Shown piece after piece: positions 1 through 64,000 of a DNA stretch of 64,000 nucleotides (position 1 is the stretch's first letter; the number at the start of each line of letters is the position of its first letter). The notes beneath the pieces are model-generated. The model made no database searches and was not told where the DNA came from. It was given only the letters and a program-made list of their open reading frames with translations. The translations under genes and the position numbers were made by a program. This DNA is from Gammaproteobacteria bacterium 28-57-27 (GTDB lineage Bacteria > Pseudomonadota > Gammaproteobacteria > Halothiobacillales > Halothiobacillaceae), in contig NCGK01000019.1 of NCBI GenBank assembly GCA_002281735.1, forward strand, positions 10,777-74,776, given 5' to 3'.

Positions 1-19
1 AATCATAGGAAACTGAGTC

Positions 20-373
20 ATGAAAAAAATTACTCTTGCATTTGTTTTATCCGCCCTATCGCTTGCTTCAGTAGGCACTGCAACTGCGGAGGAGGGGTTG
101 CAGCCTCTTCCCCCACGCTATGAAATAGGTGGTAACGTAAATAACTTTGACCCTAAAACAAGCACCATTACGATTGATGGGAAACCCTATGTCATAACCT
201 CAAAGACTACGGTGTGGATTGAGGATGACACAGGAAACCTCTCAACCCTCCCGCTCGTGGGTTTTACCATACCCGAAGGGACAAGCGTGTACTACGAGCT
301 TGCAGGAAATGGGCAGTTGCTCGGAGTCCTTATCAAATTGGCAGCCTCCGACTCCAAAGAAACCAAGAGGTAG
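20..373 (+). CDS. Secreted small protein, PilY2-like
   Basis: Signal peptide (MKKITLAFVLSALSLASVGTATA), 117 aa, directly upstream of pilE, which is the position of pilY2 in minor-pilin operons. Confidence 0.55.
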   Translation: MKKITLAFVLSALSLASVGTATAEEGLQPLPPRYEIGGNVNNFDPKTSTITIDGKPYVITSKTTVWIEDDTGNLSTLPLVGFTIPEGTSVYYELAGNGQLLGVLIKLAASDSKETKR

Positions 374-376
374 GTT

Positions 377-829
377 GTGATGCAATCTTTTCACGCCAGC
401 AAGGGGTTTACTCTCATTGAGGTGATGATTGTGGTAGCGATCATTGGCATTCTGGCCGCGATTGCTTATCCCAGCTACCAGGAGCATGTCATCAACTCCA
501 AACGTGGTGCGGCTGTGTCTTGCTTGATGGAGCAGGTGCAGTTCATGGAGCGGTTTTATACGACCAATCTGCGCTACGATCAGACTACTGCGGGTGTGGC
601 CGTGGCCTTGCCTGCAGGAGGGTGTCGAGCGTCTTTAGAAACGGCTCCGGCAACAAGCTACCTGTTCAGTTTCGTCGCGGCGCCCACTGCTCGTGCCTAT
701 ACTATTCAGGCCGTACCACAGGGCAGACAGGCGGCTAGAGACACTTCCTGTGGCACATTGACGATCAACCAAGTCGGCGTAAAGACCGAATCTGGAACGC
801 AGGATGTGCGTTATTGCTGGAAATCATAG
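377..829 (+). CDS. pilE: Type IV minor pilin PilE
   Basis: Prepilin motif KG|[24 protein letters not shown]; C-terminal Cys pair. Confidence 0.9.
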
Positions 830-913
830 AACCCCAAACACTCGAATTCTGGTCTCTGTCTATATCAATACGAACTAGCCTGTGGTCAGCCCCCACTTGA
901 TATATGGATACCT

Positions 914-1462
914 GTGCGTCTAGAGGATGGTTTTGATATGCCCCGTTTTGCATCATTAATTCCTACGGGGTTTACCCTTCTCGAACTACTGGTAAGCATG
1001 GCGATTCTGGGCATTTTGCTCGGCTTCGCTTTGCCCTCCTTCCAGACCTTGCTGGAACGTATGGCGCTCAGCGCAAGTGTGCAAAAATTTAACGCGCATC
1101 TTGCGCTGGCGCGCAATAGCGCCATCATGCGCAATCAGCGCGTGACCCTGGTCAGACTATCAAGTACCGACTGGTCACAGGGCTGGGTGCTTTTCACCGA
1201 TGCAAACCACAATGCGGTGCAGGATATTGGCGAAAACTTGCTTGCTCAGGGCGAACCCTCCGGTAGTACGCGGATTTACGGTAACGGCCAGATGGCGCAG
1301 TACGTGTCTTTCGATGCGTTAGGGCAACCGGTACAACTCAATGGCGCATTTTTGGCTGGAACCATGCTGTTTTGCACGCAACACAACTATGCGCAAACGC
1401 TGGTCATGAGTAGGACTGGGCGTGTACGTCTGGACAAGAGCCCGACCAAGCCTTGTCCATAA
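914..1462 (+). CDS. fimT: GspH/FimT family pseudopilin (start may be ATG 938)
   Basis: G|FTLLELLVSMAILGILLGFALPSF; LALARNSAI...V and SRTGRVR FimT-type motifs. Confidence 0.8.
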   Translation: MRLEDGFDMPRFASLIPTGFTLLELLVSMAILGILLGFALPSFQTLLERMALSASVQKFNAHLALARNSAIMRNQRVTLVRLSSTDWSQGWVLFTDANHNAVQDIGENLLAQGEPSGSTRIYGNGQMAQYVSFDALGQPVQLNGAFLAGTMLFCTQHNYAQTLVMSRTGRVRLDKSPTKPCP

Positions 1463-1514
1463 TCGAAGTGTTTAGCTCGCTTGTGCACTTAAAGGCGTAC
1501 CGACAAAATACGGC

Positions 1515-2303
1515 TTGGAGATTAATCCATTGAATATCAGTATATTGGGTAGCGGCCTGCTTGGCTCCGCCGCTGTTGAGCGCCTGTTGGCGCAAGGTCA
1601 TGCATTGACAGTGTGGAACCGCGACGCGAGCAAGAGCGCTGCCCTCGTCGAGCGAGGCGCTGTGCAGGCGCATAGTGCCGCTGAGGCTCTTGCCGCCAGC
1701 CGGATCAGCCTGCTCTTCCTTACTGACCACGCCGCCATTGAGGCGTTGTTACTCAATGCCGAAACCCGCCCCGCGCTCGCCGGGCGGCTAGTCATCAATA
1801 TGGGCACTATCAGCCCTGCCGATAGCTTGGCTTTAGCATCAGCACTACGTGAGCAAGGTGCGGATTACGCCGAATGCCCGGTTCTGGGCAGCCTGCCTGA
1901 AGCGCGCAGCGGGACGCTGATTTTGATGTTCGGCGGCACATCAGCACAGTTCGATGAGCTTGCTCCACTCTTGCGTTCGCTCGGCTCAGAACCGCGCCAT
2001 ATCGGAAGCGTCGGTCAGGCCGCCGCACTCAAGCTGGCCATGAACCAGCTCATCGCCAGTGAAACGGCTGCCTTTGCCATGAGTTTGGCCTTGGTGCAGG
2101 CGCATGGCGTGGCGGTGGAGGATTTCATGCAGGTGTTACGCGGCAGCGCGCTCTATGCGCCGACTTTTGATAAAAAGCTCGACCGGATGCTGCTTGCCGC
2201 CAATTTGCAGCACATCGCCAAAGAGGGACACGGCCAAGAGGACTACTGTGTGTTGCAACTGGGCTTCAAGCCAACACAGCCCCGTGGCCTGGATGAAGCG
2301 TAG
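1515..2303 (+). CDS. NAD(P)-dependent beta-hydroxyacid dehydrogenase family protein, C-terminus apparently replaced
   Basis: ILGSGLLG Rossmann motif, VWNRD, ECPVLGS, LKLAMNQ; family-like sequence stops after KKLDRMLL. Confidence 0.75.
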   Translation: MEINPLNISILGSGLLGSAAVERLLAQGHALTVWNRDASKSAALVERGAVQAHSAAEALAASRISLLFLTDHAAIEALLLNAETRPALAGRLVINMGTISPADSLALASALREQGADYAECPVLGSLPEARSGTLILMFGGTSAQFDELAPLLRSLGSEPRHIGSVGQAAALKLAMNQLIASETAAFAMSLALVQAHGVAVEDFMQVLRGSALYAPTFDKKLDRMLLAANLQHIAKEGHGQEDYCVLQLGFKPTQPRGLDEA

Positions 2304-2363
2304 CGTAATCCGGGAGCAGCCTTGTCGTGTGTGAGGCCTGCCCCGGATGAACATCCGGGCTAC
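2284..2363. repeat. GTAG-type REP doublet
   Basis: GTGGCCTGGATG (2284-2295) inverted against CATCCGGGCTAC (2352-2363); inner CCCGGATGAACATCCGGG hairpin. Confidence 0.65.
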
Positions 2364-3562
2364 AAATGCTCGCAGTCTTCCCAATGCACCTGTGCGGCAG
2401 GAAGATTGCTTTGCACACTCTCTCGACCCATGCCACCAGTGATGCCATCAGCACAATGCACTCTAAGTTGCGCGGATGCATCCAGCTGGAGGTGTAATGT
2501 CTGCTCCGGCACAACGCTGGCCTTGATCTGCACACGATCACGCAATTCGCTGAATACACCTTGCGGTGCCACCAGCCAACCCGTATCCGTAGGCTTTGCT
2601 TGCACACGGCCTCCGGGCAAACCAAAACCCTGCCATTGAGCGTCGATCGCTATCGAGGATGTGGGGCTTGCAACAGACAGCCAGATTTCGGGGCTAGCGC
2701 GCTCAAGACGCAGCACATGGCCATCCGCCCAATCATTTGCGCCGAAGGTGCGCGTCCAATGCAAATCCACCGGCGAGGCCATCAATGCGCCGAAGATCAC
2801 GCCCACGCTTATCACGCCACCGATCCCCCAACGCAAGGGCTTGGATAATTGCAACGGTGCGGGCGTCCAACCCGCTTCACGCTGCGGAATGCGCATGATG
2901 AGGTAGTAACTCAACCATGCCGCAAAAAATGATAACCACGCAGCCCACAAGACATCCGAAAGATAATGCCCGCCCGCCGCAATGCGTGAAAAGCCCATGG
3001 ATGCCCCAAGGATCAGCGCCAACCCCAAAGCCGCCGCCGCCAAGCGCGGATGACGCTTGCGCCACAACAACCACAGTGCAGCCAGTGCAAAGCCCGCTGA
3101 ACAATGCCCACAGGGGAACGACTTGCCGCCTGCGGCTTCACCAATCATCAATGGCGGCGCGTAGGGATATTCCCCGCCAAAATCCTGCGTTTGCACAGGG
3201 CGCGGGCGATCCAAAAACTCTTTGAAGATGCCATTCACCAACAAGCCAGGCCCAAGAACCACCGTCAGCACCACCACCGCCGCGTGTGCACGCCAAGGTT
3301 TAAGGCGTGCAAACCAGCCACCGAATAACACGATGAACAAGGCGGGCAAAGCCACCAGCATGGTGAGGATCGGCGCGGCCCTGTAACAAAACTGCACAAA
3401 CGGCAGATTCTGCACCGGCCACGCCGCATCGCCTGTGCCAAGTTCAGGGTGATAAAAAATCGAACTGATTTGAATATCCAGGGGGAATAGCCAAAACGGC
3501 AGGCTGCTGACCAGCATCAGGCCGAGAAGGATGAAGAGATGCTTACGATAGGACTTACGCAA
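2360..3562 (-). CDS. PAP2-family membrane phosphatase with C-terminal extension
   Basis: KEFLDRPRP, SFPCGH and SRIAAGGHYLSDV PAP2 motifs; TTG start lies inside a MITE terminal repeat. Confidence 0.85.
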   Translation of the reverse strand: MRKSYRKHLFILLGLMLVSSLPFWLFPLDIQISSIFYHPELGTGDAAWPVQNLPFVQFCYRAAPILTMLVALPALFIVLFGGWFARLKPWRAHAAVVVLTVVLGPGLLVNGIFKEFLDRPRPVQTQDFGGEYPYAPPLMIGEAAGGKSFPCGHCSAGFALAALWLLWRKRHPRLAAAALGLALILGASMGFSRIAAGGHYLSDVLWAAWLSFFAAWLSYYLIMRIPQREAGWTPAPLQLSKPLRWGIGGVISVGVIFGALMASPVDLHWTRTFGANDWADGHVLRLERASPEIWLSVASPTSSIAIDAQWQGFGLPGGRVQAKPTDTGWLVAPQGVFSELRDRVQIKASVVPEQTLHLQLDASAQLRVHCADGITGGMGRESVQSNLPAAQVHWEDCEHL

Positions 3563-3652
3563 AAGTGTTCCCGCAAGGCGAAGCGCCGAAGACAGTGCAC
3601 CGAGTACAGCGAGGCGATTGAACGCCGCTGGGGCGATTTTGCGTAAGTCCTA
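3549..3652. mobile_element. 104-bp MITE-like element, copy 1
   Basis: Perfect 16-bp terminal inverted repeat TAGGACTTACGCAAAA...TTTTGCGTAAGTCCTA; near-identical copy at 22771. Confidence 0.8.
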
Positions 3653-3655
3653 ACC

Positions 3656-3681
3656 AAAACAAAAACCCCGCATAGGCGGGG
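3656..3681 (-). terminator. Intrinsic terminator of rplM-rpsI
   Basis: CCCCGC-ATAG-GCGGGG hairpin followed by a T run on the minus strand. Confidence 0.7.
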
Positions 3682-3713
3682 CTTTGAGTATAACGGACAA
3701 TCTACAGCGAAAA

Positions 3714-4106
3714 TTAACGCTTGGAGAACTGTACCGCGCGGCGTGCTTTACGCAGGCCGACTTTCTTACGTTCGACTTCACGCGCATCGCGGGTGACGAA
3801 GCCAGCCTTGCGCAAGGCAGAGCGCAGGGTTTCGTCGTATTCCATCAATGCACGGGTAATGCCGTGGCGAATCGCGCCGGATTGACCGGTGTTACCACCG
3901 CCTTCAACCGTGACCAAGATGTCGAACTTGTCGACCAAGCCGGTCAGTTCGAGCGGCTGGCGCACCACCATGCAGGCAGTCGGGCGACCGAAATACACGT
4001 CGAGCGGACGGCCGTTAACCGTGATGTTGCCCGTACCCGGACGGAGAAATACGCGAGCGGCGGATGTCTTGCGACGGCCGGTTCCATAATCTTGAGTCAG
4101 TGCCAT
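3714..4106 (-). CDS. rpsI: 30S ribosomal protein S9
   Basis: GTGRRKTS; [20 protein letters not shown]. Confidence 0.99.
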
Positions 4107-4125
4107 GTCTGATTATCTCTGTAAG

Positions 4126-4554
4126 TTAGATGTCAAGTACACGCGGCTGCTGAGCAACATGCGGATGCTCGGTGCCTGCGTACACTTTAAGTTTGGAGAA
4201 CATCTGGCGACCCAGTGGGTTCTTCGGCAACATGCCTTTAACCGCAATTTCGATAGGGCGCTCTGGCGCTTTATCGATCAGCTTGCTGAAATTGATGGAC
4301 TTCAGGTTACCGATATAGCCGGTGTGATGGTGATACATCTTGTCCTGCGCCTTGTTACCGGTCACGCGGACTTTGTCAGCGTTAATGACGATAACATAGT
4401 CACCGGTATCGACGTGTGGCGTGTACTCGGCCTTGTGCTTGCCACGCAGGCGCCGAGCGATTTCAGTTGCCATACGACCCAGTGTTTTGCCACTGGCATC
4501 AACGACGAACCAGTCACGTGTGACTTCCGCCGGTTTAGCACTCAAGGTTTTCAT
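4126..4554 (-). CDS. rplM: 50S ribosomal protein L13
   Basis: [13 protein letters not shown]; YTPHVDTGD. Confidence 0.99.
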
Positions 4555-4721
4555 GGACTTTGCTCCAAAGCATCACGCCCCAAGAGGAGACGTTGTGTAG
4601 GTATTAGAAGGTCGCGCAATTTACACCACTCAAGCCCGCTTGGCAACACATTCGTTGCTATTGTTTGCTGATACGGCATTGTCTGGTGGCGTTTTTTTGC
4701 CGGCCTGATAGCCTTGAACGC

Positions 4722-5966
4722 ATGAAACATTCGCTTCCCCCCGCCATGCCGCCCATTGTTCATCAAGACCTGAGCGCGACACAACAATGCGTGATGTGCG
4801 GCATGTGCGTACCGCATTGCCCAACCTATGCCTTGAGCCAGAACGAGGCGGATGGGCCGCGTGGACGCATTGCCTTGATGCTCGGCATGGCGCAAGAACG
4901 CTTGGAGCTGGACAACAAAGTCATTGAGCATTTGGATGCTTGCCTGAGTTGCCGTGCATGTGAGCAGGTCTGCCCGTCCAAAGTGCCGTATGGACAACTT
5001 ATTGATGCGAGCCGGGCACATATTAATGTGCTGGTTAATGGGCGGGCACCCGCACGCAGCCGCTGGATGCGTATCGTGCGCGATCAGGTCTTGCTGCGCC
5101 CGACACGCCTGCGCGTTCTCGGCGGTCTAACACGCATGACGCAAAGACTGCGCCTGGATTGGCTGCCCATGCCATCCAGCCTCAAGCGCCTCACACGACT
5201 TGCGCCACCACTGGCTCCCGCGTTTCGTCCCCTTGAAATCTACCCGGTGAGCCATCCGCGTGGCCGAGTGGGTCTGTTTTTGGGCTGCATGGGTTCAGTC
5301 TTTGAAGCCGAAAACCTGCGTGCGGCCATCGTTGTATTGAATGCGTGGGGCTACGAGGTTCGCGTTCCGCGCAAGCAGGGTTGTTGCGGGGCGATGCACC
5401 AGCATGGCGGGGATCCGCAACGTGGGCAAGCCATGGCCGCCAAGGTCGCTCAGCTATTCCAAGCGCTGGAACTGGACGCTGTGGTCGGCGTGAGTAGCGG
5501 CTGTATCGCCCAGCTTAAAGAACACGCGGGGATGAAGGCCGGAATAAAAGCATTCGAGTTGAGTGACTTTCTATGGCAGCAGCAACCCGCGCCCCTACCC
5601 GCCATGCAGCCTTTGCAGCGGCGCGTGGCGGTGCATCTGCCCTGCACTCAGCGCAATGTCCTACGCACGGGTAACTCAGCCATGAAACTGCTGAGCCTTA
5701 TTCCCGCGTTAGAGGTGATCGAACTTGCGGGCAATGAACGCTGCTGTGGCGCAGCGGGTACGCACATGCTGACCCACCCGACGCAGGCCGATGCGCTAAG
5801 CGCGCCCAAGATTGAGGCTTTTCGAGCGCTGGGGGCGGCGCAAATGGTTTCAACCAATATCGGCTGCGCCATGCATCTTGGCGGCGGATTGCGCAAAACC
5901 GAAGCGACTGCGGAAGTGATTCATCCGGTACGCTTATTGGCGGAATCATTGACCTCGCCATATTGA
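4722..5966 (+). CDS. GlcF-like Fe-S protein (2x 4Fe-4S plus two CCG domains)
   Basis: CVMCGMCVPHCP, CLSCRACEQVCP, CCGA twice; ATG 4722 preferred over CTG 4665. Confidence 0.85.
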   Translation: MKHSLPPAMPPIVHQDLSATQQCVMCGMCVPHCPTYALSQNEADGPRGRIALMLGMAQERLELDNKVIEHLDACLSCRACEQVCPSKVPYGQLIDASRAHINVLVNGRAPARSRWMRIVRDQVLLRPTRLRVLGGLTRMTQRLRLDWLPMPSSLKRLTRLAPPLAPAFRPLEIYPVSHPRGRVGLFLGCMGSVFEAENLRAAIVVLNAWGYEVRVPRKQGCCGAMHQHGGDPQRGQAMAAKVAQLFQALELDAVVGVSSGCIAQLKEHAGMKAGIKAFELSDFLWQQQPAPLPAMQPLQRRVAVHLPCTQRNVLRTGNSAMKLLSLIPALEVIELAGNERCCGAAGTHMLTHPTQADALSAPKIEAFRALGAAQMVSTNIGCAMHLGGGLRKTEATAEVIHPVRLLAESLTSPY

Positions 5967-6018
5967 TCCGGCTCGGCAATCGGCTCGGGACGAGCCTCCT
6001 ACATGGGCGCGTCCGCCA

Positions 6019-6846
6019 TCACCCTACATCCGGCATATTGCGTCCGTAGAAAATCTCCTGCATTTCCTTGCGCAGGGCGCGTTCAATCGCTACCAGCTCA
6101 TCCGCCGCATAATCTTCGCGTCCGTGACCAAATAACGCATTATCCAAATCAAAATCCTTAAGTAGCATTTTGGTGTGGAAAATATTTTCCTGATACACAT
6201 TCACATCGATCATCTGATAGCGGCGCCGCGTATCCTCAGACATATAGTTTTGGATCGAATTGATATTGTGATCGATAAAGTGTTTCTTGCCATGCACGTC
6301 ACGGGTAAAGCCGCGTACACGATAATCAATGGTCAAAATGTCAAAATCAAAACTATGGATCAGGTAATTCAAGGCACGCAGCGGCGAGATTCGTCCGCAG
6401 GTCGATACTTCAATATCCGCGCGAAAGGTGCTAATCCCATTCTCGGGATGACTTTCCGGATAAGTGTGCACGGTTAGATGACTTTTATCCAAATGTGCCG
6501 CCAAGCTACTCACCAGCTTGGAGCCCGTCAGCGGCCCCGGCGCTTCGACGTTGCCGTTCTGTCCAGTCAAAAACTCGCTGGCCACCGGTTCTTCCGAAAC
6601 CAGGATCGTAACGCTGGCACCCTGTGGGTCGTAATCCTGGCGCGCGACATTAAGAATGTTTGCGCCAATGATTTCCGTGACTTCGGTAAGAATTTTCGTC
6701 AAACGATCCGCGTTATAAGCCTCATCAATATAAGATATATACTCGTCGACATGCTTGCGCGTCTTGGCATAACAAATATCGTAGATTGAGAAACTAACAG
6801 TTTTACTTAAATTATTAAAACCATGCAGCTTTAATCCCTTATCCAT
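6019..6846 (-). CDS. speD: S-adenosylmethionine decarboxylase proenzyme
   Basis: LKLHGFNNL; [18 protein letters not shown]; VSTCG. Confidence 0.97.
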
Positions 6847-6871
6847 GCCTTATCCTCAACGCAAGCGTCGG

Positions 6872-7288
6872 TTAGTCTTCAATAATTTCAAAGTCATGGG
6901 TAATCTCAGCCGATTTATTCAGCATGTGCGAAACAGAGCAATACTTTTCCGCCGATAACTTGACCGCACGCTCAACCTGTTTGGGATCCAATCCTGCGCC
7001 CTTGACGATGTAATGCACATGAATGGTTTTGAAAACCTTGGGAATAGTTTCGGTACGTTCACCATTCACTTCCACAATGCAATCACGCACCGGCTGGCGT
7101 TGTTTTTGCAGAATCATCACCACGTCAATCGCCGTGCAGCCACCCAAACCGAGCAGCACCATTTCGGTCGGACGCGGCCCGATATTGCGCCCACCAATGT
7201 CCGGCGCACCGTCCATCACTACGGCATGACCGCTTTCGGTTTCGCCCATAAAGGCCATGCCATCAACCCATTGCACTCGTGCTTTCAT
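6872..7288 (-). CDS. yhfA: OsmC family protein (YhfA type)
   Basis: GPRPTEMVLLGLGGCT; KYCSVS. Confidence 0.9.
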   Translation of the reverse strand: MKARVQWVDGMAFMGETESGHAVVMDGAPDIGGRNIGPRPTEMVLLGLGGCTAIDVVMILQKQRQPVRDCIVEVNGERTETIPKVFKTIHVHYIVKGAGLDPKQVERAVKLSAEKYCSVSHMLNKSAEITHDFEIIED

Positions 7289-7311
7289 CTCGTTCCTCCC
7301 AAATCCTTTAA

Positions 7312-7387
7312 GCCACAGAGATCACAGAGGGCACAGAGAATGACAGAGCGACCATTTCCACTCTGTGCTCTCTGTGTCCTCTGTGGC
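7312..7387. repeat. CACAGAG-repeat palindromic element, copy 1
   Basis: GCCACAGAG-(CACAGAG)2...(CTCTGTG)2-CTCTGTGGC; same family at 60317-60444. Confidence 0.8.
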
Positions 7388-7390
7388 TAA

Positions 7391-8248
7391 TCAAAAAAAC
7401 AGCTCCTTCAACTTCGCGCCCGGATCATCCGCACGCATAAAGGCTTCGCCCACCAGAAAGGCATGGACATGATGCCGACGCATCAGCGCCACGTCGTCGT
7501 GAAAGTGAATACCGCTCTCGCACACCAGCAATGCACCCTGCGGCAGCATATCCAGCATGTTCAGCGTGGTGTCCAGCGTGACCTCAAAAGTGCGCAGACT
7601 GCGGTTATTCACGCCGAGCAGGGTATGCGTCCAATCTTGGGTCAGCGCCAGCGCCCGGCGCATTTCCTCGCGGTCGTGCACCTCGACCAGCACATCCATG
7701 CCAAGCTGGATAGCCAGATCGTGCAGATCGCGCAGCTTGGCATCATCCAGCGCAGAGACGATCAGCAGGATGCAGTCCGCACCGATGACATACGCCTCGT
7801 GAACCTGATAGGCGTCGATAATGAAGTCCTTGCGGATCACCGGTAAAGCGCAGGCCGCGCGTGCCTCCTGCAAATAAGCTTCACTGCCCTGGAAAAAGTC
7901 CTTGTCGGTCAATACCGACAGGCAAGCCGCCCCGCCTTGTTCGTAGCTACGCGCAATCTCGGCGGGATAAAAATCAGCGCGCAGTACGCCCTTGCTGGGG
8001 CTGGCTTTCTTGATTTCGGCGATGACTGCGGCATCACCGCGCCCAATACGGGCACGCATGGACGCCGCAAAACCGCGTGGCGCGTCAATGCGTGCTGTGC
8101 CTCGCTGAATAAGCTCTGCCTGCGTGACCTGAGCGCTGCGTTCGGCAATCTCTTCCTGCTTGCGGCACACAATGGTTTGCAGAATGTCTGGCCTGACATT
8201 TGGCCTGATGTTGGGCGCATTATTGGACGTGTTATCTACTTGGGTCAT
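7391..8248 (-). CDS. trpC: Indole-3-glycerol phosphate synthase
   Basis: [12 protein letters not shown]; LSVLTD; RKDFIID. Confidence 0.97.
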
Positions 8249-9267
8249 ACATCAACCTGCTGTGTGAAGGCGACGTAGGCTTGCAGGGTATCCCAGGCTG
8301 CGCCGCTGGTTTGAATTTCAAGCGCCCGCGCCACGCCTTCGCGCAGTGTAGACGCAAGCCCGGCCAGATAAATCGCCGCGCCTGCATTAAATGCCACAAT
8401 ATCGCGTGCTGCCCCGGGTTGTCCGCTCAGAGCTTCCTGCACCTTGAGCAAGCTCTCCTGCGGCGAGGCTACACGCAAGCTATCGAGACTGGCCGAGAAC
8501 AAACCCACATCCTCAGGCCGCAGGCTGTAGTCACTAATGATGCCGTCTTTCAGCTCGCTCACCTGGGTCGGCGCGGCGATGCTGAATTCATCCAGCCCAT
8601 CGTCCGCATGGATCACCAACGCATGTTCACTGCCCAGCTGCAGCAATACTTCGGCCAAAGGCCTGCGCCAGCGCTCGCTGAATACGCCGAGCACCTGCCT
8701 CTTCGCCCCTGCCGGATTGGAAAGCGGCCCCAGCACATTGAACATCGTGCGCACGCCCAGTTCGCGCCGTGACGCATTCACATGGCGCATGGCACTGTGA
8801 TGCTGCGGGGCAAACATAAAGCCCACACCCAACTCGCACACCGCCTGCGCGATCCGCTCGAACGGCACATCCAGACGGCAACCCGCTGCCTCCAGAAGAT
8901 CGGCGCTCCCGCTCACGCTAGACATGGAACGACTGCCATGTTTAGCCACCTTGCCCCCGGCCGCGGCCAGTACAAAGCAGCTCGCGGTAGAAATATTGAA
9001 GGTATGCGCGCCATCGCCGCCGGTGCCGACAATATCCACCAATGGTGCGCAGGGAATCTCGACCTTGGCGGCAAACTCGCGCATTACCGAGGCGGCAGCG
9101 GCCACCTCCTCCACCGTTTCGCCCTTGACCCCCAACCCCATCAACAGCCCGCCGACTTGCGCGGATGTGGCCTCACCGCTCATCAGGGCGCGCATGACCT
9201 CAGTCATTTCCGCATGGGTCAGGTCGCGGCGCTCAAGCAAGGCGCGCAGTGCTACGGTCAGATTCAT
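8245..9267 (-). CDS. trpD: Anthranilate phosphoribosyltransferase
   Basis: DIVGTGGDG; FNIST; KHGSRS. Confidence 0.97.
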
Positions 9268-9379
9268 GAAAACTCCAAGTGACACAAAGCTAGGCTTGGG
9301 GATTCTGAAAGCTGACGCAGCTCAGGTCAACCAACACCCGACGCGACGGGACGGGAAGCAAGGTGCAATGTGTAGCCTG

Positions 9380-9467
9380 GACGCAGGCAGGAATCCCGGT
9401 ACGTGAACATTTTGAGGCCGATTTCTGCGCCGCAATACGCCGTTTAGCGAGTTTGTGGATAGGCTCT
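9380..9467. repeat. Partial MITE-like element with AGAGCCT end, overlapping the MFS stop codon
   Basis: Minus strand AGAGCCTATCCACAAACTCGCTAAACGGCG resembles AGAGCCTGTTCACGACCTCGCTGAATGGCG at 40868; left boundary approximate. Confidence 0.4.
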
Positions 9468-10634
9468 GAGAAAAATCAGCCACACTCCGAGCGCACTCAA
9501 GGCGATGGCGAGCTGCCCAAGCGCCAGCCACTGCACGCTCGCGGCCAGCAGCGTCACCACAAACGCGGCCAGCAGGCCGTTGGAGCTCATCTGGATGAAG
9601 CCCTGCACCCCCGAGGCCATACCGCGCCGGGCGGGGTACATATCCAGCCCCAGCAGGCTCAGGCCGGGCATGGAAAACGCCATGCCCATGGCATACAGCG
9701 CCACCGGCGCAATCAGCGTTACCGCCGTCGGCGTGGGAAGATGCGTCAGCGCCACATTGAACAAGGCCGCAACGGCCATGAGCACAAAACCGACGCTCAC
9801 ACCCTGATGCGATGTCAGACGATGCGCCAGACGCCCGGCGAGGAAACTGCCCATCACGATGCCACCCACCACGGGCACGAACAGCCGCCAGAAATCGCGC
9901 GCGCCATAGCCCAGATGGGTGTAGATCAGCTCCGGCGCGGAGGCAATGTAAATGAACAGACCGCCGAAATTGATACCGAACATCAGCGCCAGCAGCATGA
10001 ATGGAAGATGGCCGAACATGCCGCCATAGGCGCGTGCTACCGACAGGGGATGAATCGGCTGACGCTGGTGATCCGGCAGGGTTTCCGGCATCCATGCTGC
10101 CACCAAGGCAAAGATCAGCAACCCCATCGCAGCCAGAAACAGGAACACCGCGCGCCAACCGAACGCACTATCCAGCCAGCCGCCGACCAGCGGCGCAATC
10201 GCCGGAGCAATGGCGAAAAACAGCATCACATCCGCCGTCACCCGCTGCGCCTGCGCGCCCTCGAACACATCGCGCACCAAGGCACGCCCAATCACCAGCC
10301 CCGCGCCCGCCGCCAACCCTTGCCCAATGCGCATCAGCATCAAGGTGTCGATGTCATTGGCCAAGGCGCAGCCCAGCGAGGCCAGCGCATAGCCGAACAA
10401 GGCGACCAGCACCACCCGCCGCCGCCCAAGCGCGTCGGACAGCGGGCCATAGACCAACATCATCACCCCAAAAGCCCACAGGTAATCGCTCAGAGTGCGC
10501 TGCATCTCCTGCGGCGTCGCACCCAAATCGGCGGCAATGGAAGGAAAGGATGGCAGGTAGGTATCAAGCGAAAACGGCGCCAGCATAGCCAGCGCCGCAA
10601 CGATGAAAGACACCCGCAACGGGTGACGAGTCAC
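9444..10634 (-). CDS. Bcr/CflA-family MFS efflux transporter
   Basis: LDTYLPSFP; GPLSDALGRR; about 12 hydrophobic segments. Confidence 0.92.
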   Translation of the reverse strand: MTRHPLRVSFIVAALAMLAPFSLDTYLPSFPSIAADLGATPQEMQRTLSDYLWAFGVMMLVYGPLSDALGRRRVVLVALFGYALASLGCALANDIDTLMLMRIGQGLAAGAGLVIGRALVRDVFEGAQAQRVTADVMLFFAIAPAIAPLVGGWLDSAFGWRAVFLFLAAMGLLIFALVAAWMPETLPDHQRQPIHPLSVARAYGGMFGHLPFMLLALMFGINFGGLFIYIASAPELIYTHLGYGARDFWRLFVPVVGGIVMGSFLAGRLAHRLTSHQGVSVGFVLMAVAALFNVALTHLPTPTAVTLIAPVALYAMGMAFSMPGLSLLGLDMYPARRGMASGVQGFIQMSSNGLLAAFVVTLLAASVQWLALGQLAIALSALGVWLIFLRAYPQTR

Positions 10635-10636
10635 CT

Positions 10637-11230
10637 TCAGCGCCGCCCGCCGGACACGGCAAGGAAGCGCCTGAGCATGTCATGCCCATGCTCGGTGAGG
10701 ATGGACTCGGGATGAAACTGCACGCCCTCGACAGTGAACTCGCGGTGGTGCACGCCCATGATCTCCTCGAAGGAACCATCCGGGTTTTGTGTCCAGGCGG
10801 TGATTTCCAGGCAGTCCGGCATGGTTTCGCGCTCGATCACCAGCGAGTGGTAGCGTGTGGCTTCAAACGGGTTGGGTAAATCCTCAAACACGCCGACATT
10901 TGCGTGGTACACCTGCGAGGTCTTGCCGTGCATGATCTGCTTGGCGCGGATAATGTGCCCGCCAAAAGCCTGACCAATGGCCTGATGGCCAAGGCAGACG
11001 CCAAGAATCGGCAGCTTGCCTGCAAAATGCTGGATCGCGGCGACTGAGATGCCCGCCTCGTTCGGCGTGCACGGGCCGGGCGAGACGACCAGATGACTGG
11101 GCGCAAGACGCTCGATGTCGTCCAGCGTCAGCTCGTCATTGCGGTGAACTTCGACCTCCGCGCCCAGCTCGCCCAGGTACTGCACGATGTTGTAAGTAAA
11201 AGAGTCGTAGTTGTCGATCATCAAGACCAT
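10637..11230 (-). CDS. trpG: Anthranilate synthase component II
   Basis: MIDNYDSFT; SPGPCTP; GVCLGHQ; QFHPES. Confidence 0.97.
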
Positions 11231-11247
11231 TTGAGTGTCACCCGATG

Positions 11248-11502
11248 TTATTGCAAGAGCCATTCGCCGGATTGTTTGATATGAAAGTGCATCGCATCCG
11301 GTGCCAAATCAAGCTCTCCTGGCCAAGAGACAAAATAGCCATCGACATAGAGTTTATTGAATTCCGCCGGGTCACGCAGTTTGGCAAAAACGCCGCGATA
11401 CGCCGTAGGGGCAAAACGCACCAGACCCTCCACGCCGTCAGCAAAGCGTACTCGAAAGCTTCCCGGCTCAATGACCTGTGCGTCGACCACATCCCAATCC
11501 AT
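11248..11502 (-). CDS. DUF2442 family protein (putative antitoxin)
   Basis: VRFADG; [12 protein letters not shown]; paired with DUF4160. Confidence 0.8.
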
Positions 11503-11511
11503 AACTCCCCC

Positions 11512-11772
11512 CTACTCCAAAGGTTCAATTGCATCGGGCTGCTTGTGTTGCTGGCACAAATCCCAATCTTTCAGCAATTCATCACGATGCAGCTCCGCCC
11601 AATCCAGCACCAACTCTAACGCCCGTCTAGGCAGCTTACCTTCCGCCACATCCAAGGTTTTGATATTGATGACAGCTCGATATTCCGCATATTCAACATG
11701 AAAGTGTGGCGGCGCATGCTCGTTAAAGAACATGCGCACAATCATCCCGAAAAAGCAGCTGATGATAGGCAT
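11512..11772 (-). CDS. DUF4160 family protein (putative toxin)
   Basis: MPIISCFFGMIVRMFFNEHAPPHFHVEY; WAELHRDELLKDW. Confidence 0.85.
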   Translation of the reverse strand: MPIISCFFGMIVRMFFNEHAPPHFHVEYAEYRAVINIKTLDVAEGKLPRRALELVLDWAELHRDELLKDWDLCQQHKQPDAIEPLE

Positions 11773-11773
11773 G

Positions 11774-13285
11774 TCAACGATGCTTCACTGCCGAAGCATC
11801 CAGCCCTGCCTCAGCCAGCGCCACGGCGCGGAACACGGCGCGTCCCTTGTTCATGGTTTCCTTCCATTCCAACGCGGGGATGGAGTCATACACAATCCCC
11901 GCGCCCGCCTGGATGTGCAGCTCGCCGTCCTTGATAACGGCGGTGCGAATGGCAATCGCGGTGTCCATATTGCCGCCGTGTGCGCCCCCCCAGCCCAAAT
12001 AACCGACCGCACCGGCATACACGCCGCGCTTGACCGGCTCCAGCTCGTCGATGATTTCCATCGCCCGCACCTTGGGCGCACCGGACACGGTGCCCGCCGG
12101 AAAGGTGGCGCGCAGCACGTCCATGGCCGATAAACCCTCGCGCAGCTTGCCGGTGACGTTGGAAACAATGTGCATGACATGCGAGTAACGTTCGATTTGC
12201 ATCTTTTCAGTCAAGCGCACGCTACCCGTTTGGCACACGCGACCAATATCGTTGCGTCCCAAGTCGATCAGCATCAAATGCTCGGCGCGCTCTTTGGGGT
12301 CGGCCAGCAATTCGACCTCAAGCGCTGCGTCCTCAGCGGCATCATGACCACGGCGGCGCGTGCCGGCAATCGGGCGCACAGTGACTTCTTCATCGTCCAA
12401 ACGCACCAGAATCTCCGGCGAGGAACCCACCACCTGCATCTCGCCCAAATCAAGGTAAAACATATATGGCGAAGGATTCAACCCGCGCAGGGCACGGTAC
12501 AAATCCAGCGAGGGCGCAGCAAACGGAATACTCATGCGCTGCGACAGCACCACTTGCATCACATCACCCGCAGCAATGTATTCCTTGGCCTTGTGTACCG
12601 CGTGCTTGAAACCATCCTCGGTAAAGCCGGACACGAAATCCGCTTCATTGACCTTGGCGGGGCGATGCTGGGTTTGCGGCGCTGACAACGGCAGGCGCAG
12701 TTGCGTTTCGATGGCATCCAGCCGCTGCTGTGCCGCCGCAAGGCCGCCGGGCAGGGCATGCACAATAATCTGTAAACGCCCGCGCAGGTTGTCGAACACC
12801 ACCACTTCATCCGAGAGCATGAGCAGAATATCCGGCGCGCCGATGGTGTCGGGCTTGTACAACCCCTGCGCCAACTTGGGCTCGATATAGCGAATGGTGT
12901 CGTAGCCGAAATAGCCAACCAGCCCACCAAAAAAGCGCGGCAAGCCCTCAATGTCAGGCACGCGAAAACGCTCTTGAAACGCCTCGATAAAGACCAGCGG
13001 ATCAGGCGCTTCGATCTGCTCGACCACTTCGCCCGCCTCTTCAATCGTCACTTTATAGCCCTGCACCTTGAGCACCGTGCGCGCAGGCAAGCCGATAATG
13101 GAATAGCGCCCCCACTTCTCGCCACCCTGCACCGACTCGAACAGGTAACTATGTGGCAGGTGCGCCAGCTTGAGATAAACCGACAGCGGGGTATCAAGAT
13201 CAGCCAGGACTTCGCGCATCACCGGGATGCGGTTGTAGCCCTCAGCACAAAGTTGTTCAAATTGTTCAAATTGTTCAAGACGCAT
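11774..13285 (-). CDS. trpE: Anthranilate synthase component I
   Basis: [16 protein letters not shown]; NPSPYM; RPIAGT; [12 protein letters not shown]. Confidence 0.97.
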
Positions 13286-13378
13286 AATGAAATCTCCAGA
13301 AAAACGGGCAAGGATCGACGGCGCGGTGTCAAAAACCTCGCCACCATCGTTCGTCTTGCCACATTTTCCTGTCATGGA

Positions 13379-14056
13379 TCATGATGCCTTCACCAGCTCT
13401 TTCAGCTCGACCATGGAGTCGATCACCGCATCCGGATGGTAGTTGCGGATATCTTCGCCGTGATTGTAGCCATAGCTCATGCAGATGATATTAAAGCCCG
13501 CCGCGCGCGCCGCTTTCACGTCGGAGATTGAATCGCCAATCATCAAAGCCTCGTGCGGGGCGCAATGAAACCAGCCCGCCGCATAAAACAGGGGGCCCGG
13601 ATCAGGCTTTTTGACCGACAAGGTGTCGCCAGAAATCACCGTCTCGAACATGTCAAAAACGCCCAAATCCTTGAGTAAAGGCACGGTGAACTGCTCGGCC
13701 TTATTGGTCACGCAGCCCACGCGCAGACCGAGCGACTTGACGAACTCCAGCCCCTCTTTGACCCCCGGATAGAGAAAGGAGCGGCCGGAGGTGTTGTCGG
13801 CGTAGAGCTGCTTGAACATAGGCAGCGCTGTCGCAAACAGCACCGCGTCCGGCTTGCCGTTGATATCATTGGTCAGCGCGCGTTCGACCAGACGCTCGAC
13901 GCCGTTGCCGACCCAGTTACGCACGGCAGCTTCACCGCGCAGCGGCATATCCAGCGCCCGCATCATCTCATCCACGCAATAGGCGAGATCCGGCACGCTG
14001 TCAATCAGGGTGCCATCCAAGTCGAACAGCACCATTTTGGGAGCGAAAGTTTTCAT
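13379..14056 (-). CDS. gph: Phosphoglycolate phosphatase
   Basis: FDLDGTLIDS; TNK; KKPDP; IGDS. Confidence 0.93.
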   Translation of the reverse strand: MKTFAPKMVLFDLDGTLIDSVPDLAYCVDEMMRALDMPLRGEAAVRNWVGNGVERLVERALTNDINGKPDAVLFATALPMFKQLYADNTSGRSFLYPGVKEGLEFVKSLGLRVGCVTNKAEQFTVPLLKDLGVFDMFETVISGDTLSVKKPDPGPLFYAAGWFHCAPHEALMIGDSISDVKAARAAGFNIICMSYGYNHGEDIRNYHPDAVIDSMVELKELVKAS

Positions 14057-14061
14057 GCAGA

Positions 14062-14754
14062 TCAGCCGCCGACCTTGGACAGCTCGGCGCGCATTTCAGC
14101 GATAACGCTGTCGTAACGGTTCGCGTCGCTCTCGTTGCGCTTGCCAAACAGGGCCGAGCCAGACACAAAGGTATCCACACCAGCTTCTGCGATTTCGCGG
14201 ATATTCGCCGCGCTTACACCACCGTCGATTTCCAGACGGCAGTCATAACCGCCCGCGTCGATCATTGCACGCACCTTGCGCGCCTTGTCCAGCACATACG
14301 GAATGAACTTCTGGCCGCCAAAGCCGGGGTTAACCGACATCAGCAGTACCATATCCAGCTTGGGCAGCATGTATTCCAGCACATCCAGCGGGGTGGCCGG
14401 ATTGAACACCAGACCGGCCTTGCAGCCGGACTCCTTAATCAGTCCGATGGTGCGGTCGATATGTTCGGAAGCTTCCGGGTGGAAGGTGATAAAGGTCGCG
14501 CCCGCCTTGGCAAAATCCGGGATGATGCGATCGACCGGCTTCACCATCAAATGCACATCAATCGGCGCAGTCACGCCATGCTTGCGCAGCGCCTCGCACA
14601 CCAGCGGCCCGATGGTCAGGTTGGGCACGTAGTGGTTATCCATCACGTCGAAGTGAACGATGTCGGCACCGGCGGCCAAGACGTTATCCACTTCCTCGCC
14701 AAGTCGGGCGAAGTTGGCGGAAAGGATGGATGGGGCGATGAGGAACTTGGACAT
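14062..14754 (-). CDS. rpe: Ribulose-phosphate 3-epimerase
   Basis: APSILSA; [14 protein letters not shown]; [10 protein letters not shown]. Confidence 0.98.
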
Positions 14755-14917
14755 GATAAAACTCCGCTAAAAACCAAAAATGAAAGCCGATTTCAGGCAA
14801 ATGTACCGCAAGCGCCCGGCGAATTCACCCCATACCGGGCAAGGAAGGATGAACGCGCTCATTTTTTTGCCCAACATTTGCAGCAACTTCGGCACACCTC
14901 ATGCCTTTGATGGGTCT

Positions 14918-15247
14918 TTAGGGTTGCTTGGGCGGAAAAGTCGCGATATACGCCAAAAGCTCTTGAATCTGCGTCTCGGTCAGGCTTTTGGCCATATCCA
15001 CCATCACCTTATGCCCGTGACCCGCGCGGTAGTTTTGCATCATGGCGGCATACACCTCCACCGATTTGCTGTTCAAACCAGGAAACATCGGCGGCACACC
15101 CTGCCCCTTACCACCATGACACAGTGCGCAGTGTGCCTTGTAAAGCTCCTTGCCCGTGCTGGGCGCAGGCTGCACTGAAGCATCCGCCCATGCGCCGGAG
15201 GCTGTCAGAAGAGCAACCACACTTACGACCCTGATGAAACGTCTCAC
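14918..15247 (-). CDS. Class I monoheme cytochrome c
   Basis: Signal peptide, CALCH heme motif, distal Met. Confidence 0.88.
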   Translation of the reverse strand: MRRFIRVVSVVALLTASGAWADASVQPAPSTGKELYKAHCALCHGGKGQGVPPMFPGLNSKSVEVYAAMMQNYRAGHGHKVMVDMAKSLTETQIQELLAYIATFPPKQP

Positions 15248-15439
15248 TCCACGAACCTCCGCAATGCGCCCAAATCATTTTTTCTTATACCAGAAAAACG
15301 GACGGCAACAGAAGGTCAAGAATGGAACCGTTATTTGTCATGGCACCGCAAACAGGTACATGAAAAATCGAGCGTGTCGTGGCACGCATTGCTCAACGAC
15401 GACGGGAACCCCAAGCCAACATTCCTTGGCAACGATCCG

Positions 15440-15465
15440 GCACCGCCTCGAACGCCTTGTTCGGC
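15440..15465 (-). other. Left arm of an attC-like site after the DUF3224 gene
   Basis: Minus strand GCCGAAC-AAGGC-GTTCGAGGCGG, 9 nt after the stop; complementary GTTCGGC core upstream of the gene at 15892-15898; right arm not evident. Confidence 0.4.
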
Positions 15466-15474
15466 AATGGGCAT

Positions 15475-15861
15475 TTAGAGGCGGTATTCGAAATCATAAT
15501 AGTGCTGTCCATTTTCGATTCGAATATCCATCTTCCCCGTCAACCCTTCGAGCTCACCAGTTCCCGAATCAGGGACAACCTCCAGAGTAAGTAGCCTTTT
15601 GCCATCGCCCATAAATCCATAGTGCTGCAAGACGAAACTACCGTTCCTCCCTTCTAACTCCCCCGTTACCTGCTCTACCGCGACATAGCCCGCCGAACCC
15701 TCGACCGGAGAAAGCGCATTGAGCATTTCGCCTTTGCTGACGGCTGACAAGCCACCAAAGAATGTCTTGTCAATTGACATTCTGCCGAGCTTTACGCCAT
15801 CAACGCCGGTGGCATACGTTTCCAACGGCTTCATGACCAAATCAAATTTACCTGAAATCAT
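15475..15861 (-). CDS. DUF3224 family protein
   Basis: DKTFFGGL; SAGYVAVEQVTGELEGRNGSFVLQH; VVPDSGTGELEGL. Confidence 0.88.
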   Translation of the reverse strand: MISGKFDLVMKPLETYATGVDGVKLGRMSIDKTFFGGLSAVSKGEMLNALSPVEGSAGYVAVEQVTGELEGRNGSFVLQHYGFMGDGKRLLTLEVVPDSGTGELEGLTGKMDIRIENGQHYYDFEYRL

Positions 15862-16202
15862 AATCTCTCCTTTAGCTTCATGTATCTATCAGCCGAACAC
15901 GTTTTATACGGCGGGGTTGTTATGACGGCGGTAACTGCCGACAGATGCGGGCGTTTCGATTCCGCGCTTGCGTGACGAGGCGAGCGCCCACATTCGCGCC
16001 GAACAATACAGCTTGCAAACTGAGCGAGCTGAGCCTTGCTGGCCAAGCGCTGCAATGAACCTAGATTAACCTCCACGCAAACACAAGCACATGCCACCTG
16101 CAGTGTCGTTTTCCCTGTTGCCAAAAAGGATACCGGACGTGGTGAGCGGAGAATGGGAATTTGCGTATCATGCTTTGAAAACTTCATTCTGAGGATTCCG
16201 CC

Positions 16203-17360
16203 ATGCCCGCCCCCGCTTTGCATGACATGCTCGCCCGGCTGATTGCCATTCCCTCGGTCAGCAGTGTCAATCCGCGTTTCGATCAGGGCAACCGCGTGCT
16301 GATTGACGAGATCGCAGGCTGGATGGAGGCGGCGGGGTTTGCGGTGGAGATCGTGCCGCTGCCGGGGCGGCCAGACAAGGCGAATGTGATCGGCACGCTT
16401 GGCCGGGGTTCGGGCGGGCTGGTGCTGTCCGGGCATACCGATACCGTGCCTTGCGACCCGGAGTTGTGGCGCCATGATCCGTTTCAACTAACCGAAGCCG
16501 ATGGCCGTCTGTACGGGCTAGGCACCTCGGACATGAAGTCGTTTATCGCCCTTGCCTTGGAAGCCGCACGCGGCCTGAACGCCAGCGAGTTGAAGCAACC
16601 GCTGATTATTCTCGCCACGGCGGACGAGGAAAGTTCGATGGCGGGCGCGGAAGCCTTGGTCAAGCTGGGGCGACCCAAGGCGCGCCATGCAGTGATCGGC
16701 GAGCCGACCGGCCTCAAGCCGATTCGTATGCACAAGGGCGTGATGATGGAGGCGATCCGCATTCGCGGACGTTCCGGGCATTCCAGCGATGCCAGTCTGG
16801 GCGCGAGTGCGCTTGAGGGAATGCAGCAGGCTATGGGCGCGCTGCTCGACTTCCGCACCGAACTGCAAAGCTGCCACTGCAATCCGCTGTTTCATGTGCC
16901 CGTGCCGACCATGAACCTTGGCTACATCCACGGCGGCGACAACCCCAACCGCATCTGCGGGCATTGCGAGCTGCACATCGACGTGCGCCCGCTGCCCGGC
17001 ATGAATATGCTGGAACTGCGCGACATGCTGCGCGAGCGCTTGCAACAGGCCGTCACCCTGCCCGGCCTGAGCCTTACGCTCGAACCGCTGTTTCCCGGCA
17101 CCGCACCGATGGAAACCCCGCCGGATGCCGAACTGGTAAAAGTGACCGAACGCCTGACCGGCCACACAGCAGGCGCGGTAGCCTTCGGCACCGAAGCGCC
17201 CTATCTGCGTGAGCTGGGCATGGACGTGGTGGTGCTCGGCCCCGGCGACATTGCGCAGGCGCACCAGCCGGATGAATACCTCGCACTGGAGCGCATCCCG
17301 CCGACGATTGAACTGCTGCGTGGATTGATTCAGCGTTTTTGTCTGACGGCGGATGTGTGA
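16203..17360 (+). CDS. argE: Acetylornithine deacetylase
   Basis: LSGHTDTVP; GLGTSDMK; ADEE; GEPT; FGTEAP. Confidence 0.95.
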   Translation: MPAPALHDMLARLIAIPSVSSVNPRFDQGNRVLIDEIAGWMEAAGFAVEIVPLPGRPDKANVIGTLGRGSGGLVLSGHTDTVPCDPELWRHDPFQLTEADGRLYGLGTSDMKSFIALALEAARGLNASELKQPLIILATADEESSMAGAEALVKLGRPKARHAVIGEPTGLKPIRMHKGVMMEAIRIRGRSGHSSDASLGASALEGMQQAMGALLDFRTELQSCHCNPLFHVPVPTMNLGYIHGGDNPNRICGHCELHIDVRPLPGMNMLELRDMLRERLQQAVTLPGLSLTLEPLFPGTAPMETPPDAELVKVTERLTGHTAGAVAFGTEAPYLRELGMDVVVLGPGDIAQAHQPDEYLALERIPPTIELLRGLIQRFCLTADV

Positions 17361-17460
17361 GAGTAGGTTGATCGGCTTGCTGAATATCGTTAGGGCAACG
17401 CACAGCCACTAAGACGTTCATGCCAACATTTATCGGATAATTAACATTAGGTTGCTGAAC

Positions 17461-18006
17461 ATGGCTCCCGTGCCGGATTTTTGGATAGAACACAAAAAAC
17501 ACTTGCGTGGCTTCATTGCCAAACGAGTGCGGGAACCTGCTGCTGTTGACGACATTCTGCAAGATGTGTTCGTCAAGGCTTATACAAACCTGCACACAGT
17601 CAAGTCGCACGGTAGTCTCACCTCCTGGTTGTACCGCATTGCGGCGAATGCCATAGCCGATCACTACCGAGGGCAAAAACCCTCGGAAGAAATACCTGAC
17701 GAATGGCCGTCGCCCGAGCCAGAGCCCGATTACATCGCCGAGCTGGCATCGTGCCTTAAGCCGCTGATTGCCGACTTGCCCGAGACCTACCGGATGCCTC
17801 TTGTATGGTCGGAGATTGATGGGTTGGCACAAAAAGAAGTAGCAAGCCGTTTGGGGCTTTCCCTTTCCGGCGCGAAGTCGAGGGTGCAGCGTGGCCGCGA
17901 GAAATTGCGCCAGCGCTTGTTCGAATGTTGCGATATTGAGACTGGTCGACACGGCATCATTGGCTATGAAGTCCGCGACAGAAAGCGCGGCTGTGATTCT
18001 GGCTGA
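17461..18006 (+). CDS. sigZ: ECF sigma factor, SigZ type
   Basis: [10 protein letters not shown]; WLYRIAAN; [12 protein letters not shown]; C-terminal CCDIE. Confidence 0.85.
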
Positions 18007-18093
18007 TACAATTTTTGCGTCCTTTTCGCACAAACTCCGTCTATATGGGTACGGCGCAATAAGTGCCGCAACCCTGAAGAGCGGAGTAAATCC

Positions 18094-18888
18094 ATGAACG
18101 ACGTAAAACACGATGAAATTCGGCAAGCCGTGCGCCAGCAATACGGCCAAGTGGCGGAAAGCGAAAGCTGCGGCTGTGGTCCTGCCTGCTGCGGGGAAAC
18201 AACAACTAGCGCCGATGTGCTTTCACAGGCGCTGGGATATTCGGCAGACGAAACCGCCCTTGTCCCTGACGGTGCCAATATGGGACTGGGCTGTGGTAAC
18301 CCGCAAGCCATCGCTAACCTGAAGCCCGGCGAAACCGTGCTTGACCTTGGCAGCGGTGGTGGATTCGATTGCTTTCTTGCCGCAAGGCAAGTCGGCGATT
18401 CGGGTCATGTCATCGGCGTTGATATGACCCCGGCGATGGTTTCCAAAGCGCGAGCCAATGCAGATAAAGGCGGCTACCGAAATGTTGAGTTCCGGCTAGG
18501 AGAAATTGAAAACCTGCCCGTCGCTGACGCAACGGTGGATGCGATCATTTCCAACTGTGTCATCAACTTGTCGCCGGACAAGCCTCGTGTATTCGCCGAT
18601 GCCTACCGGGTCTTGAAATCGGGCGGCAGGCTGGCCATCTCGGATGTTGTGGCCTTTGACGAATTGCCCGACGATATCCGGAGCGATATGGCGCTATTCA
18701 CGGGCTGCATGGCGGGCGCATCGCTGATTACCGAGGTGGAGGACATGTTGAAAACGGCTGGTTTCCAACAGATTCGGGTTGCCCCCAAAGACGAGAGCAA
18801 GACTTTCATTCGTGATTGGGCACCCGGGAGCGCAGTGACGGACTATGTGGTTTCTGCAACCATCGAAGCCATAAAACCTGCAACCTAA
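18094..18888 (+). CDS. arsM: Arsenite S-adenosylmethionine methyltransferase
   Basis: CGCGPACCG; GLGCGNP; [10 protein letters not shown]; SNCVINLS; TGCMAGA. Confidence 0.92.
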
Positions 18889-18952
18889 CCCTGCAGTCCA
18901 CCGGACGCTATGCGATAAATGTCGCGCAGCGCCGGTGACTTCAACGTCAGCT
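18883..18952 (+). other. attC-like site (70 bp) overlapping the arsM stop
   Basis: ACCTAAC-CCTGC-AGTCCACCGG-CGCT...AGCG-CCGGTGACT-TCAAC-GTCAGCT; matching leading core GTTAGGG at 17389-17395. Confidence 0.75.
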
Positions 18953-19098
18953 GTTATGAACTGGCAGTTTCTTGAAGCATCCAGAGAAGGGCTGGCTCGA
19001 AGAGGACAACATCAGTAAAAACATAGACTTATGACTACTTTCCCACCCTCTCCCATGCTCTCCATATTAAGAGGGGAAACACCCCTTCTGCGTAAGGC

Positions 19099-19182
19099 CT
19101 AAGCCGCCAACTTCTCCGGCCTGACCACCGGCGGGTGCAGCGGATCGTAATCCGCCACCAGCTCGCCCTGGGCAATCAGCTT
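19099..19182 (-). pseudogene. Orphan 3' fragment of a second allele of the ABC ATPase gene
   Basis: Translates [27 protein letters not shown], versus [31 protein letters not shown] of the intact gene. Confidence 0.85.
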
Positions 19183-19196
19183 GTGATGGCAGAAGC

Positions 19197-19231
19197 AAAA
19201 AACAAAAACGCCGCGCATAAAGCGCGGCGTT
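19197..19231 (-). terminator. Intrinsic terminator of the ABC operon
   Basis: AACGCCGCGC-ATAAA-GCGCGGCGTT followed by T runs on the minus strand. Confidence 0.75.
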
Positions 19232-19248
19232 CAATCGTATGAGTTTTC

Positions 19249-19310
19249 GTAGGAGCCCCGTCTCGGGGCGATGGGTTTCACAGCCTATCGCCCCGAGACG
19301 GGGCTCCTAC
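19249..19310. repeat. GTAG-type REP doublet
   Basis: GTAGGAGCCCCGTCTCGGGGCGAT...ATCGCCCCGAGACGGGGCTCCTAC perfect 24-bp inverted repeat. Confidence 0.85.
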
Positions 19311-19319
19311 AAGCCTGAA

Positions 19320-20195
19320 TCAAGCCGCAAGCTTCAACGCTTCAGCCACAGGCCGAACCACTGGCGGATGTAGCGGGTCGTAATCGTCCGGCAGCTCGCC
19401 CTGGGCGATCAGCTTGGAGCGGCTGACCAGGAAGTCTACCAAGTGGTTGCGCACGGCGTAGAAATGCGGGTCGTGGTGAATCTCCTGACGTACACGCGGC
19501 TTGGGCAGCGGGTTTTCCACGATCTCGGCGATCTTGGCATACGGGCCGTTGGACATCAGCACGATCTTGTCGGCCAGCAGGATGGCCTCGTCCACATCGT
19601 GGGTAATCATGAACACCGTCTGGTGCGTGGCGGCGCAGATCTTCACCAGTTCGTCCTGAATCACGCCGCGCGTCAGCGCATCCAGTGCGCCGAAGGGCTC
19701 GTCCATCAGCAGCATCTTCGGTTCGATGGCGAAGGCGCGGGCGATACCGACGCGTTGCTTCATGCCGCCGGAAAGCTGGTGCGGCTTCTTGTCCGCCGCG
19801 TGACCGAGGCCGACCAGCTCAATGTACTTCATGCAGTGCTCGCGCACCTGCGCCTTGCTCCAGTCGTGCCAGCGCGAGCTGACGGCGAAGGCGACGTTCT
19901 CGATCACCGTCAGCCAGGGCATCAGCGCGTGGCTCTGGAACACCACGCCGCGATCCAGGCTCGGGCCTTTCACTTCGCGTCCATCCATGAAGACATTGCC
20001 ATCGGTGGCTTCATCCAGTCCGGCCAGCACATTAAGGATGGTGGACTTGCCGCAGCCGGAGTGGCCGATAATGCAGACGAATTCACCTTTTTCGAAACCG
20101 AAATGGATGTTTTCAAACACGGTGACATCTTGTGCGCCACCCGGCGAGGGAAAGACCTTTTTCAGTCCTTCAACCTTGAGGAAGGGCTGGTTCAT
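19320..20195 (-). CDS. Cyanate/nitrate-type ABC transporter ATP-binding protein (CynD/NrtD-like)
   Basis: GHSGCGKS; LSGGMKQR; [11 protein letters not shown]; start reset to ATG 20195. Confidence 0.93.
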
Positions 20196-20200
20196 ACGTA

Positions 20201-21043
20201 TCACTCCTGATAACTGACTAATTTGGCCAGGGCGCCGAACACCATGTCGAGCGCCATACCGACCGCGCCGATCATGAAGATGGCGAAGATCACATTGGAC
20301 AGATTGAGGTTGTTCCACTCGTTCCACACGAAGTAGCCGATACCGGTGCCGCCGACCAGCATTTCGGCGGCGACGATCACCAGCCAGGCAATGCCCATTG
20401 AAATGCGCATCCCGGTCAGAATGGTCGGCGCGGCAGCAGGCAGTACCACTTGCATGGCGGTGCGGAAGGCGTTGACCTCCAGCGTGCGGGCGACATTCAA
20501 CCAATCCTTCTTGACCGAGGCCACGCCGTGCGCGGTGTTAATCATCATCGGCCAGATCGAGCAGATGAAAATCACGAAGATCGAAGACAGCGAGGCATCC
20601 TTGATGGTGTAGAGCGCAAGCGGCATCCAGGCCAAGGGCGAGATCGGCTTCATGATCTGGATGTACGGATTCAGCGCCTTGAACATCAGGGGCGACATGC
20701 CGATCACAAAACCCAGCGGAATCGCCACCAGCGCCGCCAGCAAGAAGCCGGACAGCACGCGCGCCAGCGACCAGGCCAGCTGGATGCCAATGCCCTTGTC
20801 GTTCGGCCCGTTGTCATAAAACGGGTGAGCAAGCTGACTGAGGATGGTCTGACCGACCACACCCGGGGTAGGCATACCGGAGGCCTGCACCGCAGCGCCG
20901 CCCATCATCGCGGCGTATTCCGGGTCGGCATACACTGTGCCACCGCCGCTCGGCGGCAGGGTAGCGAGCTGCCACGCGCCGAGGAAAACGATCAGGATCA
21001 GCGCGGAGACTATGCTCGCGCGCAGGGACAAAGAGGCTTTCAT
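20201..21043 (-). CDS. Cyanate/nitrate-type ABC permease (CynB/NrtB-like)
   Basis: PFYDNGPNDKGIG; PISPLAWMPL; WLVIVAAEML. Confidence 0.93.
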   Translation of the reverse strand: MKASLSLRASIVSALILIVFLGAWQLATLPPSGGGTVYADPEYAAMMGGAAVQASGMPTPGVVGQTILSQLAHPFYDNGPNDKGIGIQLAWSLARVLSGFLLAALVAIPLGFVIGMSPLMFKALNPYIQIMKPISPLAWMPLALYTIKDASLSSIFVIFICSIWPMMINTAHGVASVKKDWLNVARTLEVNAFRTAMQVVLPAAAPTILTGMRISMGIAWLVIVAAEMLVGGTGIGYFVWNEWNNLNLSNVIFAIFMIGAVGMALDMVFGALAKLVSYQE

Positions 21044-21044
21044 C

Positions 21045-22421
21045 TCACACCGCCTTGCGGATGGCGAAGGAGTCGACATATTCCTGCGGCTTGGCCGGGT
21101 CGAACACCTTGCCCATGATGATGTGCTTCTTGAAGTTCTCCGCCGGAGCCTCGATACCCATGTCCTTCAGACGTGCACGCGCTTCGGTGGCAAGGAAAAT
21201 CTGCTCGGCAATCTGCTTGTAGTCGATGTCCTGCTTGATGTAGCCCCAACGCTTGAGCTGGGTAAGAATCCACACACCCATCGACTGCCAGGGGAAGGGA
21301 TCGAAGTCCACGCGCCCCGGCACAGTCAGCACATTGCCCAGACCGTCGGCGAATTTACCGGTCATCACCTGCTGCAATACCGGAATCGGCTGGTTCAGAT
21401 AATTGGCTGGCGCAATGGCCTCGATAATTGCCGCGCGGTTTTCCGCCTTATGCGCATACACCGTGGCGTTGGCGATGGCGCGGAATAGCGCGGAGTAGGT
21501 ATTCGGCGCTTCCTTGATGAACTTGTCGGTGGCGGCAAAGGTGCAACAGGGGTGGCCGTCCCACATATCCTTGGACAGAATCTGGATAAAGCCCACGCCC
21601 TCGAACACCGCACGCTGGTTGAACGGCTCTGGCCCAAGGAAGCCGTCGATATTACCCGCGCGCAGGTTGGCGACCATTTCCGGCGGCGCAATCACGCTGA
21701 TCTGCACATCCGTGTCCGGATTGATGCCATGCTCGGCCAAGTAGTAGCGCAGCAGCAGGTTGTGCATCGAGTAGTCGAACGGAATGCCGAACTTCATGCC
21801 CTTCCAGTTTTTTGGGTCGCGATTGTCCTTGTGCTTGAGCGCCATGGTGATCGCTTGGCCATTGATGTTCTGGATGGTCGCGACCGAAGTCGGGTTGGGT
21901 TGAGCACCCAGCCCCATGCTGGCGGCAATCGGCATGGGAGAGAGCATATGCGAAGCATCGTATTCAGCGCTCAGCACCTTGTCGCGGATCAACGCCCAAC
22001 CGGCGGTCTTGATGACCTCGACATTCAGCCCTTCACGCTCGTAAAAGCCCATCGGCTTGGCCATGATGATCGGCGTGGCGCAGGTGATGGGAATAAAGCC
22101 GACCTTGAGATTGGTCTTCTCCAACGGCCCACCTTCAGCGGCCAGTGCCTGAACTGCGCCCATGGGGAACAGCGCGGATAGCGCAGCCATCGCCGTGCCC
22201 GCGCCGACCGCCTTGAGGAAGGCGCGACGGGTTTCATCATGCGGGAACAGCGCGCGCACCACGGCGGATTCGATCACCCGGTTCAGCGCCGCTTCTTCTT
22301 CCTGCGGCTCGTTCAGGCGCGCCTGCTCGGCATCGTGTTCAGACTGGCTGTTGTGCTTGCCGCAAGAGCAGCCGCCCTTGAGGCGGATGCTGAAATCGAA
22401 CGGGTTTTTGAAGGCGGACAT
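21045..22421 (-). CDS. CmpA/NrtA/CynA-family ABC substrate-binding protein
   Basis: VGFIPITCATP; NINGQAI; YSMHN; WDGHPCC; FDPFPW. Confidence 0.93.
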   Translation of the reverse strand: MSAFKNPFDFSIRLKGGCSCGKHNSQSEHDAEQARLNEPQEEEAALNRVIESAVVRALFPHDETRRAFLKAVGAGTAMAALSALFPMGAVQALAAEGGPLEKTNLKVGFIPITCATPIIMAKPMGFYEREGLNVEVIKTAGWALIRDKVLSAEYDASHMLSPMPIAASMGLGAQPNPTSVATIQNINGQAITMALKHKDNRDPKNWKGMKFGIPFDYSMHNLLLRYYLAEHGINPDTDVQISVIAPPEMVANLRAGNIDGFLGPEPFNQRAVFEGVGFIQILSKDMWDGHPCCTFAATDKFIKEAPNTYSALFRAIANATVYAHKAENRAAIIEAIAPANYLNQPIPVLQQVMTGKFADGLGNVLTVPGRVDFDPFPWQSMGVWILTQLKRWGYIKQDIDYKQIAEQIFLATEARARLKDMGIEAPAENFKKHIIMGKVFDPAKPQEYVDSFAIRKAV

Positions 22422-22463
22422 GGCGTTTCTCCCTGCGTGAAAATTGACTTACAAACTGGACAA

Positions 22464-22479
22464 AGCAGTCTTCGTGCCA
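22464..22479 (-). promoter_or_regulatory. sigma54 -24/-12 promoter of the ABC operon
   Basis: Minus strand TGGCACGAAGACTGCT matches TGGCACG-N4-TTGCW. Confidence 0.85.
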
Positions 22480-22562
22480 AAAAACCATGGGAGAGCCGCG
22501 AAGTGCCACCATGCACGCTATCGGCGCGGAGACCAGGGGCAAAAAGGAGTGAATACGACCGA

Positions 22563-22579
22563 AGCACCAAAACAGTGCA
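22563..22579. promoter_or_regulatory. Candidate NtrC-binding site
   Basis: AGCACCA-AAA-CAGTGCA versus consensus TGCACCA-N3-TGGTGCA, about 85 bp upstream of the -24 element. Confidence 0.5.
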
Positions 22580-22622
22580 GCAAGCCGCACTGAACAAAGT
22601 CAGCCGTTTTGGCTTGATGCAT

Positions 22623-22664
22623 GGACATTGCATTACCAACACCCGCTAATGTCGAACAATGTCC
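22623..22664. promoter_or_regulatory. Candidate activator UAS
   Basis: GGACATTG-N26-CAATGTCC inverted repeat; GTCGAACAATGTCC (22651-22664) recurs exactly at 34397-34410. Confidence 0.65.
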
Positions 22665-22723
22665 AGCGAAAATCGGCTCGACTCTTGCTTAAACCCTATT
22701 GATTCGGCACGGACAAGTCGAGC

Positions 22724-22769
22724 GTAGGTCAGGCTTTAGCCTGACATGTCGGCCTAAAGGCCGACCTAC
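22724..22769. repeat. GTAG-type REP doublet
   Basis: GTAGGTCAGGCTTTAGCCTGACA-TGTCGGCCTAAAGGCCGACCTAC. Confidence 0.8.
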
Positions 22770-22770
22770 A

Positions 22771-22869
22771 TAGGACTTACGCAAAAGTGTTCCAGCAAGG
22801 CAAAGCGCCGAAGACAGTACACTGAGTACGGCGAGGCGCTTGAACGCCGCTGGGGCGGTTTTGCGTAAG
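22771..22869. mobile_element. MITE-like element, copy 2, right end truncated
   Basis: Aligns with 3549-3652; ends TTTTGCGTAAG without TCCTA and runs into activator coding sequence. Confidence 0.8.
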
Positions 22870-22984
22870 CACGCTCTCACTCACGCCCAGCGAGCCCAAC
22901 GAACCGCATGGTGAAGCCGAAGACATCGAGCTGCTGGTTATCCACGAGGCCGCACGCCTGCTCGGCCACGCCACCACGCCTGAA

Positions 22985-24568
22985 GTGGCGATCAACGGCA
23001 TCCTGCGCCTGATGTCGCAGATGGTCGGCCTCAATCGCGGGCGGGTGGTACTACCGGATGACAGCGGCCACATGAGCATCCAGTATGCCTACGGCCTGAC
23101 CGCGCTCGAACGCCAGCGCGGCCAGTACGCGCCGGGCGAAGGCGTGACCGGACGGGTTATGCGCACGGGACAAACAGCCGTCATCCAGAACATCGACGAC
23201 GAGCCGCTCTACCTGACCCGCGCCGTCGAGCGCACCACCCTGCCGCAAGAGACCGTGTCGTTCCTGGCCGTGCCGATTCTGCATGACAACGTGCCAATGG
23301 GCGTGCTCGGCGCGCACCGCCTGCGCAAACGCAAGCGCGCCTTCAGCCGCGACGTGACTTTGCTGCGCGTACTGGCCACCTTTATTGCGCAAATCCTGCG
23401 TATGAATGCGTTAATCGAAGAAAAGACCGCACGGCTGGCGGACGAAAACCGCGCACTCAAGCAAGCCCTGGACGATCACACCGAGGGCGCGCATGGCATT
23501 CTGGGCGACAGCCCGGCGCTGAAGCAGGCGCTACGTCAGGCACTGCACGTCGCCCCCACCCAAGCCACCGTACTGCTGAGCGGCGAATCCGGCACCGGCA
23601 AGGAACGCTTCGCACGCATGGTGCATATCAGCAGTGCGCGCTGCGACGGCCCATTTATCGCCATCAACTGCGCCGCCATCCCGGAAAACCTGCTCGAATC
23701 CGAGCTGTTCGGCCATGAAAAAGGCTCGTTCACCGGCGCGGTGGCGTTGAAAAAAGGCGTGGTCGAGCTGGCCAGCGGCGGCACCCTGTTTCTGGATGAA
23801 ATCGGCGATCTGGCCTTCGACCTGCAATCCAAGCTGCTGCATGTTCTGGAGAAGCAACTCATCAAGCGCGTCGGCGGCGTCAAAGATGTCCCGGTGGACG
23901 TGCGCATCATCGCCGCCACCCACAAAAACCTGCAAAAGGCGGTCAACGAGGGGCGCTTCCGCATCGACCTGTTCTACCGCCTCAATGTCTTTCCTATCCA
24001 CCTGCCGCCGCTGCGTGAACGTTCCGGCGATGTGCGCAGCCTGGCGCGGCATTTCCTGCAAGCCGCCAATCAGGAGTTCGACCGCAACACCATGTTCGGC
24101 GCAGGCGTGCTGGAAAGGCTGGAGCACTACAACTGGCCGGGCAACATCCGCCAACTGGAAAACGTGGTTAAACGCGCCGTATTGGTCACCCAGGACGGCC
24201 AAATCAAGCTGGAAGACATCATCCTGATCCTGCGTCACGAGGCGAATATCGGCGAACATCTGGAAGCCGGCATGGCGCTTTCACCCAGCGGGGGAGGCGT
24301 TGCCCTAGCCGCCCCGCCCATGCCCGTCCCGCCCGAAATGCGCGAAACCACCCGCCCCGCCCCGCTCCAACCGGTCAACCTGCGCGGCTACAACTGGGTG
24401 CGCGAAGACGAAGCGCAAGAACTGCTCGACGCGCTCAAACAAGCGCGCGGCAACAAAACCCGCGCGGCGATGGCGCTAGGCATGACCGCACGCCAGTTGA
24501 GGTACCGGATGGTTAAATTGGGGTTGATGGATGGAGGGGAGTCAGAAGCGTCTAACGGGAAAGTCTAA
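22985..24568 (+). CDS. NifA-like sigma54-dependent activator (GAF-AAA-Fis HTH); coding frame extends back to about 22868 with no canonical start
   Basis: GAF region, GESGTGKE, ESELFGHEKGSFTGA, LFLDEIG, WPGNIRQLEN, C-terminal HTH. Confidence 0.92.
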   Translation: MAINGILRLMSQMVGLNRGRVVLPDDSGHMSIQYAYGLTALERQRGQYAPGEGVTGRVMRTGQTAVIQNIDDEPLYLTRAVERTTLPQETVSFLAVPILHDNVPMGVLGAHRLRKRKRAFSRDVTLLRVLATFIAQILRMNALIEEKTARLADENRALKQALDDHTEGAHGILGDSPALKQALRQALHVAPTQATVLLSGESGTGKERFARMVHISSARCDGPFIAINCAAIPENLLESELFGHEKGSFTGAVALKKGVVELASGGTLFLDEIGDLAFDLQSKLLHVLEKQLIKRVGGVKDVPVDVRIIAATHKNLQKAVNEGRFRIDLFYRLNVFPIHLPPLRERSGDVRSLARHFLQAANQEFDRNTMFGAGVLERLEHYNWPGNIRQLENVVKRAVLVTQDGQIKLEDIILILRHEANIGEHLEAGMALSPSGGGVALAAPPMPVPPEMRETTRPAPLQPVNLRGYNWVREDEAQELLDALKQARGNKTRAAMALGMTARQLRYRMVKLGLMDGGESEASNGKV

Positions 24569-24588
24569 CGAGATTTATCCATGAAATC

Positions 24589-24642
24589 GTAGGGTGCGCC
24601 ATGCGCACCTTTTAGCCAATCGGTGCGCATGGCGCACCCTAC
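24589..24642. repeat. GTAG-type REP doublet
   Basis: GTAGGGTGCGCCATGCGCACC...GGTGCGCATGGCGCACCCTAC perfect 21-bp inverted repeat. Confidence 0.85.
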
Positions 24643-24677
24643 GACCTGGCGGACAATCACGCATGAAGCTAGCCGGT

Positions 24678-24986
24678 TCAATAGGGTAACGACTCCGACA
24701 CAAAGCCAGCCTCGCGTTGATGCCGAACTGAGAGCATCAGGACAGTGTCGCGCTCCGGCTCATAGCTGTACAACGCGAGGTAGCCGGACTTGCCACGTGA
24801 AATAACGAGCTCTCTCAGTCCTTGCTCGCTGGGGCGGCCAATCAGGGGATGGTTTTCGAGAACATGCACCGCCTCGGTGATGAGTTCCACCGTCTCCACG
24901 GCGGCGACCGGCTCAGTCTGAAGGAGAAAGTCGGTAAGCCGAACGAGATCAGAAAGCGCTCGCTCGGTATAGATCACGCACGCCAA
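24678..24986 (-). CDS. RelE/ParE family toxin
   Basis: ERALSDL; LENHPLIGRP; GLRELVISRGKSGY; VRHQRE. Confidence 0.88.
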   Translation of the reverse strand: MACVIYTERALSDLVRLTDFLLQTEPVAAVETVELITEAVHVLENHPLIGRPSEQGLRELVISRGKSGYLALYSYEPERDTVLMLSVRHQREAGFVSESLPY

Positions 24987-25258
24987 GATTTGGCCTTGGG
25001 TTTGGGTACGGATTCACCCTGGGCTTGAGCGCGCAGGTAGGCATGCACCTCTTCAGCCGCGTAGCCCTCACCAGACTGAAGCGCCGCGTTTCTTGCAGCG
25101 ACGGCATCCGCAACGAACTGCGCTCGCCTTTCCGCATGTGACGCTGCGGTGCGGATAGCATCCACCATAAACGCATGTGGCGAGATGCCCTGCTGCCTAG
25201 CAGCGGCCACAGCAAGCTGCTTGACATCTTCAGGGAGTTTCAGTGATGTCGTAGACAT
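24974..25258 (-). CDS. Ribbon-helix-helix antitoxin
   Basis: MSTTSLKLPEDVKQ; overlaps the toxin start by 13 bp. Confidence 0.82.
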   Translation of the reverse strand: MSTTSLKLPEDVKQLAVAAARQQGISPHAFMVDAIRTAASHAERRAQFVADAVAARNAALQSGEGYAAEEVHAYLRAQAQGESVPKPKAKSWRA

Positions 25259-25329
25259 GGCAGTTATCTTTTTATCGACGGTGTCACCACGATAACACCG
25301 CCTGATTGGTCGTGACAATTGGGCTTCTG

Positions 25330-25364
25330 TTGACACGCGCATTTACAAGCAATAAGCTTGTAAA
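25330..25364 (+). promoter_or_regulatory. sigma70 promoter with overlapping palindromic operator
   Basis: TTGACA-17bp-TAAGCT; TTTACAAGC-N5-GCTTGTAAA at 25342-25364. Confidence 0.65.
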
Positions 25365-25387
25365 CATAACTTTTCAAGGAAAAAAAC

Positions 25388-26356
25388 ATGACTGACGGCA
25401 GAGTTAGAAGCGGAAAGGCAACTTCTGAGGCAATGACGGCAGAGCAAAAAACAGCTAGAGCAAAGGCTGGAGCGGCAAAGAGGGCTGAGCTAGCTGCTAT
25501 TCCTAAGGCCACGCATAAGGGGGAGCTGAAAATTGGAGACTCAATACTTCCTTGCTTTGTTCTTGAGGATGGCCGCCGCGTTCTTTCTGGCCGAGGGTTG
25601 CAAGAATCGCTTAGGCTTGTGGATGACTCAAAATCAGGGGCGAAACTAGATAGATTATTTGAAAATAAGAGCCTAAATCCATTTTTAAAAAATGAGTTAG
25701 GCGCGGCTCATTTTTCGCCAATTATTTGCCTTGCAGACGGGAAAAAAATCAGCGGATATGAAGCTACGATTTTGTCAGATTTGTGTGATGCTGTTCTTGA
25801 GGCAAGAAAAAGTGGTGCAGTAACTACTTCACGGCTAAAGATAGTTGCAGATCAGAGTGAAATGCTAATGCGTGGCTTTGCTCGGGTAGGGTTGATAGCT
25901 TTAGTTGACGAGGCTACTGGTTATCAGGCCGCGCGGGAGAAGGATGCTCTAGCGAAGATTTTAGAAGCTTTTGTAGCGAAAGAACTGCGTCCGTGGATGA
26001 AAACGTTCCCAAACGCATATTACGAAGAAATATTCAGGCTATACAAACTTCCATATCCGCCAGTTAATAATAAAAATTGGAAGCCTTCGTTTATTGGAAC
26101 ACTAACTAATAATGTTGTGTATGAAAGACTGGCTCCAGATATTTTGCCAGAACTAAAAAAAGCGGCTTCAAAAGCCGAGAAGAAGGCAAGGTTACACCAA
26201 TGGCTTACAGATGATATTGGGCATCCAAAACTAAGAGAGCATTTAGCATCAATAGTTACACTATTAAAGCTTTCATCTACACCACAAGATTTTAAAGATA
26301 AAGTTGATAGAATACACCCCGCTTTTGGTCAAACGTATACTATGGATTTTGAATAA
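25388..26356 (+). CDS. P63C domain protein, AT-rich gene
   Basis: CFVLEDGRRVLSGRG; VGLIALVDEATGYQ; FPNAYYEEIFRL; RLHQWLT. Confidence 0.88.
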   Translation: MTDGRVRSGKATSEAMTAEQKTARAKAGAAKRAELAAIPKATHKGELKIGDSILPCFVLEDGRRVLSGRGLQESLRLVDDSKSGAKLDRLFENKSLNPFLKNELGAAHFSPIICLADGKKISGYEATILSDLCDAVLEARKSGAVTTSRLKIVADQSEMLMRGFARVGLIALVDEATGYQAAREKDALAKILEAFVAKELRPWMKTFPNAYYEEIFRLYKLPYPPVNNKNWKPSFIGTLTNNVVYERLAPDILPELKKAASKAEKKARLHQWLTDDIGHPKLREHLASIVTLLKLSSTPQDFKDKVDRIHPAFGQTYTMDFE

Positions 26357-26363
26357 GAGTGAT

Positions 26364-26459
26364 GCCTAACGTCGGAGGGAACTGGCGACTGGAGCCGCTC
26401 AGCGTCGGAAGAAACCCAAAGCGATGCTTTGAGCAGTCCTGTTGACTGAGGAGTTGAAT
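26364..26459 (+). other. attC-like site (96 bp) after the P63C gene
   Basis: GCCTAAC 7 nt after the stop; GTTGAAT fits GTTRRRY; arms AACTGGCGACTG / CAGTCCTGTT; inner GCTCA..GCGTCG / CGATGC..TGAGC stem. Confidence 0.6.
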
Positions 26460-26644
26460 CGTTCCCACGCTCCAACGTCCCGACACACCGTAGCAAGGCT
26501 TCAATCAGAAGTCGATCCGTCATTCTGGAGATGGATAAGCATCCATTGTTCTGGTCTGCACCGTCGTCGACGGGTTGCTCGCGGCTCGGTTAGGCACCGC
26601 TGGAGCGGCTCTGGATGCATTACCACGCTGGAGCGTGGGAACGA
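26459..26644. repeat. Inverted REP pair (TCGTTCCCACGCTCC family)
   Basis: TCGTTCCCACGCTCCAACGT at 26459 and CCACGCTGGAGCGTGGGAACGA at 26623-26644. Confidence 0.7.
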
Positions 26645-26698
26645 TGAAAGCCAGGAGGACTGGAAGAGCGGACAGCCGCGTGCAGGTTGGTCGCGCCA

Positions 26699-26796
26699 TG
26701 TCACAATCCAGACAAAAAAAACCCGCGCACGAAAAACACAAAACCATTCAAAATCAAAAAGTTACTCGATAACACAGGATTGGCACGCATATCGCT
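26699..26796 (+). promoter_or_regulatory. sigma54 promoter with IHF site and TGT-N10-ACA UAS
   Basis: TGT-N10-ACA 26699-26714; AATCAA-AAAG-TTA 26752-26764; TGGCACGCATATCGCT 26781-26796. Confidence 0.8.
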
Positions 26797-26834
26797 TTGT
26801 CCCGGCTTACCTTGCCTAAACCAAAGGACATGCC

Positions 26835-28538
26835 ATGAAACTCCGCATTGAGCGCACGCACATTGAAGCGCTGATGGCGGCCTTTCCCCGCTTGGAAAGT
26901 CTGCGCGAACAACTGCGCTTCGGCCATGCGGTCGAGGTGGCTTTCAACGCGCTGGGCGACGATGAGCTCGACTTCCTGCATGATCTGTACGCTGCGGGCG
27001 AGCCGTCGCTCCAGGCGCGCGCCGCGCAGATCGCCACGCTCAGGAACGCATTGCGGCATGAGGGTGTGCGCTTTGAGGCGGAAGACTTGGAGATGCTGGT
27101 GCCGGTCATCGCGCGCTACCTGGTCAGCGAATGCAGCCGTGGCTGGTTGTTCGCCGCCAATGTCACCGGCAAGCTGCTCGCCTATGTGGTGACGCGCATC
27201 GACTACACCCCGCCGGCGGATGAAGAGACCGGCAAGGTCTATCTCGAACTCAAGGCCAATGCCAAGGCCAAGCTGGCTCTTGTCAATCTGCGCATCTCCG
27301 CGCCGGACATTGCGGGTCGCACCGTGGCGGAAATCTTCGCCGCCAAAGGCTTCGTCAAGGAAACGCCGGAACTGCTGCGCCGTTATGACGAGGCGGCGGC
27401 GTGTTATTTCGACTGGCGAGCGCGCTACGGCAAGCAGTTCACGGGTCAGGGGGTGGGCTATTACGCCGAAAACCCCACCGCCACGCACCGCGATACCGAC
27501 TGGTCACGCAAGGACGTGGTGGTGCTCTCTTCCAGCGGTGCACCCGCGCGGCTGGTGAATGATGAAGGCATCCTCGGCGAGCGGGTGCTGGCGCTGGACG
27601 CCACCGGCGAGATTCTGTCCAAATACCTGCGCCGCGTCACCCGTGGCGCGCGTCTGTCCGGCAAAGAGGAGGCCGCGCTGGAAGAAGTGGCCGAAACGAT
27701 TCCAGAGGGCTTGTTCACCGAACTGCCGGTGCATTTTTATATCCTGGTGTTCCACCTCGACCTGCATCATTACCTATGGGTGCATGTGGACGATATGCAG
27801 CCGTATGTCTACCAGCCGGAGCTGAAGCACAAGCTGGTGCTGCCGCCGGAGCAGACCGATCTGATCGACATTCTCACCGCCGAGATGGATGTGCTGATGG
27901 ACGATATCGTCGCGGGTAAGTCCGGCGGCACCACGGTGCTTTGCGCGGGTCCTGCGGGGGTGGGCAAGACGCTGACCGCCGAGGTGTATTCCGAGATTAT
28001 CCAACGACCGCTTTACCGCGTGCATTCCGGCCAGCTCGGGCTGAGCGTCGCCAGCATGGAAACCACGCTCAAGGAGATACTGACCCGCGCCCAGCGCTGG
28101 GGCGCGGTGATGCTGATCGACGAGGCCGATGTCTATATCAAGCGCCGCGAGGACGATCTGACCATGAACGCCGTGGTCGGGGTGTTCCTGCGCGTGCTGG
28201 AATACTTCAACGGCCTGCTGTTCCTCACCACCAACCGCGTGGACGACATTGACGAGGCCATTATTTCGCGCTGCATTGCCATGATCCGCTTCCACCCGCC
28301 GGGACGCGAAGACCGCAAGCGGATCTGGATGGTAATGAGCGAACAATTCGGCCTGACCCTTGCGCCGGAACTCATGGATGCCCTGCCCGACCTATTTCCC
28401 GCCGCCAGTGGACGCGACATCAAGGGGCTGGCAAAACTGGTCGCCAAATACTGCAACCAGAAAGGCGTTCCACCCAGCGAGGAAGTCTTCCGCCGTTGTT
28501 CGGTGTTTCGGGGGATGGATAGTGCGCAGATGGCTTAG
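26835..28538 (+). CDS. AAA+ ATPase with a large uncharacterised N-terminal region
   Basis: GPAGVGKT; MLIDEAD; LRVLEYFNGLLFLTTNR; AIISR. Confidence 0.88.
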   Translation: MKLRIERTHIEALMAAFPRLESLREQLRFGHAVEVAFNALGDDELDFLHDLYAAGEPSLQARAAQIATLRNALRHEGVRFEAEDLEMLVPVIARYLVSECSRGWLFAANVTGKLLAYVVTRIDYTPPADEETGKVYLELKANAKAKLALVNLRISAPDIAGRTVAEIFAAKGFVKETPELLRRYDEAAACYFDWRARYGKQFTGQGVGYYAENPTATHRDTDWSRKDVVVLSSSGAPARLVNDEGILGERVLALDATGEILSKYLRRVTRGARLSGKEEAALEEVAETIPEGLFTELPVHFYILVFHLDLHHYLWVHVDDMQPYVYQPELKHKLVLPPEQTDLIDILTAEMDVLMDDIVAGKSGGTTVLCAGPAGVGKTLTAEVYSEIIQRPLYRVHSGQLGLSVASMETTLKEILTRAQRWGAVMLIDEADVYIKRREDDLTMNAVVGVFLRVLEYFNGLLFLTTNRVDDIDEAIISRCIAMIRFHPPGREDRKRIWMVMSEQFGLTLAPELMDALPDLFPAASGRDIKGLAKLVAKYCNQKGVPPSEEVFRRCSVFRGMDSAQMA

Positions 28539-28574
28539 GGGCGTGTTTACGATTGGCGGTCAACAGGCTTTTGG

Positions 28575-28690
28575 CTCCCTCTCCCCTCGCGGGAGAGGGC
28601 TGGGGAGAGGGGGCGCAGGCTTGACGTGGGGCACAAGACTGAAAAACCGCCCACCCTCTCCCCAACCCTCCCCCATCAAGGGGGAGGGAG
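28575..28690. repeat. CCCTCTCCC-type REP doublet
   Basis: CTCCCTCTCCCCTCGCGGGAGAGGGCTGGGGAGAGGGG and inverted CCCTCTCCCCAACCCTCCCCCATCAAGGGGGAGGGAG. Confidence 0.7.
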
Positions 28691-28755
28691 TAAAGCGCCC
28701 TTATTGACATCATGTGTGGGTTGTCGATCTTGAGCCGCTTGAGCCCGACCCGCCG

Positions 28756-29226
28756 CTAAACCTCTTCAGCTTCAAGCTCTTCCAACAACGCCACCACCAC
28801 CGAGGAACCGACCGCATCGTCAATATCCAGCCGCTGCAAGTGCCGGATGATGGAACCCGCCTCCGTGGTCTCGCCCCGGCGCAGATGAATAAAGGACAAG
28901 GCTTTCAATGCAGCCAAGGCATAACCCGGCGCGGCCTGCCATTGCTGCCAGTCTCCAGGAAGCTGCGCATGGCGGACAGCCTCGCTCAACCAGGCCTGTG
29001 TCGCCGCATGAGCGGACTCGAACTGGCGCGTGCGGTTGTAATGCTTGACCAGGCAACGATGTGCCGGCAGCGCCTCCGGCATCATCGCAATGGCCGCGAT
29101 GAAATTCGCCTCAGCTCGCGCCGGGTCGCTGAAATGCGCGACCACGCCGTGTTGCAGCAAGCGATCCACCTCCGGAGGCAAGGCACCGAAGTCCAATGTG
29201 TCGTCGATATTGTCTAGCGTGTTCAT
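28756..29226 (-). CDS. Hypothetical helical (TPR-like) protein; start ATG 29226 or 29262
   Basis: Ala-rich amphipathic helices; no catalytic motif seen. Confidence 0.7.
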   Translation of the reverse strand: MNTLDNIDDTLDFGALPPEVDRLLQHGVVAHFSDPARAEANFIAAIAMMPEALPAHRCLVKHYNRTRQFESAHAATQAWLSEAVRHAQLPGDWQQWQAAPGYALAALKALSFIHLRRGETTEAGSIIRHLQRLDIDDAVGSSVVVALLEELEAEEV

Positions 29227-29412
29227 GCCTTGCACTAAAGCAAAAATCGTTCCTTGATCCATAGGTTTGGGGTCGATCTGGCGTAAACACCTGTTCTACC
29301 GGGCTTGCTGCGCCCAAGTCACGTTCTGTGCAGCAGCGCGGGGACGCTTAAAATAGCCGACAGATAGGCATTTTCGGCTCATGTCTGTCGTGTTCAGGAC
29401 AAAACACCAGAC

Positions 29413-29865
29413 TCAACCGAAGAACGGCCCGGCCACCCCAACCACGCTAATCAACACGCCTAGCCCCAGATTGACCGCCATCACCCGACGGATGGGATTC
29501 ATCACCGCGCCGCCCTCGGACCAGTTTTCGGCGGCCACCGCGCGGCGCAGGCGGGCGAACAGCACGAAGTACAGCCAGGCAAAGATCAGGATCATCAACC
29601 AGCCCACCACCTGCATGGCGATCAGGTAGAGCGGCGTGTTTTGGCCAAAGCGGGCGAGCATATCCAGATAGCCGCTGAGTATCAGCACGGCGATGAATAT
29701 CCACACCCAGGGAAAGAAGCGCGTATAAATGCTGACCCACATGCGTAGTCGGGCAGGCGGCTCCAATTGCGCACTGACCGGGCGCATGACCATGTAGGCG
29801 AAAAAAATGCCACCGATCCAGAACACGGCGGCGAGGGTGTGCAGGGACAGATACAAGGCGGACAT
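29413..29865 (-). CDS. CopD-like four-TM membrane protein
   Basis: LHTLAAVFWIGGIFF; FFPWVWIF; four hydrophobic segments. Confidence 0.75.
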   Translation of the reverse strand: MSALYLSLHTLAAVFWIGGIFFAYMVMRPVSAQLEPPARLRMWVSIYTRFFPWVWIFIAVLILSGYLDMLARFGQNTPLYLIAMQVVGWLMILIFAWLYFVLFARLRRAVAAENWSEGGAVMNPIRRVMAVNLGLGVLISVVGVAGPFFG

Positions 29866-29912
29866 GGGGACTCCTCAGCAAGGGCGAATGGGGTGCGACC
29901 ATGCTAGCAGGA

Positions 29913-30037
29913 TATTGATCCGGCTCGAATTAAGTGTTGAGCACCCGTTCGCCCTGAGCTTGTCGAAGGGCATTACGCTAGGCTTCGACAAGCTCAGGGC
30001 GAACGGATATTTAAACTATTTGAGTGCCGGATCAATA
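29913..30037. mobile_element. 125-bp element with TATTGATCCGGC termini enclosing a REP hairpin
   Basis: 12-bp terminal inverted repeat; inner CCGTTCGCCCTGAGCTTGTCGAAG...CTTCGACAAGCTCAGGGCGAACGG. Confidence 0.65.
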
Positions 30038-30070
30038 GCTTGGTGAGACATCCTCCCATGCGTTGGTTGA

Positions 30071-30102
30071 GGGCACATCCCCACGCCGGTGGGGATGTGC
30101 CC
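30071..30102. terminator. Perfect hairpin after the rhodanese gene (terminator or RNA-stability element)
   Basis: GGGCACATCCCCAC-GCCG-GTGGGGATGTGCCC; no clear U tract. Confidence 0.45.
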
Positions 30103-30121
30103 AAGGGTTGCGTCCTGTTGC

Positions 30122-30979
30122 TCAGGCTGGGGCGTAAGGCAGACCTGATTCAATGGGCAGCTCAGGATCACGCGACCACTCGTTCCAAGAACCGAAGTAG
30201 AGTTTGACGTTATTGACTCCCGCCGCTTTGAGCGCGACCAAGGTATTGGAAGCGCGCGCGCCTTTGAAGCAGTAGAGGTAGACCGGGGTATCCGAGCCGA
30301 TGCCCACGGTGTGACATTCAGCCAGGATTTCTTCCGGAGCCTTATAAAGCGGGGTCGCGCCCGGCTTCATGAAGCGATACCACTCGATCCAGCGCGCGCC
30401 GGGCAGACGACCCTTGCGCGGGCAGAAGTCTTTGCCATACGGTGAGGAGCTGGTACCGATCCACTCATCAATGTCGCGCACGTCCAGCAGCACCACGTTC
30501 TCATCATCCAGCGCGGCCAGCACTTCGTCCTTGCCGATCAGCAGCTCGGTTCCGGTGTCACGCAGCGGGAATTCGGTACTTGCCGCCTCGGGAACTTCGG
30601 TGGTGACCGGCAGACCGGCGTCCAGCCAGGCGCGGTAGCCGCCATGCAGGATGGAGACTTTCGGATAGCCCAAATAGGCGAGCAGCACATAACCGCGTGT
30701 GGACTGGCCGAAGCCGGTGTTCATCGCCTCCTCGTAGATCACCGCCGTTTCCTTACCGGTCAGCCCGGCCTTGCCGAAGGCCTCGGAGAACTTGGCCTTG
30801 AGCGCCGCCAAGCCTTCCGGGGTGGAGGTGGCGAGGTAGGTGAAGATGTCATGGATGTTCACCGCGCCAGGAATATGCCCGGCGGCATAGGACTCCGGCG
30901 AGCGGGTGTCGATGATGACCGTGGGTTCCTTTTCGGTCAGGGTCAGCAGCTCTGGGACAGATAGTAGAACAGTGCTCAT
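30122..30979 (-). CDS. Tandem-domain rhodanese/sulfurtransferase
   Basis: YAAGHIPGAVN; LDVRDIDEW; GRLPGA; active loop YCFKGARAS; YFGSWNEWS. Confidence 0.92.
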   Translation of the reverse strand: MSTVLLSVPELLTLTEKEPTVIIDTRSPESYAAGHIPGAVNIHDIFTYLATSTPEGLAALKAKFSEAFGKAGLTGKETAVIYEEAMNTGFGQSTRGYVLLAYLGYPKVSILHGGYRAWLDAGLPVTTEVPEAASTEFPLRDTGTELLIGKDEVLAALDDENVVLLDVRDIDEWIGTSSSPYGKDFCPRKGRLPGARWIEWYRFMKPGATPLYKAPEEILAECHTVGIGSDTPVYLYCFKGARASNTLVALKAAGVNNVKLYFGSWNEWSRDPELPIESGLPYAPA

Positions 30980-31029
30980 GCGCGGCTTCCTCGGTGGTGG
31001 TGAAAAAAGTGGGTAGGAGAGGGTCTCAT

Positions 31030-32451
31030 TCAGTTCGCAGCCACTTGGCGGCAGATGGTTTCGTAAAGCTCGGAGGCGCGGGCGGCTTCCGCACCGCTGA
31101 GGGCATAGCCAACCGCTTTGCCGTGGGCGAGGAAGCTCATGCGGCAGGCTGTGCCGTTTTCACTCTCTTGCACCCAGTGTCCCAAGTCGGCCACGCTCAG
31201 GTCGGGTGGGCACAGATTGAGCGCCAGACTCGGCGTTTTGACGCGGATGGCGGTTGGTTTGCACTCAAACAGTGCACTTTCGCCGCAGATTGACGCCGCA
31301 ATCGCTTCAGCCTGACGCTTGATCGGCTCGATGTAAAAATAGCTGCGCCCGTCTACCTCGGCGCAATCGCCCACGACAAAGATATGCGGGTCGCTGCTGC
31401 GCATATCGGCCGGATCGGCATGAATGCCGCGATTAACCAGCAGACCCGCCTTTTTCGCCAGTTCGATATTCGGCACCAGACCCATGGCGGAAATCACCAG
31501 ATCAGTAGCAAGTGTCGCGCCATCGGTCAGGGTGGCGCGATACCCGGCGCAGTCGCTCGCACCGCCGCGCTCCAACGCGGCCAGACTGACACCGGGACGG
31601 AAGTCGATGCCCTGCGGCTTGAGCGCTTGCAGCAAACGCGCGGCCAGCGGCGGCGGCGCAAGACGCCCCAACAACTGCTCGCCCAGATCAAGCAGGGTGA
31701 CGCGATGCCCGCCTGCGTGCAGGTCTTCGGCGAATTCCACGCCAATCAGACCCGCGCCGATCAGGGTGACGTGCTGCGCGCCGCTATCCAGCCGTTCGCG
31801 CATCTTGCGGTAGCTGGCCAGGTCGTTGACGCGCAGGATGTCGTCAGCGGCCCCGCCTTCAAAGGGACGGCGGCGCTGGCTGGCGCCCAAGGCGAGCACC
31901 AGTTGGCCGTATTTCACATTACCCTTGGCGGTCATCAGGCGTTTGTCGGCAGGCTTGATGCCCATCACACGGGTGTTGGCCTGCAAGGTCACGCCCAGTT
32001 CGGCGGCCTTGTCCGTGCCGGATTGTTCCACCAGATCATCCGCGCTGCGCCCCTGACCAATGGCCATGCTCAGCGCGGGTTTGGGATAGACGCAACCATC
32101 ATCGGCGCAGATCAAGGTGATCGCGCGTTCCGGGTCGCGTGCGCGCAGGCGTTCGGCCACCGTCCAGCCTGCAATGCCGCTGCCGACGATGACCACCGCG
32201 TCCTCCCCGCCCACCTGCCCCTTGGCACGCGGCGGACGGTTTTTCGGCGCGGAGGAACCGCCACGCTGGGCGGCATACTCTTCCAAAGTGATGAAGTCGG
32301 CCTTGGTCACCCCGCACAACGGGCACGACCAGTCCTCAGGGATGTCTTCAAAGCGCGTGCCGGGAGCGAGCCCGCTGTCCAGGTCGCCCTTGCTCTCGTC
32401 GTAGATCCATCCGCAGGTCTTGCAGATCCAGCGCGGGGTGCTCATAGCCAT
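31030..32451 (-). CDS. Rubredoxin fused to FAD-dependent NAD(P)H oxidoreductase
   Basis: CKTCGWIYD...WSCPLCG; VIVGSGIAG; LIGAGLIGVEFA; VGDCA. Confidence 0.92.
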   Translation of the reverse strand: MAMSTPRWICKTCGWIYDESKGDLDSGLAPGTRFEDIPEDWSCPLCGVTKADFITLEEYAAQRGGSSAPKNRPPRAKGQVGGEDAVVIVGSGIAGWTVAERLRARDPERAITLICADDGCVYPKPALSMAIGQGRSADDLVEQSGTDKAAELGVTLQANTRVMGIKPADKRLMTAKGNVKYGQLVLALGASQRRRPFEGGAADDILRVNDLASYRKMRERLDSGAQHVTLIGAGLIGVEFAEDLHAGGHRVTLLDLGEQLLGRLAPPPLAARLLQALKPQGIDFRPGVSLAALERGGASDCAGYRATLTDGATLATDLVISAMGLVPNIELAKKAGLLVNRGIHADPADMRSSDPHIFVVGDCAEVDGRSYFYIEPIKRQAEAIAASICGESALFECKPTAIRVKTPSLALNLCPPDLSVADLGHWVQESENGTACRMSFLAHGKAVGYALSGAEAARASELYETICRQVAAN

Positions 32452-32469
32452 TCTCCAGCAATAATCAGA

Positions 32470-33606
32470 TCAAGCCGCCGCCATGGCGTCAATTTCCTTG
32501 CGCAGGTGCTTGGTGGCCGGAGTCACAATGGCCACAAAATAGGCCTCGCGCAATTTGCGCTGCGCCGGGGCGTCGTGCAGATAACCGTTGGCGCCGGTGT
32601 GCAGCATGGCCGAATTGGCCGCTTTGACCACCAGTTCACCGCCCAACAAACGCGCTTCCAGCACGCTGCGGATGTAGTCCGGGTCTTGATTGAACGGCGT
32701 TTCGCACAGTCCAGCGATAGCCTCGCGTGCATCCTCCAGCTCAACACGCAGCTCATCGGGGCGATCATCAAGGTAGCAATTAACATGCCCAAGCTTGGGT
32801 TCCACGTCTTCGCACAACTGGATGCAGCTTTCGATCACCCCGGTCGCCATACCGGTCTGCAACAGGATAAAGCCCGCTTTCATCTTCTTTAGATAAGGAA
32901 TCAGCGGGTCGCCCAACACATGGTTCTTCGGCACGAAGACATCCTTGAACACCAGCGCATAGGTGCCGGTGCCTTCCATGCCGCAGAATTTGGCCAGCTG
33001 TTTGAGCTCCATCCCTTCCCAGGAGGTATTGACCAGAGCCATCACATCGCGCGGGTTGTCGCCGCCGACTTTGAAAATGGAACCGAACCAGTGATCGGGA
33101 CCGAGGTTGGAGATCCACGGCAGGTTGCCGTTAAGGATGAAACCGTCCTCGGTTTCGACGGCAGACACCAGCAACGGCTCAATGCCGGCCAGGTATTTCA
33201 TCGGATTGGAGAGCGCCGTGCCACCGAGTGCTTCGCCGCTGGCCAGTTTGGGCAGCAGGGTTTGCTTGAGATAGTCGTTATTCGACATCTCGACGTACCA
33301 GCACACCACGTCCTGCGCCCACATCATAAAGCCGGTGGACATGCACTCTTGCGAGACAATATCCATCGCCTTCAGTGCGGCCTGCAGGTCGTATTCGCCG
33401 CGCCCGTTCTGCGAGGCGAGGTGCTGACGGAAAGCGCCCGCTTCGCCCAGTGCGCGCAACACCTCGGCAGGGTAATGTCCCTGATCGATCTTCACGGTCA
33501 GCGGGGCGAGTTTGTCGCGCACGATGTCGCGGATCGTATTGAACAGCAGCTCGCCCATGGGGGCAGCGGGCGCGATTTCATTCAGACTAGGTGTTACGGC
33601 GGTCAT
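32470..33606 (-). CDS. Acyl-CoA-dehydrogenase-fold flavoprotein, non-canonical
   Basis: ACAD architecture (GTALSNP; LNGNLPWISN; AMLHTGANGY); IYEGT replaced by IVTPAT. Confidence 0.85.
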   Translation of the reverse strand: MTAVTPSLNEIAPAAPMGELLFNTIRDIVRDKLAPLTVKIDQGHYPAEVLRALGEAGAFRQHLASQNGRGEYDLQAALKAMDIVSQECMSTGFMMWAQDVVCWYVEMSNNDYLKQTLLPKLASGEALGGTALSNPMKYLAGIEPLLVSAVETEDGFILNGNLPWISNLGPDHWFGSIFKVGGDNPRDVMALVNTSWEGMELKQLAKFCGMEGTGTYALVFKDVFVPKNHVLGDPLIPYLKKMKAGFILLQTGMATGVIESCIQLCEDVEPKLGHVNCYLDDRPDELRVELEDAREAIAGLCETPFNQDPDYIRSVLEARLLGGELVVKAANSAMLHTGANGYLHDAPAQRKLREAYFVAIVTPATKHLRKEIDAMAAA

Positions 33607-33664
33607 GGCGTTCTCCTTCGGAATTCTTGAGGCCGCTTCGCCACACGACGAAGCGGCGGGTTCA

Positions 33665-34228
33665 TTACAGCAGGGCGCAGTCGAGAGCGACCGGACGCAT
33701 CATGGTGTTGGCAACCGGCGACCACTTCTTGGCGTGTTGCAGCAGGGCATCCAGGTCTTCCGGGCTGACCGGATCGAGGGTGGCGACGTCAAACTTGACG
33801 CGAATGGCGGTGAAGCCCAGCGGCTTGTCTTCAGCCAAGTCGCCCGTACCCCACACGGCGGTGACGTTGATATCGCCTTCGATCAGCAACTCCAGCTTGG
33901 TCAGCTTGATGCCGCGTGCGGTAGAGTTGGCATGTACACCCACCGCTAGGCAAGCGCCGAGCGCAGCCAGCAGGGCTTCGGACGGGTTCGGCGCGGTGTC
34001 TTCGCCCAGCAGGTGCGGCGGCTCATCCACCACCACCGGCGCCAGTTCGCGGATATAGGTTAGGTTGCGGAACTGGCCTTCGCACACGGTCTTGGCTTTC
34101 AGGGTGACAACAGCGCTCGGATTGGCTTTGCCTTTCTCGCCAAGGGCAGCGAGGCCGCTCGCATCGATTTCGCGCAGGGCTTGACGGATGCAGGACGGGG
34201 CGACAGGTTCTTCAAACTGGGTGCTCAT
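33665..34228 (-). CDS. OsmC/Ohr-fold protein, C-terminal Cys replaced by Ser
   Basis: DEPPHLLGEDTAPNPSEALLAALGACL; WSPVANT. Confidence 0.85.
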   Translation of the reverse strand: MSTQFEEPVAPSCIRQALREIDASGLAALGEKGKANPSAVVTLKAKTVCEGQFRNLTYIRELAPVVVDEPPHLLGEDTAPNPSEALLAALGACLAVGVHANSTARGIKLTKLELLIEGDINVTAVWGTGDLAEDKPLGFTAIRVKFDVATLDPVSPEDLDALLQHAKKWSPVANTMMRPVALDCALL

Positions 34229-34273
34229 GGGGATTTTCCTCGGTTATGCGTTGATGGTTCGCAATCGAGGTAA

Positions 34274-34309
34274 TGCACAGCCCGTGCCAAGCGGCTCAAC
34301 CCATTGATA
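34274..34309 (-). promoter_or_regulatory. sigma54 promoter plus IHF site of the four-gene redox operon
   Basis: Minus strand TGGCACGGGCTGTGCA (34274-34289); TATCAA-TGGG-TTG (34297-34309). Confidence 0.82.
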
Positions 34310-34355
34310 TAAAAGATATTTTACTAAACAAGCCGCACACCACTGCACCAAAGCA

Positions 34356-34410
34356 TGACATTGTCGATCTATTTGTCCTTAAATGTCCTTTTTACGGTCG
34401 AACAATGTCC
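34356..34410. promoter_or_regulatory. Candidate activator UAS between divergent promoters
   Basis: GACATTGTC 34357-34365; AAATGTCC 34381-34388; GTCGAACAATGTCC 34397-34410. Confidence 0.65.
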
Positions 34411-34486
34411 GACCGGAGGGTGTTGAGCGCGCCGCGCTGCGCGCCAAATATCCCGAAAGCCGCATCCAGACGCGCTTCGTCAATGT

Positions 34487-34502
34487 TGGCAAGCTTTTTG
34501 AT
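34487..34502 (+). promoter_or_regulatory. Variant sigma54 promoter for cynS
   Basis: TGGCAAGCTTTTTGAT: -24 GG and spacing fit, -12 is GA instead of GC. Confidence 0.45.
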
Positions 34503-34574
34503 AGTACTTTTAACAGGCGAACAATACGCCCAGCCCACAAAGCAACCTCATTCAACCTAACCGGAGAAATTGCC

Positions 34575-35018
34575 ATGATGAGCAAAGAAGCCCTGACCGC
34601 CCTGATCCTTGAAAAGAAAGAAACCCTCGGCCTGAGCTGGGAGGCCATCGCCAGCGGCATCGGCCTCTCGCCGGTGTTCACCACCTCCGCCTGTCTGGGC
34701 ATGAACAGCCTCAAGCCGGAGTACGCGCAAAAGCTGGTCACCGTGCTGGAATTACCCGCCGAGGCCAAGGCCGCGACCGAAGCCTGCCCGAGCAAGAGCT
34801 GGGAAAAAGCCGTACCGACCGACCCGCTGATTTATCGCCTGTACGAAATCGTCGGCGTGTACGGCCCGACCATGAAGGCACTGATTCATGAAAAATTCGG
34901 CGACGGCATCATGAGCGCCATCGACTTCTCCATGCACATCGACAAGGAAGAAAACCCACTGGGCGACCGCGTGGTAGTGACCATGAACGGCAAATTCCTG
35001 CCTTACAAATCCTGGTAA
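34575..35018 (+). CDS. cynS: Cyanate hydratase (cyanase)
   Basis: PTDPLIYRLYE; EKFGDGIMSAIDF; GKFLPY; RBS GGAGA before ATG 34575. Confidence 0.97.
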   Translation: MMSKEALTALILEKKETLGLSWEAIASGIGLSPVFTTSACLGMNSLKPEYAQKLVTVLELPAEAKAATEACPSKSWEKAVPTDPLIYRLYEIVGVYGPTMKALIHEKFGDGIMSAIDFSMHIDKEENPLGDRVVVTMNGKFLPYKSW

Positions 35019-35037
35019 CTCAAAAACCCGCCAAAAC

Positions 35038-35067
35038 AAAAAACCCCGTCATTTGACGGGGTTTTTT
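35038..35067. terminator. Bidirectional intrinsic terminator
   Basis: AAAAAACCCCGTCA-TT-TGACGGGGTTTTTT between convergent genes. Confidence 0.85.
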
Positions 35068-35114
35068 ATTGACCGTGAAACACGCGGCGCACTAGGCGCG
35101 CACGCTTTCAGCCA

Positions 35115-35429
35115 TTACTTCAGGGTCGCGATATACGCAGCCAGATTGTCGATATCGGCATCGGACAGGCTTGCGGCTTGCGGAGCCATCATCGCGGTGT
35201 TCGCACCGACGGTCTTGCCAGCCTTGTAGTCCTTGAGCAGGGCGGCGGTCTTGTCAGCTGGCTTGCCAGACAGCTTCGGGAAAATACCCATGCCTTCACC
35301 GTTCATGCCGTGGCAGCTTGCGCAGATGGAGCCGAACTTAGCCTTGCCTGCAGCGGCATCGCCCGCAGCAAAAGCACTGCCGCTCATCAGGGCGATAGCG
35401 GCGGAAAGGGCAACAACAATCTTCTTCAT
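35115..35429 (-). CDS. Class I monoheme cytochrome c (c553-like)
   Basis: Signal peptide, CASCH, MMAPQA. Confidence 0.9.
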   Translation of the reverse strand: MKKIVVALSAAIALMSGSAFAAGDAAAGKAKFGSICASCHGMNGEGMGIFPKLSGKPADKTAALLKDYKAGKTVGANTAMMAPQAASLSDADIDNLAAYIATLK

Positions 35430-35764
35430 GGTGACGATCTCCTGGTGGTTTTTTACATACGTAAGCTTGGGTTGGCAATGAGATGTAAAAGTTCAATAAC
35501 CCTTATCCCAAGCCTCAGACCGATGCTAACACAGCCCACGCCCGCCCCAAATACGCCCAACCTCACACCGACTTATTGTTTTATTTGCTACTGGAATAAG
35601 CCGGCTCACGCGATACACCCAAATGACGCGCGGAATACCCCTTGCTCCACTCGCACGCAACCCTCATGACAAGATTTTATAAATACCTAAATCAGTAAAG
35701 TTTATTTATGGGCACTTGAGCTGTTACATTAACCTCACCCCTTCAAGTTAACGGAGCTCACCTC

Positions 35765-36742
35765 ATGACCAACACGCCGCATCAACCCGCCCACGGGCGG
35801 CTTGAACACTTCTCCATTGCCTTCTTCGCCATTGTCATGGGTCTGGCCGGCCTCACCATCGCCGTGGAAAAAGCACAGCATCTGTGGGGCTGGGGAACCA
35901 TGCCCGGACTCACCCTGCTTGCCGTGACCACACTGAGCTATATCGGCATCTCACTGGTCTATCTGATCGAGTTTGCGCGCCATCCAAAGGAAGTTATCGC
36001 CGAATTTAATCACCCCATCCGCATGAGCTTTTTCCCTGCGACATCCATTGGCATGATCCTGATTGCAATCGCCAGCCTGGAGACGTTTCCGGTGGCCGCG
36101 TTCTACCTCTGGGCGATCGGCACGGTGGTGCAGTTAGTATTCACGCTGGTCATTCTTTCCAACTGGGTGCACCACGAAAAATTCCAGATCCAGCACAGCA
36201 ATCCCGCCTGGTTCATTCCTATCGTGGGTACGATCCTGGTGCCCGTCGCGGGCGTGCCGTTGGGCTTTATGGAAATTTCCTGGTTTTTCTTCAGTATCGG
36301 TCTGCTGTTCTGGATCGTCCTGCTGACCATTCTCATGAACCGCTTCTTCTTCCACCCGATGATGCCGGGCAAACTGTTGCCAACCCTGTTCATTCTTATC
36401 GCGCCGCCCGCAGTGGCCTTCATCTCCTGGATCAAGCTGCATAACGGTGTATTGGACGACGCAGGACGCATTTTCTACTACATCGCCCTGTTCACTACCC
36501 TGCTGCTGTTTGCGCAGATGAAATACTTCGTCAAGGTGAAGTTCGCCTTGCCTTGGTGGGCTTATTCCTTCCCCATGGCGGCCATTACCATTTCCAGCAT
36601 GGTCATGCTGGAAATGGTTGGAGGCGTGTTTTTCGCCTCACTGGCACCGCTTTTGCTCACTCTGCTACTCCTACTTATTGTAGTGCTGGTCTTCAACACA
36701 ATTCGCGCTATGCTCCGTGGTGAGATCTGCGTTCCAGAATAA
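35765..36742 (+). CDS. TDT/SLAC1 (TehA-like) anion channel
   Basis: FFAIVMGLAGL; HPIRMSFFPA; NPAWFIPIVG; WWAYSFP. Confidence 0.92.
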   Translation: MTNTPHQPAHGRLEHFSIAFFAIVMGLAGLTIAVEKAQHLWGWGTMPGLTLLAVTTLSYIGISLVYLIEFARHPKEVIAEFNHPIRMSFFPATSIGMILIAIASLETFPVAAFYLWAIGTVVQLVFTLVILSNWVHHEKFQIQHSNPAWFIPIVGTILVPVAGVPLGFMEISWFFFSIGLLFWIVLLTILMNRFFFHPMMPGKLLPTLFILIAPPAVAFISWIKLHNGVLDDAGRIFYYIALFTTLLLFAQMKYFVKVKFALPWWAYSFPMAAITISSMVMLEMVGGVFFASLAPLLLTLLLLLIVVLVFNTIRAMLRGEICVPE

Positions 36743-36767
36743 GCCCGTGGCTTTAACCCTACAGTCG

Positions 36768-36801
36768 GGGCGGTCTGAAGCGATTCAGACCGCCCTTTTT
36801 T
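36768..36801 (+). terminator. Intrinsic terminator
   Basis: GGGCGGTCTGAA-GCGA-TTCAGACCGCCC-TTTTTT. Confidence 0.85.
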
Positions 36802-36849
36802 ATTCCCCCGGATCCATTTTTCCCTGGTTTGTTTTCAAGGAGCACCACA

Positions 36850-37236
36850 TTGAGCACTCAAAGTATTGTTCATCTACACGGCCTGTTCGTCATCTTGTCA
36901 CTGGTGCTGTTCAGTCTGCGCGGCTATTGGATGCTGCGTGACTGCCCCGCCCTGCAAGCGCGCTGGGTCAAGATCGCCCCGCACATCATTGATACCATGC
37001 TGCTACTGACCGCGCTGTGGGCCGCGTGGTTGCTGTTCTGGAGCCATGGCACGCATCCTGCATTCATTACAGTGAAAATTATCGGGCTAATCATGTACAT
37101 CGTCCTCGGTCTCGTGGCGCTTAAACTCGGTAAAACCAAGGCCATACGCCTCGCCGCGTTCATCGCCGCGCTCAGCGTGTACGTTTATTTGATGGCTGTA
37201 GGTGTCACCATGCGCGTCATTCCCTTTATCAGTTAA
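36850..37236 (+). CDS. SirB2-family membrane protein
   Basis: KIAPHIIDTMLLLT; YIVLGLVALK; TTG start with AAGGAG. Confidence 0.8.
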   Translation: MSTQSIVHLHGLFVILSLVLFSLRGYWMLRDCPALQARWVKIAPHIIDTMLLLTALWAAWLLFWSHGTHPAFITVKIIGLIMYIVLGLVALKLGKTKAIRLAAFIAALSVYVYLMAVGVTMRVIPFIS

Positions 37237-37241
37237 CCCCC

Positions 37242-38393
37242 ATGCAGCACAAACCATCCGCCGCCGACGACGCTGCCACACCGGCTCGCCTGAACTGGCA
37301 GGCGGCGTCTGGTGCGCTGCAAGCGTCTGGCGATTGGAGTGCGCGCAGCTGCGGAGAACTGGCTGAACGCCTAGCCAAAGCACTGGCATCGATTCCGGCT
37401 GGGCAGGAGGGCGTGCGCCTCGATAGCCAGCAGATCACGCACATGGACACAGCGGGCGCGTTGCTGATACTGCAAATTCGCGACGCATTGCAAGCGCGCA
37501 ACATCACGCTCGACCTTTCCGCCTTGCAGACAGGGCAAACCGAGCTGCTTGAACTGGTGCAGCGCATCGGCGACCTGTCCCCTCCCGCCGAACCACCTGG
37601 CCTCAATCCGCTGGAGTCCATCGGCAAGAGCGCACTGGATATCCTGTCTAACGCTTACGACACCATGGTCTTCATCGGAGAAGTGGTCACCCGCACCATC
37701 CCGCTGCTCATCCAACCCTGGCGCCTGCGCTGGGGAGCAATTATCAACGAAATTCAGGCCGCCGGTACGCGCTCAATACCGATTGTCGCCCTACTCACCT
37801 TTCTGATCGGCGTGGTCATCGCCTACCAGTCAGGAATCACCATGCAGCAATACGGCGCCACCGTGTTCCTGCCCGATATGATCGGCATTATCACCCTGCG
37901 CGAAATGGCACCGCTGATCACGGCCATTGTGGTCGCGGGTCGTACAGGATCAAGCTATGCCGCCGCGATTGGCACCATGAAAGTGACCCAGGAAGTCGAT
38001 GCCCTGCGCTCGCTGGCGATTTCACCGATTGAGATGCTGATCATTCCACGCGTTCTGGCGCTGTCCATCGCCCTGCCTTTGCTGACTGTCATGGCCATGG
38101 CGACCGGACTGTACGGCGGCATTCTGGTCGCAAACCAGATCTTTGGGCTGGATATGAGTGTGGCCTTGCAGCGCCTCGGTGCTCTGACGCACTCGCATTT
38201 CTGGGTAGGCATGATCAAGGCACCGATTTTTGCACTCGCCATCGCCATGATCGGCTGTCACGAGGGTATGAAGGTGCGCGGCAGTGCCGCCGATGTTGGG
38301 CGCTCCACCACTGCCAGCGTAGTGCAGGCCATTTTCTGGGTCATCGTCATTGATGCCGTATTTGCCGTCCTGTTCAGCAAACTTAGCCTATGA
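37242..38393 (+). CDS. mlaE: MlaE-family permease with N-terminal STAS domain
   Basis: MDTAGA; LREMAPLITAIVVAGRTGS; EVDALRSL. Confidence 0.9.
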   Translation: MQHKPSAADDAATPARLNWQAASGALQASGDWSARSCGELAERLAKALASIPAGQEGVRLDSQQITHMDTAGALLILQIRDALQARNITLDLSALQTGQTELLELVQRIGDLSPPAEPPGLNPLESIGKSALDILSNAYDTMVFIGEVVTRTIPLLIQPWRLRWGAIINEIQAAGTRSIPIVALLTFLIGVVIAYQSGITMQQYGATVFLPDMIGIITLREMAPLITAIVVAGRTGSSYAAAIGTMKVTQEVDALRSLAISPIEMLIIPRVLALSIALPLLTVMAMATGLYGGILVANQIFGLDMSVALQRLGALTHSHFWVGMIKAPIFALAIAMIGCHEGMKVRGSAADVGRSTTASVVQAIFWVIVIDAVFAVLFSKLSL

Positions 38394-39175
38394 ACCACGT
38401 CACCCTTGATCTTGCCCCTGCCCAAGAGCAGCCTCTGGTAATCGAAGTACACGGTTTATGCAACCGCTTCGGCAGCAATACCGTGCATGAAAATCTCGAT
38501 CTGTGTGTGAGCAAAGGCTCGGTGATCGCCCTGGTCGGCGGCAGCGGCAGCGGCAAGACCGTACTGCTCAACAACCTCGTCCTGCTGCGTCCGCCAACCA
38601 GCGGCAGCATCCGCCTGCTTGGTCAGGACACAGCCACCCTAAGCCACAGCGAACGTCAGGCTTTGCAGTTACGCCTGGGGCTGATGTTCCAGATGGGTGC
38701 GCTGTTCACCTCGCTGAGCGTGCTGGAAAACGTCTGCCTGCCACTGATTGAGCACACCGAGCTACCCAAAACGGTGCGTGAAGAACTGGCGATGCTGAAA
38801 ATCCGCCTGGCCGGTCTGCCCGCCGATGCCGCACACAAGCGCCCGAATGAACTGTCCGGCGGCATGATCAAACGCTCCGCTCTGGCACGCGCTTTGGCGC
38901 TTGACCCCGAGATCCTGTTTCTCGACGAACCCACCTCCGGACTGGATCCGGTCGGCGCACGCGCATTCGATACACTGGTCAATGAATTGCGCGACCTGTT
39001 GGGTATCACCGTGTTCCAGATCACCCACGACCTCGACTCCATCCTGCATGGCGTGGACAAGGTGGCCTTTCTCGCCCGCAAACGCGTGCTCGCCTTCGCT
39101 CCCGCCGCCGAACTGGTACAGAGCAAGGAGCCTGAGCTGGTGGAATACTTCAATACACGCACGACACAGGAATAA
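38390..39175 (+). CDS. mlaF: MlaF-family ABC ATPase
   Basis: GGSGSGKT; LSGGMIKR; FLDEPTSGLDP. Confidence 0.9.
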   Translation: MNHVTLDLAPAQEQPLVIEVHGLCNRFGSNTVHENLDLCVSKGSVIALVGGSGSGKTVLLNNLVLLRPPTSGSIRLLGQDTATLSHSERQALQLRLGLMFQMGALFTSLSVLENVCLPLIEHTELPKTVREELAMLKIRLAGLPADAAHKRPNELSGGMIKRSALARALALDPEILFLDEPTSGLDPVGARAFDTLVNELRDLLGITVFQITHDLDSILHGVDKVAFLARKRVLAFAPAAELVQSKEPELVEYFNTRTTQE

Positions 39176-39178
39176 CCC

Positions 39179-40123
39179 ATGGAAACCCGAGTCGCCTATG
39201 CCGCCGTTGGCGCTTTTATCCTCATTCTTTCGGGCTTGTTTGTCGCACTCGCACTCTGGCTGGGCAGCGGATTCAGCCAGACGGTCTACAGCCAATACCA
39301 GGTTCTTACGCGCGACTCCGTGTCGGGCTTAAGCGTGGGCAGCCCGGTCAAATACCTCGGCGTTCAGGTTGGCACGGTCAATGACATTGAGCTCGCCAAC
39401 GCCGAGCAGGTACGAGTTATCCTGGATATCGAAAAATCCACCCCGATCAAGGTCGATACCTTCGCCACCCTCGCATCACAGGGGGTTACCGGGCTATCAC
39501 TGATTGAGCTCTCTGGCGGCACAAGCAATGCCCCTATGCTCACCGCCGATCCGGCAACAGACGAGCTGCCGACCATCGCTACTCGTCCCTCGTTGCTGCG
39601 TCGCCTGGATGTCGCAGTGAACCGCACGCTGGACAGCGTCGATCAGATCGCAGGACAGGTCAAGGCCGTGCTCAATGACGAAAACCAGGCCGCACTCGCC
39701 AAAACCCTCAACAATCTGGCGCTGGTCAGCGAAACCATGGCGCAAGAACGCGCTCAGATTACTCGGCTTCTTAACAACAGCGTGCGCATGACCGCCTCGG
39801 CTGACCAAGCCCTGGCACAGGCTCCGGCAGTCATGAGTGAGCTCCACAAAACCTTGATCGACGTGCGTCGCATGACTGCGAGCTTTGAACAAACCAGCAA
39901 GAGTTTCGGCAAGCTGAGTGACAACTTGCAGGCTGCCACCAGCCAAACCAAAGAGGAAATTCAGCTTATGCGCCGCAGCGTCCAGCCGCAAATTAACGCC
40001 CTGCTCAGCCAATCCACCTCGACCACACGCTCATTGGAAACCCTCGCCAATGAAATCAAACATGACCCATCCAGCCTGATCCGTGGCGCACCGGTACAGC
40101 AACCGGGGCCTGGTGAACGCTAA
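39179..40123 (+). CDS. mlaD: MlaD/MCE-family protein
   Basis: N-terminal TM; VSGLSVGSPVKYLGVQVGTV; long helical tail. Confidence 0.88.
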   Translation: METRVAYAAVGAFILILSGLFVALALWLGSGFSQTVYSQYQVLTRDSVSGLSVGSPVKYLGVQVGTVNDIELANAEQVRVILDIEKSTPIKVDTFATLASQGVTGLSLIELSGGTSNAPMLTADPATDELPTIATRPSLLRRLDVAVNRTLDSVDQIAGQVKAVLNDENQAALAKTLNNLALVSETMAQERAQITRLLNNSVRMTASADQALAQAPAVMSELHKTLIDVRRMTASFEQTSKSFGKLSDNLQAATSQTKEEIQLMRRSVQPQINALLSQSTSTTRSLETLANEIKHDPSSLIRGAPVQQPGPGER

Positions 40124-40129
40124 GTAGAT

Positions 40130-40278
40130 GCTGATTTATTCCATCCATGGAATAAATCAGCTCGCTCATCGCGGCACCTGTCCGCGATAGCTCTCATGAA
40201 TCAAAGACTTACGTCTTTGTTCATGTTGGGGCATCCTGCCCCAAGCGGGAAACACTGAATAAATCAGCGTTTCCCTAG
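40130..40278. mobile_element. MITE-like palindromic element
   Basis: GCTGATTTATTC...GAATAAATCAGC-GTTTCCCTAG with several internal hairpins. Confidence 0.65.
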
Positions 40279-40868
40279 GTTCACTGCTCACACCACACGC
40301 AGCCCCCCTCACCTACCGCCTGAATTCCGAAAACACAACGCTAGTGAGCCCCCCTCTTGCGCGCTTCCCCCTCACCATCCACGTTGCCCCTCCTCTGAGC
40401 GAAGCCGGTTTCAACACCAGCGCCATTGCCTATCGCCAGCAGCCCTACCGTCTCGACTACTACACCCAAAGCCGCTGGATCGATCAACCTGCCATCATGC
40501 TCGGCGAGCAAATCACTCTTGCACTGGAACAAAGCGGTGCCTACCGCGTGGTACTTGCCCCCAACGTTACGCTGCCCAGTGAACTGCGCCTCGTGACTGA
40601 GCTGATGACGCTGGAGCAGGTTTTCAGCGAAAACGGTACGCTGCCAAGCGGCGTCAGCAATGTGCGCTTTGCCCTGCGCATGCAGCTTATCGATGCCCGT
40701 AACAGCACTATCCTCGCCTCCGGGCGCATTGATCTCAGCCATGCCGCACCCAGCGCCGATGCACAGGGTGCTGTGAACGCGGCCAACAGCGCCCTGCGCG
40801 AAGCCATGCCAAAAATCGTGCAGTTCTGCATCGAAAACACCCCAAAAACCTTGAGCCCGGAGCGGTAA
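40278..40868 (+). pseudogene. PqiC-like ABC auxiliary lipoprotein lacking signal peptide and lipobox Cys
   Basis: Frame GSLLTPHAAPLTYRL...RLDYYTQSRWIDQP starts at the element end; in-frame TAA at 40260; first start is GTG 40344. Confidence 0.65.
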
Positions 40869-40978
40869 GAGCCTGTTCACGACCTCGCTGAATGGCGCGG
40901 CGTCCCCACGGCAGGGCGTGAATTTGGTAGCATGGGCGCACCAATAGGTCTTTTCGATTCACTCATGCGAACCATGCC

Positions 40979-41461
40979 ATGCCGATGACCGCCCCCACCA
41001 GCTCGAATGCACTTTGGGACGATGCCGAACGCCGCGTCGAAACCTATTTACGCGCCATGCTTGTTCCTGCTGCCATCCGTCAAGAGATGGTGAGCACCAT
41101 CATTGAACGCGCCCGCGCGCATAGTGACGAACCTCCGTTAGCTGCCGCCATGCGTGAGGTGCAAACGCACCTTAGCCGCCAAGTTACCCGTACCCAAGGC
41201 ATTATCCCCAGCACCCCGGCGACCGGTTCGGCAGCCTGGCGCGTCGCGGTGTGGCGGCACTCCGCATGCAGTCAATGCACCTGGCGCGCCGTGCCTTGGG
41301 GTTCGCTACGCCTCTCGCATGAAGGGCAGCAATTCAGCCTGAGCGGGATGGATGCCATGCCCATGGTGCAGCGTGCCGTGGTCGCTCCCGCACAGATTCG
41401 CCCCGCCCCGGAAGGCTTTCTTTCCCGCCTGTTGGGTCTGAACGAAGAACAGTCAAACTAA
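40979..41461 (+). CDS. Hypothetical protein upstream of opgH
   Basis: 160-aa ORF, 19 bp before opgH. Confidence 0.7.
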   Translation: MPMTAPTSSNALWDDAERRVETYLRAMLVPAAIRQEMVSTIIERARAHSDEPPLAAAMREVQTHLSRQVTRTQGIIPSTPATGSAAWRVAVWRHSACSQCTWRAVPWGSLRLSHEGQQFSLSGMDAMPMVQRAVVAPAQIRPAPEGFLSRLLGLNEEQSN

Positions 41462-41480
41462 TTCACCACCTCTGAATCCA

Positions 41481-43529
41481 ATGCGCACCACCCCCAAAGA
41501 ACTTACCGCCATCGCCTCTGATCGCCGCCTATTGCTGGTGTTACTGGTTTTAATCCCCACCTTCATCGGCGTATGGATGTTCGCCAACACCCTGCCTTTT
41601 GGCGGTGCGCACCCACTGGAAATCGCCCTACTGATTCTGTTCGGCCTACTGTTTACCTGGCTGTGGATTGGTCTTTGGACGGCCTTGATCGGCTTCATGC
41701 TGCAAATGCGCGGCAATGACTGGTTGAAAATCAGCACTCTCAACACCCCAAGCCATGGTCGCCCGACTCCGTTGGCCTCCACCGCCGTGGTCATGCCGAT
41801 CTGCAACGAAGATGCCGACGAAGTCTTCGCCCGCCTGCGCGCCACCTACCTGTCATTACAAGAGACCGGAGAGCTGGAACACTTCCGCTTTTACATTCTT
41901 TCCGACTCCAACCAGCCGGAAAAGTGGGTGGATGAAGAGCTGGCTTGGGCGCGCCTGTGCCGCGAGGTGGATGGTTTTGAAAAGATTTTCTACCGTCGTC
42001 GCCGCTATCGCGTGAAGAAAAAGAGCGGCAATATCATTGACTTCATGCGTCGCTGGGGCAAAAAACACGAATACATGATCGTGCTTGATGCCGACAGCGT
42101 GATGGGCGGCGCAAGCATGGTGCACATGGTGCAGGCCATGGAGCGCAACCTGCACGTCGGCATTATCCAGACCCTACCTGTCAGCCAAGGGATGGACACC
42201 CTGTACGCTCGCGTGCAGCAGTTCGCCGGACGCCTTTACTCGCCGATGTTTGCCGCTGGTCTCGCCTGGTGGTGGCTGGGCGATGGTCAATACTGGGGAC
42301 ATAACGTCATCATCCGCATTGCGCCATTCATGAACCACTGCAACCTGCCACGCATGCCCGGCATCAAGCCTTTTGGCGGTGAAATTCTCAGCCACGACTT
42401 CGTGGAGGCCGCGCTGATGAACCGCGCAGGCTATCAAGTCTGGGTGAGCTACGACTTGCCCGGAAGCTGGGAAGAGTACCCGCCCAGCCTGACTGACGAT
42501 CTTAAACGCGACCGCCGCTGGTGCCAGGGCAACCTGCAACACGGCGGGGTGATGATTGCCGAAGGCCTGCCGCTGATGCAGCGTTTCCTGTTGGTCAACG
42601 GCATCATGAGCTACACCGGTTCGCTGCTCTGGTTCATGCTGCTTATTCTGACCACGATACTGGCATGGATTGCCCCGCCTGGAGCCGAAGTGGCTCTGGA
42701 GCAGGCCATACAACTGCTCTGGATCACCCTCGGACTACTATTCCTGCCCAAAATCCTTAGCCTGCTCAATGCACTGCGTGATAAAGAGCGCTCCGCAAGT
42801 TTTGGTGGTCGCGTGGGTCTAAGCCTGAGCGTGCTGGCAGAAACGCTCTTGTCCGCGCTCTCCGCGCCGGTGCGCATGGTGTTTCATAGCCGTTTCATCA
42901 TCCTCACCCTGATGAACAAAACCGTCGCTTGGGGCGCGCAGCAACGCGGTGAATTTGTCATGAGCTGGCTGGAGGCAGCACGCAACTACGCGGGCACAAC
43001 CCTCATCGGCCTCGTCTGGGGCGTGATCGCCTGGTACGCCAGCCCGGTGTTCTTCGCTTGGCTCTCGCCGGTGCTGCTGGGTTTAGTCCTGTCCATTCCG
43101 TTGGCTCGTCTGACCAGTCTGGGCACACTGGGGCGCGCCGCACGTCATCGCAAATTATTCGTCACCCCGGAAGAAATCCAGCTGCCCGCCGAGCTGGAAG
43201 AGTACCGCAAGGGGCTCAAACTCTACGCGGATGAGCGCGCCGCATTGGGCGAGGTTGATCCCTTCGTGCTCGCCGTGGTTGAGCCGATGGCCAACGCTAT
43301 TCATACCGCCTTCCTGCGCCCACGCCGCAGTCAGCCGGAAAGCGTGCGCCTGCGCCGCGCCTGGATGCAGGACAAGGCTTTGCATGAAGGGCCGGCGGAA
43401 CTGACCTCGGCCGAACGTGCCGAGTTGTTGAATGACCTGGACGCGATGCACAACCTGCATCAAAAAGTCTGGTCGCTGCCCGAAGTCAGCTTCAAGAAAT
43501 ACTGGCCTGTGCCAGGCATCAACGCATGA
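41481..43529 (+). CDS. opgH: Glucans biosynthesis glucosyltransferase H
   Basis: VMPICNED; KSGNI; VLDADS; YWGHN; LSHDFVEA; RDRRWCQGNLQH. Confidence 0.95.
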   Translation: MRTTPKELTAIASDRRLLLVLLVLIPTFIGVWMFANTLPFGGAHPLEIALLILFGLLFTWLWIGLWTALIGFMLQMRGNDWLKISTLNTPSHGRPTPLASTAVVMPICNEDADEVFARLRATYLSLQETGELEHFRFYILSDSNQPEKWVDEELAWARLCREVDGFEKIFYRRRRYRVKKKSGNIIDFMRRWGKKHEYMIVLDADSVMGGASMVHMVQAMERNLHVGIIQTLPVSQGMDTLYARVQQFAGRLYSPMFAAGLAWWWLGDGQYWGHNVIIRIAPFMNHCNLPRMPGIKPFGGEILSHDFVEAALMNRAGYQVWVSYDLPGSWEEYPPSLTDDLKRDRRWCQGNLQHGGVMIAEGLPLMQRFLLVNGIMSYTGSLLWFMLLILTTILAWIAPPGAEVALEQAIQLLWITLGLLFLPKILSLLNALRDKERSASFGGRVGLSLSVLAETLLSALSAPVRMVFHSRFIILTLMNKTVAWGAQQRGEFVMSWLEAARNYAGTTLIGLVWGVIAWYASPVFFAWLSPVLLGLVLSIPLARLTSLGTLGRAARHRKLFVTPEEIQLPAELEEYRKGLKLYADERAALGEVDPFVLAVVEPMANAIHTAFLRPRRSQPESVRLRRAWMQDKALHEGPAELTSAERAELLNDLDAMHNLHQKVWSLPEVSFKKYWPVPGINA

Positions 43530-43539
43530 GTGCCGCACA

Positions 43540-45312
43540 ATGAAACCCGCTCAGGCCAAGGCCACGCAATACCTGCATTTTCCCTTGGCCACCGCCTTGC
43601 GCATCAGCCTGCGCAACTACAGCCAAAAAGACCTGATCGCCGACCTGATGGCGGGCATGACCGTCGGCATGTTAGCCATTCCGCTGGCTATGGCACTGGC
43701 GATTGCGATTGATGTGCCACCGCAGCACGGCCTGTACACCGCCCTGATTGCCGGGGCGGTGATTGCCCTCGCCGGCGGCTCGCGTTTCAGCGTGTCTGGC
43801 CCGACCGCCGCCTTTATCGTGCTACTGATTCCGATTGTGCACAGCTATGGCCTGGGCGGTCTGCTGATGGCCACCATGCTCACCGGGCTGATTTTGATCG
43901 GCATGGGCTTGTTGCGACTGGGGCAGTTGATCCGCTACATTCCCTACCCGGTCGTCCTGGGCTTTACCGCCGGCATCGGCGTGGTGATTGCTTTTCTGCA
44001 AATCAAGGACTTGCTCGGCCTGCACACGCCGGAGCAGATGCCTGCACATTTCATCGAACGCCTCGAAGTGCTGTTTGCGGCCATCCCCAGCGCACAATGG
44101 CCGGATGCGCTGGTCGGATTGATGACCCTTGGACTGCTGCTCACCTGGGATCGTCTCAACACCCCGCTACCGCGCTACCTCGCCGCGCTGATCCTGATCA
44201 GCATGTTTGCGTTCGGCCTGCACCTGGTGCTGCCAGGCTTTAACCCGATCACCGTTGGCGATAACTTCCACTGGACAATGCACGGACAAAGTGGCAACGG
44301 CATCCCTCCTTTCCTGCCGCCCTTCGCCATGCCCTGGGACATGCCTAACGCCCAAGGCGAAGCGATTGGATTTTCATGGACATTGCTGCGCGACCTGCTC
44401 ATGCCCGCGCTGACCCTGGCCATGCTGGGCGCGATTGAATCCCTGCTCTGTGCTGTGGTGGCGGATGGCATGACCCACACCCGGCATGACCCGGATGCCG
44501 AGCTGGTCGGTCAGGGCATCGGCAATCTGCTGGTGCCGTTTTTCGGCGGCATTACCGCCACCGCCGCCATTGCACGCACGGCCGCCAATATCCGATCCGG
44601 TGCGGTCTCGCCGCTGGCCGCCGTGTTCAATGCGCTGATGGTGCTGCTGGCACTGGTGATTTTTGCCCCGCTGCTGGCGCATGTTCCGATGGCCACCCTG
44701 GCCGCCATGCTGCTGATTGTCGCCTGGGGTTTAAGCGAAGCGCCGCATTTCGTGCGCACCCTGCGCGTGGCGCCGCGCACTGATGTGGCTATTCTTTTGG
44801 CCTGTTTCGGCCTGACCATTTTTGTGGACATGGTGGCCGCCGTGGGCGTGGGCATGGTGCTGGCCGCGTTCGTATTCATGCACCAGATGGCCAGCCTGAC
44901 CGCGGTGGAGCGCCGGGAGGATGATGAAAACATGCCCTTCAAACTGCCGGAATGGGCCTTGTTTTATGAGTTTCACGGCCCGCTGTTTTTTGGTGCGGCG
45001 GAACGCGCCATCCTCACGCTGGAAGTTGCCATGCGCGAGCACGATCTAAAAACCGTGCTGATTCTCGACTTCACCCATGTCCCCACCATCGACATGAGCG
45101 GCATTCACGCGCTTGAAACAGCCTTCCAGCATCTTAATACCCAAGGCATTGGCATTGTGCTGAGCGGGATGCACCCCGCCATTTACCGCCACTTGCGCAA
45201 GGCCGGGCTTGAAGATGTACAGGGGCGCATCATGTTCTCGACCGATGCCACGCAAACCGCTCTGGCTGCTGCCGAGTTGCGCCAATATCAACGTGACCAA
45301 GAGGCTCACTGA
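43540..45312 (+). CDS. dauA: SulP-family transporter, DauA-like
   Basis: AIPLAMALA; PPQHGLYT; GPTAAF; GAIESLLCAVVAD; STAS domain. Confidence 0.85.
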   Translation: MKPAQAKATQYLHFPLATALRISLRNYSQKDLIADLMAGMTVGMLAIPLAMALAIAIDVPPQHGLYTALIAGAVIALAGGSRFSVSGPTAAFIVLLIPIVHSYGLGGLLMATMLTGLILIGMGLLRLGQLIRYIPYPVVLGFTAGIGVVIAFLQIKDLLGLHTPEQMPAHFIERLEVLFAAIPSAQWPDALVGLMTLGLLLTWDRLNTPLPRYLAALILISMFAFGLHLVLPGFNPITVGDNFHWTMHGQSGNGIPPFLPPFAMPWDMPNAQGEAIGFSWTLLRDLLMPALTLAMLGAIESLLCAVVADGMTHTRHDPDAELVGQGIGNLLVPFFGGITATAAIARTAANIRSGAVSPLAAVFNALMVLLALVIFAPLLAHVPMATLAAMLLIVAWGLSEAPHFVRTLRVAPRTDVAILLACFGLTIFVDMVAAVGVGMVLAAFVFMHQMASLTAVERREDDENMPFKLPEWALFYEFHGPLFFGAAERAILTLEVAMREHDLKTVLILDFTHVPTIDMSGIHALETAFQHLNTQGIGIVLSGMHPAIYRHLRKAGLEDVQGRIMFSTDATQTALAAAELRQYQRDQEAH

Positions 45313-45313
45313 C

Positions 45314-45826
45314 ATGGAACTGATCCTGATTCGCCACGGCCAGGCCGAGGATGCTGCCGAATGGCACGCTGACAGCGGGCGCAGCGACGACGAGCGCCCA
45401 CTAACCGACGAGGGCATGAAACGCATGCGCCGCGCCTTTCGCGGCCTGCGCCGCATTCTGGAAACCCCCGATCAAGTCTTCGTCAGCCCGCTGACTCGTG
45501 CACAACAAACCGCCGAGCTGATGCGCGAGGCCTACCTTGATCTTCCGCTGCAAACGATCCCCACTCTGCGCCCGGAAGACGCCCCGCAAGACACCCTGCA
45601 ATGGCTCACTGACAACCTCCCCAAAAAAGCATTGCGCATTGCCCTGGTCGGTCACGAACCGCATCTTTCTTCTTTGCTGGCGCTATTAACGCTGGGCGAC
45701 ACAGATGGTGGCAGCCTGCCACTCAAGAAAGGCGGTGTCGCCATTTTAGATCTCAGCCAACTCTGCGCCGGTGCAGCTGAATTGCAAGCTCTCATCCCAC
45801 CGCGTGTTCTGCGCGCCTTGGGATAA
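45314..45826 (+). CDS. sixA: Phosphohistidine phosphatase SixA
   Basis: LIRHGQAE; RPLTDEG; SPLTRAQQT; LVGHEP. Confidence 0.9.
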   Translation: MELILIRHGQAEDAAEWHADSGRSDDERPLTDEGMKRMRRAFRGLRRILETPDQVFVSPLTRAQQTAELMREAYLDLPLQTIPTLRPEDAPQDTLQWLTDNLPKKALRIALVGHEPHLSSLLALLTLGDTDGGSLPLKKGGVAILDLSQLCAGAAELQALIPPRVLRALG

Positions 45827-45908
45827 GCAGCCCGTTCGGTTTAATCCGACAAGCTGCTAGGCGAAACGCTTATAATCTGCGCACTTTTGAATTCAGGATA
45901 CGCACTGC

Positions 45909-47405
45909 ATGCCGCTTCAAAGCTACGATCTCGCCGCGATTGACTTGGGCTCCAACAGCTTTCACATGGTCATTATGCGTATTCAGGATGGCCAGCCAAT
46001 TATCCTCGACCGCATCAAAGAGATGGTACGTCTGGGCGATGGATTAGGAGAGAACGGCGAACTCAAGCCGGTTGCAGCGGAACGTGCGCTGGCCTGTCTG
46101 AAGCGTTTTGGTCAGCGTTTGCACGATATGCCGCTCGGCAGCGTGCGTGCGGTCGGCACCAATACCCTGCGCCGCGCCAAAAGCTCCGGCGAGTTTATTG
46201 CGCAGGCGGAGGAGGCTCTTGGCCACCCCATTGAAGTCATTGCCGGGCGCGAAGAAGCTCGCCTGATTTATCTTGGCGTAGCACACACCGACCTTGACAC
46301 CGGCGAGCGTCGCTTGGTGATCGACATCGGCGGCGGCAGCACCGAGGTCATCGTAGGCCTGGGTCACACGGCAGAATTCATGGAAAGTATGCCGCTCGGT
46401 TGCGTCAGCATTACCCAAGGCTTTTTTGTCGATGGCGTGCTCACCCGCGAAACACTCAAGCGCGCTGAAAATGAAGCGCGCCTGGAAACCCGACCTTACG
46501 AATACGCCTTCCGTCATCATCGTTGGCAGCGCGCGGTCGGCTCCTCCGGTAGCGCCAAAGCTTTAGCGAGTGTCTGCCAACAACAGGGCTGGTGTGAGGC
46601 CGGCACGCTGACCTCGGACGGCATGGAGCGTATTCGCAAGGCCATTATCAAAGCCGGACATATCGACAATTTGCAGCTTTTGGGTTTAAGCGACGAGCGC
46701 CGCCCGGTGTTTGTCGGTGGTTATGTGGTCATGCAAGCCGTGTTTGATGCCTTCAACATCAAGACGATGCATATTTCCGAAGGTGCGCTGCGCGAAGGTT
46801 TAATTTACGAACGCCTGGATCGCGAGCGCGGTATCGATGTAAGCAGCACCACGCTAGAGCGCTTGCAGCGCGACTTCCGTATTGATCGAGCCCATGCCAT
46901 GCGCGTGGCAGAAACCGCGCAGCAGTTTTTCGATCAGACCAGCGCCATGTGGTCGCTGGAACGCGAACCTGACGGTACCCTGCTGCGCCAAGCGGCCTTG
47001 CTGCACGAAATCGGTATGATGATCGCCCACAACGCTTACCACGAGCATGCGGCTTACATCGTCAACCACGCCGACATGCCAGGCTTTAGTCTCCCCGAAC
47101 AACAACGTCTTGCCAGTCTCGTGCGCGGGCATCGTCGCCGCCTGCGCCGCAACTGGTTCAACGAGCAGCCGAGCGACACCCGCCTGAGCAATCTGCGTCT
47201 TTTGGTACTGCTACGCCTTGCCGTGACTTTTCACCGCACGCGCTCACCGCGCAGCAACCTACCGAATATCGAGATTCATGTCGATCAACAGAACGTCCGC
47301 TTGCGCTTCCCGCAGGGATGGTTAGAGCGCAACCCACTGACCCTCTCCGACTTACAACGCGAAGCCGACTACCTGCATCCGCATATCGCCCTGAGCGTGG
47401 AGTAG
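45909..47405 (+). CDS. ppx: Exopolyphosphatase Ppx/GppA
   Basis: IDLGSNSFH; GREEARLIY; DIGGGSTE; GALREG. Confidence 0.95.
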   Translation: MPLQSYDLAAIDLGSNSFHMVIMRIQDGQPIILDRIKEMVRLGDGLGENGELKPVAAERALACLKRFGQRLHDMPLGSVRAVGTNTLRRAKSSGEFIAQAEEALGHPIEVIAGREEARLIYLGVAHTDLDTGERRLVIDIGGGSTEVIVGLGHTAEFMESMPLGCVSITQGFFVDGVLTRETLKRAENEARLETRPYEYAFRHHRWQRAVGSSGSAKALASVCQQQGWCEAGTLTSDGMERIRKAIIKAGHIDNLQLLGLSDERRPVFVGGYVVMQAVFDAFNIKTMHISEGALREGLIYERLDRERGIDVSSTTLERLQRDFRIDRAHAMRVAETAQQFFDQTSAMWSLEREPDGTLLRQAALLHEIGMMIAHNAYHEHAAYIVNHADMPGFSLPEQQRLASLVRGHRRRLRRNWFNEQPSDTRLSNLRLLVLLRLAVTFHRTRSPRSNLPNIEIHVDQQNVRLRFPQGWLERNPLTLSDLQREADYLHPHIALSVE

Positions 47406-47461
47406 CACGTACACAAGGCTGCAAACGAAGCCTTGTGTACAACCAGCGTAATGACGCGGAA

Positions 47462-49564
47462 CTACTCCTTGTGCTCCATGCGCGCCAGCAAAATTGCGTG
47501 TGCGCTGCACAAGGCCTCGCCCTCCGATGGGCGCACGCGCACATACTCCCCGCTGGTTTGTAGCTCCCAGCTGCCCACATTGTCGGCAAACGCCAGATCA
47601 AATACTTCTTCGTTGATGCGGGTACGCAAGGCCTTTTCTTCAATCGGCACGCAGGTTTCGACCCGCGAATACAAATTGCGCGGCATCCAGTCGGCACTGG
47701 AAATATACAGCTCAGTCTGGCCGTCGTTAAGGAAACTGAACACGCGCGCATGTTCCAAAAAGCGCCCCATCAGCGAGCGAACTTTGATGTTTTCCGAAAG
47801 CCCCGGCACACCGGGACGCAGACTGCAAATCCCACGAATCACCAGTTCGACTTTCACCCCGGCCTGCGAAGCCGCATACAGCGCGTGAATGATGCTCGAA
47901 TCAATCAGCGAGTTCATCTTGGCACGAATCAAGGCGGGCTTACCGGCACGCGCATGTTCCGCCTCGCGCTGTATGCGCTCGATCATGCCCTCGCGCAGGG
48001 TAAACGGGGATTGCAAGAGCTTCTTCAAACGGATGCCGCGAGACAAACCGGTAAGCTGCACAAACAACTTGTGCACGTCCTCACAAATCATCCGATCATC
48101 GGTGAACACACCATAATCGGTGTACACGCGTGCCGTACCCGCATGATAGTTACCGGTGCCAAGATGCACGAAGCGCTTCATCTCGTGCCCCTCGCGACGC
48201 ACCACCATCAACATTTTGGCGTGCGTCTTGAAGCCGACGATACCGTAGGCCACGTAAGCCCCGGCCTTTTGCAGGCGTGTAGCCAATTCGATATTGGCCG
48301 CTTCGTCGAAACGCGCGCGCAATTCGATCACGGCGGTCACTTCCTTGCCATTGCGCGCCGCCATTTCCAGCGCATCGACAATTGCCGAGTTTTTGCCCGT
48401 GCGATACAGGGTTTGTTTAATTGCCACGACCTTCGGGTCATTGGCTGCCTGACGAATAAAGTCCACCACAGGAGTAAAGGATTGGTAAGGATGGTGGATC
48501 AAAATGCGGCGATGCTTAGTGATCGCCGCAAAAATATCTTCCACCCCATGCAGTTCACGCGGGATCCCCGGTGTAAAGGGCGCGAACTTGAACTCAGCGC
48601 AGTCCACCAAATCAAACACGGCCGTGAGGCGGCTCAAATTCACCGGCCCATGCACCTTAAACATTTCGCGCCGGGTAAGATCAAACTTCTCCAACAAATA
48701 ATCCGCCACATCATCGGGGCAGTTATCGGCCACCTCAAGACGCACCGCACCACCATAATTTCGCTCGAACAAACCACCCTGCAGCACTTGCAGCAAGTCT
48801 TCATCCAAATCGACGTCCACCAATAAATCGCTATTGCGCGTGACTCGAAATTGGAAGCAACCCGTGACTTTCATGCCGGGGAATAACTCATCCACATGGG
48901 CATGAATCATCGAGCTCAAAAAGACGAAATCATGCGCACCACCACCGACGGTCTGCGGCATCGGCACAATACGCGGCAGGCTGCGCGGCGCTTGCACCAC
49001 GGCCATATTGGTTTCACGTCCAAAATCGTCCAAGCCTTCCAACGTGATTACAAAGTTAAGGCTCTTGTTTAAAACTCGCGGGAAAGGATGCGCCGGATCA
49101 AGACCCAACGGAGTTAACACGGGCGCCAATTCCTGCAAAAAGTAATCACGCACCCAATCCGCCTGACGTTTGCTCCAATGCGTGCGCCGCGCAAAATGAA
49201 TACCCGCATCACGCATCGCCGGAATCAAAACCTCGTTTAGCACGCGGTACTGATCGGCCACCAGCAAATGCGCCTCAGCCAGCACACGTTCAAGCTGCTC
49301 CGGCGGAGTCATACCACATTCTCCCACCCCGCCCACGCCTAAATGAACTTGCTGAACCAAGCTGGCAACCCGCACCTCGAACGCTTCATCCAGATTGCTG
49401 GATGAAATGCACAAATAACGCAAACGTTCGAGCAGCGGAATACTTTCATCAACCGCCAACTCCAAAACACGGCGATTAAAATTAAGCAGGCTGAGCTCGC
49501 GGTTAATCATGCTGGGTTCAACGGGAGTATCCATTACGGGGGAAGTCAATTTAGGGTTCGTCAT
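47462..49564 (-). CDS. ppk1: Polyphosphate kinase 1
   Basis: NRELSLL; HHPYQSF; IKQTLYRT; ARFDE; GTGNY. Confidence 0.97.
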   Translation of the reverse strand: MTNPKLTSPVMDTPVEPSMINRELSLLNFNRRVLELAVDESIPLLERLRYLCISSSNLDEAFEVRVASLVQQVHLGVGGVGECGMTPPEQLERVLAEAHLLVADQYRVLNEVLIPAMRDAGIHFARRTHWSKRQADWVRDYFLQELAPVLTPLGLDPAHPFPRVLNKSLNFVITLEGLDDFGRETNMAVVQAPRSLPRIVPMPQTVGGGAHDFVFLSSMIHAHVDELFPGMKVTGCFQFRVTRNSDLLVDVDLDEDLLQVLQGGLFERNYGGAVRLEVADNCPDDVADYLLEKFDLTRREMFKVHGPVNLSRLTAVFDLVDCAEFKFAPFTPGIPRELHGVEDIFAAITKHRRILIHHPYQSFTPVVDFIRQAANDPKVVAIKQTLYRTGKNSAIVDALEMAARNGKEVTAVIELRARFDEAANIELATRLQKAGAYVAYGIVGFKTHAKMLMVVRREGHEMKRFVHLGTGNYHAGTARVYTDYGVFTDDRMICEDVHKLFVQLTGLSRGIRLKKLLQSPFTLREGMIERIQREAEHARAGKPALIRAKMNSLIDSSIIHALYAASQAGVKVELVIRGICSLRPGVPGLSENIKVRSLMGRFLEHARVFSFLNDGQTELYISSADWMPRNLYSRVETCVPIEEKALRTRINEEVFDLAFADNVGSWELQTSGEYVRVRPSEGEALCSAHAILLARMEHKE

Positions 49565-49739
49565 GTTTCTGTCAATTATTTGTGCGTAGAATGCAGTTTG
49601 CTGTGATTATCAGAAAACCCCAAGGACTATTCCCAAGGATTCACGGAAAACGTGGGCACGGGCACTGAAAATCAGCTAGCTGTGACACTAGCCATATTCG
49701 CAACGCATTTCAACCGAACGTCCTTACTTTGGAGTACTT

Positions 49740-50447
49740 ATGAACGCGATCAACCCACACATCAGCAGCCAATTTGATGCCGACCTTGAGGAGATTCGCA
49801 GTCTCGTCATGAGTATGGGCGGCCTTGTTGAGCAGCAATTTGACAGCGCCTTGCGCGCCTTGCTGGAAAACAACGTGGAGCTTGGCCAAGCCGCGGCATC
49901 GGGCGACTACCAAGTTAACAACCATGAAGTTGAAATTGACCAGCGCGTGATTGACACCATTGCTATCCGCCAACCCACCGCCAATGACCTGCGTTTCCTG
50001 TTCACCACGGTTAAAGTGGTCGGCGATCTCGAACGTATTGGTGACAAGGCAGAAAAAATTGGCCGTCTTGCACTCGCCATCCAACCGCTGATGAATGGCT
50101 ACAGCTTTGCTGCCGACTTGCACAGCATGAGCGTGATGGTGCAAAAAATGCTGCACGATGCACTGGATGCTTTTGCCCGCATGGATGCTGATGCGGCTAT
50201 GACCATCAAAAACACCGACAAGGAAGTCAATGCGACTTACCGCCTTGTACTGGCTGACTTGATGAAGCACATGTCCGACAATCCCAACACGCTCGACCTG
50301 AGCATGGACATCCTCTGGTGCTTGCGCTCCATCGAGCGGGTCGGTGACCATGTGACCAACATTTGTGAATACATCGTCTTCTTGGTCAAAGGCAAAGATG
50401 TGCGCCATACCACGCGTGACGATATGATGACAGAAATCACCGAGTAA
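49740..50447 (+). CDS. phoU: Phosphate signalling protein PhoU
   Basis: QPTANDLR; DLERIGD; SIERVGDH. Confidence 0.96.
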   Translation: MNAINPHISSQFDADLEEIRSLVMSMGGLVEQQFDSALRALLENNVELGQAAASGDYQVNNHEVEIDQRVIDTIAIRQPTANDLRFLFTTVKVVGDLERIGDKAEKIGRLALAIQPLMNGYSFAADLHSMSVMVQKMLHDALDAFARMDADAAMTIKNTDKEVNATYRLVLADLMKHMSDNPNTLDLSMDILWCLRSIERVGDHVTNICEYIVFLVKGKDVRHTTRDDMMTEITE

Positions 50448-50468
50448 GCTTCGCCGCTCTAAGCGAGT

Positions 50469-50508
50469 AAAAAAGCCCCGGAATCATGGTGACTCCGGGG
50501 CTTTTTTT
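50469..50508. terminator. Bidirectional terminator between phoU and pstB
   Basis: AAAAAAGCCCCGGA...TCCGGGGCTTTTTTT. Confidence 0.85.
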
Positions 50509-50620
50509 CGACTAATGAAAACGGTTGCTCAGCCCATAAAAAAGAAGCTACGGCGAGCTTCTTTTTACTTTCACCTCTCCCAGATGAGCTCATATAAGCT
50601 CTGGAGGCAAACTCCCAGAA

Positions 50621-51520
50621 TTAACCGAAACGACCCGTAATATAGTCTTCGGTTTCCTTCTTGTCCGGCTTGGTGAAAATCACGTTGGTGTGATCGTACT
50701 CAACCATCTTGCCCAGATACATAAACGCGGTGTAGTCCGACACACGCGCCGCCTGCTGCATGTTGTGCGTCACAATCACCACGGTGAATTCTGATTTGAG
50801 TTCGTGAATCAGCTCTTCAATCTTCAGTGTGGAAATCGGGTCGAGCGCCGAGGTGGGTTCGTCAAACAAAATCACTTCCGGCTTGACCGCGATACTGCGC
50901 GCAATGCACAGACGCTGCTGCTGACCACCGGACAATGCTGTACCGGCCTGCCCCAGCTTGTCTTTCACTTCGTCCCAAATCGCTCCCTTACGCAAAGCCC
51001 ATTCCACACGGTCGTTCATATCCGACTTGGAAAGGTTTTCGTACAGTTTCACACCAAAGGAGATGTTGTCGTAGATCGACATCGGGAACGGTGTCGGCTT
51101 TTGGAACACCATGCCGATTTTGGCGCGCAACTGGTTCACATCCATGGCATGGTCTAGCAGGTTCTGGCCATCCATCATGATCTCGCCTTCAGCACGCTGT
51201 CCAGGGTAAAGATCGTAGATACGGTTCAGGGTACGCAGCAAAGTGGACTTGCCACAGCCTGACGGACCGATCATGGCCGTGACCTGACGCTCAGGAAAGC
51301 TGACGTTGATATCTTGCAAACCCTTGAACTTGCCGTAATAGAAGTTCACATCACGCAAAATCAGCTTGCCGTTGCTGACATGACGTACACCATCAACCTT
51401 GTCGGTCAAAGCGTGATCGGTGCTTCCAGTCTTCTTGGTCACGGCCGCAGCCATATTGAAACTGACATTTCCGCCCTGCGGCGCAGCCATCGTACTCATC
51501 GTGGAATTCTCCGTGCTCAT
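50621..51520 (-). CDS. pstB: Phosphate ABC ATPase
   Basis: GPSGCGKS; FQKPTPF; LSGGQQQR. Confidence 0.97.
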
Positions 51521-51534
51521 AGTGTTAACTCTAC

Positions 51535-52371
51535 TTATGCCTTGTGTCCGCGCAGAAGGCTGCGCGCCAGGATATTCATACCAAGAACCAGGGTCGTGAT
51601 CAGCAGGGCGGCTGCCCAGGCCAACTCACGCCAGTCATCGTAAGGACTCATGGCAAACTGGAAAATCACCACAGGGAGGTTGGCCATCGCCCCATTCATG
51701 TCCGTAGACCAGAACTGGTTGTTCAGCGCGGTGAACAGCAGCGGTGCTGTTTCACCCGTAATACGAGCGATCGCAAGCACCACGCCAGTCACCATACCTG
51801 CAATCGCGGCCTTGTAAACCACGCTCATAATCACCATCCATCGAGGGGCTCCTAGTGCGGCGGCCGCCTCGCGCATCTGGGTAGGCACCAGCGACAACAT
51901 GTTTTCTGTAGTGCGCAGCACAACGGGAATCACAATGATCGCCAGAGCAACCGCGCCCGCCCAACCGGAGAAGTGTCCCATCGGAGCCACCATCAGGGTG
52001 TAGACGAACACCCCGATGATGATTGAAGGCGCAGACAGAAGAATGTCGTTGATGGTGCGCACGACTTCGGCAAACACACTCTGTTTGCCGTATTCGGCAA
52101 GATAGGTACCCGCCATGATGCCGATCGGGGTACCGATCGCCACGGCAGCCAAGGTAATCATCAGGCTACCGATCAGCGCGTTGGCAAGGCCGCCTGCGCT
52201 GCCCGGCGGTGGGGTCATTTCGGTGAAAATCGTCCAGTTGATTGCGCCTATACCTTTCGTGATGAGGACAATCAGAATCCAGCCGAGGAACATCAAACCC
52301 ACCAGCGTGGTCAGCACAGAGGCTGTCATGTTGAAGGTGTTGATGAGCTTGCGACGTGCGTAAAGGTTCAT
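51535..52371 (-). CDS. pstA: Phosphate ABC permease
   Basis: SAPSIIIG; GETAPLLFT. Confidence 0.96.
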
Positions 52372-52381
52372 GCTAGTTGCC

Positions 52382-53392
52382 TCAGGTCTTGCTACCTTCC
52401 TGAGTTGCGGCCAAGCGCATCAGCATGAGCTTGGACAACATCAGGACGATAAAGGTGATAACGAACAGGATCAGACCCATGGCAATCAGGCTGTCCATTT
52501 GCAGGCCATCGGCCTCGTTGAACTCGTTGGCCAGCTTGGCTGCAATGGTGGTGCCAGGATCAAGTAGGCTGGAACCGAGTTGGCTGGCGTTACCAATAAT
52601 GAAGGTGACCGCCATGGTCTCACCGATCGCGCGCCCCAACCCAAGCATAATGCCACCGACCACGCCGGTTTTGGTGAAGGGCAGGACAACATTCCACACG
52701 ACTTCCCAAGTGGTCGCACCCATAGCGTAGGCTGACTCTTTCAGGCTGCCCGGAACGATTTCAAACACATCGCGAATGACCGAGGCCATAAACGGCACGA
52801 TCATGATCGCCAGCACGATGCCGGCGGTCAGCACGCTGACGCCGCTCGATCCACCCATCACCGGCATCTGGAACAGCGTGCCAAAAATCGGCAGTGGCCC
52901 GAGTGCCGCCACCAGGCCTGGCTGGATATAGGCCGCAAAAAATGGAGCGAAAAAGAACAGGCCCCACATGCCGTAAATGATGGAGGGTACGGCAGCCAGC
53001 AATTCGACCGCCGTACCCACCGGACGCTTCAACCATTGCGGCGCCATTTCGGTAATGAAAACGGCGATTCCGAAGGACAGAGGCAAGCCAATCAACATTG
53101 CAATCAACGCAGCGACCAGCGTACCTGTCAATGATGGCCAAGCACCATACAGCTCGCGCACCGGATCCCATTCATCGCTGGTGATAAAGCCCGGACCGAA
53201 GGCCTCGAAGGCGGGCAGCGAGCCCTTGACCAGCATAACGATGATTCCGGCCAGCAACATCAGCACGACCAGGGCAAAAAACAGCGCTGTAAACTTGAAA
53301 ACAACATCACCCAAGGCAAAGGAGAGCTTGGATCGGTTGATCGGCGCAACGGATTTGACTTCGTTCAGCGCGCCTGCTTGTGTCGATGACAT
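52382..53392 (-). CDS. pstC: Phosphate ABC permease
   Basis: [10 protein letters not shown]; [10 protein letters not shown]. Confidence 0.96.
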
Positions 53393-53512
53393 GATTGGCT
53401 AGCCTCGAAAATGGAGAGGACTTGGCATACCAAGTCCAAAGCGCATCCGTCCATGGATGCTAGATGATTTCCCTTAGCTCAAACGTAACACTTACCCATT
53501 GGCGTGAGCCAA

Positions 53513-54556
53513 TTACTTGGTGATAGCGGCAACGCCTTCACACTTGATGTTTTCATTCCAGTAGGCTTGGATCTGGCCAACCAGCTCTTTCGGCAACGGA
53601 ACGTACTCAAGTTCTTCGGCCATCTTGGCACCGTTTTTCCAGGACCAGTTGAAGAACTTCAGGGCAGCTTCGGTCTGAGCGCAGTTTTCTGGCTCCTTGT
53701 ACACGATGATGTTGGTCTGGGCAGCGATCGGCCAAGAGTCCGCACCTGGGGCATCGGTCAGGAACAGGTAGAAGTCCTTGGCGTTTTTCCAGTCAGCGTG
53801 AGCAGCTGCAGCAGCGGTGCTGGCCGCACTTACAGTGGCGAACTCACCTGCAGCGTTCTTCAGCTGTACGGTTGACAGCTTGTTCTGCTTGGCATAGGCA
53901 AACTCGACGTAACCGATGGTGCCGTCGATTTGCTTGACATAAGAAGCAACGCCTTCGTTACCCTTGCCACCCAGACCGACCGGCCACTTCACAGCCTTGC
54001 CTTCGCCAACGGTTTCCTTCCACTCAGGGCTGATCTTGGCCAGGTAGTTGGTGAACATGGCGGTGGTGCCTGAACCATCAGAACGACGAACCACAGTAAT
54101 CAGCTTCTCAGGCAGAGCCACGCCCGGGTTCAGGGCAACGATTTTCGGATCGTTCCACTTGGTGATTTTGCCCAGGTAGATGTCAGCCAAGGTTGCTTGA
54201 TCCAGCTTCATTTGGTTGGCAGTGATGCCAGCAATGTTTACAACCGGAACCACTGCACCCATGACCGCCGGGAACTGAGCCATACCCAGTTCTTCCAGCT
54301 TCTCAGGCTTCAACGCATCGTCGGACGCGCCAAAGTCAACAGTCTTGGCAGTGATTTGCTTCACGCCACCACCTGAACCGATGGATTGATAGTTCAGCTT
54401 AACGCCGGTGGCCTTGTTGTAAGCCTCGGCCCACTTGGAGTAGATCGGATACGGGAAGGTCGCACCAGCGCCGGAGATGGTAGTGACATCAGCAGCGTGA
54501 GCAACACCAGCAACCATAACGGCAGCGGCCAGAAGGGACATACGGAAAGTAGTCAT
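53513..54556 (-). CDS. pstS: Phosphate-binding protein
   Basis: GAGATFP; YQSIGSGGG; RSDGSGTT. Confidence 0.97.
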   Translation of the reverse strand: MTTFRMSLLAAAVMVAGVAHAADVTTISGAGATFPYPIYSKWAEAYNKATGVKLNYQSIGSGGGVKQITAKTVDFGASDDALKPEKLEELGMAQFPAVMGAVVPVVNIAGITANQMKLDQATLADIYLGKITKWNDPKIVALNPGVALPEKLITVVRRSDGSGTTAMFTNYLAKISPEWKETVGEGKAVKWPVGLGGKGNEGVASYVKQIDGTIGYVEFAYAKQNKLSTVQLKNAAGEFATVSAASTAAAAAHADWKNAKDFYLFLTDAPGADSWPIAAQTNIIVYKEPENCAQTEAALKFFNWSWKNGAKMAEELEYVPLPKELVGQIQAYWNENIKCEGVAAITK

Positions 54557-54667
54557 CGAGTTCATCCTCTAGTTAAAAATCGGGGTAAGCGAAGCCTTAA
54601 TTAGACCAAGCATCAACGTTGCTTATTAGCAGGCTTTGCAAGCATTAACGTTTTAAGTGTCTTCTTT

Positions 54668-54696
54668 ATTACTTTTATATGAAGGATTGATGACAG
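54668..54696 (-). promoter_or_regulatory. PHO boxes upstream of pstS
   Basis: Minus strand CTGTCAT-CAAT-CCTTCAT-ATAA-AAGTAAT, 11-bp period. Confidence 0.7.
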
Positions 54697-54726
54697 TAAT
54701 TGCATTACGCTGACGCCGCATGGGGA

Positions 54727-56019
54727 TCAAGATGGAAAAACACACCGAAAAACACTGCCTTGACCCAAAACACTTTCAATCACCAAACGTCCGTGATGTC
54801 GCAGCATGACATGCTTCACAATGGCCAAACCCAGGCCGGTTCCGCCCATCGTGCGCGAACGCCCGACATCGACCCGGTAAAAGCGTTCAGTCAAACGCGG
54901 GATGTGCTGTGGCGCGATACCGATTCCCGTATCTTGCACTTCAAACACCAAACCGCGTGCATCTTTAAACCAGCGAATGGTCACTGTACCGCCTGATTGG
55001 GTGTATTTCACTGCATTAAACACCAGATTGGAAAACAGGCTATCCAGCTCCCGCGTCACGCCGCGCATACGCAATTCAGGTGTAATTTCACGCACAATAT
55101 GATGTGCACCTTCGCCACTGAGGTGTTCGGCATATTCGGCAATCGCATTCAACAGCATGGGTACATGCACGAGTTCTATTTGTTCTTCGTTCGGCGAGGT
55201 GGTCTCCAAGCGCGAAAGCAAAAGGAGATCTTCAACAATGCGCCGCATCCGATCGGACTGAAGGTGCATGTGATTCAGAATCCGCACCAAATCTTGTGGC
55301 AGAGCCTCTACCTCATCTTCATCGCCATCCAGCAAGGTTTCGATGTAGCCAGAAAGCACAGTCAAGGGCGTGCGCAACTCATGCGACACATTGGCCACAA
55401 AGTCCTGGCGCATGGCCTGAAGACGCTGCAAGCGCGTCACATCACGCGCGATCAGCAATAAACGTCCCTGCACATAAGGCACCATGTGCACGCTCAACAC
55501 CTGCCCTGCGACATAATCACTGGGGACATCGACATCTCGCGCCCAATCGGCTGCACGCAGGAAGCCGATAAAATCAGGCTGACGCAGCAAATGTTCCACG
55601 GGTAAGCCGAGGTCACGCTGGCGCAGACCGAGCAACTGCCGCGCCGCCGGGTTGAAACCGAGAATCCGATGATGTTGATCCAGCGCCACAACCGCATCCG
55701 GTAGCGCATCCGCCGCCCGGCGATACTCACGAATCAGACGCAACCAGCGTCGATCTCGCCGGCGTTGCGCGAGGTGCGCACGGCGCAAGCGCTGCCCCAG
55801 GTGCCCCAACCAGCCCGCTGCATAGCGCCCAGCAATGGGGCTGCGCGGATGTTCAAGCCAAAGTGCAAGGCGCATGACCACCCAAAACAGGCGCAGCACG
55901 ACCAGGGCAAGACCAACGCTCAAACCTATCCAGAGATTACCCAGCCATGCACCTAGCGCCATTCCAAGCAGGATCAGCGCGAGAATCAGCAGAGCCTCCG
56001 CCCACAGACCGCGTGACAA
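54727..56019 (-). CDS. phoR: Phosphate sensor kinase
   Basis: FVANVSHELRTPLT; NAVKYT; GTGLGLAIVKH. Confidence 0.96.
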   Translation of the reverse strand: MSRGLWAEALLILALILLGMALGAWLGNLWIGLSVGLALVVLRLFWVVMRLALWLEHPRSPIAGRYAAGWLGHLGQRLRRAHLAQRRRDRRWLRLIREYRRAADALPDAVVALDQHHRILGFNPAARQLLGLRQRDLGLPVEHLLRQPDFIGFLRAADWARDVDVPSDYVAGQVLSVHMVPYVQGRLLLIARDVTRLQRLQAMRQDFVANVSHELRTPLTVLSGYIETLLDGDEDEVEALPQDLVRILNHMHLQSDRMRRIVEDLLLLSRLETTSPNEEQIELVHVPMLLNAIAEYAEHLSGEGAHHIVREITPELRMRGVTRELDSLFSNLVFNAVKYTQSGGTVTIRWFKDARGLVFEVQDTGIGIAPQHIPRLTERFYRVDVGRSRTMGGTGLGLAIVKHVMLRHHGRLVIESVLGQGSVFRCVFPS

Positions 56020-56020
56020 A

Positions 56021-56713
56021 TTAAACTCGACTCGATAATCGGTAACCCGCGCCGCGCACCGTCTGAATCATGGATTCATAACCCGACGGGGAAAGCGCCT
56101 TGCGCAGGCGCAGGATGTGCACATCCACGGTACGCTCTTCGACAAAACTATTGCGCCCCCACACACGGTCAAGCAGTTGTTCGCGGCTATACACACGCTC
56201 TGGATGGGTCATAAAAAATTCCAGCAAGCGGAACTCGGTCGGCCCCATTTCCACGGGCGATTGATTGGCAGAAACTCGATGACTTTCGGTATCCAGCTCC
56301 AGCCCCTCAATACGCACGATGCCCGACTCGTCTTCACTGGAACTCCGGCGCAACACCGCACGAATGCGCGCTTGCAGCTCACGCGGAGAGAATGGTTTGG
56401 TGATGTAATCATCTGCGCCCGCTTCCAGGCCGGTCACTTTATCTTCCTCTTCGCCACGCGCTGTAAGCATGATAATCGGCACATCGCGCGTCAGTTCATC
56501 GCGCTTGAGGCGGCGAGCCAGTTCCAAACCACTCGCACCGGGCAGCATCCAATCCAGTAGAATCAAATCAGGAAGTTGATGCGCAAGGCATTCAAACGCC
56601 TCTGAAATATCACCGGCTTCGGTCACTGTAAATCCAGCACGTCCCAAAGAAAATCCCACCATCTCACGAATGGGTTTTTCATCTTCCACAATTAAAATAT
56701 TCTTGCCACTCAT
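56021..56713 (-). CDS. phoB: Phosphate response regulator
   Basis: LLDWMLPG; [13 protein letters not shown]; TVRGAGY. Confidence 0.97.
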
Positions 56714-56788
56714 CTGCCTTCCCCGGAAAAATGCGCCTGCTGGATTTTACTTACCGCGCCCAACGTATTTGCGCCTGCGCCCACATTT

Positions 56789-56817
56789 ACGACAATGAGG
56801 TGACATCTAGATGACGG
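56789..56817 (-). promoter_or_regulatory. PHO boxes upstream of phoB
   Basis: Minus strand CCGTCAT-CTAG-ATGTCAC-CTCA-TTGTCGT, 11-bp period. Confidence 0.75.
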
Positions 56818-56890
56818 CAAGCCAAATTAACGCAAATTTGTGTCATAAACGATACTGAGCGCCCCTTTTTCCAACACCGAGTACCCCTCC

Positions 56891-57730
56891 ATGCACCTCC
56901 CTGCCCATGATTTTATTGCTCGCAACGTCGCACAAGCACTGTCCGAAGATGTAGGCAGTGGTGATGTCTCCGCCATGCTGATTGATGTGGACACCCAAGC
57001 CCGTGCAAACGTCATCACGCGCGAGAGCATGACGCTGGCGGGTCGCGCTTGGTTTAACGAAGTGTTTGCCCAACTTGACCCACAGATTCAGATTGAATGG
57101 GCGGCTAGCGATGGCGACCACCTTACCTCAGGTGCTTTGCTTTGCACCTTGCGCGGCTCGGCGCGCAGCATTTTGACTGGTGAGCGTAGTGCATTGAATT
57201 TTATGCAAACCCTGTCCGCTACCGCCACCAAGGTGAACCACTTTGTACGTCTGATTAGTGGAGCTCACGCACGCATTCTGGACACGCGCAAAACCATCCC
57301 TGGCCTGCGCCTGGCGCAAAAATATGCCGTCACCTGCGGCGGTGGCTGGAATCATCGCATGGGGCTGTACGATGCGATTTTGATTAAAGAAAACCACATT
57401 GCAGCAGCTGGGGGGATTACGCCCGCAGTTGTCCATGCGCGCCATCTCTATCCGGATTTACCGCTGGAAGTTGAAGTGGAAAACCTAAGCCAGCTCGAAG
57501 AAGCCCTGATGGCAGGCGCACCACGCATTTTGTTGGATAACTTCGATTTGAACGCGCTGCACCAAGCAGTTCGGCTCACGCGTGGACAAGCACAACTCGA
57601 AGCCTCCGGCGGCGTGAATGAAAATACGGTGCGCGCCATTGCCGAAACCGGGGTGGACTTTATTTCGATCGGTGCGCTCACCAAAGATATTCAGGCTATT
57701 GATCTTTCAATGCGCTTTACCACGGCTTAA
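56891..57730 (+). CDS. nadC: Quinolinate phosphoribosyltransferase
   Basis: DTRKTIPG; HRMGLYD; EVEVE; ASGG. Confidence 0.97.
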   Translation: MHLPAHDFIARNVAQALSEDVGSGDVSAMLIDVDTQARANVITRESMTLAGRAWFNEVFAQLDPQIQIEWAASDGDHLTSGALLCTLRGSARSILTGERSALNFMQTLSATATKVNHFVRLISGAHARILDTRKTIPGLRLAQKYAVTCGGGWNHRMGLYDAILIKENHIAAAGGITPAVVHARHLYPDLPLEVEVENLSQLEEALMAGAPRILLDNFDLNALHQAVRLTRGQAQLEASGGVNENTVRAIAETGVDFISIGALTKDIQAIDLSMRFTTA

Positions 57731-57749
57731 AGCCCCCGTGTCAGCCACA

Positions 57750-57776
57750 AAAAAGGGAGCGCTTGGCTCCCTTTTT
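57750..57776. terminator. Bidirectional terminator between nadC and ftsZ
   Basis: AAAAAGGGAGC-GCTTG-GCTCCCTTTTT. Confidence 0.85.
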
Positions 57777-57796
57777 CATTTCTGCTTCCGCAAACC

Positions 57797-58936
57797 TTAA
57801 TCGGCTTGACGACGCAGGAACGCCGGAATATCCACCAAATCATAACTAAACGCAGCATTGCCCTGCATCATGGCCGCTGGAGCAACCACGGCCTCAGCCT
57901 GTTGACGCGCCTGGTTGCGTGAGTCGTTATCCACCACCACGCGCGGACGAGCCATCGGTGCTGCTTCGACCTTGTGCATGTTCAAGCCCGTCGCCACTAC
58001 GGTGACACGAATTTCACCGTTCATTTCCGGATCAATCGCCATGCCGATCTTCACATTGGCATCTTCTGAAGCCAGTTCGTGAATGATTTCGCCGATTTCA
58101 TCGTACTCGCCGATGGTCAGATCCATGCCGGCAGTCACATTCACCAGAATGCCACGCGCTCCACGCAACACCACCTCATCCAGCAGCGGACTATGAATCG
58201 CCGCTTCAGCCGCTTCACGCGCACGCCCTTCGCCAGAAGCGATACCTGTACCCATCATGGCCGAACCCATGCCTTCCATCACCGTGCGCACGTCGGCGAA
58301 ATCCACGTTGATGAAGCCCGGACGGGTAATCAGTTCAGAAATGCCCTGCACGGCCGAAAGCAGCACGCCGTTGGCGGCGTTGAAGGCTTCCATCATCTGC
58401 GCCGACTTGCCCATCACCGCCAGCAGCTTTTCGTTCGGAATCACAATCAGCGAATCGACCTGTTTTTCCAGCTCACGGATGCCATTTAAGGCCTGCTCCA
58501 TGCGTTTCTTGCCTTCAAAACCAAACGGACGAGTCACCACCGCCACGGTCAGAATGCCCATATCCTTGGCAATCTGCGCAATCACCGGTGCCGCACCCGT
58601 GCCCGTGCCGCCACCCATGCCAGTGGTAATGAACAACATGTCGGTGCCCGCCAGCACTTCCTGAATACGATCGCGATCTTCCAGCGCCGCTTGACGACCC
58701 AACTCAGGGTTTGCGCCTGCGCCCAAGCCCTTGGTGATATTGGCACCAATCTGCAATTGCACCGTAGCCTGCGATTTTTTCAGCGCCTGCACATCGGTGT
58801 TGGCGCAAATAAAATCCACACCTTCAATCGCGTGCTGCAACATATGCGCCACCGCATTGCCACCACCGCCACCCACGCCCACCACCTTGATGGTTGCGCT
58901 ATCTGAATATGAATCCACCAGTTCAAACATGCTCAT
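57797..58936 (-). CDS. ftsZ: Cell division protein FtsZ
   Basis: GVGGGGGN; GMGGGTGTG; NVDFAD. Confidence 0.99.
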
Positions 58937-59009
58937 CGTTCCCCCCCCCCGTTAATCACAAAGTTCACGAAAAAAATTCAGGCTCACGCCCCAAAAAATA
59001 AAATCGCCC

Positions 59010-60239
59010 TTAAAAATTGCCCTGAAACCAACTCTTCATCCGCCCCAACACCGAACCCGCCGCCGCAGAAGAGCCTTTCTTCTCATCCACGGCATCCTTA
59101 GCCCCCTGAAACAACAGCAAACCAACCCCAGTGGCATGCGCCGGATTGGTTGCCACCTCCTGAATTCCCGTCACACGCTGCGGCAGTCCAAGACGTACCG
59201 GCATGTGCAACATTTCTTCTGCCAACTCCACCACACCACACATCAAGGCGCTGCCGCCCGTCAGCACCACCCCCGCCGTGACGCGCTCCTCGTAACCGCT
59301 ACGACGCAGTTCCTCGCGTACATGCAGGAAAATTTCCTCGTAGCGAGCCTCGACAATTTCGCCCAAGGTATGCCGCGACAAACGGCGTGCCGGACGATCC
59401 CCCACCCCTGGAACTTCGATGAATTCGCTTGCGTCCTGATCCGGGCACAGCGAGGCGTGCTCCAGCTTGATGCGCTCGGCAAACTGCGTCGGCGTGCGCA
59501 GACCCACCGCAATGTCATTGGTCACCTGGTCGCCAGCAATCGGGATCACCGCCGTATGCCGGATGGCACCATCGACAAACACCGCCAAATCCGTGGTACC
59601 GCCGCCGATATCCACGACACACACGCCGAGCTGGCGCTCGTCGCGGTGCAACACAGCTTCGGCACTGGCGATTTGTTCCAGCACCATTTCATCCACGCGC
59701 AAGCCACAGCGTTCAATGCACTTCACAATATTCTGCACCGCGCTGGTCGCCCCGGTCACCAGATGCGCCCGCACCTCCAGGCGCACACCCGACATGCCAA
59801 TCGGCTGTCGTATGCCCTCTTGCCCGTCGATAATGAATTCCTGCGGCAACACATGAATGATGCGCTGGTCGTGGGGCAGTACCACCGCGCGCGCACCCTC
59901 GATGACGCGATCCACATCCTCCTGCGTGACCTCGCGCTCCTTGATCGCCACCTGACCGGTCGAGTTGCGCGACTGCACATGCCCGCCCGCAATCCCGGCG
60001 CGCACCGCATAAATCTGGCAACCGGTCATCAACTCCGCCGCGTCCACGGCGCGTTGAATCGACTGCACCGTGGACTCGATATCCACGACCACCCCGCGCT
60101 TCAGACCATGCGACGGGCTTTCGCCCAGACCGATGACCTCCACGGAACCATCGTCGGCGACCTCGCCCACAATCACGGCCACCTTGGAGGTGCCGATGTC
60201 CAACGCCACAAGCAAACCCTTATCCGACTTTCTGGCCAT
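59010..60239 (-). CDS. ftsA: Cell division protein FtsA
   Basis: LDIGTSK; DIGGGTTD; VLTGG. Confidence 0.98.
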   Translation of the reverse strand: MARKSDKGLLVALDIGTSKVAVIVGEVADDGSVEVIGLGESPSHGLKRGVVVDIESTVQSIQRAVDAAELMTGCQIYAVRAGIAGGHVQSRNSTGQVAIKEREVTQEDVDRVIEGARAVVLPHDQRIIHVLPQEFIIDGQEGIRQPIGMSGVRLEVRAHLVTGATSAVQNIVKCIERCGLRVDEMVLEQIASAEAVLHRDERQLGVCVVDIGGGTTDLAVFVDGAIRHTAVIPIAGDQVTNDIAVGLRTPTQFAERIKLEHASLCPDQDASEFIEVPGVGDRPARRLSRHTLGEIVEARYEEIFLHVREELRRSGYEERVTAGVVLTGGSALMCGVVELAEEMLHMPVRLGLPQRVTGIQEVATNPAHATGVGLLLFQGAKDAVDEKKGSSAAAGSVLGRMKSWFQGNF

Positions 60240-61259
60240 TTTTTTCGCCTTCAAATGTTGCTATTGAAATCATTGCGACCAAGGCGCTATCGCCCTGGTG
60301 ACGTGTATAAATTTTTGCCACAGAGGGCACAGAGAACTCAGAGACAAAATGCTTAATGTCATACGGTATTACGCATGGACTGACACCCGCGTTGACAGCA
60401 CGCAAGCCATGTTTCCCCTCCGTGTGCTCTGTGCCCTCTGTGGCTAACATTCGGCTTTCGTCGGCTCTTGATAGCGTTTTGGCATCCGCCACCGCACGCA
60501 TGCGCACGCTAAAACCATTGGCATAACGCAAATCGACCTCCTCGACCTCGCCGATGCGACCCGCCAGCGTGCGGTCGAATACATCCAAAAAGCGCTGCAA
60601 ACGCTTTTCGACATCCTCACGCCCAAGGCGCAAGGTCAAACCATGCTCCAGCACCAAGGTTTGCGAGCCACGCTGATCTTCACGCAAGGCCAGCACTCGC
60701 AAGCCGGTCGGCTGAAGCAAACCGCCAAGGCGATTAAACTCCGCCCACAGCGCCATCTCACGCCCGTCCGCCCCACTCAGAGCTGGTAACTGCTCAAGCT
60801 GGCGGTCATCCTCACGCTTGTTGTCGGGATAAATCAGCGAACCATCCGCAGTCAGCACCGCATCACCGCGCCACAATGCCAATGGCTTGTGTTCTTCCAC
60901 CCACAAATGCAGCTTGTCCGGCCACTCGCGCCGCACCCGCGCATCGCGAATCCAGGCCAAATCGGTCAAACCGCGCAGCACATTCGGCAAGTCCACGCCA
61001 AAAAAACTGCCCTGCAAACGTTCATCCACTGCCGTCTGTACCGTCTGTGGCTTGAGGTGCTGTAACTCGCCGTCCACCTTGACTACACGCAAGGGGAAGT
61101 TCCACGGGTCATGAATGGCACGCCAGCCCCACACCAGCGCAGCCACCATGCCAGCCAGCGCCAGCAAATGCAGGGTATGCCGCGCCATCGCTGCCCACGG
61201 CCAGGCCATGATCTGCTCGCCAAGTGGCGTACCGGGGCGTTTGGCATATCGGGCAGCCA

Positions 61260-61260
<1 letters not shown>
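60220..61260 (-). CDS. ftsQ: Cell division protein FtsQ with C-terminal extension reading through a repeat
   Basis: TM, POTRA domain, VDLRYANG; about 85 further residues. Confidence 0.9.
60317..60444. repeat. CACAGAG-repeat palindromic element, copy 2, inside the ftsQ frame
   Basis: Perfect 18-bp terminal inverted repeat GCCACAGAGGGCACAGAG / CTCTGTGCCCTCTGTGGC. Confidence 0.85.
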
Positions 61261-63630
<2,370 letters not shown>

Positions 63631-63634
<4 letters not shown>

Positions 63635-64000
63635 GACTGAATCTCCTTGTGGTCATTTTCATCCTGAGGCGCGTCCATCTCGCCCAGCCACGGTGCACAG
63701 GCGGCCAACATCTGCTGCGCCGACTCCGGCCTGGCCTGAGCACGCGCGAGCTGCGCCATGTGCAGGGTCTGCGCATGCGTCATGCCGCGCAACAGCGTTG
63801 CCAAACGTTCGGCACTCAAATCGCGCTGCTGAATAAGGTGCGCCGCGCCGACCTGCGCCAGCACCGCTGCGTTATGGGTCTGGTGGTCATCCACCGCGTG
63901 CGGGAACGGCACCAGCACGCTGCCTATGCCTGCCGCCGCCAGCTCGGCTACTGTCAACGCCCCGGCGCGGCACAGCACTACATCGGCCCAGGCATAGGCG
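63631..64000 (-). CDS. murG: MurG glycosyltransferase, 3' part (runs off the window)
   Basis: [18 protein letters not shown]; [10 protein letters not shown]. Confidence 0.95.

What the first reader, a model, noticed from the sequence alone, without database searches (positions are those of the whole stretch)
17389..18952. Two-gene sigZ-arsM arsenic cassette bounded by integron core sites, no integrase nearby
Seen: GTTAGGG at 17389, 28 bp after the argE stop; the arsM TAA lies within ACCTAAC, opening a 70-bp imperfect palindrome that ends GTCAGCT; the leading core matches the complement of ACCTAAC at 6 of 7 positions. Known: this is cassette architecture, and ArsM is usually ArsR-regulated. 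Inference: a cassette carrying its own ECF sigma factor was integrated at a secondary site, and the GTT-to-GTC change may have immobilised it.
Basis: partly seen in the sequence, partly recalled or inferred. Interest (0 to 1): 0.7.

Follow-up and report, generated by a model that had tools for sequence, protein, structure and literature searches.

The report
Stranded integron cassette: sigma factor plus arsM
A two-gene unit (a cysteine-rich ECF sigma factor, its own promoter and an arsenite methyltransferase) that sits in integron cassette arrays in other bacteria is here stranded alone, without an integrase, in a strain-variable slot next to argE; comparison of about 130 loci suggests this sigma factor family, not ArsR, switches on arsenic genes.

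Summary
Their weight differs.

**Right end: real.** The 70-bp palindrome (18883-18952) is an attC-type site. A covariance model built from 13 attC sites of unrelated genomes finds exactly these coordinates as the only significant hit in 64 kb (22.5 bits). Orthologous arsM genes end in the same ACCTAAC inside true cassette arrays in two other genomes.

**Left end: wrong.** GTTAGGG at 17389 is ancestral argE-flank DNA, shared with a cassette-free relative. The real boundary is ATTAGGT (17446-17452), 8 nt before the sigZ start codon.

**Context.**
- The window has no IntI, no second attC and no ArsR.
- Close relatives (ArgE 92-96% identical) carry other cargo in this slot.
- So this is an isolated cassette of the known SALIN kind.
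- Whether IntI inserted it here, and whether GTC immobilised it, is unproven.

**The more novel result is functional.**
- sigZ and arsM are adjacent in 69 of 129 scorable SigZ-family loci, in many phyla.
- A rigid bipartite ECF-type promoter (GCGTCCTT-N13-CGTCTA) precedes arsM in 60 of 65 loci (window 18017-18043).
- In other SigZ loci the same motif precedes ArsI/CadI and ArsP-like genes.
- SigZ belongs to the CorE-like, anti-sigma-free ECF238 group.
- I found no paper linking it to arsenic.

The parts
16203..17360 (+). argE (acetylornithine deacetylase). Conserved core gene forming the left flank; not part of the unit.
   Evidence: NF003474 548 bits against a cut-off of 460. Syntenic in relatives L247 and L249.
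17361..17407 (+). Ancestral argE-downstream DNA.
   Evidence: Aligned with cassette-free relative L249, including ATCGTTAGGGC. An X5 metagenome contig diverges at 17407.
17408..17445 (+). 39-nt junction DNA of unknown origin. Its last ~12 nt (CGGATAATTAAC) resemble the bases upstream of the core in L167 (CGGGATTTAAC).
   Evidence: No match in relatives or other loci. Alignment; L167 sequence.
17446..17452 (+). ATTAGGT, a degenerate left core. It stands where GTTAGGT (the R' of the preceding attC) stands in array copies. The cassette boundary is 17446|17447.
   Evidence: Same position holds GTTAGGT in L164 and L081, GTTAGGG in L161, GTCAGGT in L167 and GTTATGT in L252. DNA homology to other copies starts at 17441-17450 and at 17447 in an X3 contig.
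17461..18006 (+). sigZ: ECF sigma factor of the SigZ/ECF238 type, with conserved Cys98, Cys156 and Cys157 and a further Cys in the C-terminal tail. No anti-sigma gene is present. There is no room for a promoter between the cassette boundary and the ATG.
   Evidence: TIGR02959 190.5 bits against 168.65; NF007215 203.7 bits against 212. Sigma70_r2 and r4_2 domains. Cysteine conservation.
18017..18043 (+). Predicted SigZ-dependent promoter of arsM: -35-like GCGTCC(TTTT) at 18017-18026 and -10-like CGTCTA at 18038-18043.
   Evidence: GC[GA]TC[CT]TT-N13-CGTC occurs in 60 of 65 arsM upstream regions, with spacing exactly 13 in 57 of 60. Background is 0.014 per 160 nt. It is the only exact match in the window.
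18052..18068 (+). Conserved 6-bp stem-loop (CGGCGC aataa GTGCCG) just downstream of the -10 element; probably the 5' end of the arsM mRNA.
   Evidence: RNAalifold on 11 homologous spacers: 6 stem pairs, 4 of them with a compensatory change, almost none broken.
18094..18888 (+). arsM: As(III) S-adenosylmethionine methyltransferase. The cysteines at GCGNP (C67), SNCVINL (C155) and TGCMAG (C205), plus the N-terminal CGC/CC cluster, are all present.
   Evidence: NF008823 376.5 bits against 263. Methyltransf_31. Cysteine list.
18883..18952 (+). attC-type recombination site, degenerate.
- R'' ACCTAAC 18883-18889, containing the arsM stop.
- L'' GTCCACC 18896-18902, with one extra C (a G on the bottom strand).
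- Central hairpin.
- L' GGTGAC 18934-18939.
- R' GTCAGCT 18946-18952, which matches GTTRRRY at 5 of 7 positions.
   Evidence: CM R1: 22.5 bits, full-length match, + strand only. Homologous to the arsM attC sites of L164 (32.7 bits, canonical GTTAGGC) and L161 (21.2 bits).
18953..19099 (.). Non-coding DNA of unknown origin between the attC and the ATPase remnant.
   Evidence: No match in any fetched locus.
19100..19235 (-). Remnant of a second copy of the ABC-ATPase 3' end (19118-19183) with its terminator hairpin (19206-19232). It marks an earlier rearrangement of the slot.
   Evidence: 89% identical to the ATPase 3' end of L247, but only 83% to the window's own gene end. Terminator.

Best explanation
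sigZ-arsM is a self-contained, horizontally mobile arsenic-methylation module. One of its lineages circulates as a two-gene integron cassette.

The copy in the window is an isolated cassette with one decayed attC and no integrase (a SALIN). It is lodged in a strain-variable slot between argE and an ABC-transporter operon, in a gammaproteobacterium from mine-drainage and mine-tailings metagenomes.

**Proposed mechanism**
1. sigZ starts 8 nt after the cassette boundary and has no promoter of its own. It is therefore read from outside: by read-through from argE here, or from Pc in an integron. This step is inferred.
2. SigZ is an anti-sigma-free, CorE-like ECF238 sigma factor with a cysteine-rich tail. 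It recognises the conserved GCGTCCTT-N13-CGTCTA promoter in the sigZ-arsM spacer and transcribes arsM. This rests on comparative genomics, not on experiment.
3. SigZ activity is probably switched post-translationally through its cysteines by As(III), methyl-As(III) or a related thiol-reactive signal. This is inferred, with probability about 0.4.
4. ArsM then methylates As(III).

The module brings its own transcription specificity, so it works without the host's ArsR. The altered R' box (GTC, and only 5 of 7 R''/R' pairs) probably lowers or abolishes re-excision (inferred).
For: **Cassette origin**
- The independent attC model hits only 18883-18952(+).
- In L164 the unit lies between canonical attC sites, in an array of nine + strand sites. 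L167 is a second array.
- The left core is conserved in six copies.
- DNA homology to other copies is bounded by the core and the attC.

**Foreign to this locus**
- Relatives with ArgE 96% and 92% identical have other cargo in the slot.
- 80 more distant argE loci lack the unit.
- In a freshwater metagenome the flanks have depth about 200 and the cassette about 8-16.
- GC is 0.53-0.57 in the cassette against 0.62-0.65 in the flanks.
- SigZ homologues of 70-89% identity occur in Thiobacillus, Ferrigenium, Halothiobacillus, Syntrophales and Nitrospiraceae.

**No integrase, no ArsR:**

**Regulation**
- sigZ and arsM are adjacent in 69 of 129 determinable loci, and in 13 of 13 with SigZ at least 60% identical.
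- The promoter motif is present in 60 of 65 loci, in both gene orders.
- The same motif lies before sigZ itself, ArsI/CadI, ArsP-like permeases and divergent ArsM.
- SigZ belongs to ECF238 together with CorE2, which is activated by Cd/Zn through its cysteine-rich tail (PMC7826278, PMC8999054).
Against: - The R' box is GTCAGCT, not GTTRRRY. The CM score (22.5 bits) is at the low end of true attC sites (18-65 bits), and the model is my own, not IntegronFinder's.
- The left junction base is A, not G. The right junction G|TC does not fit the G|WT attG consensus (bioRxiv 10.1101/2022.09.11.507474).
- 39 nt on the left and 147 nt on the right are unexplained, and a duplicated ATPase end shows that other rearrangements took place.
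- Copies with 74-86% identical SigZ (L332-L334) have no attC, so the operon also moves or persists outside integrons.
- The cysteine pattern does not differ between ArsM-linked and unlinked SigZ proteins, so arsenic specificity of sensing is not shown.
- No transcript data were available.
- Only 64 kb of the genome was seen, so an intI elsewhere is possible.
Confidence: 0.72

Rival explanations
1. The unit did not enter this site by IntI. A fossil cassette, already immobile, arrived as a passenger on a larger fragment. It came by homologous or illegitimate recombination into a recombination-prone slot, or it is the last remnant of a decayed array.
For: - The slot between argE and the ABC operon holds different cargo in every relative.
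- A remnant of an L247-like ATPase 3' end with its terminator lies right of the unit.
- There is unexplained DNA on both sides.
- About 12 nt upstream of the core resemble the L167 copy. A clean attC x attG event would not carry these along.
- The junction bases do not fit G|WT.
- L161 and L252 share flank DNA beyond the core.
Against: - Homology to most other copies stops within a few bases of the canonical recombination point, 17446|17447.
- No other attC, even a partial one, is detected in the slot or in the relatives' slots.
- Isolated cassettes made by IntI at genomic sites are common and have been shown experimentally (bioRxiv 10.1101/2022.09.11.507474).
Confidence: 0.35
2. The palindrome is only a transcription terminator or REP-like hairpin and the 'core sites' are chance. 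On this reading sigZ-arsM is an ordinary operon with no integron history.
For: - The hairpin lies just after a stop codon.
- GTTRRRY-type heptamers are no more frequent than chance.
- Several related copies lack any attC.
Against: - No T-run follows the hairpin, and no + strand terminator is called there.
- The full-length match to the independent attC model is strand-specific.
- It has the same R''-spacer-GTC(C/A)ACCGGAC architecture as the canonical attC after arsM in L164, which lies in a nine-site array.
Confidence: 0.05
3. SigZ and arsM are merely co-transferred neighbours. On this reading the conserved motif is an operator for another regulator, or SigZ answers a non-arsenic signal (Cu/Cd/Zn or thiol or redox stress, as for CorE and CorE2), with ArsM as one of several outputs.
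For: - The cysteine pattern is family-wide and is not specific to ArsM-linked members.
- The characterised ECF238 members sense Cu, Cd and Zn (PMC8999054, PMC6851896).
- ArsI/CadI-family and SO_0444/SaoE-like permease targets are also linked to Cd, Cu and Zn.
- 60 of 129 loci have no adjacent ArsM.
Against: - The motif has ECF geometry: two boxes, rigid spacing, CGTC as the -10.
- It lies upstream of sigZ itself where arsM is not in between, which is classic ECF autoregulation.
- ArsM is by far the commonest neighbour.
Confidence: 0.2

Closest known systems
[quoted passage not shown] These are isolated integron cassettes, which IntI can produce at genomic attG (5'-GWT-3') or 'secondary' sites (bioRxiv 10.1101/2022.09.11.507474; IntegronFinder 2.0, PMC9024848).
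   Same: - One attC at the 3' end of a coding unit.
- No intI and no other attC nearby.
- The unit is expressed from an outside promoter.
- The same cassette is found inside arrays elsewhere.
   Different: - It holds two genes with an internal promoter.
- The R' box carries GTC.
- The junction bases do not match G|WT.
- Extra unexplained DNA and a duplicated gene end flank it, so the insertion route is not proven.
Integron gene cassettes that carry their own expression signals (toxin-antitoxin cassettes and other promoter-bearing cassettes of chromosomal integrons).
   Same: A multi-gene cassette with an internal promoter, lying in arrays alongside toxin-antitoxin and glyoxalase cassettes (L164, L167).
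   Different: The internal promoter is served by a sigma factor encoded in the same cassette. I know of no described cassette that brings its own sigma factor; this rests on my own knowledge and is not an exhaustive check.
CorE and CorE2 of Myxococcus xanthus, and B. subtilis SigZ (ECF238; formerly ECF44 and ECF24).
   Same: - Sigma-2 plus sigma-4 domains.
- A short cysteine-rich C-terminal extension and a cysteine in the linker.
- No anti-sigma factor.
- The gene is not, or only partly, autoregulated.
- Its neighbours are metal-related.
   Different: - The linker has a single Cys98 (SCL), not the CxC hallmark of ECF44.
- The conserved target is arsM, or arsI/arsP-like genes, rather than Cu/Cd/Zn efflux genes.
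- The inducer is unknown.
ArsR-controlled ars and arsM operons.
   Same: The output is an arsenic-detoxifying ArsM with the canonical cysteines.
   Different: - No ArsR lies in the unit or in the window.
- Control is predicted to be positive, through a dedicated sigma factor, instead of repression and derepression.
- L161 has an arsR plus methyltransferase pair just upstream of the unit, so both systems can coexist.

Membership tests
Integron attC site / gene cassette | 5' R'' box RYYYAAC, with the ORF ending at or just before it | tested here: met
   ACCTAAC at 18883-18889 contains the arsM TAA. L161, L164 and L252 have the same arrangement.
Integron attC site / gene cassette | 3' R' box GTTRRRY, including the conserved GTT (bottom-strand AAC) cleavage triplet | tested here: not met
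   GTCAGCT at 18946-18952 matches 5 of 7 positions. GTT is changed to GTC and position 6 is C. In the CM alignment, two of the seven R''/R' pairs are non-standard.
Integron attC site / gene cassette | Imperfect palindrome with L''/L' boxes, an unpaired spacer and an extrahelical base; scored by a covariance model | tested here: met
   - CM R1, trained on 13 attC sites from unrelated genomes, gives a full-length match of 22.5 bits, E about 0.002, + strand only.
- L'' GTC(C)ACC against L' GGTGAC leaves one extra top-strand C.
- The control maximum is 19.1 bits in 1.13 Mb.
- IntegronFinder's own model was not available.
Integron attC site / gene cassette | The same unit occurs as a cassette in attC arrays | tested here: met
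   - L164: attC-sigZ-arsM-attC within nine + strand sites.
- L167: four attC-like sites upstream of the unit and one after it.
Integron attC site / gene cassette | Recombined by an integron integrase | not testable with these tools
   Needs an excision or integration assay.
Complete integron | intI gene with attI and Pc next to the cassette(s) | tested here: not met
   tblastn with IntI1 finds nothing in the 64-kb window at E <= 1e-3. The same query finds 44-66% identical IntI genes in the harvested attC loci.
SALIN (single attC lacking integrase) | One attC, with no other attC and no intI nearby | tested here: met
   A single CM hit in the whole window and no IntI. The rest of the genome was not seen.
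ECF sigma factor, SigZ / ECF238 | Sigma-70 regions 2 and 4 only; match to the SigZ equivalog models | tested here: met
   PF04542 and PF08281. TIGR02959 scores 190.5 bits against a cut-off of 168.65. NF007215 scores 203.7 bits, just under its cut-off of 212.
ECF sigma factor, SigZ / ECF238 | Short cysteine-rich C-terminal extension and no cognate anti-sigma factor | tested here: met
   C156 and C157 are invariant or nearly so, and a further Cys lies in the tail. There is no additional ORF in the unit.
CorE-like sigma factors (former ECF44) | CxC motif in the sigma-2/sigma-4 linker | tested here: not met
   The linker has a single conserved Cys98 (ELASCLKP). PMC8999054 states that CxC is confined to former ECF44 members.
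CorE-like sigma factors (former ECF44) | Activity switched by direct metal binding | not testable with these tools
   Needs biochemistry.
ArsM (As(III) SAM methyltransferase) | Family HMM above its cut-off; conserved As(III)-binding cysteines | tested here: met
   NF008823 scores 376.5 bits against 263. Cysteines are present at GCGNP, SNCVINL and TGCMAG, plus the N-terminal cluster. Their functional assignment rests on my own knowledge of CmArsM.
ArsR-regulated ars operon | ArsR/SmtB repressor gene in or beside the operon | tested here: not met
   The ArsR of L161 has no match in the window (best E = 1.1).

The most novel reading that the evidence does not exclude
SigZ-type ECF238 sigma factors are one-protein arsenic sensors. 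As(III) or methyl-As(III) binds the conserved thiols (Cys98, Cys156, Cys157 and the tail Cys) and switches the sigma factor on. It then fires a family-wide GCGTCC-N-CGTCTA promoter in front of arsM, arsI, arsP-like and related genes.

Packed with its promoter and arsM into a single integron cassette, this gives a host-independent, inducible arsenic-methylation unit that integrons can pass between phyla. It would also assign a function to the long-orphan SigZ family.
Probability: 0.35. Interest if true: 0.8.

Novelty: new variant of a known kind. Interest (0 to 1): 0.62.

Why it matters
**If the regulatory reading holds**
- Arsenic methylation in many environmental bacteria is governed by a dedicated sigma factor rather than by ArsR. 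These include bacteria of mine drainage, sediments and wastewater, and Verrucomicrobia including an Akkermansia muciniphila MAG.
- This changes how arsM expression should be predicted from metagenomes.
- It gives the first candidate regulon and promoter for the SigZ branch of ECF238.

**For integron biology**
- It is an example of a cassette that carries its own transcription specificity.
- The same unit is seen at three stages of one route: inside arrays, with a decaying attC, and fully domesticated without an attC.

**What is ordinary**
- The cassette-stranding itself belongs to a kind already described (SALIN).

Tried and rejected
- **Single-protein locus search.** The search for related loci with the SigZ protein alone returned almost only unrelated ECF genes. 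I repeated it with an alignment.
- **Strict attC heuristics.** Regular-expression and folding heuristics found true sites only in L164. This showed a low false-positive rate but gave too few sites for a model. I therefore harvested sites from a GCCTAAC...GTTAGGC genome scan.
- **Alignment of all harvested sites.** MAFFT on 34 attC sites misaligned the 3' arms (A3). I used the 13 shortest sites instead (A4). I did not build a second model from A5, because A5 also contains reverse-strand hits.
- **L247's slot.** It is not a cassette array.
- **L429.** It is an arsM found by chance in an attC-scan locus and has no attC after it.
- **Cysteine comparison.** Comparing ArsM-linked and unlinked SigZ proteins showed no difference.
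- **Plasmids.** No PLSDB plasmid carries the two-gene unit.
- **Literature.** Searches for SigZ or ECF together with arsM or arsenic gave nothing relevant. The supplement of the ECF reclassification paper, which may list ECF238 gene neighbourhoods, is not held.
- **Not done.** I did not predict the SigZ structure, because the tool returns no coordinates from which to measure Cys-Cys distances.
Full report
**1. What is in the sequence**

The region holds three genes on the + strand:
- argE (16203-17360): NF003474, 548 bits.
- An ECF sigma factor (ATG 17461 to 18006) that matches the SigZ equivalog TIGR02959 at 190.5 bits against a cut-off of 168.65. It scores 203.7 bits on NF007215, just under that model's cut-off of 212.
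- arsM (18094-18888): NF008823, 376.5 bits against 263.

- GTTAGGG at 17389-17395.
- ACCTAAC at 18883-18889, enclosing the arsM TAA.
- GTCAGCT at 18946-18952.

The stretch after arsM folds into a hairpin (-18.7 kcal/mol, z = -3.4).

**2. Is the 3' palindrome an attC site?**

I built an independent test.
- A genome-wide scan for GCCTAAC-N40-70-GTTAGGC gave 120 loci.
- From these I harvested oriented sites that end an ORF and fold.
- Several of those loci carry IntI genes 44-66% identical to IntI1, so they are real integrons.
- Thirteen short sites from unrelated genomes, none linked to arsM, were aligned (A4) and turned into covariance model R1.

Results with R1:

| Sequence searched | Result | Call |
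|---|---|---|
| Known arrays | Hundreds of sites at 18-65 bits | 59 |
| L164, which was not in the training set | Nine sites, all on the strand of the cassette genes | 59 |
| The 64-kb window | One significant hit, 18883-18952 (+), full length, 22.5 bits, E about 0.002.
| Window 16500-20000, filters off | Next best hit 7 bits | 78 |
| 1.13 Mb of unrelated control loci | Best hit 19.1 bits | 61 |

The anatomy of the window site is canonical except for R':
- R'' ACCTAAC.
- A 6-nt spacer.
- L'' GTC(C)ACC, with one extra top-strand base.
- The central hairpin.
- L' GGTGAC.
- A 6-nt spacer.
- R' GTCAGCT, which matches GTTRRRY at 5 of 7 positions and pairs with R'' at 5 of 7.

**3. Is the unit a cassette elsewhere?** Yes.

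*Halothiobacillus diazotrophicus (L164; SigZ 74%, ArsM 77% identical).*
- The preceding attC ends GTTAGGT, 13 nt before the sigZ ATG.
- arsM ends inside ACCTAAC, the R'' of a clean attC that ends GTTAGGC.
- Single-gene cassettes follow, each with its own attC: glyoxalase, DUF3024 and BrnT/CopG. A SnoaL gene follows the last recognisable site.

*A gammaproteobacterial MAG (L167).*
- The unit follows an HNH cassette, a toxin-antitoxin cassette and small-protein cassettes, each with an attC-like site.
- The unit is itself bounded by GTCAGGT ... ACCTAGC ... GTCAGGT.

*Decaying sites.* Thiobacillus (L161) and Sterolibacterium (L252) copies keep ACCTAAC plus the hairpin but have decaying R' boxes (GTTGACG, GTGGCCA).

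*No attC at all.* L332-L334 (SigZ 74-86% identical) have none.

The same operon is therefore seen in arrays, with fossil sites, and fully domesticated.

**4. Where is the left end?**

- It violates GTTRRRY at position 7.
- The consensus heptamer occurs 79 times in the window against 93 +/- 9 expected.
- The sequence ATCGTTAGGGC is present downstream of argE in L249 (ArgE 92% identical), which has no sigZ-arsM. Homology with L249 runs to 17407.
- A hot-spring metagenome contig diverges at the same base.

In six independent copies the conserved unit begins with [G/A]T[T/C]A[G/T]G[T/G]T.CT.A, 7-13 nt before the sigZ ATG. In the window this is ATTAGGT at 17446-17452.
- BLAST homology to other copies starts at 17441-17450 and ends at 18889-18906.
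- One freshwater metagenome contig starts matching exactly at 17447, the canonical G|TT crossover point.

**5. Is the unit vertically inherited next to argE?** No.
- None of 80 argE loci from other Gammaproteobacteria has sigZ or arsM within the 6 kb of flank fetched on either side of argE.
- The closest relative, L247 (ArgE 96% identical), has the same trpE-gph-rpe-cytochrome c-argE ... ABC transporter frame. Its slot holds BrnT/BrnA, small ORFs, MqsRA and a deacetylase.
- L249, L250 and L251 differ again.
- In a freshwater metagenome the flanks have depth about 200 and the cassette about 8-16.
- The cassette has GC 0.53-0.57, the flanks 0.62-0.65.
- SigZ homologues of 70-89% identity occur in Beta-, Gamma- and Deltaproteobacteria and in Nitrospirae. 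The best ArgE match among the species-representative genomes searched is only 67% identical.

**6. Integrase, other attC sites, ArsR.** None is present in the 64 kb. This fits the published category SALIN. 3400 SALINs were reported in 21,105 complete genomes, and IntI can produce them at 5'-GWT-3' genomic sites (bioRxiv 10.1101/2022.09.11.507474).

**7. How did it get here?** This is uncertain.

For a direct IntI event:
- The boundaries are sharp.
- There is a single attC.
- The right core looks like a hybrid.

Against a clean event:
- The left junction is A|TT and the right junction is G|TC.
- 17408-17445 and 18953-19099 are of unknown origin.
- About 12 nt upstream of the core resemble L167.
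- A remnant of an L247-like ATPase 3' end with its terminator lies at 19100-19235. This shows recombination in the slot.

I give about 0.45 to insertion by IntI in this lineage. I give about 0.35 to arrival of an already fossil cassette on a larger fragment, or to later rearrangement.

GTC in R' is also present at both ends of the L167 copy and at the last site of the L164 array. It therefore need not be a local mutation, and its effect on mobility is untested.

**8. What the unit does**

*Adjacency.* SigZ-family loci were sampled from genomes and metagenomes.
- arsM lies next to sigZ in 69 of 129 loci that could be scored: 48 as sigZ then arsM, 21 as arsM then sigZ.
- In all 13 scorable loci with SigZ at least 60% identical, arsM lies downstream.
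- The phyla include Proteobacteria, Verrucomicrobia (including an Akkermansia muciniphila MAG), Chloroflexi, Firmicutes, Bacteroidetes, Acidobacteria and Lentisphaerae.

*Promoter motif.*
- In 60 of 65 distinct arsM upstream regions there is a bipartite motif, GC[GA]TC[CT]TT-N13-CGTC. The consensus is GCGTCCTTTT-N8-ctCCGTCTatA.
- The spacing is exactly 13 nt in 57 of 60. The background is 0.014 per 160 nt.
- The motif lies in the sigZ-arsM spacer in one gene order and upstream of arsM-sigZ in the other.
- The window has one exact copy, at 18017-18041.
- A small stem-loop supported by covariation follows it (18052-18068).

*SigZ loci without a neighbouring arsM.* The same motif precedes:
- sigZ itself;
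- ArsI/CadI-family enzymes (153 bits against a cut-off of 116);
- ArsP/SaoE-like permeases;
- DF-family proteins;
- divergent ArsM.

This is the geometry and behaviour of an ECF promoter and regulon.

*No internal sigZ promoter.* sigZ starts 8 nt after the cassette boundary. No sigma-70-like promoter and no terminator separates it from argE. It is therefore probably read from outside.

*Family context.*
- SigZ is classified in ECF238 with CorE2. That group lacks anti-sigma factors and is thought to be switched through a cysteine-rich C-terminal tail (PMC7826278, PMC8999054, PMC6851896).
- Here C157 is invariant, C156 nearly so, and C98 is conserved in about two thirds of the family.
- The ECF44 CxC linker motif is absent.
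- The cysteines do not distinguish ArsM-linked members, so arsenic sensing by SigZ remains an inference.

**9. Comparison with what is known, and novelty**

- The stranded cassette is a member of a known kind (SALIN).
- A cassette that carries a sigma factor together with that factor's promoter and target gene is unusual. It realises in one element two routes to expression of transferred genes that PMC9045368 lists as alternatives: recombination into an integron, and travelling with a sigma factor.
- No paper in the searchable library links SigZ or any ECF sigma factor with arsM. The supplement of the ECF reclassification paper could not be checked.
- I therefore rate the whole as a new variant of a known kind.

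**10. Verdict**

| Question | Verdict |
|---|---|
| Observation | Partly confirmed: right end real, left end misplaced |

| Claim | Confidence |
|---|---|
| The unit is cassette-derived | about 0.9 |
| SigZ drives arsM from the conserved promoter | about 0.85 |
| IntI inserted the unit at this site | about 0.45 |
| SigZ senses arsenic directly | about 0.35-0.4 |

Noticed in passing
window 19100-19235: A second, partial copy of the 3' end of the ABC-transporter ATPase gene (19118-19183) with a strong terminator hairpin (19206-19232, minus strand). It is 89% identical to the gene end of relative L247 but only 83% to the window's own gene end at 19320-19416. It looks like the scar of an earlier replacement of the slot's content.
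   Followed up: partly
window 19248-19309: A perfect 24-nt inverted repeat (GTAGGAGCCCCGTCTCGGGGCGAT ... ATCGCCCCGAGACGGGGCTCCTAC) with a 14-nt loop, between the old terminator and the ATPase stop. The arm sequence occurs nowhere else in the window. A relative's contig lacks it (X5 loose end at 19317).
   Followed up: partly
window 18052-18068 and homologous spacers: A conserved 6-bp stem-loop right after the predicted -10 of the arsM promoter, with compensatory changes in 4 of 6 pairs across 11 loci. It may be a 5' mRNA stabiliser or a regulatory hairpin.
   Followed up: partly
L208, L225, L236, L242, L240, L264, L292, L302, L182, L184 and others: In SigZ loci without a neighbouring arsM, the same GCGTCC-N-CGTC motif precedes ArsI/CadI-family VOC enzymes, ArsP/SaoE-like permeases, DF-family (DUF2703-like) proteins, a PatB C-S lyase and sigZ itself. 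This is a candidate family-wide regulon.
   Followed up: partly
L164 3391-3486 and 4894-4989: An IS3-family transposase gene sits inside the Halothiobacillus cassette array, between two nearly identical 96-nt attC copies. The attC together with about 80 nt upstream of it recurs at 8735-8912, where the R' is GTCAGAC.
   Followed up: no
L161-L163 (Thiobacillus), upstream of sigZ: An arsR (HTH_5) gene plus a 200-aa methyltransferase, and in some contigs a SHOCT gene, lie directly upstream of the sigZ-arsM unit. ArsR-type and SigZ-type control therefore coexist in one locus.
   Followed up: no
L247 4507-9487; L249 7159-8092: The argE-to-ABC-transporter slot is a strain-variable islet. In the closest relative it holds BrnT/BrnA, MqsR/MqsA, AT-rich small ORFs and a histone-deacetylase-family gene. 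In the next relative it holds a 230-aa hypothetical protein followed by kdpDE.
   Followed up: partly
window (whole); runs X1, X2: Sequence identical to the window occurs in mine-drainage and mine-tailings metagenomes. Arsenic exposure is plausible in such settings.
   Followed up: no

Follow-up and report, generated by a model that had tools for sequence, protein, structure and literature searches.

The window analysed here, a 64-kb stretch of DNA, carries three transcription units of a candidate cyanate regulon together with a single σ54 activator gene. Mine drainage and tailings are the source of the organism, and the public sequencing runs found for it were all DNA metagenomes. On the minus strand, a CynABD-type ABC transporter operon (19320–22421; Pfam NMT1_2, BPD_transp_1 and ABC_tran; NCBIfam ntrB and ntrCD, both above their cut-offs) consists of a substrate-binding protein (21045–22421), a permease (20201–21079) and an ATPase annotated at 19320–20504, the true start of which is probably located further downstream. 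Cyanate is the predicted substrate; the nearest solved structures of the substrate-binding protein are NrtA and CmpA, and the protein aligned with Pseudomonas CynA over its full length of 458 residues. The redox operon (29413–34228, minus strand) codes for an OsmC-like protein containing one cysteine (33665–34228), a flavoprotein of the acyl-CoA dehydrogenase fold (32470–33606), a rubredoxin fused to a NorW-like reductase (31030–32451) and a tandem rhodanese (30122–30979), followed by a CopD-like membrane protein (29413–29865) that may be a separate unit. In the flavoprotein, VTP replaces the canonical YEG(T) motif with the catalytic glutamate, and a Foldseek search with its AlphaFold model recovered only the generic acyl-CoA dehydrogenase fold at ~20% identity, which did not separate a dehydrogenase from an oxygenase. 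The third unit, cynS (34575–35018, plus strand; Pfam Cyanate_lyase and CYNS_N), encodes a cyanase scoring above both family cut-offs (TIGR00673, 166 vs 113 bits; NF002773, 202 vs 150 bits).

The gene at 22985–24568 (plus strand) is the only σ54 activator gene of the window and lies adjacent to the sites described below. Its product carries GAF, AAA+ and HTH_8 domains and is NifA-like by Pfam and NCBIfam; the PF00158 score of 231 bits together with HTH_8 classified it as a bacterial enhancer-binding protein. The AAA+ loop has the sequence GSFTGA in this protein and in 6 relatives; in 64 others it is GAFTGA. Where the gene starts is uncertain, as the sequence upstream of 22985 encodes conserved N-terminal residues but has no canonical start codon. 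That codon has been lost behind an inserted repeat element, and this particular copy of the gene may be poorly expressed. A mobile repeat occupies 22770–22869.

The preliminary description had drawn attention to a 14-mer, GTCGAACAATGTCC, repeated upstream of distant σ54 promoters. Both exact copies are present on the plus strand, at 22651–22664 and 34397–34410, the latter between the divergent redox-operon and cynS promoters as claimed, and the extra half-sites reported alongside them were found as well (GGACATTG at 22623–22630, AATGTCG at 22648–22654, TGACATTGTCG at 34356–34366, TGTCC at 34374–34378 and AATGTCC at 34382–34388). The copies lie ~172, 108 and 77 bp from the −24 elements at 22464–22479, 34274–34289 and 34487–34502, respectively, and the window contains no further match with up to two mismatches. 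Taken by itself, the identical pair is unremarkable: 183 repeated 14-mers occur in the window compared to 11–39 in shuffled sequences, and two matches at ≤2 mismatches were reached in 7 of 100 shuffles. The pair is significant because of its context and its conservation in other genomes. While the repeat itself stood, the 14-mer did not hold as the unit, its exact identity being lost already in the closest relative. The conserved element is a palindrome occurring in arrays, and, as judged from this conservation, the recognised unit is the core GACAWTGTC (in a fuller form, sGACAwTGTCs).

The transporter–activator intergenic region contains a predicted σ54 promoter of the transporter operon, TGGCACGAAGACTGCT (22464–22479, minus strand; start at ~22453), with an equivalent strong −24/−12 element in 28 of 29 orthologous loci. 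The first 14-mer forms part of the overlapping tandem sites CGCTAATGTCG and GAACAATGTCC (22644–22664), located ~−206 from the transporter start and ~−41 from the activator-gene start; the match at 22659 ranked among the top two of the window (19.5 and 20.0 in two matrix scans). The second site of this region is only a half-site in the window: the degenerate GGACATTGcat at 22623–22633 aligns with GGACATTGCAC, GGACATTGCGC and CGACATTGTCG of close relatives. A fourth conserved σ54-type promoter, CGGCTCGACTCTTGCT (22674–22689, plus strand), is predicted to read into the activator gene from ~22700 and is abutted by the 22654 site. No block of the intergenic alignment is better conserved than this promoter: GG-N8-TTGC recurs in 28 loci, most of which carry a site centred 15–18 bp upstream of the GG, and the same arrangement of promoter and proximal site was also found in loci L128, L129 and L141. 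The NtrC-like palindrome noted earlier, AGCACCAAAACAGTGCA (22563–22579, plus strand; centred ~−129 from the predicted activator-gene start), is present with 2 mismatches. The window has 5 matches of this kind where 5.8 would be expected by chance. The argument for the site comes only from relatives, where its position is conserved: of 28 orthologous loci, 14 have a similar palindrome with its centre 93–106 bp upstream of the GG.

In the redox-operon/cynS intergenic region, the predicted redox-operon promoter TGGCACGGGCTGTGCA (34274–34289, minus strand; start at ~34263) corresponds to a strong TGGCAY-N5-(Y)TGCW element before nearly all of 50 orthologous osmC-like genes. Between this promoter and the activator sites lies the claimed IHF site, TATCAATGGGTTG (34297–34309, minus strand), an exact match to WATCAANNNNTTR in a window with 5 such matches vs 1.2 expected; among relatives, L082 carries an exact copy, L084 a copy with one mismatch, and L088 and L089 none, conservation being confined to the closest relatives. 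With respect to the predicted starts, the site TGACATTGTCG is at ~−98 for the redox operon and ~−152 for cynS, and its match at 34361 was also in the top two of the window (18.5 and 20.7). In all orthologous osmC–cynS intergenic regions it is paired with the 34400 site, namely the core GAACAATGTCC at 34400–34410 within the second 14-mer, here inside the near-palindrome GTCGAACAATGTCCGAC and at ~−142 for the redox operon and ~−108 for cynS (match at 34405, third-best of the window; 17.0 and 17.5). The half-sites TGTCC and AATGTCC (34374–34388), ~10 bp apart, are situated between the two full sites, and occur in L082 as well. The predicted cynS promoter, TGGCAAGCTTTTTGAT (34487–34502, plus strand; start at ~34513), is of σ54 type with a −12 GA rather than the canonical GC, and the form TGGCA(A/G)G-N4-TTG(A/T) is conserved at cynS in 11 loci of Halothiobacillaceae and relatives. 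A σ70 promoter for cynS was considered and rejected, the one weak overlapping match not being conserved in relatives. The σ54 consensus TGGCAC-N5-TTGCW, with GG/GC doublets 10 bp apart, was fitted at 22464–22479, 34274–34289 and 22674–22689.

The preliminary description had staked the motif on its conservation in orthologous promoters, and this expectation was clearly borne out. In ~70 related loci (from Halothiobacillaceae, Guyparkeria, Marinobacter, Alloalcanivorax, Amphritea, Halomonas and others), the core occurs ~100–200 bp upstream of strong −24/−12 promoters serving three units beside one activator gene: the CynABD-type transporter, the redox operon and cynS. These raw locus counts are inflated because the related loci are not phylogenetically independent. 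Paired palindromic sites were present in all orthologous osmC–cynS and transporter–activator intergenic regions of Halothiobacillaceae, and a like architecture of sites and promoters in Marinobacter, Marinobacterium, Halomonas, Alloalcanivorax, Guyparkeria and Amphritea. The core sites are usually grouped by two or three, with spacings most often of 10, 20–21 or 31–32 bp. An unbiased count of 8-mers placed ACAATGTC at the top (75 of 113 upstream regions vs 1 of 179 coding controls), the density of the core reached 1.60 per kb in target upstream regions vs 0.024 per kb elsewhere in 1.14 Mb, and its 101 matches compared with 0–1 for each of 11 permuted palindromes of equal composition. A matrix built solely from relatives whose activator is at most ~70% identical returned 34361, 22659 and 34405 as the top three matches in 64 kb, the next being more than 5 bits lower. 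Relative to the predicted starts, the sites extend from −97 to −142 (redox operon) and from −165 to −206 (transporter), that is, at enhancer-like distances from what are, by their sequence, strong σ54 promoters.

The motif also follows the activator protein. Its gene is linked to the operons in ~70 loci, the synteny with the redox operon extending to ~60 loci and often including the rhodanese. The HTH segment GGNKT(R/Q)AA..LGM..RQ(F/L)RYR hardly varies among activators whose loci have the core, and the core is absent only from the most distant activator homologues (41–45% identity). Covariation between the HTH and the DNA motif was weak, one lineage with RQLTYR having only slightly changed sites. 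A search with the full-length activator yielded only generic σ54 activators of ≤40% identity, since the search patterns consisted mostly of AAA+ motifs; the relatives were found with the GAF domain alone and then with a GAF alignment. Database labels for the family are either generic or wrongly Nif-specific, full-text searches of the literature brought up no relevant work on the motif sequences or the gene cluster, and both the activator family and its site appear to be undescribed.

Taken together, we consider it probable that the 14-mers are upstream activator sequences for the adjacent GAF/AAA+/HTH activator at σ54 promoters of a cyanate regulon, with a suggested NtrC cascade and feedback. 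Dimers of the 22985–24568 protein would bind the GACAWTGTC sites and, upon a signal sensed by GAF, assemble into an active oligomer, which would activate RNA polymerase–σ54 at three promoters through DNA looping, aided by IHF at the redox-operon promoter. The transporter operon would be activated from the sites at ~−175 and −206, the OsmC-like/flavoprotein/rubredoxin-reductase/rhodanese operon from −98 and −142, and cynS from −108 and −152, the divergent redox-operon and cynS promoters using one common site pair. The NtrC-like site at ~−129 and the activator site at ~−41 of the activator promoter suggest a cascade in which nitrogen limitation would act through NtrC on the activator and hence on the cyanate genes, while the activator would also feed back on its own gene. 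This feedback is probably negative, given the position of the activator site; the direction is a guess, since a site at ~−41 is atypical for activation.

Three other explanations were weighed. It is unlikely that the palindrome, though real, is bound by a factor encoded elsewhere, such as a repressor or a global nitrogen or sulfur regulator, while the local activator binds other sequences. The ~−41 site beside the activator-gene promoter does resemble an operator in its position. However, arrays at −100 to −200 are what one expects of enhancer sites, the cluster has no conserved regulator gene besides that of the activator, the only other repeated elements conserved between promoters are the NtrC-like and IHF sites, and from one order of Gammaproteobacteria to another the motif goes with the activator gene, being found almost exclusively in regulatory regions of the cluster. 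Even less credit can be given to the idea that the identity of the two 14-mers is due to chance or is a functionless remnant of a duplication or mobile element, which we regard as barely credible: against the abundance of repeated 14-mers in the window and a real mobile repeat just 100 bp from the first copy stand the dissimilarity of the flanks of the copies, where likeness is confined to the site, the selection of exactly these sites by a matrix from distant genomes, and the retention of the core at orthologous positions in dozens of genomes despite diverged surroundings.

Alternatively, the local activator might bind the sites in a system that mainly serves to counter stress, such as that from peroxide or reactive sulfur species, and to which control by nitrogen and induction by cyanate are incidental. 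Three or four of the regulated genes, coding for redox or sulfur-transfer proteins of unknown function, would suit such a role, as would the loci where the redox operon has no adjacent cynS. This reading is nevertheless improbable, considering that most loci include cynS and the CynA-orthologous transporter within the cluster, that the NtrC-like site upstream of the activator gene is conserved in position, and that in Thioalkalivibrio a related activator is accompanied by the same core before a formamidase-like gene, another enzyme acting on a small nitrogen compound.

An activator-controlled cyanate regulon remains the preferred reading, and its logic and mechanism are ordinary, textbook ones. 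It gives a widespread family of σ54 activators a concrete and testable DNA site and regulon. In many marine and sulfur-oxidising Gammaproteobacteria it also connects cyanase, by common regulation and a conserved gene order, with a rhodanese and three enzymes of unknown function, providing a lead into the metabolism of cyanate, thiocyanate and cyanide. More speculatively, and we think this doubtful, the regulon may encode an undescribed intracellular route to cyanate, in which the flavoprotein, the rubredoxin-fused reductase, the one-cysteine OsmC-like protein and the rhodanese would form cyanate by oxidation of thiocyanate, cyanide or a related C1 nitrogen/sulfur compound and cyanase would convert it to ammonium, with the GAF activator sensing the substrate under NtrC control. 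The regulator of the thiocyanate dehydrogenase operon of Thioalkalivibrio is a response regulator and belongs to a family other than that of the local activator.

Among the closest known systems is that of NifA, which acts from the upstream activator sequence TGT-N10-ACA and in Klebsiella stands in a cascade from NtrC through nifLA to the nif operons. The local activator shares its domain order (GAF, AAA+, HTH_8) and has NifA as its best NCBIfam match; the sites are likewise ~100–200 bp upstream of −24/−12 promoters with an IHF site between, and, as with nifLA, the activator gene is apparently under a σ54 promoter with an NtrC-like site. It is not a NifA, however: its TIGR01817 score of 455.4 bits falls below the family cut-off of 528.85, neither the window nor the related loci contain nif genes, and the system differs in its DNA site, its cyanate-gene targets and the lack of an adjacent NifL partner gene. 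The proposal that the site is distinct from the NifA type was confirmed by the absence of TGT-N10-ACA from both intergenic regions. NtrC (NR-I) binds TGCACC-N5-GGTGCA at glnAp2 and nifLA; the palindrome at 22563–22579 resembles these sites, with 2 mismatches and a position kept relative to the activator-gene promoter in relatives, yet it is a single site here and its sequence is unlike the main motif. In E. coli, CynR, a LysR-type regulator, acts at the σ70 promoter of cynTSX. Regulation of cyanase in response to cyanate would be common to both systems, whereas next to cynS in the window there is no homologous regulator, no cynT and no cynX.

The genetically characterised cynFABDS cluster of Pseudomonas pseudoalcaligenes CECT5344 (PMC6627978) is another close system. 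There, too, the gene of a σ54-dependent activator, CynF, is divergent from a σ54 promoter of the cyanate ABC transporter (PMC6627978), cyanase belongs to the same regulon, and the CynA proteins are 56% identical. The local activator is not a CynF orthologue, as two PAS domains take the place of GAF in CynF of P. sediminis, and only the AAA+ core aligns (42%). The Pseudomonas cynF locus, retrieved by a back-translated pattern, has three repeats of AACGAKATTTCGTCA and no GACAWTGTC in its cyn intergenic region; cynS is inside the transporter operon, cynF has a proposed σ70 promoter, and the cluster includes no OsmC-like/flavoprotein/reductase operon. In different bacteria, orthologous genes for cyanate transport and cyanase would be under the control of unrelated sensor and DNA-binding modules, with GAF in the present family and PAS in CynF of Pseudomonas.

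The 14-bp sequence GTCGAACAATGTCC was confirmed as an exact repeat at 22651–22664 and 34397–34410, with the additional half-sites claimed for it near both copies, and a search of the window at up to two mismatches returned no further match. Identity of the 14-mers alone was not meaningful because the window contained 183 repeated 14-mers, compared with 11–39 in shuffled sequence; an origin of the pair by duplication was rejected because the flanks of the two copies were unrelated. The −24/−12 elements were TGGCACGAAGACTGCT (22464–22479, minus strand) for the ABC transporter operon (19320–22421, minus strand; NrtA/CmpA-like binding protein, ntrB-like permease and ntrCD-like ATPase), TGGCACGGGCTGTGCA (34274–34289, minus strand) for the redox operon (30122–34228, minus strand; OsmC-like protein, acyl-CoA-dehydrogenase-fold protein, rubredoxin-NorW-like reductase fusion and tandem rhodanese), and TGGCAAGCTTTTTGAT (34487–34502, plus strand) for cynS (34575–35018, plus strand). 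The proposed IHF consensus matched exactly at 34297–34309 on the minus strand. The proposed NtrC-like sequence was present at 22563–22579, with two mismatches to TGCACC-N5-GGTGCA.

We gathered ~75 loci carrying relatives of the activator encoded in the window, first by GAF domain and then by GAF alignment. One recurring gene order, that of Halothiobacillaceae and Guyparkeria, has two divergent pairs: transporter operon with activator gene, and redox operon with cynS. In the other, seen in Marinobacter, Marinobacterium, Halomonas, Amphritea, Alloalcanivorax and others, an NMT1_2-type ABC transporter is followed by the activator and then by the OsmC-like, flavoprotein, reductase and cynS genes, often also with rhodanese. 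Paired palindromes of the form sGACAwTGTCs occurred in all orthologous intergenic regions of close relatives, so that the reading offered in the preliminary description passed the test of motif conservation that it had itself named; the nearest relative lacked the exact 14-mer and carried GAACATTGTTC and TGACAATGTCC as its two sites. An unbiased count over 113 upstream regions ranked two 8-mers highest, ACAATGTC (75/113 versus 1/179 coding controls) and ACATTGTC (72/113 versus 2/179). The 9-mer core reached a density of 1.60 per kb in the target upstream regions versus 0.024 per kb elsewhere within 1.14 Mb, and occurred 101 times, compared with 0–1 times for each of 11 permuted palindromes of the same composition. 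When a matrix was built exclusively from distant loci (activator ≤~70% identical), its best three positions in the 64-kb window were 34361, 22659 and 34405, the fourth scoring >5 bits lower. The GTC opening the 14-mer was explained by a weak preference for G-t-C, three bases beyond the core, which in turn arose because tandem sites 10 bp apart overlap, as in Marinobacter CGACATTGTCGGACATTGTCA. We consider the finding real.

The sites were located at −97 to −142 of the predicted starts of the redox operon and at −165 to −206 of those of the transporter across the loci, and a strong TGGCAY-N5-(Y)TGCW element was found in nearly every locus. In the window, the predicted transporter start has sites at about −175 and −206. 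The redox-operon start has them at −98 and −142 and the cynS start at −108 and −152, so that one predicted site pair would serve two divergent promoters. Centre-to-centre spacings of adjacent sites clustered at 10, 20–21 and 31–32 bp, with 43 and 44 bp seen once each, which would correspond roughly to whole helical turns, with exceptions. The cynS promoter combined a perfect −24 TGGCA with TTGA or TTGT, rather than TTGC, at −12; this form, TGGCA(A/G)G-N4-TTG(A/T), was kept in 11 diverged loci, indicating a conserved non-canonical −12 element. A search for a conserved sigma-70-like cynS promoter gave one match, which was not kept in the orthologues.

The only regulator conserved together with the motif, and the sole sigma-54 activator within the window, is the product of the gene at 22985–24568 (plus strand), which contains GAF, AAA+ and HTH_8 domains. 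Its HTH segment GGNKT(R/Q)AA..LGM..RQ(F/L)RYR was nearly invariant wherever the core was found; the core was absent only in the most distant homologues (41–45% identity), in which the segment reads RQFIYR or RQICYR. The covariation was weak, since a lineage with RQLTYR retained sites that were only slightly altered. In Thioalkalivibrio, the gene for a homologue 46–47% identical is followed by the core site GACAATGTC, a sigma-54 promoter TGGCACGATTCTCGCT and a gene encoding a protein with a formamidase- or acetamidase-like beginning (region 9540–9760 of locus L168; also loci L166 and L167), so the same DNA site may serve another small-nitrogen-compound regulon there. The sigma-54 contact loop (23700–23720, residues ~244–249) reads GSFTGA instead of GAFTGA, as in 6/72 relatives.

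The best-conserved block of the transporter-activator intergenic region, CGGC-N-CGA-N-TCTTGCTT (22674–22689), forms a plus-strand GG-N10-GC element directed into the activator gene. This promoter element was found in 28 loci, in most of which a motif site was centred at about −41 relative to the predicted start, 15–18 bp ahead of the GG, and in 14 of which an NtrC-like palindrome lay 93–106 bp upstream of the GG. Three distant Marinobacter-type loci likewise carried the site and promoter unit ahead of the activator gene. Because the palindrome and promoter are conserved upstream of the gene, we suggest that NtrC would drive activator expression when nitrogen is limiting, an arrangement resembling nifLA in Klebsiella. 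The activator would also act back on its own promoter; as a guess from the site position, this feedback is probably negative. Between this promoter and the coding region lies an inserted repeat (22715–22869) consisting of two hairpin units (22715–22778) and a ~100-bp element (22770–22869) with inverted ends CTTACGCAAAA/TTTTGCGTAAG; the element is absent from the closest relatives and has a ~92% identical copy at 3548–3648. Conserved N-terminal residues EDIELLVIHEAARLLGHATTPE are encoded in the activator frame (region 22850–22985) ahead of GTG at 22985, which is the first canonical start codon; this upstream stretch has no ATG, GTG or TTG in the activator frame, the ATG at 22908 lying in another one. 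The protein would either start at an unusual codon or be shortened, or the assembly would contain an indel.

The transporter and cyanase in the predicted regulon point to cyanate assimilation. Along its full length, the transporter binding protein shares 56% identity with CynA of the genetically characterised Pseudomonas cynFABDS cluster (PMC6627978). The longest ATPase ORF (19320–20504) overlaps the permease gene (20201–21079) by ~300 bp, and its true start is probably further downstream, since in several relatives the aligned part starts near residue 104. The flavoprotein (32470–33606; acyl-CoA dehydrogenase fold, model pLDDT 89.6) carries an invariant VTP in place of the canonical YEG(T), the motif with the catalytic glutamate, and the OsmC-like protein (33665–34228) keeps the first of two usual cysteines, the second being Ser (WSPV). 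Both probably lack the textbook activities of their families. The constant association of the flavoprotein, reductase and OsmC-like genes with cynS, often also with rhodanese, allows the speculative and rather improbable reading that their products make cyanate from thiocyanate or cyanide. A CopD-like gene follows rhodanese. A variable island (24600–29300; ParE toxin and partner, P63C-domain protein, AAA ATPase and small ORFs) separates the activator gene from the redox operon; relatives have a shorter version, and Thiofaba sp. EF100 (L088) lacks it. The remaining window is ordinary chromosome (trp, pst/pho, ppk/ppx and a cell-division cluster) of a Halothiobacillaceae bacterium known from mine drainage and tailings metagenomes.

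Taken together, the architecture is of the standard sigma-54 enhancer type; the parts that appear new are the activator family and its predicted site, making the finding one of moderate interest. Full-text literature searches found neither the motif nor the gene cluster described. NifA was the best family match of the activator, yet the score fell below the curated cut-off; the window contains no nif genes, and TGT-N10-ACA was not present in the intergenic regions, in agreement with the proposed distinction from the NifA site. In function, the closest analogue is Pseudomonas CynF. Orthology with CynF was rejected, since CynF has two PAS domains and the alignment was limited to the AAA+ core. 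The Pseudomonas cynF intergenic region contains three AACGAKATTTCGTCA repeats; in Pseudomonas sediminis (L174, 4640–4725, the cynF-cynA intergenic region) these appear as three direct repeats AACGA(T/G)ATTTCGTCA, not mentioned in PMC6627978, which precede the sigma-54 promoter of cynA and are a candidate CynF binding site.

Follow-up and report, generated by a model that had tools for sequence, protein, structure and literature searches.

A gene that fuses rubredoxin to rubredoxin reductase (31030..32451, minus strand), carried on a 64,000-nucleotide stretch of gammaproteobacterial DNA (the window), probably encodes the dedicated electron supply of a flavoprotein with the acyl-CoA dehydrogenase (ACAD) fold, with both proteins accessory to a cyanate cluster. 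The domains of the fusion are intact, its linkage to the ACAD-like gene is strict, relatives exchange the electron chain around a constant ACAD-like gene, and ETF was not found in the 96%-complete source genome or in two closed genomes of the same family (G220 and G372). Textbooks describe rubredoxin chains as donors to non-haem iron enzymes and pair ACAD-fold enzymes with ETF or with free reduced flavin; a conserved Fe-S carrier chain feeding an ACAD-fold flavoprotein would, if true, be a new way to wire a flavoenzyme.

Domains and cofactor motifs of the fusion

The open reading frame is uninterrupted (473 amino acids), and Pfam and NCBIfam domains divide its translation into an intact rubredoxin, a disordered linker and an FAD reductase of the RubB/NorW type. 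A complete rubredoxin domain fused to an FAD/NAD(P)H reductase, 18 bp after an ACAD-fold gene, was what the initial annotation had described; the open frame, the Pfam domains and the conserved cofactor motifs bear out the fusion, and the ORF coordinates place it downstream of the ACAD-like gene across a gap of 18 bp. Translation probably starts at M3 (32445), because a GGAG lies 7 nt 5' of the second ATG and homologues begin at M3. In a 95%-identical relative, the contigs assembled from one metatranscriptome leave parts of the gene uncovered, which says nothing either way about its expression.

The rubredoxin domain (residues 7 to 53; 32293..32433, minus strand) matched PF00301 (E 1.1e-21; 77 bits against a cutoff of 23). 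All 32 homologues keep the Fe(Cys)4 ligands of its two knuckles, C10-x-x-C13-G (CxxCG) and C43-P-x-C46-G (CPxCG), as befits a PF00301 rubredoxin, and the domain is the best-conserved segment of the fusion (mean column identity, 0.83; 32 homologues). On the NCBIfam RubredRD model it scored 79 bits, under the equivalog cutoff of 90. The linker (residues 56 to 84; 32200..32286, minus strand), flexible by alignment and AlphaFold2 model, is rich in A, G, R and P, variable in sequence and 24 to 30 amino acids long in the 32 homologues. Its pLDDT was 56 to 57, falling below 50 at residues 66 to 74, in a model with an overall pLDDT of 90 and a pTM of 0.80.

The FAD and NADH binding domains of the reductase (residues 85 to 395; 31267..32199, minus strand) were recognized by Pyr_redox_2 (residues 85 to 367, E 1.7e-49) and Pyr_redox (residues 227 to 297, E 6.9e-15). 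Motifs GSGIAG (90 to 95), GAGLIG (232 to 237) and G361-D-C363 vary little or not at all among the 32 homologues, and D255, the acidic end of the NAD beta2 strand that marks NADH preference, is 97% conserved. A C-terminal rubredoxin-binding domain follows (residues 398 to 463; 31063..31260, minus strand; PF18113 Rbx_binding, E 3.7e-9, 36.7 bits against a cutoff of 22.1). The closest solved structure is the rubredoxin reductase of Pseudomonas aeruginosa (2v3a/2v3b, E 9e-68); together, this match, the motifs and the C-terminal domain assign the reductase, as judged from its sequence, to the RubB/AlkT/RdxR type. It keeps the RubB-type Y-x-K-P-x-L-S segment and lacks a redox-active Cys at the CoADR position, and its weak PDB matches include CoA-persulfide and NADH persulfide reductases (E 1e-15 to 1e-18). 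The top NCBIfam match was NorW (NF003437; 261.5 bits, under the equivalog cutoff of 392); with this score and no NorV adjoining, identity as NorW was rejected.

The alkane hydroxylase systems RdxR-Rdx of P. aeruginosa (2v3a/2v3b) and AlkT-AlkG of P. putida share the NADH to FAD to Fe(Cys)4 chain, the fold and the C-terminal rubredoxin-binding domain. Here, in contrast, carrier and reductase form one polypeptide joined by the 24- to 30-residue linker. The genome yielded no AlkB, and the gene to which the fusion is linked encodes an ACAD-fold flavoprotein and belongs to a cyanate cluster of the nitrogen (sigma54) type. Parts of a review of AlkB electron transfer list AlkB-rubredoxin fusions, and the fusion of rubredoxin with its reductase is not named there (PMC8918992). 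The NorW/NorV/NorR system of Escherichia coli likewise has a NorW-like reductase, a rubredoxin fused to a partner and a GAF-sigma54-HTH activator nearby; in the present case, however, the rubredoxin is fused to the reductase and not to the acceptor, and the cluster has no flavodiiron gene.

The ACAD-like partner and its linkage to the fusion

The proposed electron acceptor (32470..33606, minus strand; Pfam ACAD N, M and C domains) is an ACAD-fold flavoprotein without the catalytic Glu. Among PDB structures, true short-chain ACADs match it best (E 1e-21, TM 0.82), with much weaker matches to the HsaA-type structures 3afe (E 1.4e-5) and 2rfq (E 6.7e-4) and to XiaF (E 2.4e-4). Fold and flavin-contact motifs are kept (e.g., W-I-S-N and G-x-x-G-Y), the YEG Glu position is aligned to the IVT of a conserved IVTPAT motif, and a gap or hydrophobic stretch occupies the IVD-type Glu position. 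With no catalytic Glu at either position and no ETF in the genome, identity as a true acyl-CoA dehydrogenase was rejected. A group D two-component flavin monooxygenase was also rejected: the linked reductase is RubB-type with rubredoxin, or a ferredoxin reductase, and the annotated loci showed no flavin reductase gene.

Two-component pairs such as DszC/DszD, MsuC/MsuE, HpaB/HpaC and HsaA/HsaB resemble the present one in combining an ACAD fold that lacks the catalytic glutamate with a gene beside that of an NADH-dependent reductase, and DszC and MsuC oxygenate sulfur atoms. DszC, MsuC, HpaB and HsaA take free reduced flavin from small flavin reductases, whereas the reductase here carries an Fe-S carrier, and the ACAD-like protein is far nearer to true ACADs than to HsaA-type enzymes or XiaF. 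We know of no ACAD-fold oxygenase that takes its electrons from an Fe-S protein rather than from free reduced flavin. True ACADs bind FAD tightly and exchange single electrons with a protein partner, and ACAD-ETF, class I P450 and Rieske systems likewise pass one electron from protein to protein, to or from a bound cofactor; they differ from the present case in that no ETF was found in the genome and the protein at the end of the chain is not a haem or Rieske enzyme.

Across 400 genomes sampled class-wide, 12 (in 10 families) bore an orthologue of the ACAD-like gene (E < 1e-88), and all 12 had rubredoxin and rubredoxin reductase directly downstream on the same strand; conversely, all uninterrupted fusions in this sample sit beside such an orthologue. 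A phylum sample added three linked cases, two of them from other classes, so that co-occurrence held in 15 of 15 sampled genomes. None of the conclusions draws on the unpublished genomes G039 and G764. One genome (G037) has rubredoxin and reductase as two adjoining genes, with no linker, at the usual place of the fusion. Among 75 testable species-level loci of the ACAD-like gene, 60 carry the fusion and 9, all alphaproteobacterial, carry a ferredoxin reductase in its place (Pyr_redox_2 plus Reductase_C), adjoined in 3 of the 9 by a Fer2 2Fe-2S ferredoxin. This ferredoxin reductase is of the putidaredoxin-reductase type, as in class I P450 and Rieske systems. A pyridine-nucleotide reductase is thus in the same operon at 69 of 75 loci; the remaining six have none nearby, so the ACAD-like protein can apparently use a donor encoded elsewhere, or none. 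No sigma70 promoter or terminator was found inside the operon.

By gene order, the pairing of fusion and ACAD-like gene is not chance, and the exchange of the rubredoxin fusion for ferredoxin reductase is a non-orthologous displacement of the electron chain around a constant ACAD-like protein, which is the signature of a reductase/carrier/terminal-enzyme system. To our knowledge, rubredoxin/rubredoxin reductase and ferredoxin reductase/ferredoxin chains act solely from NAD(P)H toward an acceptor. The fused, split and ferredoxin-type variants would serve as natural controls for biochemistry. Five further fusions of rubredoxin and its reductase (31 to 38% identical) occur outside the module, next to Rieske oxygenases, an OYE-PNDR protein, a leucine-catabolic IVD gene (in a genome that has ETF) or unrelated genes; on this comparison, the architecture is neither unusual in itself nor unique to the ACAD-like operon.

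A complex was predicted from an ACAD-like dimer, two FAD, Fe and rubredoxin residues 1 to 60. The prediction passed a mark that 58 of 80 solved complexes pass, along with 2 of 110 mismatched pairs (median score, 0.37; best control, 0.01), with runs agreeing in at least 94% of contacts and a partner pLDDT of at least 79. With scores of 0.60 or lower, just 7 of the 80 solved complexes passed the mark, as did both mismatched pairs. In this band, where the present score falls, a pass misleads more often than not, except where the pairing was already likely. The predicted contact between rubredoxin and ACAD-like protein gains weak support from the model.

The cyanate cluster around the module

The operon begins with an OsmC-like gene (33665..34228, minus strand; PF02566, E 7e-20), which immediately precedes the ACAD-like gene at 73 of 75 loci. 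Downstream of the fusion lies a tandem-rhodanese sulfurtransferase gene (30122..30979, minus strand; PF00581, two domains, E 5.8e-37), which recurs at 26 of 75 related loci, and a DUF302 gene separates the ACAD-like gene from rubredoxin and its reductase in 23 of 75. A candidate sigma54-type -24/-12 element, TGGCACGGGCTGTGC (34275..34289, minus strand; pattern match with one mismatch), is located 47 bp upstream of the OsmC-like start; since such matches are no more frequent across the window than chance predicts, the position of this one is all that speaks for it.

Divergent from the operon is the cyanase gene cynS (34383..35018, plus strand; Pfam Cyanate_lyase, E 4e-37; NCBIfam cyanase, 200 bits against a cutoff of 150), whose true start may be further downstream, since homology begins at residue 66. 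A cytochrome c gene is found nearby (35115-35429). Further along the window are an ABC importer of the NrtABC/CynABD type (19320..22421, minus strand; binding protein, permease and ATPase; NMT1_2; ntrB, 227 bits, and ntrCD, 312 bits, both above cutoffs) and a NifA-like GAF-sigma54-HTH activator (22985..24568, plus strand; Pfam), which scored 455 bits on the NifA model, under its cutoff of 529 and higher than on the NorR model. Such an activator adjoins the module in most related loci.

The cynFABDS cluster of Pseudomonas pseudoalcaligenes CECT5344 comprises cyanase, an ABC importer and, transcribed away from the importer, a sigma54-dependent activator, and as described holds no OsmC-like, ACAD-like or rubredoxin-rubredoxin reductase genes (PMC6627978). 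The same frame surrounds the module here, the activator being CynF-like in its position. Fusion, ACAD-like and OsmC-like genes thus appear to form an accessory module of a sigma54-type, cynFABDS-like cyanate cluster, and the company of cyanase, OsmC-like and often rhodanese genes suggests that the module may make cyanate from thiocyanate or cyanide.

The module is widespread and uncharacterized. Species-representative genomes hold at least 590 relatives of the ACAD-like gene, and carriers include sulfur oxidizers, Burkholderiales and marine Alphaproteobacteria. Literature on thiocyanate, cyanase and rubredoxin reductase fusions yielded no paper on the module, and a Guyparkeria/Thiohalobacter genome paper mentions cyanase operons and not the module genes. 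Because the module is tied to cyanate assimilation genes, solving it could identify the enzyme that makes cyanate from thiocyanate or cyanide. Such an answer would bear on nitrogen and sulfur cycling and on the treatment of mining and coking waste. Formation of cyanate from thiocyanate or cyanide by the module would, if true, be a long-missing assimilatory route in hundreds of bacterial species.

Proposed electron flow and alternative readings

The initial annotation had the fusion supplying electrons to the ACAD-fold flavoprotein. Gene order strongly supports the functional pairing; the electron transfer and its direction are what we infer. The fusion would act as a self-contained NADH to FAD to Fe(Cys)4 input module, in which the tethered rubredoxin swings on its disordered linker of 24 to 30 residues between its own reductase and the FAD of the ACAD-like protein, so that electrons from NADH enter the ACAD-like flavin singly. 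Its role would be that of ETF for true ACADs, or of ferredoxin reductase plus ferredoxin for P450 and Rieske oxygenases. Once reduced, the ACAD-like flavin could react with O2, as in an oxygenase, or be held reduced for a net non-redox cleavage of a C-S or C-N bond; cyanate would be the most plausible product, with thiocyanate or cyanide as a possible precursor. More tentatively, and as a possibility rather than an expectation, we propose a three-cofactor system in which the rubredoxin-reduced ACAD-fold flavin oxygenates or cleaves thiocyanate (or cyanide) to cyanate, with sulfur passing to the OsmC-like protein and rhodanese and cyanate to cyanase.

Because the OsmC-like gene is linked as tightly (73/75) as the ACAD-like gene, gene order alone does not tell the acceptor. 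The fusion could be an NADH-dependent persulfide/polysulfide or peroxide-linked reductase acting on a sulfur species of the OsmC-like, rhodanese or DUF302 protein. We consider this unlikely. Its genes are indeed at hand (OsmC-like upstream, rhodanese at 26/75 loci, DUF302 in between at 23/75), and the pyridine-nucleotide-disulfide oxidoreductases among the weak PDB matches include the CoA-persulfide and NADH persulfide reductases. The reductase nevertheless retains the RubB-type segment and rubredoxin-binding domain and has no redox Cys at the CoADR position, most loci lack rhodanese and most lack DUF302, and replacement by ferredoxin reductase and 2Fe-2S ferredoxin fits a one-electron carrier serving a redox cofactor, not a thiol. 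OsmC/Ohr proteins, moreover, use two-electron dithiol donors, and we know of no rubredoxin-dependent OsmC.

Dedicated supply of the ACAD-like flavoprotein also has to be set against other acceptors in the genome. The initial annotation saw no obvious rubredoxin-dependent acceptor, and this stands for AlkB and rubrerythrin: no AlkB/FA_desaturase (PF00487) match was obtained in the 96%-complete genome or in either closed genome of its family, and rubrerythrin and desulfoferrodoxin were sought in the source genome and not found. An alkane hydroxylase electron-transfer system was accordingly rejected, the genome having no PF00487 acceptor. Rubrerythrin-family and FA_desaturase matches are present in many other module-bearing genomes, and the lack is thus a trait of the source genome and family, not of all carriers. 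The statement does need qualifying, because a flavodiiron protein, itself of a classical rubredoxin acceptor type, and two P450s are encoded on other contigs. The flavodiiron core, which has no rubredoxin of its own (G000:C46:74908-76101), lies in a nif cluster, between NifB/ferredoxin/ArsC-like genes and NifQ/DraG; neither P450 gene has an adjoining redox partner.

The fusion might therefore mainly serve the flavodiiron protein (O2/NO protection of nitrogenase) or the P450s, its place beside the ACAD-like gene being incidental. The genome has one rubredoxin domain, that of the fusion, and one ACAD-fold gene, and the best NCBIfam match of the fusion is NorW. That match is well short of its cutoff, though (261 bits against 392), a ferredoxin gene adjoins the flavodiiron gene, and neither candidate acceptor travels with the fusion: among the 11 other module-bearing genomes, the flavodiiron core is present in G257 alone (2 of 12 checked, source genome included) and P450 in G149 alone, while the two closed same-family genomes have neither and still keep the fusion beside the ACAD-like gene. 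We regard this reading as quite improbable.

The least probable reading reverses the flow, with the ACAD-like protein oxidizing a substrate and passing electrons through rubredoxin and reductase to NAD+ in place of ETF: true dehydrogenases as nearest relatives, the lack of ETF here and in the two closed same-family genomes, and the cytochrome c gene nearby would suit it, but the ACAD-like protein has no catalytic base, the carrier chains of both types are known only in the NAD(P)H-to-acceptor direction, the final steps would be steeply uphill given potentials near 0 mV for rubredoxin and of -320 mV for NAD+/NADH, and oxidation of thiocyanate to cyanate and S0, at about -170 mV (a rough estimate from tabulated formation energies), falls short of NAD+.

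The fusion protein and its operon

The initial annotation described a complete rubredoxin fused to an FAD/NAD(P)H reductase 18 bp 3' of an ACAD-fold gene, and Pfam domains and coordinates bear this out. The fusion gene (31030-32451, minus strand; ORF, 473 residues) encodes a complete rubredoxin domain (residues 7-53; Pfam E value, 1.1e-21), the FAD/NAD domains of a pyridine-nucleotide-disulfide oxidoreductase (residues 85-367; Pfam E value, 1.7e-49) with a Pyr_redox match (residues 227-297), and a C-terminal rubredoxin-binding domain (PF18113, residues 398-463). NorW was the top curated family (261 bits, under the cut-off of 392), and the closest solved structure to the reductase part was rubredoxin reductase of P. 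aeruginosa (2v3a/2v3b; E value, 9e-68). When 32 homologues were aligned, all four cysteines that bind Fe, the two GxGxxG motifs, D255 and GDC proved invariant or nearly so; mean column identity was 0.83 in the rubredoxin, the most conserved segment, versus 0.67 in the reductase core. D255 terminates the NAD beta2 strand, which suggests a preference for NADH. The interdomain linker (24-30 residues in the alignment, A/G/R/P-rich) was disordered in the AlphaFold2 model (pLDDT 56-57, <50 at residues 66-74; overall pLDDT 90, pTM 0.80). Because GGAG lies 7 nt 5' of the second ATG and homologues begin at the same Met, the true start is probably 32445.

The operon (all minus strand) runs from an OsmC-like gene (33665-34228) through the ACAD-fold gene (32470-33606) and the fusion to a tandem rhodanese (30122-30979) and CopD-like and TPR-like ORFs. 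No sigma70-type promoter or terminator was found between the OsmC-like and TPR-like genes; a -24/-12-like element, TGGCACGGGCTGTGC, lies 47 bp 5' of the OsmC-like start. A metatranscriptome contig (1349 nt, 95% identical, one library) spans 32196-33544, bridging the ACAD-like/fusion junction, and other contigs from the same library cover the rhodanese and OsmC-like genes. The bridging contig is no more than a hint of cotranscription, since a contig does not equal a single transcript and such libraries can contain DNA. In a freshwater-sediment relative (~95% identity; 5137-nt contig of sequencing run X4), 167 other letters replace 11 nt at 32456-32468; the ACAD-like/fusion spacer is thus variable even between close relatives.

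A cyanase gene (34383-35018) is transcribed divergently. Its ORF has ~65 extra N-terminal residues without homology, and, since matches begin at residue 66, its real start is probably downstream of the listed one and the divergent intergenic region longer than apparent. Left of the operon are genes for a GAF-sigma54-HTH activator and for an ABC importer of the NrtABC/CynABD type. The same cyanate-assimilation frame is found in cynFABDS of P. pseudoalcaligenes, where sigma54-dependent CynF is needed for cyanate-induced, ammonium-repressed expression; as described, that cluster is without the OsmC-like, ACAD-like and rubredoxin-rubredoxin reductase (Rd-RdR) genes present here (PMC6627978).

Conservation around the ACAD-like gene

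In a class sample of 400 genomes, ACAD-like orthologues (E < 1e-88, at least 43% identity) were separated by a clean gap from ordinary ACADs (~1e-22, ~27% identity) and occurred in 12 genomes of 10 families. Co-occurrence, proposed earlier as a check, was complete: rubredoxin and reductase lay directly 3' of the ACAD-like gene, on the same strand, in 12/12. They were fused in 11; in the other (G037), rubredoxin (65 aa) and reductase are separate genes, the second immediately after the first and without a linker. All uninterrupted fusions of the class sample sat at this position, and the remaining Rd-plus-RdR matches had a stop codon between the parts, like rubA-rubB pairs. Three further genomes with the OsmC-like/ACAD-like/Rd-RdR module, two of them from other classes, came from a phylum-wide sample; their gene order was unchanged. 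In one closed genome of the same family (G220, locus L004:6572-7959), tblastn recovers the rhodanese 3' of the fusion as three pieces separated by gaps, which may reflect disruption of the gene or insertions in it.

At least 590 relatives of the ACAD-like gene were found among species-representative genomes. Among the best 80 loci, 75 had enough downstream sequence, and in 60 of these the fusion was directly 3' of the ACAD-like gene (gap, 11-852 bp). An OsmC-like gene lay 5' in 73/75; cyanase was present in 49/75 and rhodanese in 26/75. A DUF302 gene (~126 aa; PF03625; E value, 4e-8) separated the ACAD-like gene from Rd-RdR in 23/75 (L006:4309-4704, L008:4305-4685, L009:8868-9248, L010:9361-9741 and others) and was absent from the window and from Halothiobacillaceae. 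In nine loci, all from Alphaproteobacteria (Thioclava, Pseudothioclava, Celeribacter, Mesobacterium, Maritimibacter, Hoeflea, Oricola and Hyphomicrobiaceae), a ferredoxin reductase-type enzyme (Pyr_redox_2 plus Reductase_C) replaced the fusion, adjoined in three by a Fer2 2Fe-2S ferredoxin; six loci lacked a nearby reductase. Multi-component oxygenases likewise combine a fixed terminal gene with an exchangeable reductase-plus-carrier chain. Of all the evidence, this exchange around a constant ACAD-like gene argues most strongly that the chain serves the ACAD-like protein, with electrons running from NAD(P)H to it.

The alphaproteobacterial operon order was OsmC-like, ACAD-like, rhodanese, cyanase, ferredoxin reductase and 2Fe-2S ferredoxin (L095:9195-12189, Thioclava marina; also L094, L099 and L101). 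Loci L085 and L093 have a DsbA-like gene 5' of the reductase. A Burkholderiaceae MAG (L082:2143-2790) retains fusion residues 7-134 only, running into a cyanase fragment, and is a degraded copy or else an assembly error.

Candidate alternative acceptors

The earlier statement that no obvious rubredoxin acceptor is present holds in part. The genome (96% complete) yielded no AlkB/FA_desaturase, rubrerythrin or desulfoferrodoxin, but a flavodiiron protein (FDP) core and two P450 genes lie on other contigs. The class-A-like FDP (L018:7834-9153, equal to contig C46:74908-76101) has no rubredoxin of its own and sits in a nif cluster beside NifB, a small 4Fe-4S ferredoxin, ArsC-like, NifQ and DraG genes; the organism is probably a diazotroph. 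Just 5' of the nif genes, a 998-aa ORF (L018:2178-5174) carries a weak reverse-transcriptase domain (RVT_1; E value, 4e-9). The 2.3-Mb genome of this sulfur oxidiser has two cytochrome P450 genes (L019:7143-8552, contig C32; L020:6762-8201, contig C29), both in envelope-biosynthesis clusters (capsule synthesis; lipid A acyltransferase-type) without an adjacent ferredoxin or reductase.

The genome has no rubredoxin domain other than that of the fusion, which is hence the only one available to the FDP; both FDP and P450s may borrow it in this organism. They cannot, however, account for the fusion being kept at its position: among the 11 other module-bearing genomes, an FDP core was found only in G257 and a P450 only in G149, and both were absent from two closed genomes of the same family.

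The ACAD-fold partner and proposed electron path

The best-supported explanation, which we consider reasonably probable from gene linkage and chain exchange, is that the fusion supplies electrons to the ACAD-fold flavoprotein, as the initial annotation proposed. This protein is closest to true short-chain and isovaleryl-CoA dehydrogenases (sequence E value, ~1e-21; fold TM, ~0.82) and keeps the flavin-contact motifs. The YEG glutamate of ACADs is replaced, inside an invariant IVTPA(T/I)KHLRKE motif, and the IVD-type catalytic position is likewise non-Glu. The genome has no other ACAD-fold gene, and electron transfer flavoprotein (ETF), the partner of true ACADs, was sought there and not found.

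Complex prediction used the ACAD-like dimer, two FAD, one Fe and rubredoxin residues 1-60, with proteins as alignments. Runs agreed in at least 94% of contacts (partner pLDDT at least 79). The test's mark was reached by 58/80 solved complexes and 2/110 mismatched pairs. The median score was 0.37 (best control, 0.01), and at scores up to 0.60 the mark was reached by only 7 of the 80 solved complexes and by both mismatches; the prediction weakly supports a contact and adds a little to a proposal that the genomic evidence had already made likely.

As read from sequence, NADH would bind the reductase, whose FAD would reduce the tethered Fe(Cys)4 via the kept rubredoxin-binding domain. The rubredoxin, on its flexible tether, would then pass single electrons to the ACAD-like FAD, filling the place held by ETF in true ACADs. 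One possible fate of the reduced flavin is a C4a-hydroperoxide that oxygenates a soft nucleophile; sulfur oxygenases with the ACAD fold exist (DszC and MsuC), and cyanide is oxidised to cyanate by peroxide. Another is that the flavin remains in its reduced state and supports a C-S cleavage with no net redox change, some flavoenzymes needing reduced flavin without electron turnover. Judging from the cyanate frame together with the OsmC-like and rhodanese genes, the putative substrate is thiocyanate or cyanide and the putative product cyanate. Reversed flow, towards NAD+, is thermodynamically unattractive from rubredoxin (~0 mV) to NAD+/NADH (-320 mV).

The NADH-FAD-rubredoxin chain is familiar; what is new is that carrier and reductase are fused here and that the chain is attached, in a conserved way, to a terminal protein of a new class, within a module of cyanate clusters. 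The Rd-RdR architecture as such is not peculiar to this operon, since the phylum-wide sample held five fusions (31-38% identity) outside the module (contexts at L023:6880-9666, L024:5201-10796, L022:6868-10500 and L025:6862-9583). These adjoin ring-hydroxylating-type Rieske oxygenases (two cases), an OYE-PNDR protein, unrelated genes and, in one case, a bona fide isovaleryl-CoA dehydrogenase gene in a leucine catabolic cluster of a genome with ETF; fused Rd-RdR proteins thus serve several systems.

Follow-up and report, generated by a model that had tools for sequence, protein, structure and literature searches.

The operon, the cyanate genes and their promoters

The window (the whole stretch of 64,000 nucleotides analysed here, from contig NCGK01000019.1 of Gammaproteobacteria bacterium 28-57-27) carries an operon of four genes on its minus strand (Table 1). 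In order, these encode a 1-Cys OsmC-like protein, a protein resembling acyl-CoA dehydrogenases (ACAD-like), a fusion of rubredoxin with NADH:rubredoxin reductase, and a rhodanese. The intergenic gaps are 58, 18 and 50 nt, the reductase fusion starting 18 nt past the stop codon of the ACAD-like gene, and no terminator-like site was seen on the minus strand from 34228 down to 28500. The CopD-like gene that follows accompanies the rhodanese gene in Halothiobacillus-type loci. The OsmC-like protein has an invariant Cys93 at the peroxidatic position and, in place of the resolving cysteine, an invariant Ser170 (SPVAN; 7/7 aligned partners). It is thus not a two-Cys OsmC/Ohr protein, which would have both a peroxidatic and a resolving cysteine. 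The second cysteine is also replaced by serine in 23 of the 37 motif-matching OsmC-like partners of distant family members.

Table 1. Positions of the genes and promoter elements in the window.
Feature	Position	Strand	Details
1-Cys OsmC-like protein	33665..34228	-	187 aa; first operon gene
ACAD-fold flavoprotein-like gene	32470..33606	-	378 aa; ORF, Pfam, alignments, AF2, Foldseek
Rubredoxin (CxxC...CxxC) N-terminal + NorW-like NADH:rubredoxin reductase + C-terminal Rbx_binding	31030..32451	-	473 aa
Tandem-domain rhodanese	30122..30979	-	285 aa; active-site loop CFKGARA; thiosulfate sulfurtransferase-like
Small CopD-like membrane protein	29413..29865	-	150 aa
Sigma54 -24/-12 promoter element TGGCACgggctGTGCA	34274..34289	-	about 45 nt upstream of OsmC-like ATG
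Putative activator-binding site GGACATTGTTCGAC	34397..34410	-	
Inverted partner TCGACAATGTC of the putative activator site	34357..34367		
Cyanase cynS	34575..35018	+	NF002773, 201 bits (cut-off 150)
TehA/SLAC1 (TDT family) anion-channel-like gene	35765..36742	+	downstream of cynS
cynF-like activator	22985..24568	+	GAF / sigma54-AAA+ / HTH; NifA-type GAF domain
Identical 14-mer GGACATTGTTCGAC	22651..22664	-	cynA/cynF intergenic region, upstream of the sigma54 element
Second sigma54 element	22464..22479		upstream of cynA
cynABD-like NitT/TauT ABC transporter	19320..22421	-	
NMT1_2 substrate-binding protein	21045..22421	-	
Transporter permease	20201..21079	-	above NrtB cut-off
Transporter ATPase	19320 to about 20200	-	above NrtCD cut-off

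The cyanase gene, whose start was placed at an internal MMSKE, is divergent from the OsmC-like operon, and the cynF-like activator gene is divergent from the transporter operon. The latter layout is that of cynF/cynABDS in Pseudomonas pseudoalcaligenes CECT5344, an established cyanate-assimilation cluster (PMC6627978), where the activator also works with sigma54, its gene is likewise divergent from the ABC transporter genes, a cyanase is included and cynA is preceded by a sigma54 promoter. The CECT5344 cluster lacks the OsmC-like/ACAD-like/reductase module, however, and in the window this module forms an extra sigma54 operon within the cluster. The TehA/SLAC1-like gene is tentatively linked to the same system; a TDT/SLAC1 anion-channel domain is fused to one distant member of the ACAD-like family. 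An ORF at 35178..35669 (163 aa) is probably not a gene, having no family match and a low-complexity translation.

The sigma54 element upstream of the OsmC-like gene was found in 54/76 loci, against 0.02 expected per region. The 14-mer GGACATTGTTCGAC is common to both intergenic regions of the window, that of the OsmC-like operon and that between cynA and cynF. A related motif stands upstream of the OsmC-like gene in 36/76 loci (background 0.04) and is kept less well upstream of cynA elsewhere (6/62 loci). From these sequences the OsmC-like operon would appear to belong to one regulon with the cynABD-like transporter and the cyanase, co-regulated by the cynF-like activator.

The same genes recur together in related organisms. 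Neighbourhoods were counted in 46 species-level genomes of sulfur-oxidising Gammaproteobacteria with at least 8 kb on each side, and the ACAD-like gene was accompanied by the rubredoxin reductase in all 46, the OsmC-like gene in 44, a cynF-like gene in 44 and cyanase in 42. A cynA-like gene was present in 40 of these genomes, DUF302 in 19 and a rhodanese in 16.

The NorW-like reductase, the OsmC family of the first gene and a GAF-sigma54 activator resembling NorR together could suggest an NADH-driven chain against peroxide or nitrosative stress, running through rubredoxin and the flavoprotein to an OsmC-like peroxidase and merely adjoining the cyn genes. The likeness to the E. coli NorVW/NorR system extends to the rubredoxin domain. 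However, the scores fall below the model cut-offs (NorW 261 bits, cut-off 392; NorR 323 bits, cut-off 476), the activator is better described as NifA-type (455 bits over the full length) and is placed like cynF, no flavodiiron protein is encoded, and it is the reductase, not the acceptor, that carries the rubredoxin. The linkage to cyanase and transporter survives shuffled gene orders, 26-49% identity and lineages without the reductase, and the 14-mer joins the operon to the cynA promoter region. A stress chain is thus very unlikely.

The ACAD-like protein and its missing glutamates

The strings GGTALSNPMKY, KKMKAGFILLQTG and REAYFVAIVTPATKHLRKE all lie within the 378-residue translation of the ACAD-like gene. 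Pfam matched all three ACAD domains, only the N-terminal one above its gathering score (49.2 bits, cut-off 22.9; M domain 22.2, cut-off 33.3; C domain 21.0, cut-off 22.4). Structure prediction bore out the fold originally proposed: the AF2 model (mean pLDDT 91.2, pTM 0.90) has an ACAD fold, and Foldseek against the PDB returned short-chain and butyryl-CoA dehydrogenases as top matches (TM 0.80-0.85, identity 20-22%), with TM 0.82 to SCAD. With SCAD and the butyryl- and isovaleryl-CoA dehydrogenases (human SCAD, 2vig; Tfu_1647, 7w0j) the protein shares, besides the three-domain fold, the GxxGY motif, the R-E-A segment before the catalytic loop and residues S133, W164 and S166, which we take to be the Trp and Ser residues flanking the flavin ring in ACADs. 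These three residues and GxxGY are kept throughout the family in the homologue alignment. It differs from those enzymes in having Thr-Pro in the catalytic loop, no helix-G Glu and a C-terminal KHLRKE tail of its own, as well as in its low identity and in the lack of an ETF or beta-oxidation context.

That both catalytic Glu positions are vacant, first claimed from alignment by eye, was confirmed by phmmer and extends to the whole family. Against the ACADs of the PDB, 'vaivtpat' of the query stands opposite 'tqiye-gt' of 7w0j/8i4p, which puts Thr362 opposite the catalytic Glu and Thr362-Pro363 at the place of the ACAD Glu-Gly. Aligned to the IVD-type enzyme 4o5m, the query has a gap, between F246-I247-L248 and L249-Q250, where the helix-G Glu ('ldyERvv') stands. 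Family-profile alignments to human and rat SCAD end at 'REAYF', directly before the Glu-bearing segment, so this segment is replaced in the ACAD-like family. The reading of ALSNP for ALSEP as a further loss was half right: Asn134 does replace the signature Glu (TEPxxGSD becoming SNPMKY), but that Glu is part of the ACAD signature motif and not a catalytic base. The RxxFG-type Arg, which in ACADs binds the FAD pyrophosphate of the neighbouring subunit, and the GSD loop are seemingly not conserved in the alignment to PDB ACADs.

Across 35 homologues (52-94% identity), T362, P363, N134, G245, Q250 and the KHLRKE tail do not vary. VTP was found in 115/119 near-full-length close homologues, and TP in 64 of 67 distant metagenomic homologues; [YF]EG occurs in none of these 67. 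With such invariance the Thr-Pro substitution is not a chance event. Halothiobacillus neapolitanus c2 has an ortholog (WP_012825059.1 / ACX97027.1), which falls in a 90% cluster whose representative shares 88% identity with the protein of the window. The family comprises at least 133 clusters at 50% identity (E<=1e-30), and by its sequence the protein is a member of a large, old branch of the ACAD superfamily with Thr-Pro for Glu-Gly. NCBIfam has no model of this Thr-Pro family, its structure has not been solved for any member, and no characterised relative was found in NCBIfam or the PDB for the protein of the window or for distant members.

The close loci were taken as the best 80 of 258 matching stretches. 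Their hosts are overwhelmingly labelled as sulfur-oxidising or unclassified Gammaproteobacteria, mostly chemolithoautotrophic sulfur oxidisers; two are labelled otherwise, and these are probably binning errors. Chromatiaceae and Thiohalocapsa, phototrophic purple sulfur bacteria whose growth is often anaerobic, also carry the module among these 80. In metatranscriptomes, words from the locus reached 14% in one set only (an ice metagenome).

In databases the protein is named acyl-CoA/acyl-ACP dehydrogenase. A genuine dehydrogenase of acyl-CoA or an acyl carrier, using another catalytic base, would account for the ACAD fold and for top matches to SCAD and IVD. Against this, Glu is found at neither position across the family, the Pfam M and C domains are under threshold, the hosts are largely obligate autotrophs, and no beta-oxidation, ETF, CoA-ligase or carrier-protein genes lie near the ACAD-like gene, the 46 well-flanked loci being without beta-oxidation or ETF genes within 10 kb in every case. 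A genuine dehydrogenase is hardly conceivable on these results: the gene product is not an acyl-CoA dehydrogenase. The original prediction of a different chemistry is well supported, because the catalytic Glu is absent family-wide, the hosts are sulfur oxidisers and the neighbours are cyanate and rhodanese genes and not those of beta-oxidation or ETF.

The ACAD fold without catalytic Glu is also that of the two-component flavin monooxygenases of group D (DszC, SfnB/MsuC, HsaA and HpaH C2). These act on non-CoA substrates, often sulfur compounds, and are supplied with reducing power by a second, NAD(P)H-dependent protein, which is not always encoded in the same cluster. The suggestion of a DszC-like monooxygenase is plausible as far as the fold without a catalytic base goes, but in both sequence and predicted fold DszC, SfnB and HsaA are more remote than the true short-chain ACADs, and a rubredoxin with its reductase takes the place of a flavin reductase as partner. 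The protein also differs in having an obligatory Cys-protein partner, and oxygenase activity on the ACAD-like side is putative. In the NCBIfam search the protein of the window gave 30.4 bits with HsaA (cut-off 450), 19 bits with the HpaH oxygenase (cut-off 650) and no match to the DszC and SfnB models. The 3-sulfinopropionyl-CoA desulfinase AcdDPN7 is another enzyme with the ACAD fold and no catalytic Glu, and it cleaves a C-S bond; its model matched only partially (37 bits, cut-off 600), and it acts on a CoA thioester whereas the ACAD-like protein has no CoA-activating enzyme nearby.

Distant members of the family

At 26-49% identity, distant members of the family preserve this association although the order of the genes is shuffled. 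Layouts include a TetR gene beside ABC transporter, OsmC-like and ACAD-like genes; AhpD-like, ACAD-like and ABC transporter genes; and OsmC-like, cyanase and ACAD-like genes. Still present are a partner protein that bears a Cys and an ABC transporter of the NitT/TauT family, and cyanase and rhodanese are recurrent. The 80 metagenome loci contain at least 37 substrate-binding proteins, 37 OsmC-like proteins, 19 SCO4226-like proteins (CLC motif), 15 rhodaneses and 14 cyanases; genes were called crudely as the longest ORFs and spurious antisense ORFs displaced some real genes in GC-rich loci, so these counts are lower bounds. Twelve of the 15 adjoining rhodaneses have the CFKGAR loop of the rhodanese in the window. 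In one locus a [2Fe-2S] ferredoxin gene lies between the ACAD-like gene and the rhodanese, and in two cases the neighbour is a Nit1C nitrilase/radical-SAM cluster, a cluster linked to cyanide assimilation. The rubredoxin reductase occurs in 5/80 loci and is missing from most members outside the sulfur oxidisers, which means that this electron supply is not a conserved feature. Neither cyanase nor rhodanese was found within 5 kb in 11 of 21 well-flanked distant loci, and operons of the HxlR/SCO4226 type are without both.

Some distant members bear on a monooxygenase of the DszC/SfnB kind acting on an organosulfur or organonitrogen compound (e.g. a sulfonate, a sulfinate or an organic thiocyanate) brought in by TauT-like import. 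One adjoins a luciferase-like monooxygenase and a TonB receptor, others match the SfnB and DszC models weakly (31-42 bits), and the transporter is of the NitT/TauT family. Those scores are far below the cut-offs, however; autotrophs that oxidise sulfur amid inorganic sulfur have little need of scavenging it, the regulation is of the sigma54/cyanate type, and the recurrent link to cyanase would be unexplained. Such an organosulfur or organonitrogen monooxygenase is a doubtful candidate.

A possible thiocyanate-to-cyanate system

Rhodanese makes or handles S-CN and cyanase consumes OCN-, which makes an enzyme encoded between them a natural candidate for the conversion of SCN- to OCN-. Hydrolysis of SCN- to OCN- and HS- would cost about +19 kJ/mol by our own estimate from tabulated free energies, a cost that would account for a redox enzyme being required. 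With these neighbours in mind, we tentatively propose that the ACAD-like protein carries out the redox step, probably as an oxygenase, in a cytoplasmic system converting thiocyanate to cyanate, a reading with a reasonable chance of being right but short of an even one. In such a system the ABC transporter would bring in thiocyanate, and electrons would pass from NADH to the FAD of the reductase, the rubredoxin iron and the flavin of the ACAD-like protein. The reduced flavin and O2 would then oxygenate the sulfur of SCN-, and at the conserved Cys of the OsmC-like protein the activated S-C bond would be resolved to give cyanate and a protein persulfide. Rhodanese would take off the persulfide sulfur, and cyanase would convert the cyanate to NH3 and CO2. 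From the genes present we infer how the electrons travel, what the substrate is and how the sulfur is passed on. The ACAD-like enzyme had been put, as a probability, at the committed step of a pathway. No biosynthetic cluster exists in the window, the surroundings being housekeeping (trpE, trpD, trpC, rpe, Mla, glycosyltransferases), and in a modified sense the step would be the cyanate-producing entry to cyanate nitrogen assimilation.

Several results speak against parts of this proposal. Cyanate may be the sole cargo of the transporter. The distant loci without cyanase and rhodanese, and the scarcity of the reductase outside the sulfur oxidisers, count against it, as does the apparent loss of the Arg that contacts FAD in ACADs. 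By sequence and model the protein lies closer to dehydrogenase-type ACADs than to the known oxygenases with this fold, and an O2-dependent step is awkward given that Chromatiaceae and Thiohalocapsa carry the module.

An alternative is a dehydrogenase or oxidase for thiocyanate or another small S/N anion, in which the substrate gives two electrons to the flavin and its sulfur goes to the Cys partner. The flavin would be re-oxidised by O2, with the H2O2 removed by the OsmC/AhpD-like peroxidase, or by rubredoxin or ferredoxin. The nearest relatives in sequence and fold are dehydrogenases, the partners come from peroxidase families, the reductase is absent in most lineages, and an E0' of about -0.17 V for (OCN- + S0)/SCN-, again our own estimate from tabulated free energies, is within the reach of a flavin. 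Set against this are the normal direction of electrons in NorW-type reductases, from NADH to rubredoxin and not the reverse, and the lack of a resolving Cys in the OsmC-like partner, which is unusual for a dedicated peroxidase. We regard a dehydrogenase or oxidase of this kind as unlikely.

The links to cyanase, rhodanese and Nit1C would be served equally well by a cyanide monooxygenase, whose flavin hydroperoxide would oxygenate CN- to cyanate for cyanase, with rhodanese drawing off cyanide in parallel and peroxide from uncoupled turnover cleared by the OsmC-like protein. An oxygenase converting cyanide to cyanate has been reported physiologically, to our knowledge without an assigned gene, and H2O2 turns cyanide into cyanate chemically (as in the treatment described in PMC6627978). 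HCN permeates membranes, however, which leaves the tightly linked ABC importer unexplained, as are the constant company of three unrelated Cys proteins (OsmC-like, AhpD-like and SCO4226-like) and the strong confinement of the clade to sulfur oxidisers. Cyanide as the substrate is accordingly improbable.

Should thiocyanate be the substrate, as we prefer, the pathway would be a cytoplasmic, nitrogen-assimilatory 'cyanate pathway', apart from thiocyanate hydrolase (ScnABC), a cobalt enzyme of the nitrile-hydratase family, and from thiocyanate dehydrogenase (TcDH), a periplasmic copper enzyme. The substrate would be that of both enzymes and the products, cyanate and zero-valent sulfur, those of TcDH; fold and cofactor are unrelated to those of the ACAD-like protein. 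The proposed system would be NADH-linked in the cytoplasm where TcDH is cytochrome c-linked in the periplasm, and regulated for nitrogen assimilation where ScnABC and TcDH serve energy. A transporter of the NitT/TauT type is also encoded in ScnABC clusters, one of which has a cyanase gene as well (PMC5328954). The full-text literature searched yielded no description of the OsmC-like/ACAD-like/reductase module and no paper combining thiocyanate, cyanase and acyl-CoA dehydrogenase.

Gold-mining and coking effluents contain thiocyanate as a major pollutant, and in sulfidic habitats it is the natural cyanide sink. We know of no enzyme assigned in many of the bacteria that use it as a nitrogen source. 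Only two thiocyanate-degrading enzymes are known (PMC5328954). The idea of a 'cyanate pathway', based on cyanase activity, dates back to 1954 (cited in PMC5328954 and PMC6504805). A module lying between rhodanese and cyanase would fill this gap, and its gene would serve as a marker in metagenomic surveys and in bioremediation. There is a fair chance, though less than an even one, that the OsmC-like/ACAD-like pair, fed in the window by the rubredoxin reductase, is a third, previously unrecognised system of thiocyanate breakdown, a cytoplasmic flavin-dependent desulfurase/oxygenase yielding cyanate and persulfide. If so, it would be widespread in sulfur oxidisers and many other bacteria, given the number of clusters in the family, and would explain how bacteria without ScnABC and TcDH obtain nitrogen from thiocyanate and, via rhodanese, from cyanide too. 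Such a system would represent a new reaction type for the ACAD superfamily with a new mode of electron supply, the first enzyme of this fold whose flavin receives electrons from rubredoxin. Even if the substrate is wrong, hundreds of genomes list members of a large and conserved family under the mistaken name 'acyl-CoA dehydrogenase', and what this family does is clearly something different.

Sequence and predicted fold of the ACAD-like protein

The original prediction was that this protein has the fold of the acyl-CoA dehydrogenases (ACADs) but no catalytic Glu at either of the positions used by them. The three strings quoted in its support are all present in the translation of the reading frame, and the loss is real and not the accident of a single sequence. 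Comparison with PDB sequences using phmmer gave matches to ordinary ACADs (E ∼1e-21) in which their 'tqiye-gt' lies opposite 'vaivtpat', placing the catalytic Glu opposite Thr362, and the helix-G Glu of an IVD-type enzyme falls opposite a gap between KAGFIL and LQTG. When the family profile was used, the alignments of human and rat SCAD stopped at 'REAYF', directly before the Glu-bearing loop. The substitutions are fixed in homologues: T362, P363, N134, G245 and Q250 are invariant in a 35-sequence alignment, as are C88, H62, H172, H336, H367, W164, S133, S166 and the tail KHLRKE, and VTP is found in 115 of 119 near-full-length close homologues. The Glu of 'ALSEP' is a signature residue and no base.

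The AF2 model, made with 35 homologues as input, had a pLDDT of 91.2 and a pTM of 0.90, and its top PDB matches in Foldseek were short-chain/butyryl-CoA dehydrogenases (TM 0.80–0.85, 20–22% identity). Judged by this predicted structure the protein is a member of the ACAD superfamily. However, the catalytic Glu is absent, the gene context is not that of an ACAD and, while Pfam recognised all three ACAD domains, only the N-terminal domain passed its gathering score, the M and C domains falling below theirs. No NCBIfam model came near its cut-off, the best giving 64 bits against 470. In the phmmer alignment to PDB ACADs the RxxFG Arg, which in those enzymes binds the FAD pyrophosphate, is apparently lost, thus the cofactor is uncertain. 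The protein also fell outside each of the characterised ACAD-fold oxygenase and desulfinase families by sequence. It may work like the DszC-type enzymes, but its partners (a rubredoxin reductase and a Cys protein) and its regulon differ from theirs.

Operon structure and regulation

The ACAD-like gene lies in a tight string of minus-strand genes, and no terminator-like site was found on that strand from 34228 to 28500. The permease and ATPase of the nearby transporter pass the NrtB and NrtCD cut-offs. The cynF/cynABD/cynS layout is the one characterised genetically in Pseudomonas pseudoalcaligenes, where cyanate induces the cluster, ammonium represses it and the sigma54 activator CynF is required (PMC6627978). 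In the window the cyn cluster is split by the P63C-domain and AAA ATPase genes, which separate the cynF-like gene from the rhodanese end of the operon. As the two parts so separated are only 2–6 kb apart in related genomes, the segment between them looks inserted and is possibly phage- or defence-related.

Features of the window (positions, strand where assigned, and remarks)
Feature	Position	Strand	Remarks
HdrD/GlpC-like protein	4665..5966	plus	two 4Fe-4S motifs, two CCG cysteine-rich domains; near trp and rpe genes
Nitrate/cyanate-type ABC transporter	19320..22421		divergent from cynF-like gene
NifA-type GAF-sigma54 activator (cynF-like)	22985..24568		∼10 kb away
P63C-domain protein	25388..26356	plus	between cynF-like gene and rhodanese end of operon
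AAA ATPase	26835..28538	plus	between cynF-like gene and rhodanese end of operon
Small CopD-like membrane protein	29413..29865	minus	in the tight string
Tandem rhodanese	30122..30979	minus	in the tight string; active-site loop CFKGARA
Rubredoxin fused to NorW-like NADH:rubredoxin reductase	31030..32451	minus	Rbx_binding domain; 18 nt downstream of ACAD-like gene
Rejected ORF	31384..32892	plus	502 aa; antisense to rubredoxin reductase and ACAD-like genes
ACAD-like protein	32470..33606	minus	378 aa
OsmC-like protein	33665..34228	minus	in tight string with ACAD-like gene
Cyanase	∼34575..35018		divergent from OsmC-like gene
TehA/SLAC1-type protein	35765..36742		downstream of cyanase
sigma54-type element TGGCACGCATCCTGCA	37032..37047	plus	∼195 nt upstream of STAS-MlaE gene
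STAS-MlaE protein of Mla-like ABC system	37242..38393		downstream of TGGCACGCATCCTGCA

A near-consensus sigma54 element, TGGCACgggctGTGCA, was found ∼45 nt before the start codon of the OsmC-like gene and another upstream of the cynA-like gene. Both intergenic regions contain the identical 14-mer GGACATTGTTCGAC, each copy with an inverted partial copy close by and a shared 10-mer ∼72 nt further on. Of 76 related loci, 54 have a sigma54 element before the OsmC-like gene (0.02 expected per region) and 36 have a GACATTGTCCGA-like motif there (background 0.04); this motif was found upstream of cynA in only 6 of 62. We infer that the cynF-like activator would drive both operons.

The element before the STAS-MlaE gene is also a good one. 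The HdrD/GlpC-like protein could be relevant to the sulfur or glycolate metabolism of this autotroph. The antisense ORF has no family support and was rejected as the usual artefact of GC-rich coding sequence.

Distribution and gene context of the family

The closest relatives of the ACAD-like protein are from Halothiobacillus, Guyparkeria, Thiomicrorhabdus, Hydrogenovibrio and Thiohalorhabdus. The protein of H. neapolitanus c2 falls in a 90% cluster represented by a sequence that shares 88% identity with the window protein. When one genome per species was scanned, 258 stretches encoding a relative were obtained, and the labels of the best 80 are overwhelmingly sulfur-oxidising or unclassified Gammaproteobacteria. 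The two labelled otherwise are a contig of 1146 nt from a 'Treponema denticola' bin (DYPP01000240.1), 93% identical to the Halothiobacillus-type gene, and a 'Thalassolituus' MAG contig (DCCG01000030.1) that carries the complete module of the sulfur-oxidiser type at 76% identity. Both labels probably reflect binning errors in public MAGs.

Of the genome loci, 46 have at least 8 kb on both sides. Within 10 kb of the ACAD-like gene the rubredoxin reductase was present in all 46, the OsmC-like and cynF-like genes each in 44, cyanase in 42, the cynA-like gene in 40, DUF302 in 19 and rhodanese in 16. The DUF302 gene (∼130 aa) lies between the ACAD-like and reductase genes (e.g. L003, L004 and L006) in every lineage except Halothiobacillaceae and Thiomicrorhabdus; sox clusters of Acidithiobacillia also contain DUF302 genes (PMC5037610). 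At one Guyparkeria locus (L001:505-4411) the cyanase side is flanked by genes for an alpha-carbonic anhydrase and a pump for inorganic carbon of the DabA/DabB type, in keeping with the need of cyanase for bicarbonate. The Cys at the peroxidatic position (Cys93) is retained in the OsmC-like partners, which have an invariant Ser in place of the resolving Cys.

Exhaustive searching of 1.84 billion cluster representatives with HMMER gave 133 clusters at E<=1e-30, with identity declining smoothly from 49% to 26% and '...F.A[IV][VL]TP...' kept in every full-length family sequence read. No family member was found in NCBIfam or the PDB. Distant contexts include a TetR-controlled operon of ABC transporter, OsmC-like and ACAD-like genes; AhpD/CMD-like, ACAD-like and ABC transporter genes adjoining a luciferase-like oxygenase; and OsmC-like, cyanase and ACAD-like genes consecutively. 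In one 681-aa protein (P0297, L090:7001-9046) a ten-helix TDT/SLAC1 (TehA-like) membrane domain, only 19% identical to the TehA/SLAC1-like protein of the window, is fused to an ACAD-like domain, a Rosetta-stone hint of a small anion as the substrate of the enzyme.

A metagenome scan that started from a distant sub-group gave 80 loci, whose same-strand neighbours were assigned by crude ORF clustering: NMT1_2 substrate-binding protein and OsmC-like protein (37 each), permease (33), ATPase (31), TetR (29), a SCO4226-like protein with a CLC motif occupying the OsmC-like position (19), rhodanese with the same CFKGAR loop (15), cyanase (14), HxlR (9) and rubredoxin reductase (5). Of these, 21 loci extend for at least 4 kb to either side; a Cys partner was found in 18 of them, the substrate-binding protein in 14, cyanase in 7, rhodanese in 6 and one or other of the last two in 10. 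Some distant loci read OsmC-like, ACAD-like, substrate-binding protein, permease, ATPase, cyanase and others cyanase, OsmC-like, rhodanese, ACAD-like; such varied orders argue that the linkage is functional rather than historical. Between the ACAD-like gene and rhodanese of L144 lies an adrenodoxin/ISC-type [2Fe-2S] ferredoxin gene (9098-9400, plus strand), which in this lineage would serve as one-electron carrier in place of the rubredoxin found in the sulfur oxidisers. At L165 and L176 a Nit6803-family nitrilase (TIGR04048, 567 bits) and an MSMEG_0568 radical-SAM protein (TIGR04043, 596 bits) are encoded upstream of, and adjoining, the OsmC-like/ACAD-like pair. Both belong to the core of the Nit1C cluster, which is linked to cyanide assimilation.

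A possible role in thiocyanate assimilation

The constant core comprises the ACAD-like protein, an ABC importer of the NitT/TauT family and a small reactive-Cys protein, whose slot is filled by three unrelated folds. The recurrent accessories are cyanase, rhodanese and an electron chain of the iron-sulfur or rubredoxin type. We are fairly confident of the joint claim that the protein is no ACAD, that it is part of a cyanate/thiocyanate/cyanide nitrogen regulon and that the Cys protein and rubredoxin reductase are its partners in function.

Given that rhodanese makes or handles S-CN and cyanase uses OCN-, the obvious intermediate step still unassigned is SCN- to OCN-. From tabulated free energies, hydrolysis of SCN- to cyanate and sulfide is estimated at ∼+19 kJ/mol and the (OCN- + S0)/SCN- couple at near -0.17 V, so the step needs redox help of a kind that a flavoprotein can give. 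Our tentative proposal, which may well prove wrong, is that the ACAD-like protein would be an oxygenase attacking the thiocyanate sulfur, which would be handed to the Cys partner as a persulfide and removed by rhodanese, with cyanase completing assimilation. The rivals are a dehydrogenase or oxidase version of the same reaction, a monooxygenase acting directly on cyanide, a DszC/SfnB-like organosulfur oxygenase, a stress-defence chain and a true ACAD. Foldseek places the protein closer to dehydrogenases than to known oxygenases, and the module also occurs in Chromatiaceae and Thiohalocapsa, purple sulfur phototrophs often living without O2; both count against an oxygenase. An oxygenase is favoured by the normal direction of NorW-type reductases, from NADH to rubredoxin, and by the fact that most lineages can dispense with the reductase gene, as is the case for two-component flavin monooxygenases.

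Other observations count against the thiocyanate proposal, the apparent loss of the RxxFG Arg among them. Two module-bearing Guyparkeria species reportedly do not oxidise thiocyanate as an energy source, though its use as a nitrogen source may be different; strain SCN-R1 has thiocyanate dehydrogenase (TcDH) and its extracts showed no detectable cyanase activity; and about half of the well-flanked distant loci are without both cyanase and rhodanese. Full-text literature searches turned up no account of the module. Should the thiocyanate hypothesis prove right, its pathway would be categorically new with respect to both thiocyanate hydrolase (ScnABC) and TcDH.
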